From: Sphaerodactylus townsendi
Taxonomy: Eukaryota
Assembly: GCF_021028975.2 (NCBI RefSeq)
Contig: NC_059428.1
Span: 151,962,001 to 152,026,000, forward strand
Reading direction: 5' to 3'
DNA: 64,000 bases
The notes below the pieces were generated by a model, which did not search any database, was not told the origin of the DNA, and worked only from the letters and a program-made list of their open reading frames with translations. Both the position numbers and the translations under genes were made by a program. Shown here piece by piece: positions 1-64,000 of this stretch; the first letter of the stretch is position 1; every line of letters begins with the position of its first letter.

Positions 1-199
1 TGCCAACCATTCACTTCAATCCAATCTCATTAGCTGGGACTTCCCTGATGAATGCCTGCTATACTTTTCCCCGCCGTCCCTTTGCTGCTGCCGAGCCAAG
101 AAGGAGCTGTGAGCGATTCATTTGCTCCGCTTCCTTCACAGACATTGACTTTGCTGTGTCCTCTTCATCCTCCAGGAGAGAGAGAGAGACACTTAAAGA

Positions 200-485
200 G
201 GCAGGCAGTGAACGAGTGCTGGACTCTGATCTGGAGAACTGAGTTTGGTTCCTCACTCCTCTACACGAGCAGCGGACTCTAATCTGGTGAACTGGATTTG
301 TTTCCCGGCTCCTACACATTAAGCCTGCTAGGTGATTTGGGGGTGGTCAGTTCTTCCGAACTATCTCAGCCTCACCCAACTCACAAAGTGTCTGCTGTGA
401 GGAGGGGAAGGGAATGAGTTTGTAAGCCGCTTTGAGACTCTTTATGGTCAGGAAAAGCGGGGTATACATCCAACTCTTCTTCTTC
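200..485 (+). mobile_element. Squam3-type tRNA-derived SINE
   Basis: Degenerate tRNA-like head, shared body and (CTT)n tail. Boundaries approximate. Confidence 0.75.
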
Positions 486-1365
486 ATCTAGGTAGGAAGG
501 TAAGAAGACGGATAGGCAGACAGACATCCTAGGTGCAGAACTGTATATTGTTTTTTAAACCATCATGGGCAGCCTGGCACATCTGTACTTTTCAGCAGGA
601 GGTGTTGTCTGAGAGGTAGAGCTGTTTGCTTACTCCCCCTATTGGGAGCCAGAGGGCCACCCTTTGCAACTGGCAGTAGGAGAAGCAGCTAGGAGGCTGC
701 CTTCCTTTTGCTTTGGGCCCTGCGTTTAAAAGCTCCAGAGGAAAAGACAGAAGGTCACTGTAAGGGATTAGCCCTGTTCTAATCTCATAACCTGACAGGA
801 AGGGGCCAGGAAGGCGAGGGCCCGACAATCTCCTTACGGAGACTGAGATCAGGAGCAGAGGGAAGATGTGGGCGTAGCAGTTCGGCAGGCATTCACAGCC
901 AGCCAGAGGGATGCGACAGGTCAAGCCTTGGAGCGCTGGGTTCAAATCTTTGCTCAGTCATGAAGCTTATTGTGTTCCATTAAGCAGGGGGAATGTATTC
1001 CCACACAGCATAGCTCCCCTTTGCAATGAGGATGAAACGTGTTAAGGCCGGGTTCTACAAACCTTTTTGAATTTCTAGGCACCTCTGTAAGTTTGAGGAG
1101 GGTGGTGAGCTCTGCCCCTAACTTGCTGTGGCAGGAGGCGCATCTCTCTCCTCACACCTCCTGGGATGCAGGAAATCCCACAGGGGGAATGGAACCACAC
1201 AAGGGCAAGGAATCAGGGAAGCTGAGGGCTCCTCCCACTCTTGCTGGTTCCAAATTCGCACTCTGGATTATTGGGAAGCTTTTGGTCTAAGAGTCAGATG
1301 GACCCTTTCCAGCTGAGGTACAGGGGGTGATGATGCTACCCGCAAGAATCCGTTCCCTGGAAGCA

Positions 1366-1440
1366 GAAATTGGCCTTTCTGCAAGGAATAAAACTATCCC
1401 TGGAAATTGGCCTTTCTGCAAGGAATAAAACTATCCCTGG
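1366..1440. repeat. Perfect 37-bp tandem duplication just upstream of a RADIL acceptor
   Basis: GAAATTGGCCTTTCTGCAAGGAATAAAACTATCCCTG occurs twice. Confidence 0.9.
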
Positions 1441-1486
1441 AAGGAGAAGGGTACCCACTTCCTGCCTTTATGTCTCCCCTTTACAG

Positions 1487-4400
1487 ACAGAAACAATCAG
1501 CTGCCAAACTACCCCCCGAGTGGCTTCAGGGACTCCGCCAGCTTCGCTGCCACCAGGAAACTCCCTTGGCCAGGTCAACCACCGGCGACCAATGAGTTGT
1601 GCCGAGCCGAAGGTGGAAAGCGGTCTCCCTGCAGTTGTGGGCACAAATGGATCAGCCCGGGATTACAACCGCTGCGAGACGCAGGTCCAGCAGGTGCACC
1701 TGCAGGCCCCGCAGGGGAAGACCGGTCCCTACCCTGCTGTGATAACAGCCGACCCGTCTTGCTTGCTGACCCCGCCGAACACGCCCCTCACCGTTGACCG
1801 CACAAGCCTCGACTTCACTCCCGAGGGCATCCCTGGGAAACTGGTGGCAGATTCTCGGAGAAACGGGCTCAGCGTCGCCAAAACCACAAGCTCTGAAGGT
1901 AAGCCAAACCACTGTGTGTGTGTGTGTGTGTGTGTGTGTGGATGCGCACGTGTGTGTTAGGATTGGCCTTAACTTTTTTGCCCTGCAGCTGGATATTTAG
2001 GATGAAGGAGTTTGAAGCAACAGTCCGCCCCTGTGGATCAACCTCCCTCCCTTTTCCGTTCAACTCCACAGCTAATCATCCAGGCGCAGGAAAGAGAGCG
2101 GAGAGGAAGAAGAGTAATGGGTTTATACCCCACCTTTCTCTCCTGTAAGGAGACTCAAGGTGGCCTACAAGCTCCTTTCGCTTCCTCTCCCCACAACAGA
2201 CACCTTGTGAGGCAGGTGGGGCCGAGAGAGTTCAGCGAGAACTGTGACTACCCCAAGGTCACCCAGCAGGAGTGCAGAAACACATCTGGTTCACCAGACA
2301 AGCCTCTGCCACTCAGGTGGAAGAGTGGGAAATCGTGTCCCCTTCCTCAATCAGCTCATGACATGTGTGCTGTACACAGGCTTTCTAGAGGAGAGGTGGT
2401 CTTAGTGATTCTGGGACCTGGGGGAAAATGGAATATGGGATCTGAGAATCACTCCGGCACTGCAAGGGGCAGGCTCCTCCCCTGCCTGAATCTTGGGCAT
2501 CATGGGCAATTAGCAGTGACTCTACAGCAACAGGAGCTTCAGGAGAGCAGCTGGGGCAGTTGGCTGCGGAAATCAGCTCCCAGTAGGGGGCCTGAGACAA
2601 CTGCCCCAGATCCCCTGTGGTTAAGACCGCCCCAATGCTCGAGGATTTATATATGTGTAGGAGCAGGGAAACAAATCCAGTTCACCAGATAAGAGTTCGC
2701 TGGTCATGTGGAGGAGTGGGGAATCAAACCCAGTTCTCCAGATTACAGTCCTCCACTCTCAACCACTATACCATGCCGGCTCACAGGGGAACATTCCAGA
2801 ACAGTTGGTGTGTGCCGCTCTGACACCTTATTCTGCTGCATGTGCAAATCCAACTTGGTCTGTAAAGCCTGAAAGGAAGAGGCCCAGTGAGGCAGGATGA
2901 GCGAAGGCCACGGGCAAAGGATTGGCTTGTCCACATTTTGGCCCGGCTCGCAGGACATCTGCAGACAGAATCAATGTTTGCCCATCTTTCAAAGGCGGCC
3001 CCTGTGAAGAATTTGACCGAGGCGACCCGGCTTGCCAAAAGCCGTTGTCCCTCTGCCTCCAAGGCTACAGCTAAGAAATGCAACGTGTTGCAATTTCTGT
3101 CCTCTCCACATCTCTGAGGTGGAAGCAGCTGGGTGGAAGCCCTTGCCAAATTCATCCGAAGCAGCATGAATCTAGCCTCAACGCAGGGCTGGGCTCTGTG
3201 GGTTTTTTTAGAAGCGCCTCCAAACATCCACTAAAAAGATCTGGGGTGGTTTTTTGTGTATTTTTTTTTTGGTTCTCTGTAAGATGCTTGGAGGCTTCCT
3301 CACCCAGAACCAGAGCTCCAGCTAACAGACGTGACCTTTCTCCCATCAAGGATGCAAACTCACCAGAAGTGCTGGATTTAGATGAAGAGAGAGACCCTAG
3401 GCTATTCCGCTTGTGAGGCTCCTCCCAATCCCCCCAACTAGAGGAAGACGGTAGAGTGTTTTAAACAAAACTGAGTAAAGCCGAGGATGGTGATAAGTGT
3501 TTAAAATTCCGCCATTCACGATTCCTTTTCAGAAGGACATGAGACATTATTGTTAAATACTGTGGCAATTGAAAGAAATGCATAAATTAACACCAAACTT
3601 TTGTAAACATTTTGTGGAATAAACATGATTTTTTAGGAAAATGAAAGTTTTACAGCATTATCCCAAAATGGAGTGCAAGGAAAATTACTGAAAGGTTGCT
3701 TAGAGACTGCGGTGCATTATGACAACATGTCAGAAATCCCTAAGACAGTGTCAAAAATACTATACACCTTGGCTTAAGACCTCTTAGATTTTGAGGCTCT
3801 AGGTGTCGACCTGCCAAGCCTAGCGGTAAATCCAGTACTGGTTTGAAAATACAGAGGGTTTGCCATCAAGCCAGATAGGTTCCTCAGTCTGTGTGTCTTA
3901 TCTATGATGTAAGAGCTCTATAAGAAAGAAAGGCAGCTTATAAATACATTTGAAGACCTCGCTGTATTGGTTGGCTGCAGGATGGTTTTTGTGCATCTAA
4001 AATGAACACGATTTTGAAGGCCAGTTTATGCGTGCGTGTGTGTGTGTGCGTGCATGCCCAGAGAAATGTGGGGAAAGGAGCATCGTGTCCATCCCAGAGG
4101 GCCCAAGCTGGAACAAGAACAAAGAGGGACAGCCAAGATTAAGGGGTTGGAACGCATTTCTGATGAGGAAAGGCTGAAGTGTTTGGGACTTTTCAGTTCA
4201 GAAAAGAGATGATCAAGGCGGGGGGAGGGGGGGGAGAGGTTGGGCAGGAACACAACGGAGGCTTCTATAATTATGCACAGGGTAGAAAGAAAGTACGGAG
4301 ATAACTTGATCTCCTTCTCCCTAAATTCTAGAATTCGGGAGCATCCACTGAAGTCTAGCTTTTTACTGGAGTGATTAAAATGTGGAATTCACTGCCAGGG

Positions 4401-7400
4401 GATGCAGTGATGGCCACAGGCATAGAAAACTTTAGAAGGACAAGAGAGATGCATGGAGGAGAGAAGGGACCCTCCACACTCAGAAGCAGACAACCTTTGG
4501 AATCCCAGACCCAGGAGGCAACATCAGGAGAGGGCCTCAGCCTCTTTGCCCTGTTGTTGGACCTCCCAAGGAACTGGTTTCCCATTGTGTGAGATGGGAG
4601 GCTGGAATAGATGGACCACTGGTTCATCTTATGTTTTTATGAGAGTGCTTGTACCCCTCTGCAATCATGGCCCTCCATGGCAGTCAGATTTGGATGGGCA
4701 AAATGGCTTCTTGGAATCACACAGCTCCTGCTTTTTCATGCATGACTGCACATGCATCATCTGGGAGAGGCTGGTTGAGACTTCAGCTAGTACCTGGGAG
4801 GCTGGTTGAGACTTCAGCTAGTACCTGTAGAGAAATGCAAGGAGAGCCCTCAGCAAGCCCACTGTGCAGAGAAGAATCCCGAGGTAAGTGTTCCCTGCGT
4901 AATCAGCCACTGATCGTTGATGCATCTCCTCAGTTTGTTTTCTTCCCGTCTAGCTATTGCAGTTCCAATGCTGGGCAGCTTCAGGTCAGAACTTATTGGA
5001 AGCCTCGTGCTCGTTTCCTAGTTGGTTGTCTGAGGCAGAAATTGAGGCAGCACTTGAGGTGATCTTCTTCCTTCCTCCCTTAGGCACTTCTCCGACCCCC
5101 TATGATTTCCCCACTCCAGCCTCCTCCAGCCGCAGCTCAGCAACCGATGACTTCTGCTACGTCTTCGTGGTGGAGCTGGAAAAGGGACCCATTGGACTGG
5201 GCATGGGGCTGATTGATGGCCTGGTGAGCAGCGCTGTTCCGAACCACACGGTTCCAGTCACCTTTGCCACATTCAGAACAAACTGGCTCCAAGACCCAGC
5301 ACATAGGTCTTGTAGGGGTTCCCTAAACAACTCCCATAAGCACCATGTCTCCCACCAGCAACGACTTCTGATGGGCCACTGGAGATGTGATTGGCTGTTC
5401 AGACTGTATAAAAAAAACTCTTTGGCAGCAGTGGCGGCCACAGGACAAGGATTTTCACTGTGTGGCTGTTGGTAAGCCATGGCAACTATTTTGTGGCTGA
5501 GACCACCGTGTTGCGCAAGAATTCCAAAGGTGCTTGAGGTCTCAAAAAGGCTGAGGATCCCTGATGTAATACATTGACCTCAGCTGTATAAAAGAAGCAT
5601 GCAAGGAAGCCATGGCACTTCTGCGCAACAGATTATTGTCGCTCCGGGATTATAGATTGGCTTCCTACAGCACGCGTGCCCAGTCCCCTTCACATCTCAC
5701 TTCACGGAAGCTAGCCCAAATATTGTTAGCTCAAAAAACCTCTGGTGGGTGAGCTCCATCCACTGCCTATTGTCTTTGGTACTTCATTTTATGGCTGCAG
5801 AATAGGAAGACCAGTTGCTTATTTTAACTTTGGGGGTTTCCAATTTGAGTTTGGGGGGAAGTTTTGTAGGTTGCTGGTTGAGTTGGGCAGAAAGGCAGAC
5901 TATAGAGTTTTCAAAATAATAGCATATGTTGCAGTATTTGACACTTTAACTGTTCCTCGCCACCACCCTCGCCAAAGGCAATGTGGTTTAGCTTGAATTG
6001 TGGAACCAGAGAACGGAATTTCAGCCACCACCCCTCTGCCGCTTTAGTTTGCCCCTCCTTCCCACTATGCCACTGACTCCCATTTCTGCCTTTCACAGCA
6101 CACTCCCTTGAACTCTCCTGGTATCTACATCCGAACCGTGATCCAAGACAGTCCAGCAGCTGCTGATGGCAGGCTCTCCATTGGGGACCGCATCCTGGCC
6201 GTCAATGGCACCAGCCTCATTGGTTCTGACTACCAAAGGTAAAAAAAGAGAAGAGCTAGACAGGTGGTGACCTGGGAGCTCTCTGGATTTACAAGGCTGA
6301 TAAGAGACATGTTGAGGGGGGCATAATTCCAGATGGAATTATATTTGGCTTTCCCGCCTCTGTCCAGCATCAATGGATGTCAAAGTAATTGTGAACTGGC
6401 TTTTTGCCTATGTCTAGGGGACTGCACAACACATTGCATTAACAGTCACAGAATCATAGAGTTGGAAGAGACCACAAGGGCCATCAAGTCCAACCCCCTG
6501 CAATGCAAGAGGGTTGCTTGACACCCGCATGTTCACTGACCAGTAACGAACCACACGTATGTGCAAAATGTCGCACAACAAAGAACCTCAGAGAGAAAAA
6601 GCCTTCCCACCCCCACCAAAACGTATTGTTCTTTAGGAAAATCTGTTCACACATTCAACTGCTCCTAAGAACATAAAAGGAGTCCTACTGGATCCCACTA
6701 GTGGTCCATCTAGTCCAGCATTCCTCTCTCACACCGTGGCCAACAACACTGTTGTTGGAGGGCAAACAATAGGGCATGGAGGCCGAGGCCTTCCCCAGAT
6801 GTTGCTGGCTGGCATTGGCATTTAGAGATTGACTGCCTCTGAACATGGAAGTTCCTTCTTGTCACCATGGCTAGTCTAACCCCCTTTTAAAGCTCACCAT
6901 GCCTGGGGCAATGCATGCTGTAGTGGTTAGGAGCAGGTGGATTCTAATCTGGAGAACTGGGTTTGATTCCCCACTCCTCCACCTGAGTGGCAGAGGCTTA
7001 TCTGGTGAACCAGATGTGTTTCCAGACTCCCACATTCCTGCTGGGTGACTTTGAGCTAGTCACAGTTCTTTGGAACTCTCTCAGCCCCACTTACCTCACA
7101 GGGTGTTTGTTGTGGGGTGAGGAAGGGAAAGGAGCTTGTAAGCCACTTTGTGTCTCCTTAGGGAAGACAAAGGTGGGGTATAAATCCAAACTCTTCTTCT
7201 TCTCCTTCTACAACCACTGACTGCATATTGAGGGTGGAGATGTTAGTGTTGAGACTAAAAACCCAGGTCCGCATCCTGGCTTGTGCCATGGACTGATGCT
7301 GGGTGACTCTAAGCCAGTCTCACAGGCGCAACCTAACCCACCTCACAGGGTTGTTGTGAGGATAACATGGTGGAGGTAAAGACTAGGTAAGCTGCTCTGG

Positions 7401-7623
7401 GGAGAAAAACAGGGTATAAATGAAGTCAATAAATAAATAATGTACATCCTCCTGTGACACCTACTGAAGATTTTCCACACACTTTTTCTCTCCCCCACCC
7501 CCCACCCCCCGCAGTGCTGTGGACCTCATCCGATCAGGAGGGAAGAAGCTGAGGTTTCTAGTGGCCAAATCTGACTTGGAGGTCGCGAAGAAAATCAGCT
7601 TCAATTCTTCTCCTACCCCATGA
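1487..7623 (+). CDS. RADIL: Ras-associating and dilute domain-containing protein, last four coding exons including the C-terminal PDZ domain (5' part outside the window)
   Basis: Exons 1487-1898, 5084-5223, 6099-6238 and 7515-7623, all AG/GT flanked and phase-consistent. Spliced peptide includes SCLLTPPNTPL, SSRSSATDDFCYVFVVELEKGPIGLGMGLIDGLHTPLNSPGIYIRTVIQDSPAAADGRLSIGDRILAVNG and AVDLIRSGGKKLRFLVAKSDLEVAKKI, matching the recalled RADIL C-terminus. Stop TGA at 7621-7623. Confidence 0.93.
2108..2333 (-). mobile_element. Squam3-type SINE, 5'-truncated; a head-half copy lies at about 2640-2781
   Basis: Same body as the other copies (GAACTGTGACTACCCCAAGGTCACCCAGC). Confidence 0.8.
3367..3840. 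mobile_element. Old hAT/Tip100-like element; related pieces at about 25965-26145 and 26913-27246
   Basis: Ends AGTGCTGGATTTA...TAAATCCAGTACTG; internal similarity between 3660-3840 and 25965-26145. No clear TSD. Confidence 0.55.
4090..4640 (+). mobile_element. CR1 LINE 3' fragment
   Basis: Decayed ORF2 C-terminal motifs (EERLK...LFS.EKR, MWNSLP). Confidence 0.7.
6913..7206 (+). mobile_element. Squam3-type SINE, with an older related copy at about 7240-7440
   Basis: A-box TGTAGTGG, B-box-like GGTTTGATTCC, CTT tail. Confidence 0.85.
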
Positions 7624-10151
7624 AGTGCTGTGGTTGAGAAAATGCTCCCGGAGACCCCCCTCCTTCAGATGCGGCAACAACAAGCCAAGCTGGTGGGGCA
7701 GGGATGTGACGAGCCCCGGACATCATGGACACCGCATGGGGTATTGCCTGGTCAGAGCAGCGATGGCAGCTGGTGACCTGGGCAGGTTTTCCGTGAGATG
7801 CGTCCCAGCACAGATCATAAAGTCACTTTTGGAGCAGCGGGTGATGATTGTCACCTTCCGGCAGCCGTTCGTTCATGAGCACAAGGACCTGGACAACCCC
7901 AGCTGCCGTCTTTTTTCCCAGAGGCGCATGTCCTTGCTTGCTGGACATCCAAGGGTCAAGCATCTTAGAATCCCACCCCCCACCCTCCTGGTCATAATGC
8001 ATATCATCTCCTGCTGGACAATGGGGGGGAGTATCCCAAAGTTTTTAAAGGACAGCACAGACTCCCTGTAGATCTATTTCACACTTGCACTTTGGACTTG
8101 CGTACATTATTTTAGCAGTGGGATGTATTAATTTGGATGGGGGGTGGGGTGGGCAGAACCACAGATTCTGCTGTCGAGGTAAGTTGACTTCACATATGTC
8201 TCTCCCCAGTTCCTGGCTTGGAGGCTGGCGCAATCGAACGACCCTTCAGCGCCCTTCTATTTCTAGAGCCAGCTGGAATTGTGGGCTATGTGGAAGTCGA
8301 AGGAACACCTTTGAAAAAAGGTTCATCCGTTCACCTATGGTAAAACAGGGTAGCTTTAGGAGACACACACACACACACACCCCTTGAAATCACAAATGAT
8401 CAAATTATCTCTGAGGGTAGGTTGGGGAGATAAGTAGGCCAATGTCAGCATGTTTTGCATGTTTTCACATCTTCCGAGGACAAAGAGTTCTGTGTTTTTA
8501 AGCGGCCTGACAGGATGCAGCTTTGGAGGGTGATCTCACGAGAGTGTCCAAAGGCCACAAGGACATCTGCCTTGCAGTCTGATAACTTGTTAAATGTGAG
8601 GTGTCTGTGCTGCTTCCCCAGCACAGAGGTGCAGAACTGGGACAAGTTTCACTCGCTGCGTTGTGCCTGCTGATGGAGAGAAAGTTCCTTTGCCTGTCCC
8701 AAAGATCAGAAAGTGGAAAAGATCGACCACCATCCTAAGGGCTAATGTCCAGTTTTCTGGGGTTCTGAGCTGCGGAGATGGGGAGGGGGAATGTGGCAAG
8801 GCATCCCAGGGTGGGCTCAGAAGCGCCTGCTCCCTGCTATGTCTGACCTCCAAACTAAAACGTCCTCCCCCTTTGGAATGGGCAGCTGGTTTAAATTGCC
8901 GACATCCCCGGAGCCAAAAGAATGGCTCAGCTCTTCCAGCCCCGCCACCCGTGCCAAGAGCCACCGTGGCTGAGAAGCTCCTTCGAAAAGCAACAGCTCC
9001 ACCGTGTGGCCCAGAAGGTGATCTTATACCGACTGTGATGCCTCTCCTAGTCGATTTCCAGCTCACTCATTTGTAGAACCGGCCTAGCCAATAGAAGGCG
9101 GCGGGGATGTTCGCTCCACACTTGCCTGACAACAATAACCCAGGCGAAAACCACTCCGCTGCTATCACTTTCCTTCCGGTGGCAGTGACCTCCCCATCCA
9201 CCCACCCCAAAAAACCCCACACACAAACTGGTACAAACTGAGTTATGGTTGTTCTGCAACCAAATTATTCACTAGCCTGACTTTGTCACCACTGAGAGTG
9301 GCTCTTTGCCTCCAGGCCAAGAAAGATGTACACAGCAAGAAGAAAATGAGGCCCCTGAGCCCGAATTTCCTGGCTGTTGATTACTCCGAGCCCCCAGAGG
9401 CAAAGAGGGGCATCTGTCTTGGTCTTGCTAGCCTTAACCAGCTGTTGCAAAAACCTACTCAGGGAAGGCGGGGACTGCTGACAAAATCCTTCGGCATTTG
9501 AACTGGTTCAACTTGTCCCCCGTTTCTTGCTCAACAGAGGCCGCTAGGCCCTGCTTAGGATCAAACCAAGGACTAGTTCAGGGTCCATCCGGGGCTACCT
9601 GGACACACCCAAGCAAGTCCGCAATTGAGGTTTGACTGCCTTTGGCCGACAGCTGAAAGTTTTCTTTAGCTGTTGAACAGCTCCACCCTGCAGGGGTTTT
9701 ATCTACTCCCTGGCTAAGCCCTCTGTGCCAGCTGATGTAACTATATGTGGGGGAAGAGTCACTTGAAGGTCTCAAAGAGTCTGGATACAACTTACACCAG
9801 CATCAACCCAGTATCTCAGGCAGTAGGACCAGACACTAGTTCAAACGATTCCAGAAACGAGATTTTGAGACTACTGGAATTGTGCCAGTTGTTTATAAAT
9901 TCTCATTTCAGGCCCTCCTATCAGTAGGAGACCTCAAGGCTAAGGGCCATCCCTGGCGTTTATCTAAAACCAGAATGCCAGTAGAGATTCCAAACCCTTT
10001 TCTATGTCCCAAGCACCCTTGGCCTAGTTTGGATGAAGGAGGCCTGCTTGCTCTCAGGAGTGAAGAGTGGCAATGACCTTCTAGTTCTTTTTTTATGTTA
10101 ATACTTGCATCTTTAAACTGTATATAGTTACAATATTGCACATGTGTTATA

Positions 10152-10157
10152 AATAAA
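10152..10157 (+). terminator. Probable RADIL polyadenylation signal
   Basis: AATAAA at the end of an AT-rich tract about 2.5 kb after the stop, followed by GT-rich sequence. Confidence 0.55.
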
Positions 10158-11588
10158 TAAGGCCATGAGTATGGAGTTGGTGGGTTCAAACTTCAGCCTT
10201 CCTGTGTCAAAGAACACAGTGGACATAGTACAATTAGCGTCTGTTGTAACAACTCATGGCTGATGTGTTTGATTCTGAAGGGTCAGATTCCACCCACATA
10301 ACAAAATTGAGGGATGGGGGTGGAAAAGGGACACAGATTTTGAATGGTGCCGGAGGTGAAGGTCATTTCCTCCACAGATGCCATTTCTTGATTACTACGA
10401 GAGCCACAATTTTTAAGCTGCCTTAAGACTCCTGGCCCCAATGCTGGAATGAACCAGTGGCTCCCCAGGTTGCTCTCTCTGACGAACCTTTTCCATGTTA
10501 CCCTACCCTGAAACACCTCTGAGTTGCGCTGCTGTGGGTTGGGGGGGGGGGGGACGGTATTCTGTGACCCGCAATTCAGTTCATGCAGAGCTCTGGGAGT
10601 TGGTAATGCGTTAGAGTTCACAGTTGCTCTGTGTGAATTGAGATTGGAGGCACAGTCAATACGCTTTGGGGGCTGCGTGGGGGAAGGGGTGGTCAGGAAT
10701 TACCAAGTGTCTGCTTGGTGGAATGCTTTGTGAAGTGACACCAAGGCCCTGTGGGAATTATTGTAATTTTGCAGGGTCTGTAAACTGGAGCTTATGGTTG
10801 AGGGCTGCAACAGTTTCCAACTAACTGGTCTCCTACCCCCGCCCGCGCTTTCCCCTTGTTTTCCTCTCCCTTTTCCCAGTCTCTTCCCTCCCCCCTTTTC
10901 CCTTTTGCTTTCCCTCTCTCTTCCCCTTTTTCTCTGAATAACACATGAGTCTGGTTTACAAGGCATTTTGAGAATGTACCACCCCTCTGGTTGACTTGAA
11001 TGGCGCAGAGGTGTGGTCAGATTTGACTGTTGCCGGTTTTACGTGGATTGCTGTAAGCCGCCTTGAGCCCATATGGGGAAGGGCAGCCCAGAAGTCGAAC
11101 GAAATAAACGAATTGACACTTTTTCAAGTAGGAAGGGGGCCAGAGCTTATTTTTAGTTTTATCGTGTGGCGCTTTTCGCCCACCTCTCTTCAAACGCTTT
11201 GAGGCCCAGCGGGGAGCAGGAGGAAATAGCTGTAGGAGGAATATTTCACCTGACCCCGCTGGAAGAAAATAAAACAGCCAGATCTTACATCCTTGATACT
11301 TCTAGAGAATTGGGTCACAGTTGGCAGTGAAGGGGAACGCATTCTATTAATTCTGCAAATCAAAGAAGGAGAAGACTTCCATATCCCTGAGACAGAAGCA
11401 GGAGAAAGGAAGGAGGGGAGACCACCCAAGCAATCAGAAAAACTCAAACTGATCCAGTCTTGGAAAGCAATTTGGCTTACATGTTCTGTATCATACCCAA
11501 CCCTATATCATCTTTATCCCTTTCCACTTCCCAAGCATAGACTAACAGTGGTAGCAAAGATGTCCCCACCACCTTCGCCTCCTACCGT

Positions 11589-14500
11589 TCAAGCTGGAAC
11601 AGAACCTGTCCCTCCCTCTAAGAGCTGGCTGGTTGTTTTCATAGCGAGTGGCAGGGAGACATGTGTGTCGCGGTGGAACCGGGGGCTGCAGACCTCGTCC
11701 GATGGCGTCAGCACAAACTGAGCCACACTGGGCATTTTCAGCAGGTTCATCAGTTCGGTGGCTCGTGTCAGAATGGCTTCTGTGTCCTCGGCGCTGTACA
11801 CGGAGGAGACAGTAGGGCTCTGGACAAAGAGCCTCATCTTGGACAAGAAGAGGGACGTCCTGGGGCATAGACAACAAACGGTTGCACTGAGTGGGGACCG
11901 AAATTCAAGAAAGAATGACACCTTAAGCCCATAGAAGCTACTCCCTGCCACCTCTTCTTCTGGCAGGTCAGAGTTGGGAAGAGATCTGAAGCCCAAAGGC
12001 CTGCTGCCAGGGAGAAATCATCTGGGTGTGAGGACCACCCTCCCCTCCCCTCCCACCTCCACACTGGATCACAGAGCCAGAATATGCTTCAGCCAGAAAG
12101 CAGGACCCAGAAAGAACAGTAAGTCAACCCCTGCCCTCTGTGTAACATTACCAGTCTCTGGCCCCTTCCTCACATGCAGATTGATGTACTTCCAATCCAC
12201 TTTGCAGCTGTGCAGAATAGCAAAATCCACTTGCAAACCATTCTGGAAGTGGACTGAAAGTGCTTTATTCTGCACGTGCGGAAGGGGCCTCTTACTCTGC
12301 AGAATTTATTCTTGTTTTGCTAGCTATGTGTCCTTGTGTCAAGAACCGTCAAGTTATGGCACTCCCACAGGATTTTCAAGGCAAGCAATGAAGGAGAGTC
12401 AGTTTGCCATAGCCTTCCTTTGCTATCTTCCTATCCAAGTACCAACCCTGCTAAGCTTCTGAGATCAGGCTATCCCAGGGGTAGGGAACCTGCGGCTCTC
12501 CAGATGTTCAGGAACTACAATTCCCATCAGCCTCTGTCAGCATGGCCAATTGGCCATGCTGGTAGGGGCTGATGGGAATTGTAGTTCCTGAACATCTGGA
12601 GAGCCGCAGGTTCCCTACCCCTGGGCTATACAATAACATTCCAGATCCCTTTGTCAGGTATAGGGGAGGGGAATGAGCTATGTAAGGGGAACGAGCTATG
12701 CAAGAGCCCAGAAAGATCACTGCATTCAGTTTCGGATTAGCTTGCCTAGTAACAAAGACTGAAAAAATCTGGAAGCTGAATCCTCCAACCCACACCAGAA
12801 GCCACCTGAAATCACTAGCCCTGACCAATCAGCCTTCTTTCACATAAGAATAAGAAGAGTTGGATTTATATCCCCCCTTTCTCTCCTGTAGGAGACTCAT
12901 AGGGGCTTACAAACTCCTTTTCCCTTCCCACCTCACAACAAACACCCTGTGAGGTAGGTGGGACTGAGAGAGCTCAGAAGAACTGTGACTAGCCCAAGGT
13001 CACCCAGATGGCATGTGTTGGAGTGTACAGGCTAATCTGAATTCCCCAGATAAGCCTCCACAGCTCAAGCGGCAGAGTGGGGAATCAAACACGGCTCCTC
13101 CAGATTAGAGTACACCTGCTCTTAACCACTACATTATCTGTGCACACTGGCAAAATGTTCATTTCCCCACAGTCCCGTTTCAAACCTTGGGATCAAGTCC
13201 TGGCTGCGTGACGCCAGTTTGGCCAAGGCAGTCATGAGGACGGTGATGACGCGGGGCGAGTGCTGGGGGAGGCTGGCGGAGGGCCGCAGCTGTGTGATCT
13301 CGAACAGCATGGCCTCCAGGGCCTCGAAGAACTTGTTGATTTGTTCCACCGTGCACCTTCTGTCGTGCTTGACCGAGGCATACTCGCCAATGGCCCACAC
13401 CTGTTGGAGAAACACAGTCACGTGGGAGGGAGTGAAGGTTTTTAGCCTCTCTTGGCTAAGTTTATCTGCTCAGGGGCTGTTAACCTGTCCGTGGTGACGA
13501 AGCTTCTGCTGGGTAACGTTTAGAGGGGACGCTGTCATTATTCACAATCTCCAAAAAGACCTCCATGTTGAAATTTGGTGTTGTGCAAACTGCAAATGCA
13601 GTCCGTTCAAAGGAAGGAAATTGAGATGACAGCAATTGCCTTTGGCATGCCCCCAGTGCTAGTCTGCATCCTAGCGGATCTGAGAAAAACTCCAGAAGAA
13701 GAAGAAGAAGGAGGAGGAGGAGGAAGAGGAGGAGGAATTTGGATTATATCCTTTCTCTCCTGTAAGGAGAGTCAAAGGGGCTTACAAACTCCTTTCCCTT
13801 CCACCCCTCCACAACAAACATCCTGTGAGGTAGGTGGGGCTGAGAGAGCTCCGAAGAACTGTGACTAGCCCAAGGTCACCCAGCTGGCATATGTGTTGGG
13901 AGTGCACAAGCTAATCTGGTTCACCAGAGAAGCCTCCACAGGTCAAGTGGCAGAGCGGGGAATCAAACCCAGTTCTCCAGATTAGAGTGCACCTGCTCTT
14001 AACCACTATACCATGCTGGCTCTCTAAGGAACATCCTTGACATGCCTCCCACTTGAAAAACAGGGGGAGAGGACCTGTGCAGATGGCATCTTACCACATG
14101 GGTGAAGATGCCCTCCTTGGTCTGAATGTTGGTGACTGTTCCTGAAAACTCCATGAGCGGCGAAGACAGCTCCACTACCAACGACGGATGCCGTTTGCAC
14201 AGAACAGGCAGCTGGGCCCCCATCACTCTGCCAGGGAAAGAAGAGAGTTGAGATGTTGAAGAGCCTCCATTCTGACTTGCATTTGAAACCCTTGTAAGTC
14301 TCTAACAAAACTTAAATCTAGCTGTTCCACTGCAGACCAGCACAACGACCCTCTGAAACTATCTGCCTGGCCTGGGAAAATGGACACGACGGTGCAGAAT
14401 ACGGCTCCCGAAAGAGCACCGGGTGTCTTCCACAGCATGTCACAATCTTGTTTCTGTTTAGCGTGGACAACAGGAGAGGCCCTGGGGAGACCATGGCACA

Positions 14501-17500
14501 ACAAGACAAGACAAGAAGACATGCAGAAGACAAGAGGCCCTGAGGAGGCCTTGGCGTTACAGAAGACAGCCCCATGCTTCTGGATAGTATTTTCATACAC
14601 TGTCTTTCCACAACCAGACTACTCAGTATGCATTCATCCTGAATTAATTCTTCCCACCTCCACTGTATCACAACCTACAAACTTTTGGATGAACAAGGAG
14701 TGACATTCACCAACTCCTGGAAAATGAGGGGCCATTTTTTAAAAAGTTTATATGTAGTGCAATTTCAGGTTTTAACGTGATACAGTATTGAACAGTTCAG
14801 TCTCTTCTCATCACACAATGATGCAACCAAGAAAGAGACTCCAAGGCAGTGCTATATAGACAAAGGAGTGTTTGGTTCTCCGCATAGCCTCAGCACAGTG
14901 ACAGGTGCTCAGTTAGTTAGAACTGGACAGCAATTATGCCGCAGCATCTCCAAGTGCTGCTACGTATAGAGGGGGAAAAGGCATTAACAAATGCTTCAGG
15001 ACAGAAAACCACCAGGAAAAGGTAAGAAAGATGCACTGCATATTAAATCAGCAAGAGGTATAGAGAGAGAGGAGGGGAAAATCAATGGCCAACACTACAA
15101 TGCTGCTTGTGCTGCTGGACGCGACAACCACCCAGCCTTCCTCTTGCAAAGCTCCTGTGTGTTAACACACCCAGTCCCTTCCCAACTTAGACTCACTGGT
15201 GCATTTCAGCCTTGAACACTGGAATCTCGTAGAGTTGGCTGCTTCTCTCCAGAAGAGCCAGGACCAGCTTGTTAGCGAGGACCCCGTCTGCAAACTGGAG
15301 TGGAAGAAAGAGAGGAACAATCTTAGTTCTTACCTGATCGAAAAAGCCAGGGATTTTCTGATGTTGCGTGCTCACCCCTCATCCTGCTAAATACACTAAC
15401 ACTGCCCTTCTTTCAGTCTGGCGCAAACGTAACGCTTGAGCCTGTGGCTTGTGCCACCTCCCAATTGTCATTTCGGCCTGACGTTTCTGCACAAAATGGA
15501 ATGATACCTCTGCCACCACTCCGAAAAAGAGCTGCAGTAAGACGGGGACGCTCTCGGCGCACTGCACCACGCGAGGGGAGCTGGCCATGGATCCCAGGAG
15601 CTGTCGAAGGGGAGTCACCCTGCAAGTAGAAAACCAGCAAAAAGTTATCAGCCTCGAGTCTCCTTACAGGAGAGAAAAGTGGGGTATAAATCCATCCTCC
15701 TCCTCTTCTTCAAGGGAGCCCCAAAAACAAAGAATCTAATCTGCCCATTTCGGCAACTTTTTTTTTCCAACCTGCTGGGGTCTCCTGGAGCAGACTCGGC
15801 CCGGAGGAGATATTGGAACAGGCCCCGGTATTGCGGGTGACGGAAGGCTTCGAGGCAGGTGGCTGGCTTCACCGCTGCGTCTAAGGCCGCTCGCTCAGAC
15901 ATTGGAGCCTGGGCGCACCTTGGAATAGGTTGGGAACAAACACAAGAGCTTGGATTACTTGCCCTGTCTGTAAAAACCCTAAAAGGAATAGAGTTGCATG
16001 TAGCAATCCAGTTTCTGCTAGCCTGTAAACACAGACTAGATCCCCCCCCCCCCACCTTTTGAATCAAGTCTTAGGCCTCCATGAGAATGCAACCTGGACA
16101 AAACTGGAAGGAGGGAAGGGTGCTCCTACTTCAGCTGGATGTCCAAGGCAGCTGTTAGACAAGGCAGGTCCAGCAGCAAATGAAAAATCTCCATGGCGGT
16201 GTCTGCTCCAAGCAGAGCGGGTAAAAGGTCCATGAATTCAGAGATTAGGGCTGGACTGTTCCATGCTAGGAACTGCAGGGGGGAAACAAGACACAATTGC
16301 CAAAAAAAAAAAAAAATAGGACAGCTCTCCCTTTGTATCCCAAGCAGATTTCCCCACCGAGGCCAGAAGGATAAGCTGATCAGAACTGTTCTTCAGACAG
16401 CAGAGGATAAGAGTTACGGTGAAGTTAAATCTGTGCGTGGCGTTTAATTTAGTATCCATCAGCTTCCGGGCCAAAACAGATCTAGGTTAATGGTTTCCAA
16501 ACTATGCCAGGGATTCCTGTGTAAAACTAAGCCCCCTTGTGTAAAATAATAGTTGACCCATGCCAGCTAAGCTTCCACTATATGCTGCAGGGGTGTCTGT
16601 GTGGTGGTCAGGGCCAGATTCCCTCCAGAGACAGATCCACAACGAGGCCCGGTAGAGAACCGGGGCACAACGTACCTTGAATAGGTTCGGGGTGCTCTGG
16701 CGGAAGACACAGAGGTTCTCCGTGAAGAACGAGACGTTGTGCCGGCAGAACTGGATGAACTCGTAAGCCAACATCGGGCTGTGGAACAGCTGTGCAGGGA
16801 CTTTGGTGAACAGGTGCTTGTAAACCGCTTCTGAGTCGATGGCCGCCGTCTCACCTGTGGGGTGGAGGTAGGGTTAGGTTGCTGTCCAAAAAGGTTGCTG
16901 TCGATGGCCTGACCCAACGCAAAATCCTGATTTACGTCAGCCTTAAGGGGAGGGGAAAGTCAGCACTCTCTACTAATGATTTTGAGCCTGCGGCACCTTT
17001 GGAATTTTGAGATGGCAGGGTGGGCACAAAATGGCTGCCACAACATGGTTGCTGCAGAAGGCAGAACCAGCGACAAATCAAATATCCACTGGCCAATCAG
17101 AAGCTGGGCAAAGTCCCACATGGCCCTGCCCATTTTCTGAAAAGGCTTGGCAGGCACCAGGAAATATGTCGACATCACCACGGTGGACTCCTGCTCTACT
17201 TACTGTGGTTCAGAAAGAACTGGGCAATCGGTAGCAGCACTCGAGCGTAGGAAAGATCCCCGCTGATCCGGTCGTGCAGGATCTTCAGGCAGGAGAGAGA
17301 GCGGTAGACGTACGAAGAGTCCTGCTTGCAAATAATGTCCATGATGGTGACTGCCTCAATCAGACACTGTGTGGGGAAGTGAGAGAGAGAGGGAGACAGC
17401 TGCTGGGTCAGAAGCTCCCAGCCTGTGGCTCAATCCCAAGCCCCCCTTCTTCTCTAGCCGACTTACAGCTTTTTGCAACTCCCTGTCTGCTTTCTTCAGG

Positions 17501-20500
17501 GCCCCTAGTAGACAAAACAAAACAAACTCAGAGACCTTGCGCAGAAACTGACATGCCCCACAGTGACAGACCTAACATCAGCCCCAGTGATTCCCGATCG
17601 AAACTGGGTTGCAAGGATATCATAGCGTGTTGGTGGAGGGAGGAAGAAGTCAGAATGGGGGAGCGAGAAAAGGAACCCTTTTCTTCCTGGTATGAACCAG
17701 GCATCTGGTTCTCCTTCTAAGCCAACTCCAGCCAAGGGTGGTTGACTTGTGAGCTTTACAACATCTTTTCTCACCCCAGGCTTCATAATGTCAAAGTCTG
17801 AAAGGCTTTTTTCTTCCTGGGCACTAATCAACAGAATGCCCCAGGCTGCGCTCATCTGGGGATCTGGAACTTAAGCAGAAATGGCATGCAGATTTGCATG
17901 GTCTTCTCTGCAGCCATGAGGGCCAGAAACAAACGTCTTTAGAAGAAGAAGAGTTTGGATTTATACCCTGCTTTTCTCAACCATAAGGAGTCTCAAAGAG
18001 GCTTACAAACTCCTTCCCTTCCCCTCCCCACAAGAGACACCTTGTGAAATAGGTGGGGCTGAGAGAGTTTGGAGAGAACTGTGACCAGCCCACGGCCACC
18101 CAGCAGATTTCATGGGGAAGAGTGGTGACATAAACTTGTTCTCCAGATCAGAGTCTTCTGTTCATGTGCAGGAGCAGGGAATCAAACCCGGTTTTTCAGA
18201 TTAGAGTTCACCACTCTTAACCACTACACCATGCTGGCTTTAAGTATCTTGAGTTTTTAGCCCCACAAGAAGGCTTGCAATTTGGGGCCCATAAGTAACC
18301 AAGGTCTGAAGGAGATGGGAAAGACAAACGGGTGAGAGCTGTCCCCTTTCAGCCCCTTCCATCCCCCCCAGGAACTGGCCCAGTCTGTGCACAGAGAAGA
18401 GACCAACTCACGGCGGTTGCTCTGCTCCAGAAGCCGCTGGCAATACTCGAAGGCCTTCTCCCTCAAGCGCTCTTTCGGGGGGAGCAAGCGGCTGGAAGTG
18501 GAGGTGACAGAGACCATGGACATGATAGAGCCATCCACCTCTGATTTATCGTCTGCAGGAGAGAAGTGCCAGAACAACTCACGTATGAGATGAATTAGCA
18601 AAATGTCGCCCAGATTTAGGAAGCTGTGTCACAATTCCCCCCCAAAATGATTAGAGAGCCATTTCACAAATGACATATTCCAAAGCGGATTTACTTTTCA
18701 AGCAAGCAAAAGGTAAAATTCTCAAAGGACACCCCCCCGCCACACACACACTTCTATGCCCCCTGTTTTCACCTGACCTTTCTCCCAGAGCTCAGAGTGG
18801 CGTTACACTGTTCTCCCTTTTGATCTACACAACAAACCTGCAAGATAGGTGAGATCAAGAGCCAACCAGCCCAAGGTCACAGTAGGGATTTGAACCCGGG
18901 TCTCTCAGGTCTTTGCAAGATACACTGGTCACTATACTACGCTTGCTCTGCTGTGCGTCTGCAGAGGGAAGGACCGAGCAGCAATACAATCACACTGGCT
19001 GCCAAAATGTGACGGAACTGGCCATGTACTCTGCAGAGTAGTATTGCATGCAGAGGGGCAACAAGTAGCCTCCTCCTTTAGTCTCATAGGAACATTGCTT
19101 TTATTATGCCAAATGGCTCCCTGGCAGAACCAGAGAACCACGGACAAACACGTCCTGCTTCGTGGGTGCTGCAGTGACTACCACGTTTTGAAATTAACAT
19201 CAGTGCCCCTAACTCAGCCATCCATGGCAGAGAAAGCTCTGGCTTCTCCTGTTTCCCTGTCAGGACATTCAAGCTGTCTGGAAGGAAAAGATTGGCAAAT
19301 GACATATTCCACAGTGTGTAACATACTTCCCTCTATGATACACCTCTGAAGATGCCAGCCACAGATGCAGGTGAAACGTTAGGAACAAGATCCACCAGAC
19401 CACGGCCACACAGCCCGGAAAACCCACCACAACCAGACATATTCCACCTTTGGTTCCTTTTTCTGCTCAGCTCTCAGAGACACGTGTGTGTTTCAAGTCA
19501 AAAACCTGGGCTAAACATAAGCCACCTGACAAGTAGTGGGATTCAAATAATTTAACAACCGGTTCTGGTGATGGGAATTCAAATAATTTAACAACTGATT
19601 GTTTACAAGCACCATTTTAACAACCAGTTCTGCTGAAGTAGTGCGAACCTGCTGAATCCCACTACTGCACCTGACCCATGTCATTTTAGGCAGAGATTGC
19701 ATGGTTCAAAGCTTTGCTTAGCCGTGAACAATACTGAAGTAGCCAATTCTTTCTCTCCACGAGAGTCTTCAAACCCTCACCTGAGTTTGTGCCACTCGTC
19801 CCGCCGCTCCCATAGCACAAGAGCCACTTCCGCAGCATGGAGAAAGCCTGCATGTTAAACCACTGGTCATCTGTGTAATGCTGCCCGATCGACAACACGG
19901 TGAAGAAGTCAGTGGCGACGGTTCCGTCCACCTCCGTGATGGGACCAGGCTGCGAGGGGGCGAAAGAGAAGGCAGGATCAGTGGCGTTATGGCTGGCCAC
20001 AAGCATTTTCAGAGCTGAGACCCACAGCAGTCAAATCGCTTCCTGTGTTTCGTAAAGGTTTCAGAGGGCAGCCATGTTGGTCACTAATTTTCAGTCCGGC
20101 AGGTCCTTAGAGACCAACAAGCTTTTGGGGGCATGAGCTTTTGAGAGTCAGGACTGCTAGGAGAAGAGGGAAATGGACAAGTTGTCAAAAGAAGATCTGC
20201 ATTTAACTTCCATGCTTTGGGCTAACCTTCTCTTGTATTCTCATACAGCCACCAAGCCCTATGTCCACATTCTCTCACAGTCACTGAATAGAAGAAGAGT
20301 TTGTATTTATACTCTGTTTTTCTCAACCATAAGGAGTCTCAAAGTGGCTTACAAAATCCTTCACTTCCTCTCCCGCGACACTTTGTGTGGTTGATGGGCC
20401 TGAGAGAACTGTGACTAGCCCAATGTCACCCAGCAGGCTTCACATGTAGGAGTAGAGAAACAAACCTGGTTCACCAGATCAGATTCCGCTACTTGTGGAG

Positions 20501-23500
20501 CCGTGGGGAATCAAACCCTGTTCTCCAGGTTAGAGTCCACCACTCCTAACCAGTGCACCATGCTAGCTCCTTTTTATGTATCTTCTCTTACAAACCAATC
20601 TCAAGGCCCAGTGACTCTGGGACCTGACAATGGAGAAGTGAACTCTCTGGAAACGTTGTTTGGCTTTTCCTCACCTGCCGTGCTCGGGGATTGAAGAAGC
20701 CTCCCGAGGACTGGGGAGTTCCTTGCTGAACACTGGCATACCTTAGCCAGTCCACCATCCGTTTGCTGAGGAGGTTGATTTGATCTGCGGAGTGGAAGCA
20801 ATAAGGTTCGTCAGAAGGCACACCATTAGGTGACCTTCAACATTTCTAGGCCCAGGAGATGCCACTGAACCAACAAGCAGTAGCAAGGGACCCCACTGAG
20901 CTGCTGGCAAAGTGACATCACAGTCACATGACAGGAAAAGAAAGAATCAAGAATTATTATCTCAATGTGTCAAGAGCCTGAGCAGTGGGCCATGAAAACG
21001 TGGACAGGAAACACCAGCCAAGCACCAGAAGATCTGCCGTAGTGAGGGTGAGAGATCTGTGGCCTTGTTCTGTATTTGTATTCATTAATTAAACTATTTA
21101 TATTCCATCTTTCATCATGAAGAAGAAGAAGAGTTTGGATTTATATCCCCCTTTCTCTCCCGTAAGAAGCCTCAAGGTGGTTTATAATCTCCTTTCCCTT
21201 CCCACCCCCCACAACAAACACTCTGTGAGGTGGGTTGGGCTGAGAGAGCTCTGAAGAACTGTGACTAGCCCAAGGTTGCCCAGCTGGCATGTGTTGGAAT
21301 GCACAAGTTATTTCTGATTCCCCAGATAAGCCTCCACAGCTCAAGTGGCAGAGCGGGGGATCAAACCCGGTTCTCCAGATTAGAGTGCACCTGCTCTTAA
21401 CCACTACACCACTCTGGCTCTCAAGTTACATAAGCTACAGCAGCAGGTCTGTCTGAAAAAGAAGGCAGAAATAGCCACTGTGAGTCATGCTGTACCCCAT
21501 GTGAGGTTGCTGATCATGTGTTGCAGACCAATGCGACCAGATGGGGACTGTGCAGCATCCAGGCAACTCCTGGAGCCAGACTTGGATCATCAAGCTCGAT
21601 CAATCACTGGGCTTAAAAAGGTGAGCTCTTAATCCTAGCACTGCCCAGTCCTAGGCTGTGAACTACTTTGGTGTGTGATGCCACCTATCTGCCTCTTTCT
21701 CCGTGGGCTCTTCCTAGGAGTGGGGTTTGTTTTTTAAAACAGGCAGTGTCTAAAAGTTTGCTTCTGGGATGAGACAAACAATCAAACCCACTGGCAGGCC
21801 TGGGCTCAAAGTAAACCAAACCCAAACAGCTTGGCAGGTGGGCAGCCTTCGGATTTCTCAACCCCAGCCATGAGGTCTATGCTGTCAGAGGCTTGGCCAG
21901 GAATGTTACAGCTCCAATAAGCTTCACTGCCATTCTCTGCAGGGTGTTTAATATTCGCACACTTACCTTCGTTAAGGCTCGTCGGCACCAGGCTAATGAC
22001 CTTTGACAGGAGAGGCAGGAGATGCCGCGCACTCTGACCTTCAGGAAGTCTGCCTTCTAGGACTCTGACCAGACGCTGTCCCATGGCTTCTGTCTCCGTC
22101 TTTGCACTCCTCTTTTGAATAAAGCAAATGTTTGAACACTAGGGAGTCACGAGGGACAGAGCAAAAAGAATCCAGGCTCTTGGGCAGAGCTTGTGCGTTT
22201 GGTCATCCAGGAGCAAACTGTGTCTCCTCTGCTGCAAATTGTCCTCTGGTGCAAATTCTATCAAATGGGAGCGCTACACATGGAACATCAAGTCTGCAGC
22301 AGTTCCAAAATGGAAGAGAGAGCCACCATCATTCCTTCGTGGTAAGGGGAAGTGAAGGGAACTCTGCAATTGACACCTCACTACAATCATACACATGGCC
22401 AGGATACTGAATATAGTCACATGGTATGTGCATTTCTAAACCAAGGGTTCATTTCATTCTCACATTATACTTCTATGTGTACTCTTAAACCCCCTAGGGT
22501 AAAGTTTTGTAATCCAAGGTTGGAATTTTGGGGAGGTAAATCATGACACTCTTTTATTGCGTCATCTTCTCATTCTGTAATCGGTCTAGAATCTCAACAA
22601 GAAAGGTGGACTACAAAACAAAGTCAATAAATAGTTTTCAGTATCACTGCAGAACTCTGAAAACCCCAGAACTTACCCTATGGGAAAGCATTTATTTAAA
22701 GGTATGCTATGTGAAAATGATAAGAAGAAGTTGCACTGGTTTGCCTTTACTGTGTCCAGAGTCAATGATGAAAGTGGACTGTAATGGAACGGAAATGTTT
22801 CTGAGCACATGTTTATTTACCTGCGTCAGTATGATGGGGAACGTTAGACTCAAGAGCTCCATGTCCTGGATCTTATCCCAAGACAGAGACAGATCGTCGC
22901 TTGGCAGCATTTCTCTCAGGATGGCGGAACACAGAACCTGGACTTCCTTGGACGACTTGGGGAGCTGCAACACCCTCTGTAGAAGGTCCACAAATGTGCC
23001 GTCCAGTCTGCAGAAAGTAGGGCAAGGAAGAAAAAACCAATCTGACATGCTTTGACTTTTTTTAACATGCTTTAGATACAAAGGATGATCCAGGCTAGCC
23101 CAATCTCATTAGATCTTGGAGGCTAAGCAGGGTCAACCCTGGTTAGAAGTTGTCTAGAAGACCACCAAGGAAGTTCAGGGCTGCTACACAGAGACAGGAA
23201 ATGGAAAACCACCTCTGTTTGTCTCTTGCCTTGAAAAACCTGTGGGGTCACCATAGGTCAGCTGTGATTTGATGGTCCTTCCCACTACCAGCACAAATAG
23301 AACACTGGCTCTGAACTAGACACAGTGTGTAACACACTTCTCTCTGTGATACACCTCTGAAGATGCCAGCCACAGATGCAGGCGAAACGTTAAGAACAAG
23401 ATCTACCAGACCATGGCTACACAGTCCGGAAAACCCACCGCAACCAACTGACTCTGAAACTCTCATTCTGTTGGCAACTCCTGGGCACAGCTCATTTTGG

Positions 23501-25749
23501 CAGCTTATACCGGGCATATTTTAGGGTAAGCCGAAGTGATGTATTTAATAGCCATGAGTGTCCCACTCATGCGTAGACCAAAAACACCTCTTGACAGGAC
23601 CCCCAGGATTGTAGGGGAAAATGTCTTTTAAACATATATATTTTAAATCAAAATTGCACTTAACCACTGGAGGCGTTATGGGGGAAAAGGTGAGTGTTGG
23701 TAGAGTTAGGGGTTTAGGGAGAGGAAGAGAGTTGACAAGAGAGGAGACAGAAAAAGACAGCCACAGACAGGACAAGAGAAGAGAGAGAGAGAGAAGTTAG
23801 CAAAGCCAGTGGGGATGGCAAGCCAGGGGTTAAAATGGGAGCCAGAAAGGGAACTGGGCATAGCAGGGGGAAGGGGCAAAGAGACCCAGTTGGAAGAGAG
23901 GGAAGACAGGCAGAAAGATGGACCAATTGCCAACAAGGCAGAGGTGGGAGGAATGAGATTCTTGCCCCCGCCCCCTTCTTCTTATCTTCTATCATTCAAG
24001 TGTGGGCATTCAAGATAAGATAGCCACATAGCAGTTAAGACACAATAACACTTATTTAAAATGTAAAAGTACATTTTGAACAGTCAATTAATTAAATATC
24101 TAGGAAAGATCACCAGCCCAAGCTGAAAAGACAGAAATGCTGCATTTCTGCAGAACTGCTTGGACTGCTTGGACAGCATTTCTGCAGAACTGCTTGGACA
24201 GCATGGGGAGAGGGGGCAGGGCACAGGCTTCTGCCTGAATCTCCCCAAAAGATCAGCATTTACTCACTTTCGACCATATTTGGTAGCTGAAACAATAAGT
24301 AATAATCTTTGCAAGCAGTCAATGGTTTCGTTCCCAAAATCCTGATTTTGGAAGAGGCCTGTGATCCGAGAAGTGAATTTTTTCAGTTCTTCATCCTGGA
24401 TTTTCCTAATGAGGAAGAACATGGGATTGTTGTTTGTTTTTTATTAATTAAACAAGCACTAGCAACAAAAATTAAGAAAGGATACAAAATCCCAATTGTT
24501 CTGCAATTGGCAAACGTGTGGCATAGATTTTTGATTAGCAGATTTCAGGTAGTGGAATAAGGAAAGAACGCCTGAGGTGTTGGGGATCCAAGATGAATCT
24601 GCATTGTGGTTCAGGAGAAAGCAACTCTGTAGAGTCTTGCACCTTCTCAGTTTCATTATGAAACTCTATTAGTGTTGGAGCAATCAAAACCCAGGACATA
24701 TCGGGATTTTGAAAGGCAGATGAATAAAGCTTTTCAACTAAAAAATTGGGAGTGAAAGCAGCTTTGTAAAGGGGAGGGAGGGGGAAAGAAACAGAGTAAT
24801 GCAACCCCAACTTGCTTTCAGTGTGGTGGTGGTGGGGAAATTGAAATTCCATGCCCGTGGCAAAAGTCATGGCCATTTTCAGAAGGTTCCTGAGCATATG
24901 GAAGAATCTTTTCAGATTTCAGCTCTCAGGTATCAGAACCCTGCAACTTCACTGTGAACCCAATTACGCCAAAATTATGGCAGGAAATCATTGGAATTTT
25001 TTTTGTATGACAAGCCAAAAACAAAAGGTTTGGATACTTTTGCATGCACACGGCATTGTTCCATTTGGTCTTGATCAGAAGTATGTGGATTGTACAGTTG
25101 TACTTGAGATTTTTCCCAGAGATTTTTTTCAAGCTGTCACAGCAGCCAGGATGGTGCAGGGCTGTTGGACTGAGATCTGAGAGATGCAGTTTAAAACCCC
25201 TACTCTGTCATGAGATCCCCAGGCTGTTTCTGGGACCCGTCCCTTTCAGTGTCTGTCAGCCTGCTGCACAGGGTTGTGAGGCTACAAAACAGAAGGGCAG
25301 AAACAAGTGTGTCATAGCGAACACACAGATCCCGGCCGTGGCACTTTGTCTGAGCTTGATCTAACCAGGCAGTCCTTGTCATTCAGACAATTACACAACC
25401 ATACAATTAAACTTTTAGCTAGGGATGCCAGCTTCCAGATGGGACAACTCATTTCCAGACTGCAGGAATCAGATCCCCTGGAGAAGTGGATGGTTTGTAG
25501 GGGGGCTGTGTGGCATTGTACCCCACTGAGGTCCCCGTTCTCCCCAGACTTCATCCCGAAATCTCCAGGGGTTTCCCAGCCTGGATGTGTAAATTCTAAC
25601 GCTCCATCCCACACACAAACAGAATGGGTGCCAGTGCGAGCATGCAAGAATCATGCATTCCTTTCTCCAAGCAACCATCAAAAAGAGAATTTTATCTTCC
25701 TTTCCTACCTGGCCTGGTGCAGGAAACTCTCTGTCCCTGCGGTGTACAT
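11589..25749 (-). CDS. AP5Z1: AP-5 complex subunit zeta-1 (SPG48), complete, 17 coding exons, 809 aa
   Basis: Exons in transcription order: 25709-25749, 24268-24405, 22821-23007, 21967-22111, 20675-20784, 19781-19949, 18412-18552, 17467-17504, 17204-17366, 16676-16854, 16130-16272, 15772-15918, 15508-15619, 15197-15294, 14095-14227, 13186-13400, 11589-11859. Sum is 2430 nt, GT-AG introns, open frame. Peptides [51 protein letters not shown]...[17 protein letters not shown] and [15 protein letters not shown] match recalled AP5Z1. Confidence 0.96.
12160..12289. mobile_element. PIF/Harbinger-like MITE
   Basis: TIR GGCCCCTTCC...GGAAGGGGCC with 3-bp TSD TCT/TCT. Confidence 0.75.
12476..12623. mobile_element. 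Palindromic hAT (Charlie-like) MITE; partial relatives at about 31325-31421, 41020-41106, 44253-44368 and 56214-56275
   Basis: 148-bp near-perfect palindrome with TIR CAGGGGTAGGGAACC and 8-bp TSD GGCTATCC/GGCTATAC. Confidence 0.9.
12852..13132 (-). mobile_element. Squam3-type SINE
   Basis: Near full-length copy in an AP5Z1 intron. Confidence 0.85.
13694..14023 (-). mobile_element. Squam3-type SINE with GAA/GGA tail
   Basis: Full-length copy. Confidence 0.85.
17941..18239 (-). mobile_element. Squam3-type SINE
   Basis: Full-length copy. Confidence 0.85.
19305..19437 (+). mobile_element. Penelope-like pLTR fragment with a minimal hammerhead motif
   Basis: CCT-CTGAAGA-TGCC...GGT-GAAACGTT-AGG at 19343-19383. 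Confidence 0.7.
19531..19667. mobile_element. Non-autonomous hAT element (TIR CAGTAGTGGGATTCA)
   Basis: TIRs with a perfect 8-bp TSD CACCTGAC at 19523-19530 and 19668-19675. Confidence 0.9.
20290..20568 (-). mobile_element. Squam3-type SINE
   Basis: Diverged full-length copy. Confidence 0.8.
21119..21422 (-). mobile_element. Squam3-type SINE
   Basis: Full-length copy. Confidence 0.85.
23095..23290 (+). mobile_element. 5S rRNA-derived SINE (5S-Sauria-like); related minus-strand copies at about 12335-12475 and 50795-50940
   Basis: Head resembles 5S rRNA (GATCTTGGAGGCTAAGCAGGGTCAACCCTGGTTAG...GAAGACCACC), followed by a body TCTTGCCTTGAAAA...GGGGTCACCAT shared with the other copies. Confidence 0.6.
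23320..23452 (+). mobile_element. Penelope-like pLTR fragment with a minimal hammerhead motif; more decayed copies at about 28860-28965, 32105-32230, 38990-39090 and 56575-56730
   Basis: CCT-CTGAAGA-TGCC...GGC-GAAACGTT-AAG at 23354-23394. Confidence 0.7.
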
Positions 25750-27319
25750 CTTGCTCCCTTTCCCCACACCAAACTCTTGGGATTCACTAAGAGAGATACA
25801 CTTAGCTTCCCTGCCCCTCCTCCGATGAGTGGTTGCAGAGTCGAAAGTCGCCCGTGTAGAAATCTGATCCCTTCTCCGATGGTTCCAGTTGGAGCTGACA
25901 TGCAACCGTTTCCCTCCATTCTCATGGGCCAGTCCTCAACCAAAAGCTCTGCCAATGCTCAGAGACGCATTACTCTAAAATTGAGCACAAGGAAAATTGC
26001 CGAAGGGTTGTTTAGAGACTTCAGTGCAATATAACAGCATGTGTAAGAGAAACCCATGACAGTGTCAAAAATATTATATACCTTGGCCCCCAGTTTTTGA
26101 AGCCCTGGGCTTCAGCAAAGCAAGCTTATAGGTAAATCCAGCACTCCCTCCCGTTTCAATCTTCTTCCCACCCCTGGCTCACTGCCAATCCCAGAAGCAA
26201 ACGTTTGAGAAACTGGATGTTTTGTTTATTTGTTTGGAACTCTTATTGAGCAGGGGAAGGCAAATGAGTGTTTGTCAAGAACATGTTATTCTTGCATGAG
26301 AGATGCATTCTGTGAGTACATGCACAGGCATATTTAGTGGGTCCTTTATCACTAACAGTGGAATCCCTTTGCAAAAGGCACATTGGAATATGTGGTTCCA
26401 CGGGATATGTACATTTTATCAGCCCTCTGCCCATCCTGGCTGGTCTCGATTATGTCACCTGAACTGGCAGGCTTTGATACTGACCACTGTCAAACTCTTT
26501 TTCAGCTAAGCAACAAAATATTAAAGAGCACTGAATGTTTATATGCGGCCTTTGATTCTATGGATAAAAACAGACTTTGGGCAAAACAGGCTGGCACAAA
26601 CATAAACACTATTTCTTCTTCGTGAACTTCATCCCAACAGCTATGTTAAATTGAGGGTTCATCATCAGAGGATATCCCAGTTGCTGGAGGTGCGTGTGTG
26701 TAGCCATATTATAATAAATACTTTATTTTGGTCAGTGACTAATAATAACAAATAATAGTGACAATTGAGTGTACATTGGTTTTATGTTGAAGACCTGGGT
26801 GCAAATTGTATACAACTTTCTAACAACTGATCTCTGCCTGAGATAACCGTTGAACAAAATACGCATCTACTTAGGGCCTCACACAGAGAAGGTCCCACAG
26901 ATTTTCTTTCCCCAGTGCTGGATTTATCATGGACCATGGCACAATGTTGCAGCTGAACCAGGGCCATTAAAAAGGGGCCTCACAATAAATGAAAAGAAAA
27001 TTAATTATAGTACTGAAACGATTCATAATATATTTTAATTCTGTAAGTTAAAATGACATGTACATTCCAGGCAAGAAAGCAATGGAATAACAGGTGTTTT
27101 GTTTCATACAAATGATGATGTTTATTCATTAGAACGTGTATTTTACTGCTTACCATGGTTTTTTATTCCGAATTACATATTCAGTATATGGGAGCATGGC
27201 AACCTTTTCAGTGCTTAGGGACTCCAAAAGTCTTAATCCGGCCCTGCATCCAACACATACTCTCACCTCAGGCTAAGCTCCCCAAACCGGCACCCCACAG
27301 AGGGATTAATCCCAGGCTA

Positions 27320-27760
27320 AGCCCCACAATCCCACCTCAGGCCCTCACCTCAGACTAGGCCCCACAATCCCACCTCAGGCCCTCACCTCAGACTAGATCC
27401 CACAATCCCACCTCAAGCCCTCACCTCAGACTAGGCCCCCCAATCTCACCTCAGGCCCTCACTAGGCCCCCCAATCCCACCTCAGTCCCTCACCTCAGAC
27501 TAGGCCCCCCAATCCCACCTCAGTCCCTCACCTCAGACTAGGCCCCCCAATCCCACCTCAGGCCCTCACCTCAGACTAGGCCCCCCAATCCCACCTCAGG
27601 CCCTCACCTCAGACTAGGCCCCCCAATCCCACCTCAGGCCCTCACCTCAGACTAGGCCCCCCAATCCCACCTCAAGCCCTCACTAGGCCCCCCAATCCCA
27701 CCTCAGTCCCTCACCTCAGACTAGGCCCCCCAATCCCACCTCAGGCCCTCACCTCAGACT
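27320..27760. repeat. Minisatellite, 12 copies of a 38-bp unit (two copies shortened to 31 bp)
   Basis: Unit CCCCCCAATCCCACCTCAGGCCCTCACCTCAGACTAGG. AATC anchors at about 27328, 27366, 27404, 27442, 27473, 27511, 27549, 27587, 27625, 27663, 27694 and 27732. Confidence 0.95.
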
Positions 27761-28134
27761 AATACCTGCCCACTGGTTCTGAGGTACCCCAGACTAGGCA
27801 CCACAACCCCGCCCCTGCGACCAACAGTCACCTTGGCATGAGCCCCGTTTTGCCCCGCCCCGCCCCGCCCCGCCCCGCCGCCAGCAGCCGCCCACCTCGC
27901 TCTTCCTCCGCCCCTTGGCAGGGCCGTCGCCGGGCGGCGCTTGCTCGGAGGCCCGCCCGGCCTTTCCTGCTCCTGCTCGGTCAGTCTGGTGCTTCTGCCG
28001 CTGCTGCCGTTGCTGCTTTGACGGGCGGCGGAGGCCGGAGCCGGGCTGTGGCGGTGCGGCGAGGCCGGGGCGATCGGGGCCCGCCGGGCTCCTCCTCCTC
28101 CGGCGGCTGCTCGGGCTGCTTCTGCCTGGGCGGC

Positions 28135-35632
<7,498 letters not shown>

Positions 35633-36306
35633 CATCACGAGGGGAGAGGCCGGGCCCGCCTGCCCGCCCCCTCGCAGCAGCCCCAGCCGTGACAGCGAAG
35701 GCATGTTGCGGACTGCTCTCTGAGCTAGCTGGGCCGGCAAAATGCCTTACTCACTATCTGTTCTGCTGTTTGTCTCTCGTTCCTTTCCCCCGTTTTGAGA
35801 CCAGAGCTGCATTGCCTTTGTTAGATTAGAGCATTGGCTCCGTGGAGGGCAAGGGTCATACAATGGGCTTGTTCGCTCCGCTTCCAGCCAGCTTTCCAAC
35901 AGGGTGAGCACAAGCAAGGCCCCCAGTTTGGCCTTCAGAAAGGTAAGGAAACCCAGCCCCTTAGGGGACATGCCCCAAGAGGGTCTCTCCAGCAGCTGCT
36001 TTTGCCGAGGGCCCTGAGGAGCTCTCTGAAGTCTGGGACTCCTTCGGAAGCGGTCTTGGCATCTCAGAACGCTCAGGAGGAAAGTGCTTCTGGCGGTCTG
36101 GCGAACATCTGTTTCCTCCTCAAACTGCTGCCACAGGCCCATCTCCCGCAAGTGAAAAACTCGCGCAAACAGGCCGCGCGCTTTCCCTCGCCCTCTCCCT
36201 CGCTTGCTTCGAGCTGTCATTTCTTGCCTCCTCTCTGTCTGTACAAAGTTTTGCATTTCCAAATTACATCTCCTGTCTGTCTGGAATAGCTGTTGTAATC
36301 TTTGTA

Positions 36307-36312
36307 AATAAA
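36307..36312 (+). terminator. Probable STUB1 proximal polyadenylation signal
   Basis: AATAAA about 675 nt after the stop, with an upstream TGTA and downstream T/GT-rich sequence. Confidence 0.6.
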
Positions 36313-36756
36313 TAGTCTCTTGTTTCAGGGGAGGAATATTGAGTAATTATTATATCAACAGTGACTGGAATTGGGGCTTGTGCTAGGGAGGCAGTCCACC
36401 TGTCCAGGGGCAGGAGAGCGGAAGGCAAATTTGTCCGACTCCTTAGCCGTTTCCACAGAAGTCCGCTCAATGACGCCACCTTGTCTGAATTAAAACTAAC
36501 CTCCCTCCCAGAATAATGCCAGTATTTCTGGGAGTGTTGTGGAGAATTGAGAAGATTCTTGGGGGAAAAAACATTTTTTGAAGGAGGAAATGGCAGGCCC
36601 CACTGCTTAGCTTCTGTGAGCTACCTGCAGTGTTATCCATACTGGCAAATACCATTAAAAATAAGGGCTGTTTCATAGCTCCGGGGGCTTATGTTAGAGG
36701 AGGTGGGGAGTCTTTCCCCAGTTTCTGCTGGAGGAGCCTCCTTTGCAAATAGAGTA

Positions 36757-37051
36757 GAAGAAGAAGAGTTTGGATTTATATCCCTCCTTCCTCTCCTGTA
36801 AGGAGACTCAAGGTGGCTTACAAGCTCCTTTCCCTTCCTCCCCCCTCCCTCCACAACAAACACCCTGTGAGGTGGGTGAAGCTGAAAGAGCTCCGAAGAA
36901 CCGTGACTAGCCCAAGGTCACCCAGCAATGCAGGAGTGTGGAAACACATTTGGTTCACCAGATAAGCCTCTGCCACTCAGAGTGCGGAATCGAACCCGGT
37001 TCTCCAGATTAGAATCCACCTGCTCTTAACCACTACACCACACTGGCTCTC
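36757..37051 (-). mobile_element. Squam3-type SINE
   Basis: Full-length copy. Confidence 0.85.
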
Positions 37052-39539
37052 AAATAAAATCCAGACTCTTTAGGACACTCAGCCCTTCACTATCCCAGGC
37101 CAGGCCTTTTGTTCCACCGGGCATTACATTTTTCCTTTCAAAAGCAGGGAGGGAGGTCATCACACAAGACGATGAGCAGCCTGCCATGGCTGAGGTTTGC
37201 ACTGCCTCAGCTTCATTGTAATTGGCTACCCTCAAATTCCAAACTTCAGAGCGACAATTGCAATTCAGCTACAATATGAGACTCTGTTATAGGACTCATT
37301 GCTGGATTAGGTTGTCCACATTGCGGGAGCTGTGGTTTTGCACATGAGAGAAAACTTTCTCCGAGGCTGCATAGAAAAGCCCCATCTGCCTTGAGAAAAA
37401 ACATGTTTTCAGAGGACTGGAAACCTAGCTGGCTAAAGTTTACTTGAGGAGGAGGGGGTGGTGGTTTCTGGGTTGAAACTTTTCAAACCAGGATGAACAC
37501 TCAGGAAACATTTTGTACTATATTCTATACGGCTGCCAAATGACACAGAAAGGCTATATCTGTTTTAAGCCCCACCTTTGTCCCTTTTTAAAAAAGAAAT
37601 TGAATCAGGAATGGTATCTTTTAACTGCCTGTGGCTCATGTCTCCCTTGCAAGGAAGCACCATTTCTGTATAGTTTGGGACTTTTTGGTACAAACAGCTC
37701 TCTCATAATGATAAAGGTAACAAAGATGTAGGTAATGTCTGAATAAACAAAAATATTATATGTTAATACAAACAGCTCTCTAAAAATTGCTCTGGCAGCC
37801 AGTGCTATTGTTCGATGGACCCCTTGCCTGTCCCAAGTGGATATTTTAAAGAATAATTCATATTTATATTAACGTGTAGAGTGTTCAAAGTGCTTCAAAC
37901 AACCACAGCGGCCTGCCTTACATGACTGTTCGGTTCTCACCAAAGTGTGGATTGTGGCTTACCCAAAAGCCACCTCCTAAGTTTGTGGCAGCAATTTTGA
38001 ATGGACAACGTCGAGGATCACAGATCACTTTCTGAGTCACGGTGTTACAGCATCTCCATTTAATAATAAATAAGACAGGACTTCTCCCTCTGCCCCCATC
38101 CCTAGTGCATATTTTTGGGAGATGGTGCTGGGAATAAAATCCATGAACAGTTCAAATGCAAAGTTAGCATTTCCTTCATTGCTGGTACTATCATCAGCTG
38201 GTCCTACTACACTTTGGGGTGAGGGGCTTTGGACGTAGGCTGTCGGGTCAACGCAAAATTTAAAAGTGCTCCCCCACCTGGGCCTGACTCATAAGGTCCC
38301 ACTTCTTGAATCAAGCTTTGTAAAATCTTAAACGGGCATTTCTAATCGCTGCCCTATTTCAAAACCTGGGGAAATGGACGGATTGCTACTAAATGCCTTT
38401 GGCCTAATATAGTTCCTTTTTTAAATGACTCTTCCTGTTTTCAGAATTGTTGGTTTTCTGACCATATTTTTAAAAGTACAGAGACCGACCTCTGTATGAC
38501 CACAGTTAAGACACCTAAAGGGGTTTTTGAAGAGTAGGGTAATGATTTCTGCTAGCAGCAGCCCTGTAAACCTCCCAAATTGTAGTTTGAGGGGCGGGGG
38601 CAGTGTCTCTCAGGAATAGAATAGCGAGGGGGTCTGTAATGCGAGAAAGAGATGCAAACGGTTGTCCCTTTTTAAGAAAACATGTGCCCTGAAATTTTGA
38701 GAATGGGCTTGGATTGAGTCCCTTATTTTTTGGAGAAGGAAGAGTTTGGCGTAATCTCAGTTCCTGCTTTTGAAACTGGGAGAAGTGTTTAGAAATCCGT
38801 TCTTCAGCCTCTCTTATGTAGGAGACCAGCGTGAATAAGCAGGACAGTTTGAACCTCAGACCAGCACCAAAAATTTCACTCTGGGAATTTGTTCCTCCCC
38901 TGGCTGTTCTTTATAAAATGTGGAGACACCGTTATTGGGCCTTGTGGTGATACTTAATGGGAAGCAACGCTTAGCCAATTAAGGAAATTGGTGGTTGTGG
39001 GTTTTCCGGGCTGTGTGGCCGTGGTCTGGTATCAGCCAGGAAAACCCACAACAACAGTTGAATCCGGCTGTGAAAGCCTTCAACAATAAATTCAGGAAGT
39101 GCCCATCACTTGGACTGGGTCTGAGGGCTCCTGGAAAGTCAGTGCCCACTGGGCAGGGTCCTTTGTGTGGTCTACCTTTTGGTTACCAGCACTGTGTTTT
39201 TAACTGATAAACACAAATGTACTTACATGAGGGCTTGACTGTCAAGGGATAATGAACTTACACTGAAGGCCACTCTGGATTCCATTTTGGTTACGAGCAC
39301 TTGTGCTGGATCAGGTCAAGGACCATCTAGCATTTCCACAGGCCCTAGTTGGTCCACTGGAAACTGGCCAAATACCCACCCATTGATCACAGTTTTCCTT
39401 CTCACACCGGAGCCATACACAATGCCACACGAGAGAGTCCAGTAGCATCACCAGGGCTGTCCATGTGTACCAAAAAGAGAAATCAAGTGTCTTCCTTCAG
39501 CTGCCGGAGTAACTAGTGGTGTCCAGAAGAGGGGACACC

Positions 39540-42500
39540 CTAACCTAGGAATGTGGAGATGAAAACGCTGGTGTCCAAGTTGAGGGTGGCATGCCACCAG
39601 CGGTCTGGGAAGAATAGGACCTGCAGAGGGAAGAAGGTTGAAGGAAGGTGATTGGAGAAGGTGGGGTATGTTGGTTTTTACCTGTTACCTATCTGAGACC
39701 CGAGAGAGCTGCAAGTCATTCAGAAAAAAACAGCATTGAGCTAGATAGGACAATGCAGCAAGCAGCAGCTTTATACACTGGGGTCAAAACAAGGGGCGGT
39801 GTAGTGGTTAAGAAGAGCAAGGTGCACTCTAATCTGGAGAACCAGGTTTGATTCCCCGCTCTGCCGCTTGAGCTGTGGAGGCTTATCTGGTGAACCAGAT
39901 TAACCTGTGCAGTCCAACACATGCCAGCTGGGTGACCTTGGGCTAGTCACAGTTCTTCGGAGCTCTCTCAACCCCATCTACCTCCCAGGGTGTTTGTTGG
40001 GAGGCAGGGGGAGGGAAAGGAGATTGTAAGTCTCCTTGAGTCTCCTTGAAAAGGGCGGGGGGTATAAATCCAAACTTCTCCTCCTCTTCTTTTTGAGTAT
40101 AATTTTGAATCAAATTCAAAAATTGAAGCACTTGCCAAAGAAGTTCTATTCCATTCCTTCTCTAGCTTGCTAAGCTAAAATGCCATGTATGGCAATGCTG
40201 CAGGGTTTGTTTTTTTCAAGCCAATTTTTTGGTGGTTGCAAGAACTAGAACCATGCTGCTGAAACAAACCAGTAAACCAAACATGTTGCTGGGATGTCTG
40301 AGATGCTGAATTTTGCAAGGAAACCAAAGGGCATCTTAGCTCCCCAGGCAAGCAACCAGCTGCAGAAACACTTGAAAAAACATAGACCCCTTGCAAACAG
40401 TCTCTGTGGAACCTCTCCTCTATAGAGGAGATAACCAGGAAGGGAAGCATGGAATGGGTTTAAAGTGATTTACAAGAAGATACAACCAATACAGAATGAG
40501 TGTAATCCTTGGGGTTTAGAAGGAAAAGTGCTCTCTTAAGCACACCATCTCTCAAGCACGGGGACAATGTAGATCCTAAAACACTGATGTGATTTGATTC
40601 TGATGACTGAAGAAGAAGAGAAGGAGGAGGAGTTTCGATTTATACCCCACCTTTCTCTTCTGTAATGAGACTCAAAGGGACTTACAAGCTCGTTCCCCTT
40701 CCTCTCCCCACAACAGACACCTTGTGAAGTAGGTGAGGCTGAAAGATTTCGGAAAGGACTGTGACTAGCCCAAGGTCACCCAGCAGGAATGCAGGAGTGT
40801 GGAAACACATCTGGTTCAACAGATAAGAGTCCACTGTTCATGTGGAGGAGTGGGGAATCAAACCCAGTTGTCCAGGTTAGAGTCCACCTGCTCTTAACCA
40901 CTACACCACTTTGACAGTACCAGACAAAGCTCATGAACAGTCATTAAGGGCAGTCCTATATTTTAACACATAGTTTCATTAGTATGTTTCTCTCAGGGCT
41001 CAGGGAATTATAATTCCTGACAGCATGGCCAATTGGCCATGCTGGTAGGGGCTGATGGGAATTGTAGTTCCTGAACATCTGGAGAGCCGCAGGTTCCCTA
41101 CCCCTGGTCTAGCATCAAACATGAAGGCAGAAGTAGGTTGCTGAATGCTTTAAAATTCTTAAAAATATATGCTTCTGTTGTTTGACAACAGCCACAGTTA
41201 CCTCTCCAGGGTGAATGGTGCATTCAATTGGCCTCTCCCAGGGTGGCAGAAAAGGGTAGGTGTCCAGCAGCCAAGACAGAGTAGTCTTGTTGGGGTGGAA
41301 CTCTGGTGTTTTCTCCGGGGGATACAGAAACCAGTGCTGCCGAGGGAGTGCAGAGATGGAAGGAATCATAAATCTCCTAAGACCCAGGCAGGAGCACTTG
41401 CCCCCCAGCCCCAGGATACTATCTAAACCACAATGAGACATCACCCACAAGACTAAACCAGTCCAGAAGTCTCAAACAAGAGATGCAGCCAAGCCACAGG
41501 AGCAGCAAACTGATCTACCCAGGACTGTTCAGCAATCTAGATACAAAGACAGCCCCAAATCTGACCAAAGAAGAAAAAGAGGAGTTTGGATTTATACCCC
41601 ACCTTTCTCTCCTGTAAGGAGACTCAAGACGGCTTACAAGCTCCTTTCCCTTCCTCTCTCCTCAACAGACACCTTGTGAGGTAGGTGGGGCTGAGAGAAT
41701 CCAGAGAGAACTGTGACTAGCCCAAGGTCACCCAGCCTCTGCCAGTCAGGTGGAGGAGTAGCGAATCAAACCCGGTTCTCCAGATTAGAATTCGCCTGCT
41801 CTTAACCACCACACCATGCTGGCTCTTAACCACTACACCACCACAGGAAAGCCCTAATCAGCCCTCCCAAGAGAAATTATCCTGTAATAACTAAGGATGC
41901 TGAAAACGGCACCCTTCGAATCACAGCTGCAATTTTGGAAAAACAACAGGTTGGCCACTTCTGTGAGAACCAGGCTCCCGTCTCCATCTAAAGTACCTTT
42001 TGACCAAAGATCACCTCGGAGTATCCCGGACCATGCCAATGAAAAGGCACACCAGAGCCAGACCCTGTAAAAGATGAAGAGGAGATGAAATGAGAAATTC
42101 CACGGAATCGTCACTTCAGTCCGCTGCAAAAATAAGGGGTGAAAAGAATGATATCCTAAAGATTTAACAGATTTATCAAAACTTTTTTGGGGGGTTAAAT
42201 TTTTCCTTTTGTCAGATGCACAAAATGAATTCTTAGTCAATAGATTAAGCAATGGGTGGGAGGAGTGGAGCTGTATATCTTGGGAAACTGAGGCCCCTTC
42301 CGCACTTGCAGAATAATGCACTTTCAATCCACTTTCACAATTGTTTGAAAGTGGATTTTGCTATTCTGCACAGCTTCAAAGTGCATTCAAAGTGGATTGA
42401 AAGTGCATTGTTCTGGAAGGGGCCTGAGTGCCAAAATTAATCTTCTCAAAAGATCTGGAAGCTGTCTTTCAATGAAAAGGTTTAACTATCAATTGAGTCT

Positions 42501-45500
42501 GATTATTGCATGGATCAGAGACAAGACACCCAAAAAGACACCCTCAGCGTCCCTGCCCTCCCACTCCCTTGATACACTGGAACTCACCAGCAATCCCAAA
42601 ACTGTACGCTCCGATAGTGCCTGGAAGCTGGAACGGAGGGGGCCGGTACTTCTGGAAGAGAGGACCCCACTCAGTGAAGTTATTGTCCCCAAAGAAGTAC
42701 AGTGTTTCTGTGGAGAATGAGACGACATTAACCCTTTTGTAGGTGTTCTTTGCCACCTTAAAGATCAACAAATGAGATCCAATCAGATGTTGGGTTTAAA
42801 GTGTAAGAGCAGAACTTGGGAGACTCCAGTTCAAATGCCTGCACTACCAAGAGAGCTCACTGGGAGGCCTACCTCACAGGGTTGAGGTGAGGACAAAACA
42901 GGACAATGGAGAATGCTCTTCACCACTACACCACACTGGCTCTAGAAACAGCATCATTTGAGAAGAAGGAATGGCCAACTCACCACTCCCCAGAGAAGCT
43001 GTGTCCTGAGGTTCCAGCAATTGCTCCACATAATCCTGGAAGCGCAGGTCAACTGGAATGGGAACAGGGAGTGCTCAGCGAACACAGCAGCCGCTGAATC
43101 TCCCCCAAAGGCCGAGAGGCACTCTCAGTGACCCTTTTTTATCTTTGGAATCACTGGATTTCTCAGCCACTGTAAAGAATATTGTCTACAGTTGTTCCAC
43201 AGGCTGTAGTTCCAGGTGCTTATTTTCCTAATTCCTGGGAGAGTTGAAATTGACCAGGCCAGATTACAAGGGGCTTGTAGTCCCGTCAATTTCACTCTTC
43301 GGGGAAATAAAATAAATTATGTTCTTTATATAAATGTTCTTTATAGTAAATCCCAGAAGTGCTCATCCTTTCATTCACTTGGGGGCAAATGTCTTTGCAG
43401 ACTACTTGCCCCCTCCCAATCTCGTTGCCACCAGGAAAAGGACTGTCATGACCCCCCAAATGGCGTTCAACAGAACCCTGGTCTCTAAACATAGAGCCGC
43501 CACATCAATTGACAGACCCTGGCTGAACTTGCCTATCACTGCTAAATCCCTGCCCTCACCTTTGCGATAGGAATGGGTGTTGGCGGTGCTCAGGCGAACC
43601 AGCCGATCTCCGAACGTGGCCAACAGGTTCTCCTTAGTGCAATAAGTCTGAAATTCCTGCAAGCACAGAAGGAGATACAGGAATAGAATAAAGATTGGAA
43701 GAAAATGACCTCCAACTGTCAAATCCTGGGGGCTGCCAATAGCCAGGGAGGGAAGGCTTGGGGCTCCATGTAAGTTTCAGAGGGAAATCTGACTGCTTGC
43801 TGTTGGGACACAGGATACTACATTTGACTTCTCATCTGGCTTAGCAATAGCTTCGCAGCTACTTCTGGAGAGGAAGTGCTCTGAAAGAGGTTTAGTCTAC
43901 TTATATCCCATCTAGGTACATACTCTTGGCACAGGTTGTAGAATAGTGGGTAGTCACCAAGTAATGGTGGGTAGTCACCAAATACTGATGGTTAAAAGAC
44001 AGATTGGAAAGTTTTCTATTTTTTATTAAAGAAGTGTGGTGTTTTTTTTTAAAGTTTCCTTTCTTGGGTCACCTGCAGATCCAATAACATCCTCAAAGAC
44101 AGTGACACCCACACATCAAAGCTGGATCTCAGTGGGCGTCGCAGGTGGAAGATCCCTGGTTTGGATTGTGCCACTTCAAGTAGCAGATGCCGGGAAAGCC
44201 CTTTCCCCGCCCAAGACCTTGGAAAACTTCTGCTGGCTGGAACATACTAGATCAGGGATGGCCAACCTATGGTGCTCCAGATGTTCATGGACTACAATTC
44301 CCATCAGCCCCTGCAAGCATGGTCAATTGGTTCATGGGCATCTGGAGAACCATAGGTTGGCCACCCCATACAAGATAGACCAATGGTGTGCCTCGATACA
44401 AGGGAGTTTCATATGTCCATACCAAACCACCAGGTTGCTCACCCCTGCCGGTCCCAGCCTCATTTAACCTAAAACGACAGTATTGGGATACTTACCGTAT
44501 TGTCGGTTATTCCTTGGAGAATAACTGGTCTGGAGAAGGCATACCTGGGAATTTAAGAAGAAATCCACAGTGCTATATAATACATGACAACAGTGAATTC
44601 CTAACTTGTGCTCCTTCGCAGCGCTCAGCCCTCCTGTCCTCTAGAGGGCATGTGTACACTGCCACTTTCAGGTAGAGGCATGAGTGCTAACCAGGTGGGG
44701 GTACACGTGGGGACACCTACAGAGCATTGTTTTTAATCCAAACCTTCATCCAAAGAGCTCAGGGTGACATTTACTGGCATCTCCCTGCCTAACTTACCAC
44801 ACAAAAGTACTTGTGAGGACAACATGCAGAACCAGATGCACTACCTTAAGCGCCTTGAAAGAAGAAGAAGAAGAAGAAGAAGAAGAAGAAGAAGAAGAAG
44901 AAGAAGAAGAGTTGGATTTATATCCCCCCTTTCTCTCCTGCAATGAGACTCAAACTCCTTTCCCTTCCCCCCTCACAACAAGCACCCGTGAGGTAGGTGG
45001 GGCTGAGAGAGCTCCAAAGAACTGTGACTAGCCCAAGGTCACCCAGGTGGCGTGTGTGGGAGTGCACAAGCTAATCTGAATTCCCCAGATAAGCCTCCAC
45101 AGCTCAGGTGGCAGAGCGGGGAATCAAACCCAGTTCCTCCAGATTTGGGCGTCTTAATTGATAGTTCCATGGGAATGTCAACTCAATGTATGGCAGCTGT
45201 GAAAAAGGCAAACTTCCATGCTAGGAAAGGATAGGATAAGGAAAAAGGAATAAAACTGCAAAGCTAGTCAGAACTCTGCAAAGACATTAGTCCTCACACT
45301 TATAAAGCACTGTGTGGGTGCACACACTCTGGAGAGTACTGTGTTCAAGGCCCCACAATTAAGCATCCTCAAAAAGACATCAAGAGATAGGAAAAAGCAG
45401 AGAAGGGCAACGAGGATGATTGAGGGACTGGAGCAACCTTCCTTATGAGGAAAGGCTGCATTTCTGGGGACATCAATTTAGTTTGGAGAGGAGACGCCCT

Positions 45501-47274
45501 TGAGCAGGGCAGATGATGTGAAGCACACATAAAATTATGCATGGGGTAGATAAATGCTGACAGAGGAAATTTTCTCTCTCTTTCTCACAGATACTAGAAC
45601 CAGGGGCATTCAGTGAAAAATGCTGTGGAAGAATTAGAACTAATACCCCAAGGAGGAAAGCACTTCTTCAATAAAAAAAGGGGGATTGGTACTTGGAATA
45701 TGCTGCCACAGGAGGTGGTGATGGGCTACATTAAGCACTAACTCTGATAGCTTCTTGCAAGGGCTTGACAGATTTTATGGAGGAGAAGTCAATTTCTTTA
45801 TGGCTACAAAAATCTTGATACTCTTTGATTTGGATTACAAGATCCTTGTATAATAGCAAGGGGCAACTGTCTAAATGGAGAGACGGTTAACAGTCCCCAT
45901 GATTCTTACCCAATAAGCATACTCGGCCCCAGCTGATAAATAACAGATACACAGGACAAGATGGACTCTGAGTTCGATAAGTCGGCTTGTTCTGGAAGTG
46001 GTTCTATTAGAGTACACCTCTAGGGCAACCTTCCCAACTTAAACCTGGTCAATGAACTCTGGGCATTATAGGTGATGCACTGTGGGCGCATCTCTCTTTC
46101 CTTCCACTGAGCACATGCAAGAGTAAGTGCATTTCTACTTCCAGTATAGCTGGAGGTGCTTGCCAGGGCAGAGATGTGGAGAGCACATATTGGTGATACA
46201 ACAAGCTTTACCCTCATAGATTAAAAATCCAGTGTGTGTGGAGGTCAAACATACCCCAAAAGCAGTAACCTAAAACAGGGAAGGAAAACACATCTGAAAT
46301 ACAGCCTGGTGAACTTTGGTTTGTTTTTGGTAGTCATGAAGCTTTGATACGTTAAGGCCAGTTAATCTAATTTATGCCTAAATAACATTTAAAAAAACCC
46401 TGCAGTCTGGACTATACAAATTTGGAACAGCAGGTGGAAGATGAGGGGGGCTTAAAATGTTCTCTTCTAGGAAAAAGAGGAATTTCCTGCAACCTAAAAC
46501 AGGGAAGGAAAACACATCTGAAAGGAGAAGGCTCGGGGTAAAACCTTCTTTATCAGTCAAGGCAGCTTGATAATGCTAAGGCCAGTTTTTACTTTATGCG
46601 CCTAAGTAATTTTGTAAAAAACTGTAAACTGGGCACTATTCAAATTCATGGAACTACAGGTGGAAGATGAGGGGCTACAAGTTTCCCTCTTCATACAAGA
46701 GAATTCCCTGCATGGGTGAAAACCAGAAAGGAGAAGGCTCGGGGTAAAACCTTCTTTATCACAATGATGTTTTTACTTAGCAAGTAATTTTGTAAAAAAA
46801 TTGTAAACTGGCACATTCATTCATGAACCACAGACAAGTTTCCCTCTTCATACATTAATGGCTGTAATGAGGAAGGCTACACAGAATGAGATTTCTGAGA
46901 CCGGGCCTTCTAGGCCAGCCAAGCAGAGAGTGAAAACCGGCCTTTCTAGGCTCGGGAGGGGACAGGCATAGCAGCTCTATGGCGCACTGAACCAGAACCG
47001 GAGAGATCCCAAGTTCAAATCTGCTCTGTGCCACAAAGCTTGCTGGTTGATGTCGGGCCAGCCAATCTCTCTCAGTGCCACATAGCTCAAAGAGCTGTCG
47101 AAAGGATAACAGGCATAGAGAAGTTGGGCTTTCTGGGGAGAAAAGATGGGATGAAACCAACTTTTGGTCCACTTACCAGCCTCCATCTGATTCCAGGGAT
47201 GCCAAAACTCCAGGAAATACCAGGAAATTCTTCAATATCAGCAACAACAGGAAGAATGGGTTTCTCAGGCCCAT
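39540..47274 (-). CDS. JMJD8: JmjC domain-containing protein 8, signal-peptide bearing; exon 2 unreadable in frame in this assembly
   Basis: Exons 47177-47274 (MGLRNPFFLLLLILKNFLVFPGVLASLESDGGW), about 46045-46165 (garbled), 44496-44544 (YAFSRPVILQGITDNT), 43560-43656, 42984-43052, 42588-42707 (TLYFFGDNNFTEW), 41997-42064 (GSGVPFHWHGPGYSEV), 41202-41336 and 39540-39620 (VLFFPDRWWHATLNLDTSVFISTFLG*). Confidence 0.93.
39794..40090 (+). mobile_element. Squam3-type SINE
   Basis: Full-length copy in the last JMJD8 intron. Confidence 0.85.
40609..40910 (-). mobile_element. Squam3-type SINE
   Basis: Full-length copy, inverted relative to 39794-40090. Confidence 0.85.
41569..41845 (-). mobile_element. 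Squam3-type SINE with an internal deletion
   Basis: Body matches the other copies; the head end is duplicated. Confidence 0.8.
42292..42424. mobile_element. PIF/Harbinger-like MITE, same family as 12160-12289
   Basis: TIR GGCCCCTTCC with 3-bp TSD TGA/TGA. Confidence 0.75.
44857..45143 (-). mobile_element. Squam3-type SINE with a long (GAA)n tail; head truncated at a junction with CR1
   Basis: About 17 GAA repeats at 44857-44910; abrupt switch to CR1-like sequence at about 45143. Confidence 0.85.
45144..45850 (+). mobile_element. CR1 LINE 3' fragment, heavily indel-corrupted
   Basis: Recognisable CR1 motifs (CAAAVKKAN, PYEERL, WNMLPQEVV) broken by many small insertions. Confidence 0.7.
46265..46855. 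repeat. About 2.5-3 imperfect copies of a roughly 230-bp unit
   Basis: AACCTAAAACAGGGAAGGAAAACACATCTGAAA at about 46267 and 46491; AAAGGAGAAGGCTCGGGGTAAAACCTTCTTTATCA at about 46521 and 46727; the copies differ mostly by indels. Confidence 0.75.
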
Positions 47275-48486
47275 TTGTTCCAAGATCCTACATGATGGGA
47301 TAACACAAAAGGATAACTTTCAAGTACAGGTAACAACGATCACCAAAAAGAGATATCTTCTTGCATAAAAGGCTTCAAAACCCAAGTGCTCAGCCGCATC
47401 TGAAAATTTATAGATATTGTCTGGAACTCTCTGATAAAATATCTGTACATCAACCCAGCCAATATTAGTCACGTTGCAAATAATTTAGAAAATACAAACT
47501 CTATTATGCTGCTTTTTTTCTTTCTTTTCATTACGTGTAGGTATACATATAATATGCATGTATTGTAATAGATTAGTACAGAAAATTTACTATATTTCTA
47601 GATTTTGAAGATATTGTAACCCAAATATTCTTTTTTCTTCTTCTATTTCTTTTTTGCGGATAAAGAAAACACCCGCTCTTGGCTTAAATGGCGTACTTAG
47701 AAATCAGCGTAACAAAGGAGAAGTCTCTTTTCTCAAAATTTGCACTTTTTCTTGCAATATCAACATGAACGATAATGTATTTTCTTTTAACTTTTTTCAA
47801 TAAAGTATTAAAAAAATTGCAGAGCTTGGCAGAGGGAGGAAGGTTAGACAGTAGAGACAAGGGATGTATGATACTTGAATCTGGATAAAGTTGTCTTCTG
47901 GGGAAGAGACAAGCCTGGCCAAGACTAACAAACGCAACGTCAAGCAAGGAAAGAACCAATAATAATATAGATACTGTATATTGATGAACACTGTAACATC
48001 AACAATATTCTTCTAAACCGTATATCTATAGTGTGCAATTAAAGCAATAGTAGTGACAGAACTAGTACATAATAGAGTACAGGTGCAAATCATGAACGCG
48101 CAGCCATATTATGAAGACAACCCAAAAGTCCGGCAGGTGTAAACGATGAATGATTAAACCACAGAATCTTCTTCCAAGAAGTCTTATGTTTTGGAAGTGG
48201 TGACTGGCAAGGGATGGCTGACAGTACTCACAAACGGTCTGCAATATCAACCGGCTTGTAAACCCTCAAAAAAGGTGCAAATGTACTTATAACCAAGAAG
48301 ACTGTAAATTCCAACAGCAAAACACCTGCACGCTGAAAAGCGTTTTTGACAAGAATTTTATGTTCATTATGTTTTCATTATGTTCATTATGTTCTGTATG
48401 TTCTGTAAATATGAATTTCTGTATGTTCGGTATGTTCTGTAAATATGAATTATGAAAACATAATGAACATAATGAAAAGAACACCC

Positions 48487-48905
48487 ATAGAATCATAGAG
48501 TTGGAAAAGACCCCAAGGGCCATCAAGTCCAACTCCCTGCAATGCAGGAACACATAATCAAAGCACTCCTGACATATGGCCATCCAGCCTCCCTTTAAAA
48601 ACCTTCAAAAAAGAAGACTCCACCACTCTCCGAGGTAGTGCATTCCACTGTCGAACGGCCCTTACCGTCATGTGGAATCCCTTTTCCTTCACCTTGAACC
48701 CATTACTCCTGGTTCCAGTCTCTGGAGCAGCAGAAAACAAGCTTGCTCCCTCACTGAAATGACATCCCTTCAAATATCTAAACATGGTTATCATGTCCCC
48801 CCTTAACCTTCGCTTCTCCAGACTAAACATCCCCAGCTCCCTAAGTCTCTCCTCGTAGGGCATAAATTCCAGACCTTTTACCATTTTTGTTGACCTCTTC
48901 TGGAC
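48487..48905 (-). mobile_element. CR1 LINE 3' end
   Basis: ORF 48558-48884 encodes YEERLRELGMFSLEKRRLRGDMI...VRQWNALP; ATTCTATG terminal repeats. Confidence 0.88.
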
Positions 48906-49255
48906 CCTGTAAACTAGGGTCTAAGGTGGAGTGTGAGGTTGTACCTAGCCTAAACCACTTCTGACTTGCATGGCTAAATGTTCCTCCTCTTTTTAAAAAA
49001 GTTCCTTGCAGGCTGAAACTCAGTGCTTAAAATTAAAGGCTGGGCAAAAAAGCCCTCTTCTTGCTTTTCTAACAGCAGGGATTCCTTCCCACTTGGAGCC
49101 TGAAACCCTCCGCCCCAGAAACGGGGCTGCTGATACTCTCTGAAAAGAGGATTCCAAGTGGATCATCTGCCCAAGACTCTCTAGCTCTTTAATGTTACTC
49201 GTAATGTACGCGGGAGCACAGTTATGCAACGCGAGGAAGCCCATGAGTCACATCT

Positions 49256-49356
49256 GCAAATTTAGGACATAGATTAGAGAATCTGCTGGCAAATTTAGGA
49301 CATAGATCAGAGAATCTGCTGGCAAATTTAGGACATAGATCAGAGAATCTGCTGGC
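49256..49356. repeat. 33-bp tandem repeat, three copies
   Basis: Unit GCAAATTTAGGACATAGATCAGAGAATCTGCTG. Confidence 0.9.
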
Positions 49357-49578
49357 ACAGAAGGCAGACAGATCAACTGGAGCCCAGAACTACATAGAGC
49401 AGTTCTCCCTAATCTCCAGTGAAAGAAGATGCTGGCCATACCTTTATCCACACCCACAGGCATTCCCAGCTTTGCATCTTAGGCTGTTTTACTCACTGGA
49501 TCTGAGTAGGGGATGGTTTCGGAGGATTAGGGAGACCTTCAAGTTTCCTGCAGCAACCCCACTCTACCCCCCCCCCTC

Positions 49579-49916
49579 GGACTGCAATTCTCAGCATTCT
49601 GGGAATTGCAGTCCAAACATCTCACCTGTGTCTAGGAAACAGCCTCACAGTGAAAACTTCCAAAAGCATCCACCCCGGCGCCAGCACGCTTTGAAATTTC
49701 TCCAGGCAGCCGGCCAGCCGCTTTCCGAGCCAGGAGGTTTCAAATTTCCAGGCACCCTTCCTGGAACTGCAACGCTTTGAGGACTACACTACCCAGCAGG
49801 CACAGGGCACGAACAGCAGCAGGCCTGGTATCTAGAGAACAAAGAGGAAGGGATGTCAAAAGCCACGGTTGCTATTGGTTACAAGGGCGGGAGACTGCTG
49901 TACCCAGAATGCACTG
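49579..49916 (-). promoter_or_regulatory. Probable JMJD8 promoter and upstream first exon (donor at 49626/49625)
   Basis: Local CpG enrichment. ZNF143/SBS-like motifs at 49590-49614 (minus-strand ACTGCAATTCCCAGAATGC), 49783-49803 and 49901-49916 (TACCCAGAATGCACTG). CCAAT box at 49874-49878, GC box at 49885-49891, consensus donor CAG|GTGAG. Confidence 0.65.
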
Positions 49917-52127
49917 CTGCTGGTGGAACATGAGTTCAGGGTTTGCAGGATTTAATGCAGTTCTGCAGAGCCTGTAAGACAGAGCGGTGTCACCAGGCGT
50001 AAGCTTGAGGCAGCGCTACCATCTTCAGCCTCCCCCCAATCCCCCCCCCCCCCACTCCCTCTACTAGGGATATTTTTATCATCCTCCCCCTCTTTTAAGA
50101 TGGTTTGAACTCACTGGAAATGGGATATTTTGCCATCCTAGCTTAGTGGTGTCAAGAAGCACAGCTTTTAAATTGGATTATCTTTCTTGCTCCACAGTTT
50201 GTTTTGCAGTGATGGTATTACAATTTCATGAACGGCTTGTGAACCTCCTTGAGCCGGAAAGGGGAGGGGCAGCATAGAAAAGTAATAAAATAAATAAGTA
50301 AATATTGATATGCATATGTAGATTTCTGTGGTGTTTATATTGCTATTTCTGTGTGACCCACTTGGATGCTTCGTGCCTTCCCCTCTCCCGATTTGCTGTG
50401 GGGTGAAGGGAATGTTAGCAGCTACGGCTCTTCTCCCTCCTAGATGAGCCGAACAGGTCATTTTCTTTGGCTACATCAATTTCAACTGAACAAAGTGCTC
50501 TGTCACTCTGTGTACCTCCCACAAAGTTCTTATCAGCACTATGGTATCTTGGGGGTGGGGGAGAACACTGCGGAGCTTTCAGATTGTAGAAAGGAGACCC
50601 CTAAGAACATAAGAAAGAGCCTGCTGGATCAGACCAGAGTCCATCTAGTCCAGCACTCTGCTACTCACAGTGGCCCACCAGATGCCTCTGGGAACTCACG
50701 TGCAGGGTGTGAAAGCAATGGCCTTCTGCTGCTCCTGAGCACCTGCTGCTGCTGCTGCTGCTCCTGAGCAGCAGCCTACAGGGATCCCCCCCCCCCATCA
50801 AGTCACATCTGACTTACAGCCACCCCTGGTGGAATTTTCGAGGCAAGAGAAGTCCAGAGGTCATTTGTCATTGCCAGCCTCTCTGTCGCAGCCCTGGCAT
50901 TCCTTGGAGGTCACCCATCCAAATAGTAGCCATGGTCAAGACTGAGAGTGTGTGACTGGTCCAAGGTTATCCAGAAAGATTCCACGGCAGAGTGGGGATT
51001 CGAACCTGACTTTCCCGGCTCCCGCTCCGTCTCTTAAAGAGGATGCACGCCTACTTTTAAATGTTTAGTATTCCAACAAATTTCATGCATATTCTTCTAT
51101 GGAAGAAATCAGCCAGCTTTCTCAAAAGCGTGGCCTTCATCCAGACCAGAACTAGGTATGAATTTGGATGCGTTCATCACAGGAGGAAGTGTGGACAAAC
51201 ATTTCAAGAGTGCAATTGGAGATGGAATGCTTTAAGTGCCAGTGGAAGACAGTGTAAGACTGGGAGGGAAAAAACTTGCCTTGTGATGCCATCATTGAGC
51301 AGTATCCTACTAAAATGGAAGGAGGGGGAGATGCCCTGGCGTAGCAGCTATACGTCCTTCAAAATATCTCCTACCTGCCTATTAGAAAAGCTTAGCTCTC
51401 GGTAACTTGCTGGAAGTAAAGTGGCACAGTTTCTTGACTCCTTGTTTTAAAAGACACATCCTTCTGGAAAGAAGTGACATGGTTAACTTTTCCTTTACTT
51501 ACACAAAATTGCAATTAAGAGAAATCTATAAAGAAAATCACAAAATTACAAATTTGTCTTGTGGAACATCTAGGAAAGATAGTTGTTTCACATAGATGGC
51601 TGCAGTTATCTCGAGCCTGAACAATAAGAAATGCAAAAATGAGTACTCTGGATGAGTGAAGTTTTATTGGATCCACTTCTTTCAATGCAGGATTGAACAA
51701 GCTTACTACTCATACAGGGTTCTTCATCAGAAAGACCAGAAGAACAGTGATATCCTCTGGTGTATATATACACATAGCAAGATTGATTTACAAGAAACAT
51801 TTGCCTCTCAGACAGCAGCCTTAGCATACCAATTGGTGTTTCTGAATATCTCAAGAACATTCCTTTTGAAACAGGACTGCAACAGCAGACGCAAAGTAAT
51901 CCTAGCTCTGAATCCTTGTCACAATTTCATTAACGCCTTTAGATCCCCCTGGATCTAGGGCTATCTGTGGAAATAGGAGAAAAGAACGAATAAACAAGGT
52001 CCTGGGGTGAGGGAAGGACATATGCCTTTTGTGCACATCATGAGGGCCACTCTCAGGGTTATATTTGGAAAGTGGGGTGGGGAAAAAAGCAGAATGCACC
52101 TGTGAGTACAGTTCTTGCTTAGAGGGC

Positions 52128-52133
52128 TTTATT
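52128..52133 (-). terminator. Probable KLHL10 polyadenylation signal (very short 3' UTR)
   Basis: Minus-strand AATAAA beginning 17 nt after the stop codon. Confidence 0.5.
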
Positions 52134-52150
52134 AAGTCAAGCAGAACTTT

Positions 52151-55100
52151 TCACACCGGTAGTGTGCTTGTGGATGAGGAATATTTGACCTCATCCCTTT
52201 GGGATGACCCCGCGTAATTGTCCCTTCTGGCAGCGAATTCTCCGACGTTGGGCAGCCCTGGCACCACGCAGCAGCTCAGAGCACTGCGGTAGATGCTCAT
52301 GTCGTGGGCGTCGTACCACTCGTCCGTTTTCTCATCGTAACACTCAACGTTGAATGTCGTCGTGAAGCCATTGAATCCGCCCACCACGAACAGCAGGTCG
52401 TCCACCACTTCGATGCCAAAATTGCTCCGGGGGTTGAACATGGTCGGGATGGTCCTCCAGGTGTTGGCGATTGGATTGTAAGCTTCTGCGCTCCGAAGGC
52501 GGTTGGCGCCATCAAATCCTCCCACCTGGAGACTCCAAAAAGACAGGGGAGTTGGTTGGCTTAGGAAAGCCGCTAGACCACTGAAGAATCAGTCCGTACC
52601 ACTAAAAACTTCCCCTCTATCAGTAAGGCACTTTATTTGTCACCATGAATGGTTCTTTGGTAGCCTTGCTCTGTTCAAAACTGCCACCTCGGCCTCTTGC
52701 AGTTCTTTCCCATTTGTTTCACCTGTTCTCCAAAAAGCTCAGAGCTTGGCACACACTCAGCACATACACTGTTTTTAGCCTCAATTAAATGTACGGTACT
52801 TCTGGTTTTATGCCTAATAAAGGTTTTTGGATTGGATTGGATTGGATTAGCCTCAAATACTGGAACCTCACATAAGGGATCTCATATATCAGGGGAAAAC
52901 CCATGTCCTCCTCAAGCCCTGGAGAGACATCAAGAGTCAGATCAGTCAGTAACGAGCTGAAGAAACCATGAACTCCAGGGCTTCTCAGGCCGCAATATGC
53001 CAACTACCTCTCTAGAAAAACCTTCTAGTTATTCTGCGTTTATCGCTGTTCACACACCACAGCTCAGCTGGCCTTGTGTTTACACCCAACTAAAGAAGGA
53101 GCAAACGCCATTCTCACCAATTTACTGCGGAAGAGTTACCACCAACGGCGCCTGCCCAAAGTCCAGTAAGAAGTCTGGTCCTACCGCGTAGACGTGCTCT
53201 CCGTAGGCAATGACGCCGATGCCGCTTCGCCTGCTTCTCATGGGCGCGATCAAACTCCACTGATCTACTTTAGCGTCGTACACTTCGGCTGTGAACAGGC
53301 ACTCGTTCCCGTTGAACCCACCACAGATGTAGACCTTTTTTTTTTCATTTTGAAGCCAAGCAAGGAGGAAAGACAGAAAATTACAGCGCTGTGAAGAATC
53401 AGAAAGCGCAAAGGAGTCGACTGCTACAGCATTGCCTTAAAGCAGTGATGGTGAACCTTTTCGAGACCGAATGTTCAAATTGCAACCCAAAACCCACTTA
53501 TTTATCACAAAGTGCCAACATGGCAATTTAACCTGAATACTGAGGTTTTAGTTTAGAAAAAACGGTTGGCTCCGAGGCATGTGTTACTTGGGAGTAAACT
53601 TGGTGAAGCAACCGTGCAACGCTTCGAATGTGTGAATCACGACCCTAGGAGGGTTTACTCAGAAGCAAGGCCAGTGTGTGTGGGGGGGATGATTTTCCAC
53701 TCCCCCTACATGATGAACTCTGTGTACGTGTGCCATAGGTTCGCCACCACTGCCTTAAGGTGATGTCTGATCAAAGCCTGAGATTAGACAAAAGAAATCT
53801 GGCAGGCATCAAGGTATATGTTTTAATTCTGTTGTAAATTTTTTAAAAATATCACTTGTTATCTTCTTGTCCAGGAAAATCTATAGGCCATCATAAGACT
53901 GGATAATTAAAGGGACTCGGCATGAAAATCTGGGATTGGGCCAAAGATCTAATTGTGTGGGTATATGAGAGTGACAGGGCCTTTTCAGTGGCAGACCCAC
54001 AGTTTTGGAACAACATGCACCCAGCCCCCGCACTCTTGGTCTCTAGGAAGCAGCTGAAGCCTGTTTGATTCAAAGCAGCATCCGATTAGTTCTTCCTATC
54101 AGTAGTTTCGAATGATTGATTTTAACTAGTAGTTTTCACGTACTGCAATGTACTGTACTTGGGGCTACCCTTGAAGGGTGTTTGCAAGCTGTGACTAGTG
54201 CAGAATGACGTTGCTGTGAACACACCGGCTACCAAGCTGCTCCTGAACCCAATGTAAGGTTTTGGTTTCGACTGACTTGGGAATGAGATATCTGAAGGAC
54301 CATCTTCCCCTCTATGTTCCTGCCCATGAATTAACACAGGGAGAGGTCTCTCTTGACTGCCAAACAATAAAACAAGCTTGTTTGGTGGTACACGAGACAG
54401 GGCCTTCTCAGTGTCAGCCCCAAAAGACGTGGCCAATGGTGTCAAAGCATGAGATAGGGCAGCCCTGCACACACACTTCCACTGGACCCTTGCTCATGAC
54501 CGGGTTACCTTTCCATACAGGGTGGTGGCGCTTGCATCGCTCCTCTGCTCATGCATGGGGGCAATTAGTGTCCACTGGTTGGTCTCGGGCTCGTACCTCT
54601 CGGCCGTGTTGAGACGCACGTAGCCGTCAAAGCCACCCATGGCGTAGATGAAGTTGTCGAGGACGGTGACGCTCACGTAGCAGCGCCGGGAGTGCATGGG
54701 GGCCACTTGGTGCCACGTCTTCTTGACAGGCTCAAACCTTTTGACGCTGTTGAAATAGTCCACGCTGTCGAAGCCGCCGATGATATAAACATAGCCCTTT
54801 AAGTAGGCGGAGCCATGGTACGCTCGGGGACTCTCCTGCTGACACGTGACGTTCACCCAGCGGTCAGCACGGGCGTCGTACGTTTCAATGGCATTTGTGG
54901 GGCTCCCACCACTCCAACCGCCGATGGCGAACAAGATGGCGTACGGCAGTCGGGGCCTCGTCAGTGGGTTGGTGAAGTCGGAACTCGACGGGCCATTCAT
55001 ATTGAGGTCGTACATGGCTTTCAGGGCATCAATGATGATAGGTTTGCACTCCTCGCTGTCTTTCACGTAGTCGTGCATTTTGACATTGTTCATGAAATAT

Positions 55101-57984
55101 TCGGCATGCATCAAAGCCAGGCGGACCTACAGGAAGAGAGAGTGATAGTTGCAAACGAGGGAGGACGAGCACAAAGCACAGCTGGAATATGGAACATGGG
55201 TATGTAAGTAGATGTAGGCAGAGTGGTGTCGTGGTTAAGAGCAGGTGCAGTCTAATCTGGAGAACCGGGTTTGATTCCCCACTCTGTCACTTGAGCTGTG
55301 GAGGCTTATCTGGTGAGCCAGATTAGCTTGTGCACTCCGACACATGCCAGCTGGGTGACCTTGGACGAGTCACAGTTCTTCGGAGCTCTTTCAGCCCCCA
55401 CCTACCTCACAGGGCGTTTGTTGTGGGGGTGGAAGGGGAAGGAGATTGTAAGCCCCTTTGAGTATCCTTACAGGAGAGAAAGGGGGGATATAAATCCAAC
55501 ACTGCTTCTTCAAAAAATGTCAGACCTTCCATGTTAATCCCTCCTCACCTTGCCTTGCTCAGACATGTAAGGCCGCCCAAATAGTTGCAATGGATAAAAG
55601 ACAATATCTTGATCCCTCCCAATCTCGCTTGTATCCAAATCTCCGCCTTCACCATGAGCAGCTAAGTGAACGCTACTCCCTGTACTCACAGTGTGTCAGA
55701 TCTTAAGTCTGAAGTCAATAAACAGGCACTTGATGCTTGATCAGAACACTTTATTGAATGCAACGGGTACCTGGCTTTTGCCAAGCCAGTTCTGCTGGGC
55801 TACGGAAATGCAGTTACATTTATCCATTTAGGTTTCCCGCCATAAAGCCCCCTCCTGTTTTCCCACGGTGTATGAGAACCACACAACAGAAAGAAAGATA
55901 TTTGGGAGTCGAGCATCTCAAGGACAGTGTCCAGCCACCTGCCGCCTCCCCCGTCAAGGAAGGCGGCAGAGTTGTCTCTAGTTAAACTACAGTTGCAAGC
56001 ATCAAAGGAAAACAAAAGAACAGAAAAGATCCATTAACATATCAGAGGTGAAGACAGCTTCCCCCTCTGCATAGGCAGGTGTGAATTCTTGCACCTAGTC
56101 TCCATAATTGATGTCAAGCCCCATCCTGACACACTGACTGCAAAGACCACACAGACCAAGGGATAAGGGTGAGGTCTCAGTGTCTTGCTGAGATCATAAA
56201 TCATCCTACAGTCCAGGGGCGTCCAACTCTGGCTCTCCAGATGTGCATGGACAATGATGTCCAACAGCCTCTGTGAGCCTTCAAGCATTCAAGAGTCACT
56301 GTAGTGCAGTAGTTAGAATGCTGACAAGGATCTTGAAGACCCAGGTTCAAATTCCCACGGTTCCACAGATGGTATGGTATAGTAATTTAATTTCTATACC
56401 ACCCTCCCTGGGAGGGCTCAGGGAGGTAATCTTAGGCCAGTCTAACCTACCTCAGAGAGCTGTTGTGAGGATAAAAATGGAGCCAGGGAGAATGTTGTAA
56501 ACCATTTTGAAGTGTGGGAAGTGGGGAATGAAGTGAATAAATAAAAACATTCTTGTAAAGCTGGCTGGGAAGTGGCTATTGTGGGTTTTCCAGTCTGTGT
56601 GGTCTTGTGCCAGCCACAGAAGCAGGCAAAACATTAGAACCAAAAAGTACCAGACCACAGCCACACAGCCTGAAAAATCCACAAAGTCCAGCTGATTCCA
56701 GCTGTGAAAGTCTTCGACAATACATTGGCTGGAAAGATTCAACCCGCAGGCCACAAGCAAGGAAAATTGAGCCAGTAGGAAGCACTAACCTTGGGTAGTA
56801 GAAATGCCATGTGCTGTTTCCTGTTCTGGGGATCGTGAGTGATCCACTTGAGGATGGCTTCGAAAACCGCGTCTTCCTGCTTCACGTTGAGTTCGTCCTT
56901 CTCAATGATGTCTTGAAACTCACTGACCGAGAGCTCCAGGAATTCAGTTGACGCTTTCACCATCTCCTCGAAGTTGTGCAGGATGAACATGTAGGCTGTC
57001 TGCCGCAGATCGGGGCAGTAGTAGTATTCCGTGAACTTACAGATGCCGATACAATTCTCCAGGCACAGCTGGCTTTTCATGAAGTCGGAACAAGCCCTGA
57101 CGATGCCCATCACGTTGAACTGGTCAGCGGCCACGAAGAGCCTCTCCACGTTATCCACGGTGATAGGCACTGTCCTTGTGTAGGCATACTCAATTATGAG
57201 CTTCATCATGTCTGGAGTGATGCCAGGGATATTATAAACCCTCTTCTCTGTATTGTTCCAGCTACTGGTAAAGAGAGCTCTGGAGGGGGAAAGGACACAA
57301 CTGCTGCTCATGGTTTTTGGTCACCAGGAGATTCAGGGCAGGCAGAAGCAGTGATTACTTTGCATTGGTGATTACTTTGCATCAATTCACAGTTACTACT
57401 TTGCATCAATTCACTTTAGGAATATGCCTCCATGAAATGTGAGGAAGATCTATAGGCTTAGATGGCTTTAAAGGGGGATTAGACAAATTTGCAGAGGGCA
57501 GACCAACTAAAGGGAATCCTCCCACCCCCAATGCAAAGGGAAGGATTTCTAAATGCTGGACAAACCATGTGGCAGGGGGAAATTGTTGCGTTTCAAGCTT
57601 ACTGGGCTTTCGGGGAGCTGAGCAGACCTTCAGCCAGATCCAGCATGGCTCTTATGTTCCCCGAGCTCATTTCCTCTGTACAGGTGACCGGAGGAAGTCA
57701 ATGGGCCTGCTAAGTCCCTCCCCCAAGATGCCAATCCCCATTCCTAACCACTCTCATCTTTGGTGCTCCATCTCTTGAGTACTCCGGGGCACTGACCGAA
57801 AATAGGAGCTGCAGCTGCAGAGGATGTTCTTGTGGGCGTTGAACTCGCAGCCGTTGACTTTGATGATCACGTCGCAGAGTTTCCCTTCCAGCCGCAGCTC
57901 GTTGAAGACCGTACAAGCCATGGCACTCATCTTCCTCTCCATGTGGCAGTGGGAGTACCCCGCTGAAGCAGAGGCATCGTCCAT
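52151..57984 (-). CDS. KLHL10: Kelch-like protein 10 (BTB-BACK-Kelch CUL3 adaptor), complete, 5 exons, 606 aa
   Basis: Exons 57797-57984, 56790-57279, 54509-55126, 53185-53334 and 52151-52525, totalling 1821 nt. Peptides HMERKMSAMACTVFNELRLEGKLCDV, LTRPRLPYAILFAIGGWSGGSPTNAIE and RDEVKYSSSTSTLPV* are near-identical to recalled mammalian KLHL10. Confidence 0.96.
53443..53752. mobile_element. Non-autonomous hAT element (TIR CAGTGRTGGYGAACCT)
   Basis: TIRs with 8-bp TSD CCTTAAAG/CCTTAAGG, in KLHL10 intron 3. Confidence 0.88.
55220..55510 (+). mobile_element. Squam3-type SINE
   Basis: Full-length copy in KLHL10 intron 2. Confidence 0.85.
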
Positions 57985-58560
57985 TTTTTTTTCGAGGTGG
58001 GGGGAGGGCAGAAGAAAGAGCGGCCGGGCTTTCCACTTAACCCTCCCCTTGGGGAAAAAAACTGTGATTGGTTCAGAGGTTCCAGAACCCTTCTCATAAT
58101 GGGATCCCCCTTGACAATGACCACCTTCTAGAATCTCAGCTGCCCTGTTCAGAGGGCCTTGCTCAGAGTAGACAACTGCGAGTGAGATTTGGATACCCTT
58201 TCCCATGCGTTTAAATAAAAATCACATCCTCGCAAAGGCAAATTGTTCTGTGGCAAACTGTGGTGCACAAGGGTTGCAGTGCAGCCACGAGTTTTGTCAA
58301 AAATACTGAGAAGCCGTTGCACGCAGCCCACGCCCTTGGTGTGCCGTATATCAAGTTAAGAGTGGGCCCAAACATAAATTTTGGCGCAACTGCTTTCATT
58401 TGCACTGAGCAATTCAGAACCTTTTAAATGTGATTAGATATTGCTCAAATGCTGGAATAGTGGTTTTGAAAATCCAGTGTATTCCCTTGTCTCTCTCAAA
58501 CATAGCCACTGAATAGGTACAGAGTACTGAAGGGGTACGGGCAAGGCTACTTTCTGGATA

Positions 58561-58850
58561 AAGAAGAAGAATGGATTCATGTCCCCCCCTTTCTCTCCTG
58601 TAAGGAGACTCAAGGTGGCTTACATGCTCCTTTCCCTTCCTCACCCCACTACAGACACTTTGTGAGGTAGGTGGGGCTGAGTGTCCTGAAAGAACTGTGG
58701 CTAGTCCAAGGTCACCCAGCAGGAATGTAGAAGTGTGGAAACACATTAGGTTCACCAGATAAGCCTCAGTCACTCAGGTGGAGAAGTGGGGAATCAAACC
58801 CGGTTCTCCAGATTAGAGTGCACCTGCTCTTTACCACTACACATGCTGGC
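58561..58850 (-). mobile_element. Squam3-type SINE
   Basis: Full-length copy upstream of KLHL10. Confidence 0.85.
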
Positions 58851-60726
58851 AAGGGTATTCCATGAGCCAGGGCTGTGCAGTACCTATTCTGATCTCATGC
58901 ACACTTCTGTTTTTCACCCCACTTCAGGACATTATTTTTACACTGCCATGCATAGGATTCAAGAGACACATTTATAACAGCAGCGCTGGTGTTAGGTGGG
59001 AACGTTGGACTGCAAAGTTACCAAGCGAAGGCTAATAGCTTAATATTATAAGAATGCAAGACCAATTCAGACGGGGTTTCCAAAAGAACAGTTACAAGAA
59101 GTGACATCGTAATGCTGTGCTTCGTGGTGCTTATTAGATCTCACACACGACATGCTTTTACTGAGATGCCCAGCATGCCGTTCACCTCTCATACCCCTAC
59201 GGATTTGCAAGGTAGCTAGTTCTATGCAACACGGTTTGGTAAGAATACTAAAGATCTGGCAAAATTTGGCAGAAAGTTACCAGGACGAAAGATGAAATTG
59301 AAGGTTTCACAGAGGTCGATGTAGTTCCCTTGAAAGCTAGCACATGGTCACTCTTTAAAGAAGGCAGGCTTTGTAAGCTGAAAAGATGAATTTATTGTCT
59401 GGTGACAAGGAACCGGGGATTACAAAGCATTCCAATTTCAACCTTGTTTATGCAGCCGAGACAAAACATCCACGCGATTCAAGCACAATTTCAAGTCCTA
59501 CAACCTGAAAACATTGCTTTAAGAAGGGTGTGACAGCAGAGTCAGGCTGAAGGAACTAACTGTGTTCAACAGAGAAAGAAAGTGATTAAGGGAAGCCGCG
59601 CATCTTCGAACACTGCCTAGATGGACCGCCAAAAAGCCCACTTTCAAAGGAAAAAAAAATATCAGGCCAACTTGGAAGAGAACTAAATGATCCTGCTTCT
59701 GGTTGCTATGTTATGAAAAGATTATCAGAGGGAAATGTCAGAACTTGGCCACTCAGCAAACTAATTTGCCAGCTGCCATGCTTTCTATCTTCATTTATTC
59801 TTCATGGGACTAGGAAGACGGTCTATGACTAGGATGGTGTAGTGTTTACACAAGGACTGGGCACACTTAGATTCAAAATCCCCACTCTGCTACTAAACTC
59901 AGTGGGTGACCCTGGACCACTCATTGTCTCTCCAGGATTGTTGGAAGGATAAAAGGGGTATTTGCCACAAGGAACTCTTTGGCTGGGACAAAAACGTACA
60001 AGATAGGCAGATCGATTTCCTTGGAAACTCCCTGTTCTAGTAAGACATTTTCCTTAGACTGGCCCTGAAGCCACTGTCTCCTTCTTTAACCAGTAGTCTT
60101 CGCTCCACAGGGAAATTAATATAGGAATCTGGCTTGGAATTACACGGCCAAGAGCAGATTTTGCCGCTTCCTTTTTTGAGGAATAAATCCAGGTGATGCT
60201 TTGAAGTCTATGGATTACAGTTGGAGTGCATTTATGCCAAACCAATAAGGAAGTCCAGACAAAGCACCAAGAAGTAAAATCTGCTTTGTTCTTTTAATTC
60301 AGGATATACAGAGAGAGGGATGGAAAAAGAATGGGCTGCTGCTCAAATCAGACTTCCCCAAGCGGCACTTCTTTCTGACAAAGAAGTACATTTTGCAGGA
60401 GCACAATAAGAACTCTTGATACGGCGACCTTGAAAACAGAAATAAATTGGAGAGACTCTCCAGGATGGGTTTTGCACGCATACAAAAAGTTTCCCTGAGC
60501 ATTGTAAGTTTCATTTCTTTTCAGGCAGTGCAGGAAGATCCCTTTTCTTGACACTATCAGCCCCATCGAGCTCTTTTATGCAACCTTCCACAACACCAGC
60601 AATTATAGCTTCACACCTCTCACCAATACAGAACACTGTCATTCCCAGCCCTCAATAACCTTGTGGATGGAGCCCTCAAGAACCTCGTGGGATACAATTT
60701 TGCAGCTGCAAGCGCTCTTCTTGGCT

Positions 60727-63700
60727 TCAGGTGTACTCGCAGAGATGGCCGCATCCTGCCGGGCAGTGTGAGCTGGTCTCTAACCATTTCATGATGTGTT
60801 GCAGATGCCCGCCATGACTGCAGCCCTGGCACCACACGAACAGGCCCTTCACCACATGGTGGCACACGGCACACATGCTGGCACACTGCCGACACCTGAA
60901 GAGAGACCATAGGATGAATCAAATGAACAGAGAGACTGGGCCGCATCCTCCTTCAGATACAGCTCAGATTCCAGAACAATCAGCAAGACTGCCAGGGTCA
61001 CTGGGGAAGCAAAGGGAACCGGAGGCAATCTAACCAGTGAGGTCCCATCCGAAGTAATGCAGAAGAGAAGAACAAGAATTTGGATTTATACCTTGCTTTT
61101 CTCTTCTGTAAGAGGACTCGAGGTGGTTTACAAACTTCTTTCTCCCCTGCCCCCCTTCCCACAACAGACACCTTGTGAGATCAGTGGGGCTAAGAGAGTT
61201 CTGAAGGAACTGTGGCTAGCCCAAAGTCACCCAGCAGGAATCTAAGAGTGGAGAAAGAAATCTGGTTTACTAGATAAGAGTCTGCCACTCAGGTGGAGGA
61301 GTGGGGAATCAAACCTGGTTCTCCAGATTAGAGTGCACCTGCTCTTAACCACTACGCCATGCTGGCTCTCTGCTGAGCAACTTCACATATCCAGGGGACT
61401 ATGAAACTAGGCCTCTTTTCCCAGACATCTCACCTGTCACAAATCCAGCCCTTGTTGCTCATGGGCCGCTTACAATTGCTGCAGTTGATGTGAAGCGTGG
61501 TGGAAGCCTGGTTGAGGCAGTTGATGGCTCTGCACGTGCTCAGTTTGATCACCTCATTGGAGATGTTCCACAGCTGGAAGCGCTGTAGCAGGTCAATGTA
61601 GGAAGTGTACCAGTGTTCCTGCAGAATTAAGGCAAGCCTACGGTCATTTTTCCGCCTCTAAAAATGTCCCTCCATCTCCCTCTTGGGACTCAAGGCTTCC
61701 TGCTATAGTGACTTTTCAAACACATCAAACACAGAATGTACAACCTGTAATTAATTTATGCACTATAACATAGGTTTGACACATTCATTCCCTGGGGGTT
61801 AAAAATGTAGAATTGTAGAATCATAGAGCTGGAAGAGACCATAAAGGCCATCCAGTCCAACACCCTGTTATGCAGGAATAAACAATCAAAGCACTCTTGA
61901 CAGATGGCCATCCAGCCTCTGTGTAAAAACCTCCAAAGGAATCCACCACACTCTGAGACAGCATATTCCACTATCAAACAGCCTACACTGACAGAAAGTT
62001 GTTCCTGATGTTTAGGTGGATCTCTTCTCCTATACCTTGAATCCACTGCTCCTTGTCCTAGTTTCTAGAGCAGCAGAAAACAAGCTTGCTCCCTCTTCAA
62101 CATGACCTCCCTTCAAATATGTAAACATGGCTATCACGTCACCCCTCAACTTACTCATCTCCAGATTAAACATACCCAGCTCCCTAAGCCATTCCTCATA
62201 GGCACTGATTCGTTCGTTTCCTCATCCACCCTGCAGGATATCTAAATCTTCCTGTTTCTAATGAAACAAGTGGTTTTCCACAGCAGGGAGCCTACAGGAG
62301 TCTATGTGGAACATAATTCAAAACCAAAACACAACACCTATTACAAATTGAAGATATATATATAACTCCCTATATATAACTCCCTAACTCCCTATAACTC
62401 CGTATATACAGGGCTAAAGAGGATTTATTTTCAGATTACTTATAAAATTTAATTGGATGAATTAATTTTAGGGCTGCATAATTATTATTGTAATGAATTT
62501 ATGTTTTTTTAGGATGTGTCTTTTTTCTTGGAATTGGGATTCCAATAACAATAAACTATTACTCTACTGTATATAAAGAGAGAGATTTAAAAAGAAATAA
62601 GCAGGAGCCAGAGTGCGATGCTTTACTAGGCTTCCTCAAGAGTCCACCTCTCCTCTGGATGGGGAAAGAGAAGAAGAAAGGATCGCATTCCCATCATACT
62701 GCAGATCTGGCAGGCTGGACTTGGTCCACAGAAAGACGCGACCAAGGTTCCCTGAACCTGAAGTTTGAACAAATTCAGCATTTTTTTTAATAGGATGGAT
62801 TTCATTTGCATAGAAAATAATCTTTGGATTTGTGCTGTGAAAAAGCTCCACACACGACTAGGTCAGAAAGACCTTTGGTCCTGTTCTTTCAAATCCACCG
62901 CAGAGGAACCTGGCTGAAATTCAAACACCTTTAAAAGTCATTCTTACAGGTTCAGTTGCTTTACTGCATGCGACTGTTACCCTGCTGTTATTTTTTAAGT
63001 TGTTATTTTGCTCGTAATCGTATCATATCTCCACTGTTATTCAATTGCCTTAAATACACCAGTCATGGATGGTCCTTTTTATTCTCTTTTAGCTTTTATA
63101 CTTTTTCTTCACATCCTCTCTAATAATTATATTTGGTCACTGACCATAAATAAAGAAGAAGAAGAAGAAGAAGAAGAAGAAGAAGAAGAAGAAGAAGAGG
63201 AGGAGGAGGAGGAGTAGTTTGGATTTATATCCCCCCTTTCTCTCCTGTAGGAGACTCAAAGGGGCTTACAATCTCCTTGCCCTTCCCCCCTCACAACAAA
63301 CACCCTGTGAGGTGGGTGGGGCTGAGAGAGCTCCGAGAAGCTGTGACTAGCCCAAGGTCACCCAGCTGGCGTGTGTGGGAATGTACAGGCTAACCTGAAT
63401 TCCCCAGATAAGCCTCCACAGCTCAGGCGGCAGAGCTGGGAATCAAACCCGGTTCCTCCAGATTAGATACACGAGCTCTTAACCTCCTACACCACTGCTG
63501 CTCCCTCTTCTCCTCTAATAATTGCATTTCAAAAATAAAGTCCCTCTTCTTCTCCTCTGATAATTGCATTTCAAAAATCTACCTATTTCAGTTAAGCTAC
63601 TTGGTCTGTGTCCTCCTTACTGCTTTAGTACCATCCACTGGGCTAATCTACAAAGGAGAGGCACCCCAAATGCTTGTGTCCACACCTTCCCATCTAAGGT

Positions 63701-64000
63701 GGTACCTGTGCCTGGTCATCAATCTCCTTCCGGATGCGGTCCCCCAACACGATAAGCACAGACACTGCCATCTGCACGTCCCCCTGTTCGGCGTAGAAGA
63801 GCAGCATGTCACGGACAATGGGATTGAAGAAGTCGGTGGGCAGGCGGTTTTCATACAGCGAATGAGAGATGGAGATAAGGGAGAAGGATTCTACAGGTGT
63901 CAGGGACACGGTCTCGGCCTCGTTGCCGCTGACGTGAGGGGAGTCTGCTTTGTCCTGCAGATGATCTAGGGCTGAGGGGTTGTCCACGATCTCGTGCCGC
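60727..64000 (-). CDS. WDR24: GATOR2 subunit WDR24, last three coding exons with the C-terminal Zn/RING region (5' part outside the window)
   Basis: Exons 63706-64000+ ([19 protein letters not shown]), 61434-61618 ([18 protein letters not shown]...[14 protein letters not shown]) and 60727-60895 ([34 protein letters not shown]...[12 protein letters not shown]). Confidence 0.96.
61042..61371 (-). mobile_element. Squam3-type SINE
   Basis: Copy in the last WDR24 intron. Confidence 0.8.
61810..62203 (-). mobile_element. CR1 LINE 3' end
   Basis: Same family as 48487-48905. Confidence 0.8.
63154..63503 (-). mobile_element. Squam3-type SINE, young subfamily, with a (GAA)n(GAG)n tail
   Basis: Near-identical to 29939-30237. 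Confidence 0.85.

Follow-up and report, generated by a model that had tools for sequence, protein, structure and literature searches.

In Sphaerodactylus townsendi, KLHL10 lies between WDR24 and JMJD8, whereas in most of the turtles, birds, mammals and sharks checked it is linked to KLHL11. A single DNA-level move with the introns kept, in the squamate (possibly lepidosaur) ancestor, probably accounts for this position of the only KLHL10 found in the genome. The relocation is genuine, marks a clade and belongs to a known type of event.

An intact KLHL10 between WDR24 and JMJD8

The window, the whole 64-kb stretch of S. townsendi DNA analyzed, holds zero N. When the exons were joined and translated, the complete five-exon KLHL10 described in the earlier note was recovered on the minus strand, with an open frame of 606 aa and introns of 517, 1663, 1174 and 659 nt, all four (4/4) with GT-AG borders (Table 1). 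Two splice combinations left the frame open, and the 606-aa version was chosen. Its product is found letter-for-letter inside a named gecko record (P0162), in which Pfam detected BTB, BACK and five Kelch_1 stretches. Exon 4 corresponds exactly to the 50 residues absent from gibbon, hamster and two shark isoforms.

Table 1. Features of the KLHL10 region in the S. townsendi window
Feature	Position	Strand	Description
WDR24 penultimate coding exon	61434..61621	-	phase-2 donor
WDR24 last coding exon and stop	60727..60895	-	stop at 60729-60727
Stretch 5′ of the conserved KLHL10 ATG	57985..58206	-	CCAAT box at 58071
KLHL10 coding exon 1	57797..57984	-	188 nt; BTB start; followed by a phase-2 intron
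KLHL10 exon 2	56790..57279	-	490 nt; remainder of BTB and most of BACK
KLHL10 exon 3	54509..55126	-	618 nt; BACK end and first Kelch repeats
KLHL10 exon 4	53185..53334	-	150 nt
KLHL10 exon 5 through stop codon	52151..52525	-	375 nt
AATAAA, candidate polyadenylation signal	52128..52133	-	directly past the KLHL10 stop; pattern scan
Second AATAAA downstream of KLHL10	51668		candidate polyadenylation signal; pattern scan
JMJD8 coding region	39543..47274	-	downstream neighbour; ATG near 47274

WDR24, KLHL10 and JMJD8 are all on the minus strand, and the acceptor block STUB1-JMJD8-WDR24-FBXL16 retains its order around KLHL10. Between the WDR24 stop and the KLHL10 ATG lie 2,743 bases, in agreement with the co-orientation and the ∼2.7 kb reported earlier, and 4,877 bases separate the KLHL10 stop from the JMJD8 ATG. 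From the WDR24 stop to the JMJD8 ATG the distance is ∼13 kb, compared with a human JMJD8-WDR24 gap of 262 bases, a comparison limited to these two species. A GC box is still present upstream of JMJD8, at 49885 (pattern scan). The AP5Z1-STUB1 junction sits 20–30 kb from the KLHL10 site.

The stretch preceding the conserved ATG, which P0162 translates as a 74-aa N-terminal extension, is likely, judging from its sequence, to be promoter or 5′ UTR of KLHL10. A translated motif resembling the extension is present in the colubrid record P0133. A simple pattern scan, weak either way, detected neither a CRE upstream of KLHL10 nor a strict ZNF143 match in either flanking gap. Among the listed sequencing runs, the KLHL10 exon 3 share was 0.91–1.00 in four runs of unstated kind, which may derive from the source material, and 0.06–0.11 in fourteen, and no clear RNA run exceeded a small share; these values were not counted as evidence.

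Linkage of KLHL10 to JMJD8 is confined to squamates among the taxa checked

When the neighbours were compared across vertebrates, KLHL10 shared a contig with JMJD8 in 9/9 squamates and in 0/21 other vertebrates, and with KLHL11/NT5C3B in 0/10 squamates compared with 23/26 other vertebrates (hand counts). Gene order was read directly in S. townsendi alone; elsewhere equal-sized contigs and accession order served as proxies. KLHL10 and JMJD8 carry consecutive accessions in Phrynocephalus, Protobothrops and Notechis, as do KLHL10 and KLHL11 in Gopherus, Caretta, Macrochelys and several sharks, although accession proximity is imperfect (108 apart in Heteronotia and about 700 in Rhineura). Linkage to JMJD8 recurs in eight further named squamate assemblies, in Python on a scaffold of 191 kb; the Python, Lerista and Pantherophis assemblies appear to be at scaffold level.

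The counts omit undecidable anguimorphs, dibamids, tuatara, crocodilians and monotremes; for Alligator and the monotremes a single gene of the pair is listed. Shared rows led to the exclusion of Trachemys and Carcharodon from the KLHL11 test, of Natator, Mauremys and Pan from the JMJD8 test, and of Lacerta agilis from both. In skinks and cordylids the observation is solely the absence of KLHL10 from the KLHL11 contig. The 3/26 non-squamates without the KLHL11 link are Acipenser ruthenus, with scaffolds of ∼1.1 Mb, and Rhinophrynus and Metynnis, whose matches (73–74%) are possibly paralogues.

The earlier note had proposed that an order general to non-mammalian vertebrates would be ancestral. 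This case fails, because the WDR24-JMJD8 placement is not general to non-mammals (none of the 21 non-squamates). Nor is it a gecko novelty: it is common to the squamates checked, namely geckos, an amphisbaenian, an agamid and snakes. Outgroups hold the gene at the donor site, in 23 of the 26 non-squamates by proxy and in chicken and human. In a table of PMC10776626 the chicken chr27 order is P3H4;FKBP10;NT5C3B;KLHL10;KLHL11;acl. Tables in PMC6813133 and PMC9689318 match the human orders given in the earlier note, namely KLHL10 near KLHL11/NT5C3B and contiguous STUB1-JMJD8-WDR24.

The relocated gene is orthologous to vertebrate KLHL10

The top matches of the S. townsendi protein carry the KLHL10 name (81–97% identity). 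Identity was 96–97% with squamate KLHL10, 93% with one turtle, 88–89% with mammals and 84% with coelacanth, and 26.5% with KLHL11. A gene tree, one of the checks proposed earlier, was built from 36 proteins picked from the matches, leaving out the majority of the divergent paralogues of birds, frogs and fish. The S. townsendi protein nested among sauropsid KLHL10s, with squamates (100/100) within sauropsids (100/100) within amniotes (100/97); at the level of these protein sequences, the gene tree tracks the species tree. Thirteen residues are fixed in 8/8 squamate records and missing from 10 other records.

All four intron positions coincide with isoform breakpoints at residues 63, 226/227, 432 and 482 in non-squamates (primates, whale, hamster and sharks). 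The statement that the gene is not a retrocopy is borne out by these four introns at ancestral positions, and a processed retrogene was rejected, since the expected intron loss is not seen. Synteny with KLHL11 and NT5C3B failed for S. townsendi KLHL10, but its loss leaves orthology by descent unaffected.

No KLHL10 remnant at the donor site and no second KLHL10 among the best candidates

Queried with exon 3, the S. townsendi genome yielded 10 matches at E ≤ 1e-10, of which a single one had 100% identity and the other nine 30–48%; exon 2 produced 28 matches at E ≤ 1e-8, again with a single one at 100% and the remaining 27 at 23–40%. No second KLHL10 was found with either exon among the best candidates scored. 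A 537-aa frame at 30% identity (L006) is another KLHL.

The donor block ACLY-KLHL11-gap-NT5C3B-FKBP10, on contig C15, has the human orientation, and its FKBP gene is multi-domain. The KLHL11-NT5C3B interval measures 13,291 bases, with zero N at the site. The proposed tblastn check near KLHL11/ACLY, run with six KLHL10s, returned no second copy and matched KLHL11 alone (∼25%), and nhmmer with the five exons revealed no remnant in the interval (best E 2.5).

A search around KLHL10 for transposon ends or target-site duplications turned up nothing but copies of dispersed repeats and short tandem repeats. At the two KLHL10 sites no co-moved flank or breakpoint was recognisable, dispersed repeats being the sole matches. 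The absence of a breakpoint signature is expected at such an age of the move.

These data suggest that (i) a single gene moved, because both flanking blocks kept their order and orientation, and the proposed DNA-level single-gene move is supported by the ancestral introns and the missing donor; (ii) of the alternatives "relocation or duplication", relocation holds in S. townsendi and a standing duplication does not, no second copy having been found; and (iii) of the two positions that might have been derived, the squamate one is, and the mammalian one is ancestral, since gene tree and species tree agree and the intron positions match mammal and shark breakpoints, in line with the linkage.

Route of the move and alternative explanations

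On this reading, no less than 6 kb of genomic DNA would first have entered the gap between WDR24 and JMJD8 as a copy, and the original near KLHL11 would then have been deleted or have decayed. Copying first and donor loss later is most likely, because male mice need KLHL10 to be fertile and the gene is haploinsufficient in this species. No breakpoint, flanking repeat or co-moved sequence survives, and copying is accordingly a proposed route. The function of KLHL10, known from mice as a sperm-maturation gene, is taken from PMC8568611. By analogy with mouse and fly work, the product of the relocated gene would still serve CUL3 as a substrate adaptor in late spermatids, expressed from its own promoter.

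Cut-and-paste or nested inversions on a chromosome bearing both regions would have the same polarity and age and no two-copy stage. The donor site without a KLHL10 remnant fits such a transfer, but none is expected at such an age by either route. In Eublepharis both KLHL11 and JMJD8 map to a single contig of 81,085,323 bases, which makes a move within one chromosome conceivable, but they are on separate contigs in the other squamates with both listed (e.g., Pogona, Sceloporus, Candoia, Vipera and Heteronotia). The AP5Z1-STUB1 junction, set against the human order, points to local rearrangement, but both flanking blocks keep their order and orientation and one gene moved; we consider this transfer unlikely. 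An RNA route, in which unspliced pre-mRNA was retroposed or a processed copy regained introns, would suit the move of exactly one transcription unit with AATAAA right past the stop, and testis transcripts are common retroposition templates. However, 4/4 introns are at ancestral positions, regain of four is implausible and retroposition with every intron retained is rare, which makes this route highly improbable.

Two ancient paralogues, one per locus, reciprocally lost in squamates and in other vertebrates, would accord with the additional, more divergent KLHL10-like proteins of frogs, birds and teleosts. Squamate KLHL10 is, however, nearer turtle (93%) than mammal (89%) or coelacanth (84%), and a JMJD8-linked KLHL10 is absent from all 21 non-squamates; its place within sauropsids at 100/100 largely refutes this reading, which is barely credible. 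An assembly misjoin, in itself very unlikely, or a change private to geckos has a negligible probability given the linkage in the eight other squamate assemblies, the Python scaffold included, the donor site empty of KLHL10 with zero N, and an amphisbaenian record (P0003) that splices WDR24 exons to KLHL10 exons.

A possible WDR24-KLHL10 read-through

P0003 (Rhineura), named WDR24 isoform X4, consists of WDR24 residues 641-736 and KLHL10 residues 63-606. In S. townsendi a splice from the penultimate WDR24 exon into KLHL10 exon 2 would keep the frame, both introns being phase 2 (by hand), and the fusion in P0003 uses this same junction. Both parts occur in 1/733 fetched proteins, and a full-length fusion in 0/150 WDR24 representatives (clustered libraries). 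That squamates use an in-frame spliced read-through, and with it have either a chimeric protein or a common transcription unit absent from other vertebrates, appears improbable. If true, it would replace the C terminus of WDR24, a GATOR2 subunit, with a BACK-Kelch substrate-binding module.

Relation to known systems

The squamate gene resembles vertebrate KLHL10 (human 17q21, chicken chr27) in orthology by tree, domains and intron positions, and the mouse gene likewise has five exons (PMC8568611). Marmoset autosomal UBA1 (PMC4446799) is also an entire gene, introns included, that occupies a new chromosomal place while its donor copy is missing. In that single species UBA1 took ∼68 kb of recognisable flank with it from the Y, whereas squamate KLHL10 moved alone, without recognisable flank, order-wide and without an implicated sex chromosome. 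The testis retrogenes RPS4 and EIF2S3 (also PMC4446799) share the new chromosome and the germ-line link but are intronless, unlike KLHL10 with all four introns. No report of the squamate position was found in the literature, supplements and most subscription papers lying outside the search, and synteny tables of squamate genome papers could contain it; the available portions of PMC10146909 and PMC11477308 hold nothing on it.

The move is a clean rare genomic change marking squamates (lepidosaurs if tuatara has it), and it disrupts a gene block that is otherwise conserved from sharks to humans. A dosage-sensitive fertility gene was able to leave its neighbourhood with its introns, a natural test of whether the KLHL10 spermatid promoter is compact and portable. 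For annotation, orthology calls based on synteny will overlook KLHL10 in squamates; one RefSeq annotation (P0003) already places KLHL10 sequence under the WDR24 name.

KLHL10 and its neighbors in the window

The KLHL10 gene is complete, as the earlier note had claimed: five coding exons, GT-AG at every intron and an open spliced frame of 606 aa were read. The protein is contained letter for letter in P0162 (the named gecko KLHL10), which starts 74 aa earlier, at an upstream ATG, and carries BTB, BACK and Kelch domains (Pfam). Identity is 96–97% to squamate KLHL10, 92.9% to Caretta, 88–89% to mammals and 83.8% to coelacanth; against KLHL11 it is 26.5%. The upstream stretch 58020–58100, with a CCAAT box at 58071, translates to a motif that the colubrid record P0133 also has in its N-terminal extension; this stretch is probably a conserved promoter element that was annotated as coding sequence.

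Coding exons of KLHL10 in the window (G000:C4:151962001-152026000; C4, contig of the gecko genome G000)
Feature	Position	Strand	Basis
Coding exon 1	57984-57797	-	splice-model reading
Coding exon 2	57279-56790	-	splice-model reading
Coding exon 3	55126-54509	-	splice-model reading
Coding exon 4	53334-53185	-	splice-model reading
Coding exon 5	52525-52151	-	splice-model reading

The C4 gene order is RADIL(+), AP5Z1(-), STUB1(+), JMJD8(-), KLHL10(-), WDR24(-), FBXL16(-), so that KLHL10 is co-oriented with WDR24 and JMJD8, also as claimed; its ATG lies 2,743 bases past the WDR24 end and its stop 4,877 bases from the JMJD8 start. JMJD8 and WDR24 were identified by protein matches and AP5Z1 by Pfam; RADIL, STUB1 and FBXL16 are presumed from Pfam domains (RA, TPR, LRR). 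AP5Z1 and STUB1 (11600–28400) stand head to head, with RADIL beyond and a GC-rich, CpG-rich stretch between them at 27.8–28.5 kb. Human AP5Z1/RADIL are on 7p22 and STUB1 on 16p13, so AP5Z1-STUB1 is a second synteny junction near KLHL10. Upstream of JMJD8 lie a 33-base tandem repeat of about three copies (49256–49375), an AT-rich imperfect inverted repeat (48358–48481) and a CR1-like fragment (about 48490–48900). In human, STUB1, JMJD8, WDR24 and FBXL16 are described as contiguous, with a JMJD8-WDR24 gap of 262 bases (PMC6813133).

The vacated site

Exon 3 (10 matches listed) and exon 2 (28), searched against G000, returned the window gene at 100% and other KLHL genes at 23–48% identity; no second KLHL10 was found among the matches listed. 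On contig C15, four genes are successive at 4.77–4.88 Mb: ACLY, KLHL11, NT5C3B and an FKBP gene with several domains, presumably FKBP10 by position. The donor interval (13,291 bases, KLHL11 to the first matched NT5C3B exon) gave no KLHL10 trace: tblastn matched KLHL11 itself only, and the best nhmmer E-value was 2.5. KLHL10 is described within the ACLY-KLHL11-NT5C3B-FKBP block in human (PMC9689318) and chicken (PMC10776626). Since donor and acceptor blocks match the human or chicken orders, order was kept in both and exactly one gene changed place. The earlier note had left relocation or duplication; with one KLHL10 found in G000 and an empty old site, relocation stands and a standing duplication falls. 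A paralogous block at C11:22.76–22.84 Mb (second UMPH-1 gene, multi-domain FKBP gene, Kelch gene), probably NT5C3A-FKBP9-KBTBD2, showed no KLHL10-like gene.

Linkage across vertebrates

Gene order was read directly in G000, and in other species by two proxies from the protein collection, equal length of the contigs encoding both proteins and accession order; counts were made by hand on the rows listed, part of each protein cluster. By proxy, KLHL10 and JMJD8 shared a contig in 9/9 decidable squamates among the rows listed (G000, Heteronotia, Paroedura, Rhineura, Phrynocephalus, Python, Ahaetulla, Protobothrops, Notechis) and in 0/21 non-squamates; the new placement is thus not general in non-mammals, a case that the earlier note had raised. 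Accessions were consecutive in 3 of the 9 and within four in 3 more, and the Python linkage is on a scaffold of just 191 kb. KLHL10 accompanied KLHL11 or NT5C3B (contig or consecutive accession) in 23 of the 26 non-squamates listed (6 turtles, 2 birds, rat, coelacanth, 2 frogs, 11 cartilaginous fishes) and in none of 10 squamates, including Lerista (skink), Hemicordylus (cordylid) and Podarcis muralis. The link was absent in Acipenser ruthenus, Rhinophrynus and Metynnis; the KLHL10 matches of the latter two (73–74%) may be paralogues. Neognath birds, frogs and teleosts have more divergent KLHL10-like proteins (57–86% across exon 3), in many cases more than one in a species; one slow-evolving KLHL10 occurs in squamates, turtles, palaeognaths, mammals and sharks.

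P0003 (Rhineura floridana, named WDR24 isoform X4) joins WDR24 residues 641–736 to KLHL10 63–606, a junction that, independently of the proxies, requires KLHL10 to follow WDR24 in the same orientation. RefSeq files Rhineura KLHL10 under WDR24 (P0003, P0131), one isoform running in frame into KLHL10 exon 2. The last WDR24 and first KLHL10 introns, read by hand, are both phase 2, so a Rhineura-type junction (61434 to 57279) would be in frame in the window. A real squamate read-through protein is a lead that the in-frame junction of both record and window would fit, but both parts occur in only 1/733 fetched proteins and 0/150 WDR24 representatives, and the P0003 model keeps only BTB positions 38–107 of 110 (Pfam); low-level read-through captured by one annotation is likelier.

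Orthology, polarity and route

In a tree of 36 proteins (ten squamate), the squamate clade (100/100) nests within sauropsids (100/100) and these within amniotes (100/97). Gibbon, hamster and two shark isoforms skip exactly residues 433–482, the match begins at residue 63 in gorilla and tarsier isoforms, and a whale fragment ends at 227; these breakpoints are the four intron positions of the window gene. Nesting and kept intron positions indicate that the KLHL11-linked copy gave rise to squamate KLHL10, which relocated, introns included, once the squamate lineage had separated from turtles and archosaurs. An old paralogue at WDR24-JMJD8 is made very unlikely by the nesting, and an RNA-mediated move by all four introns at positions shared with mammals and sharks; the earlier view of a DNA-level single-gene move, not a retrocopy, holds, with both blocks in order. 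Polarity, which had been left open between lineages, and approximate age are well supported: tree and outgroup linkage make the squamate site derived, not the mammalian one.

These data show that (i) KLHL10 underwent a real, squamate-wide, intron-retaining relocation, by contig and accession proxies outside G000; and (ii) the event is of a known type, marmoset UBA1 being an intron-keeping genomic transposition likewise (PMC4446799). The move is already implicit in public annotations; a search covering mainly open-access papers found no published account of it in squamates.

KLHL10 would first have been copied to the new site, the donor copy being lost afterwards. This path appears to fit best because KLHL10 is described as specific to testis, as haploinsufficient in mice and as a partner of CUL3 (PMC8568611); medaka KLHL10 is described as testis-associated, with some ovary expression (PMC12592704). 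No breakpoint signature survives in the donor interval or the flanks of the new site. KLHL10 may instead have moved within one chromosome, because KLHL11 and JMJD8 (P0322, P0404) share an 81,085,323-base contig in Eublepharis macularius, but they lie on different contigs in the other squamates listed. The sharing may reflect a fusion in that lineage or be a relic of ancient linkage.

Among the matches listed, several KLHL11 locus tags fall on one contig in Naja (three), Vipera (three), Ahaetulla (three) and Crotalus (two). These contigs measure 138–155 Mb, and the region is on the snake Z. The tags suggest a tandem expansion of KLHL11 in these snakes at the site that KLHL10 left.
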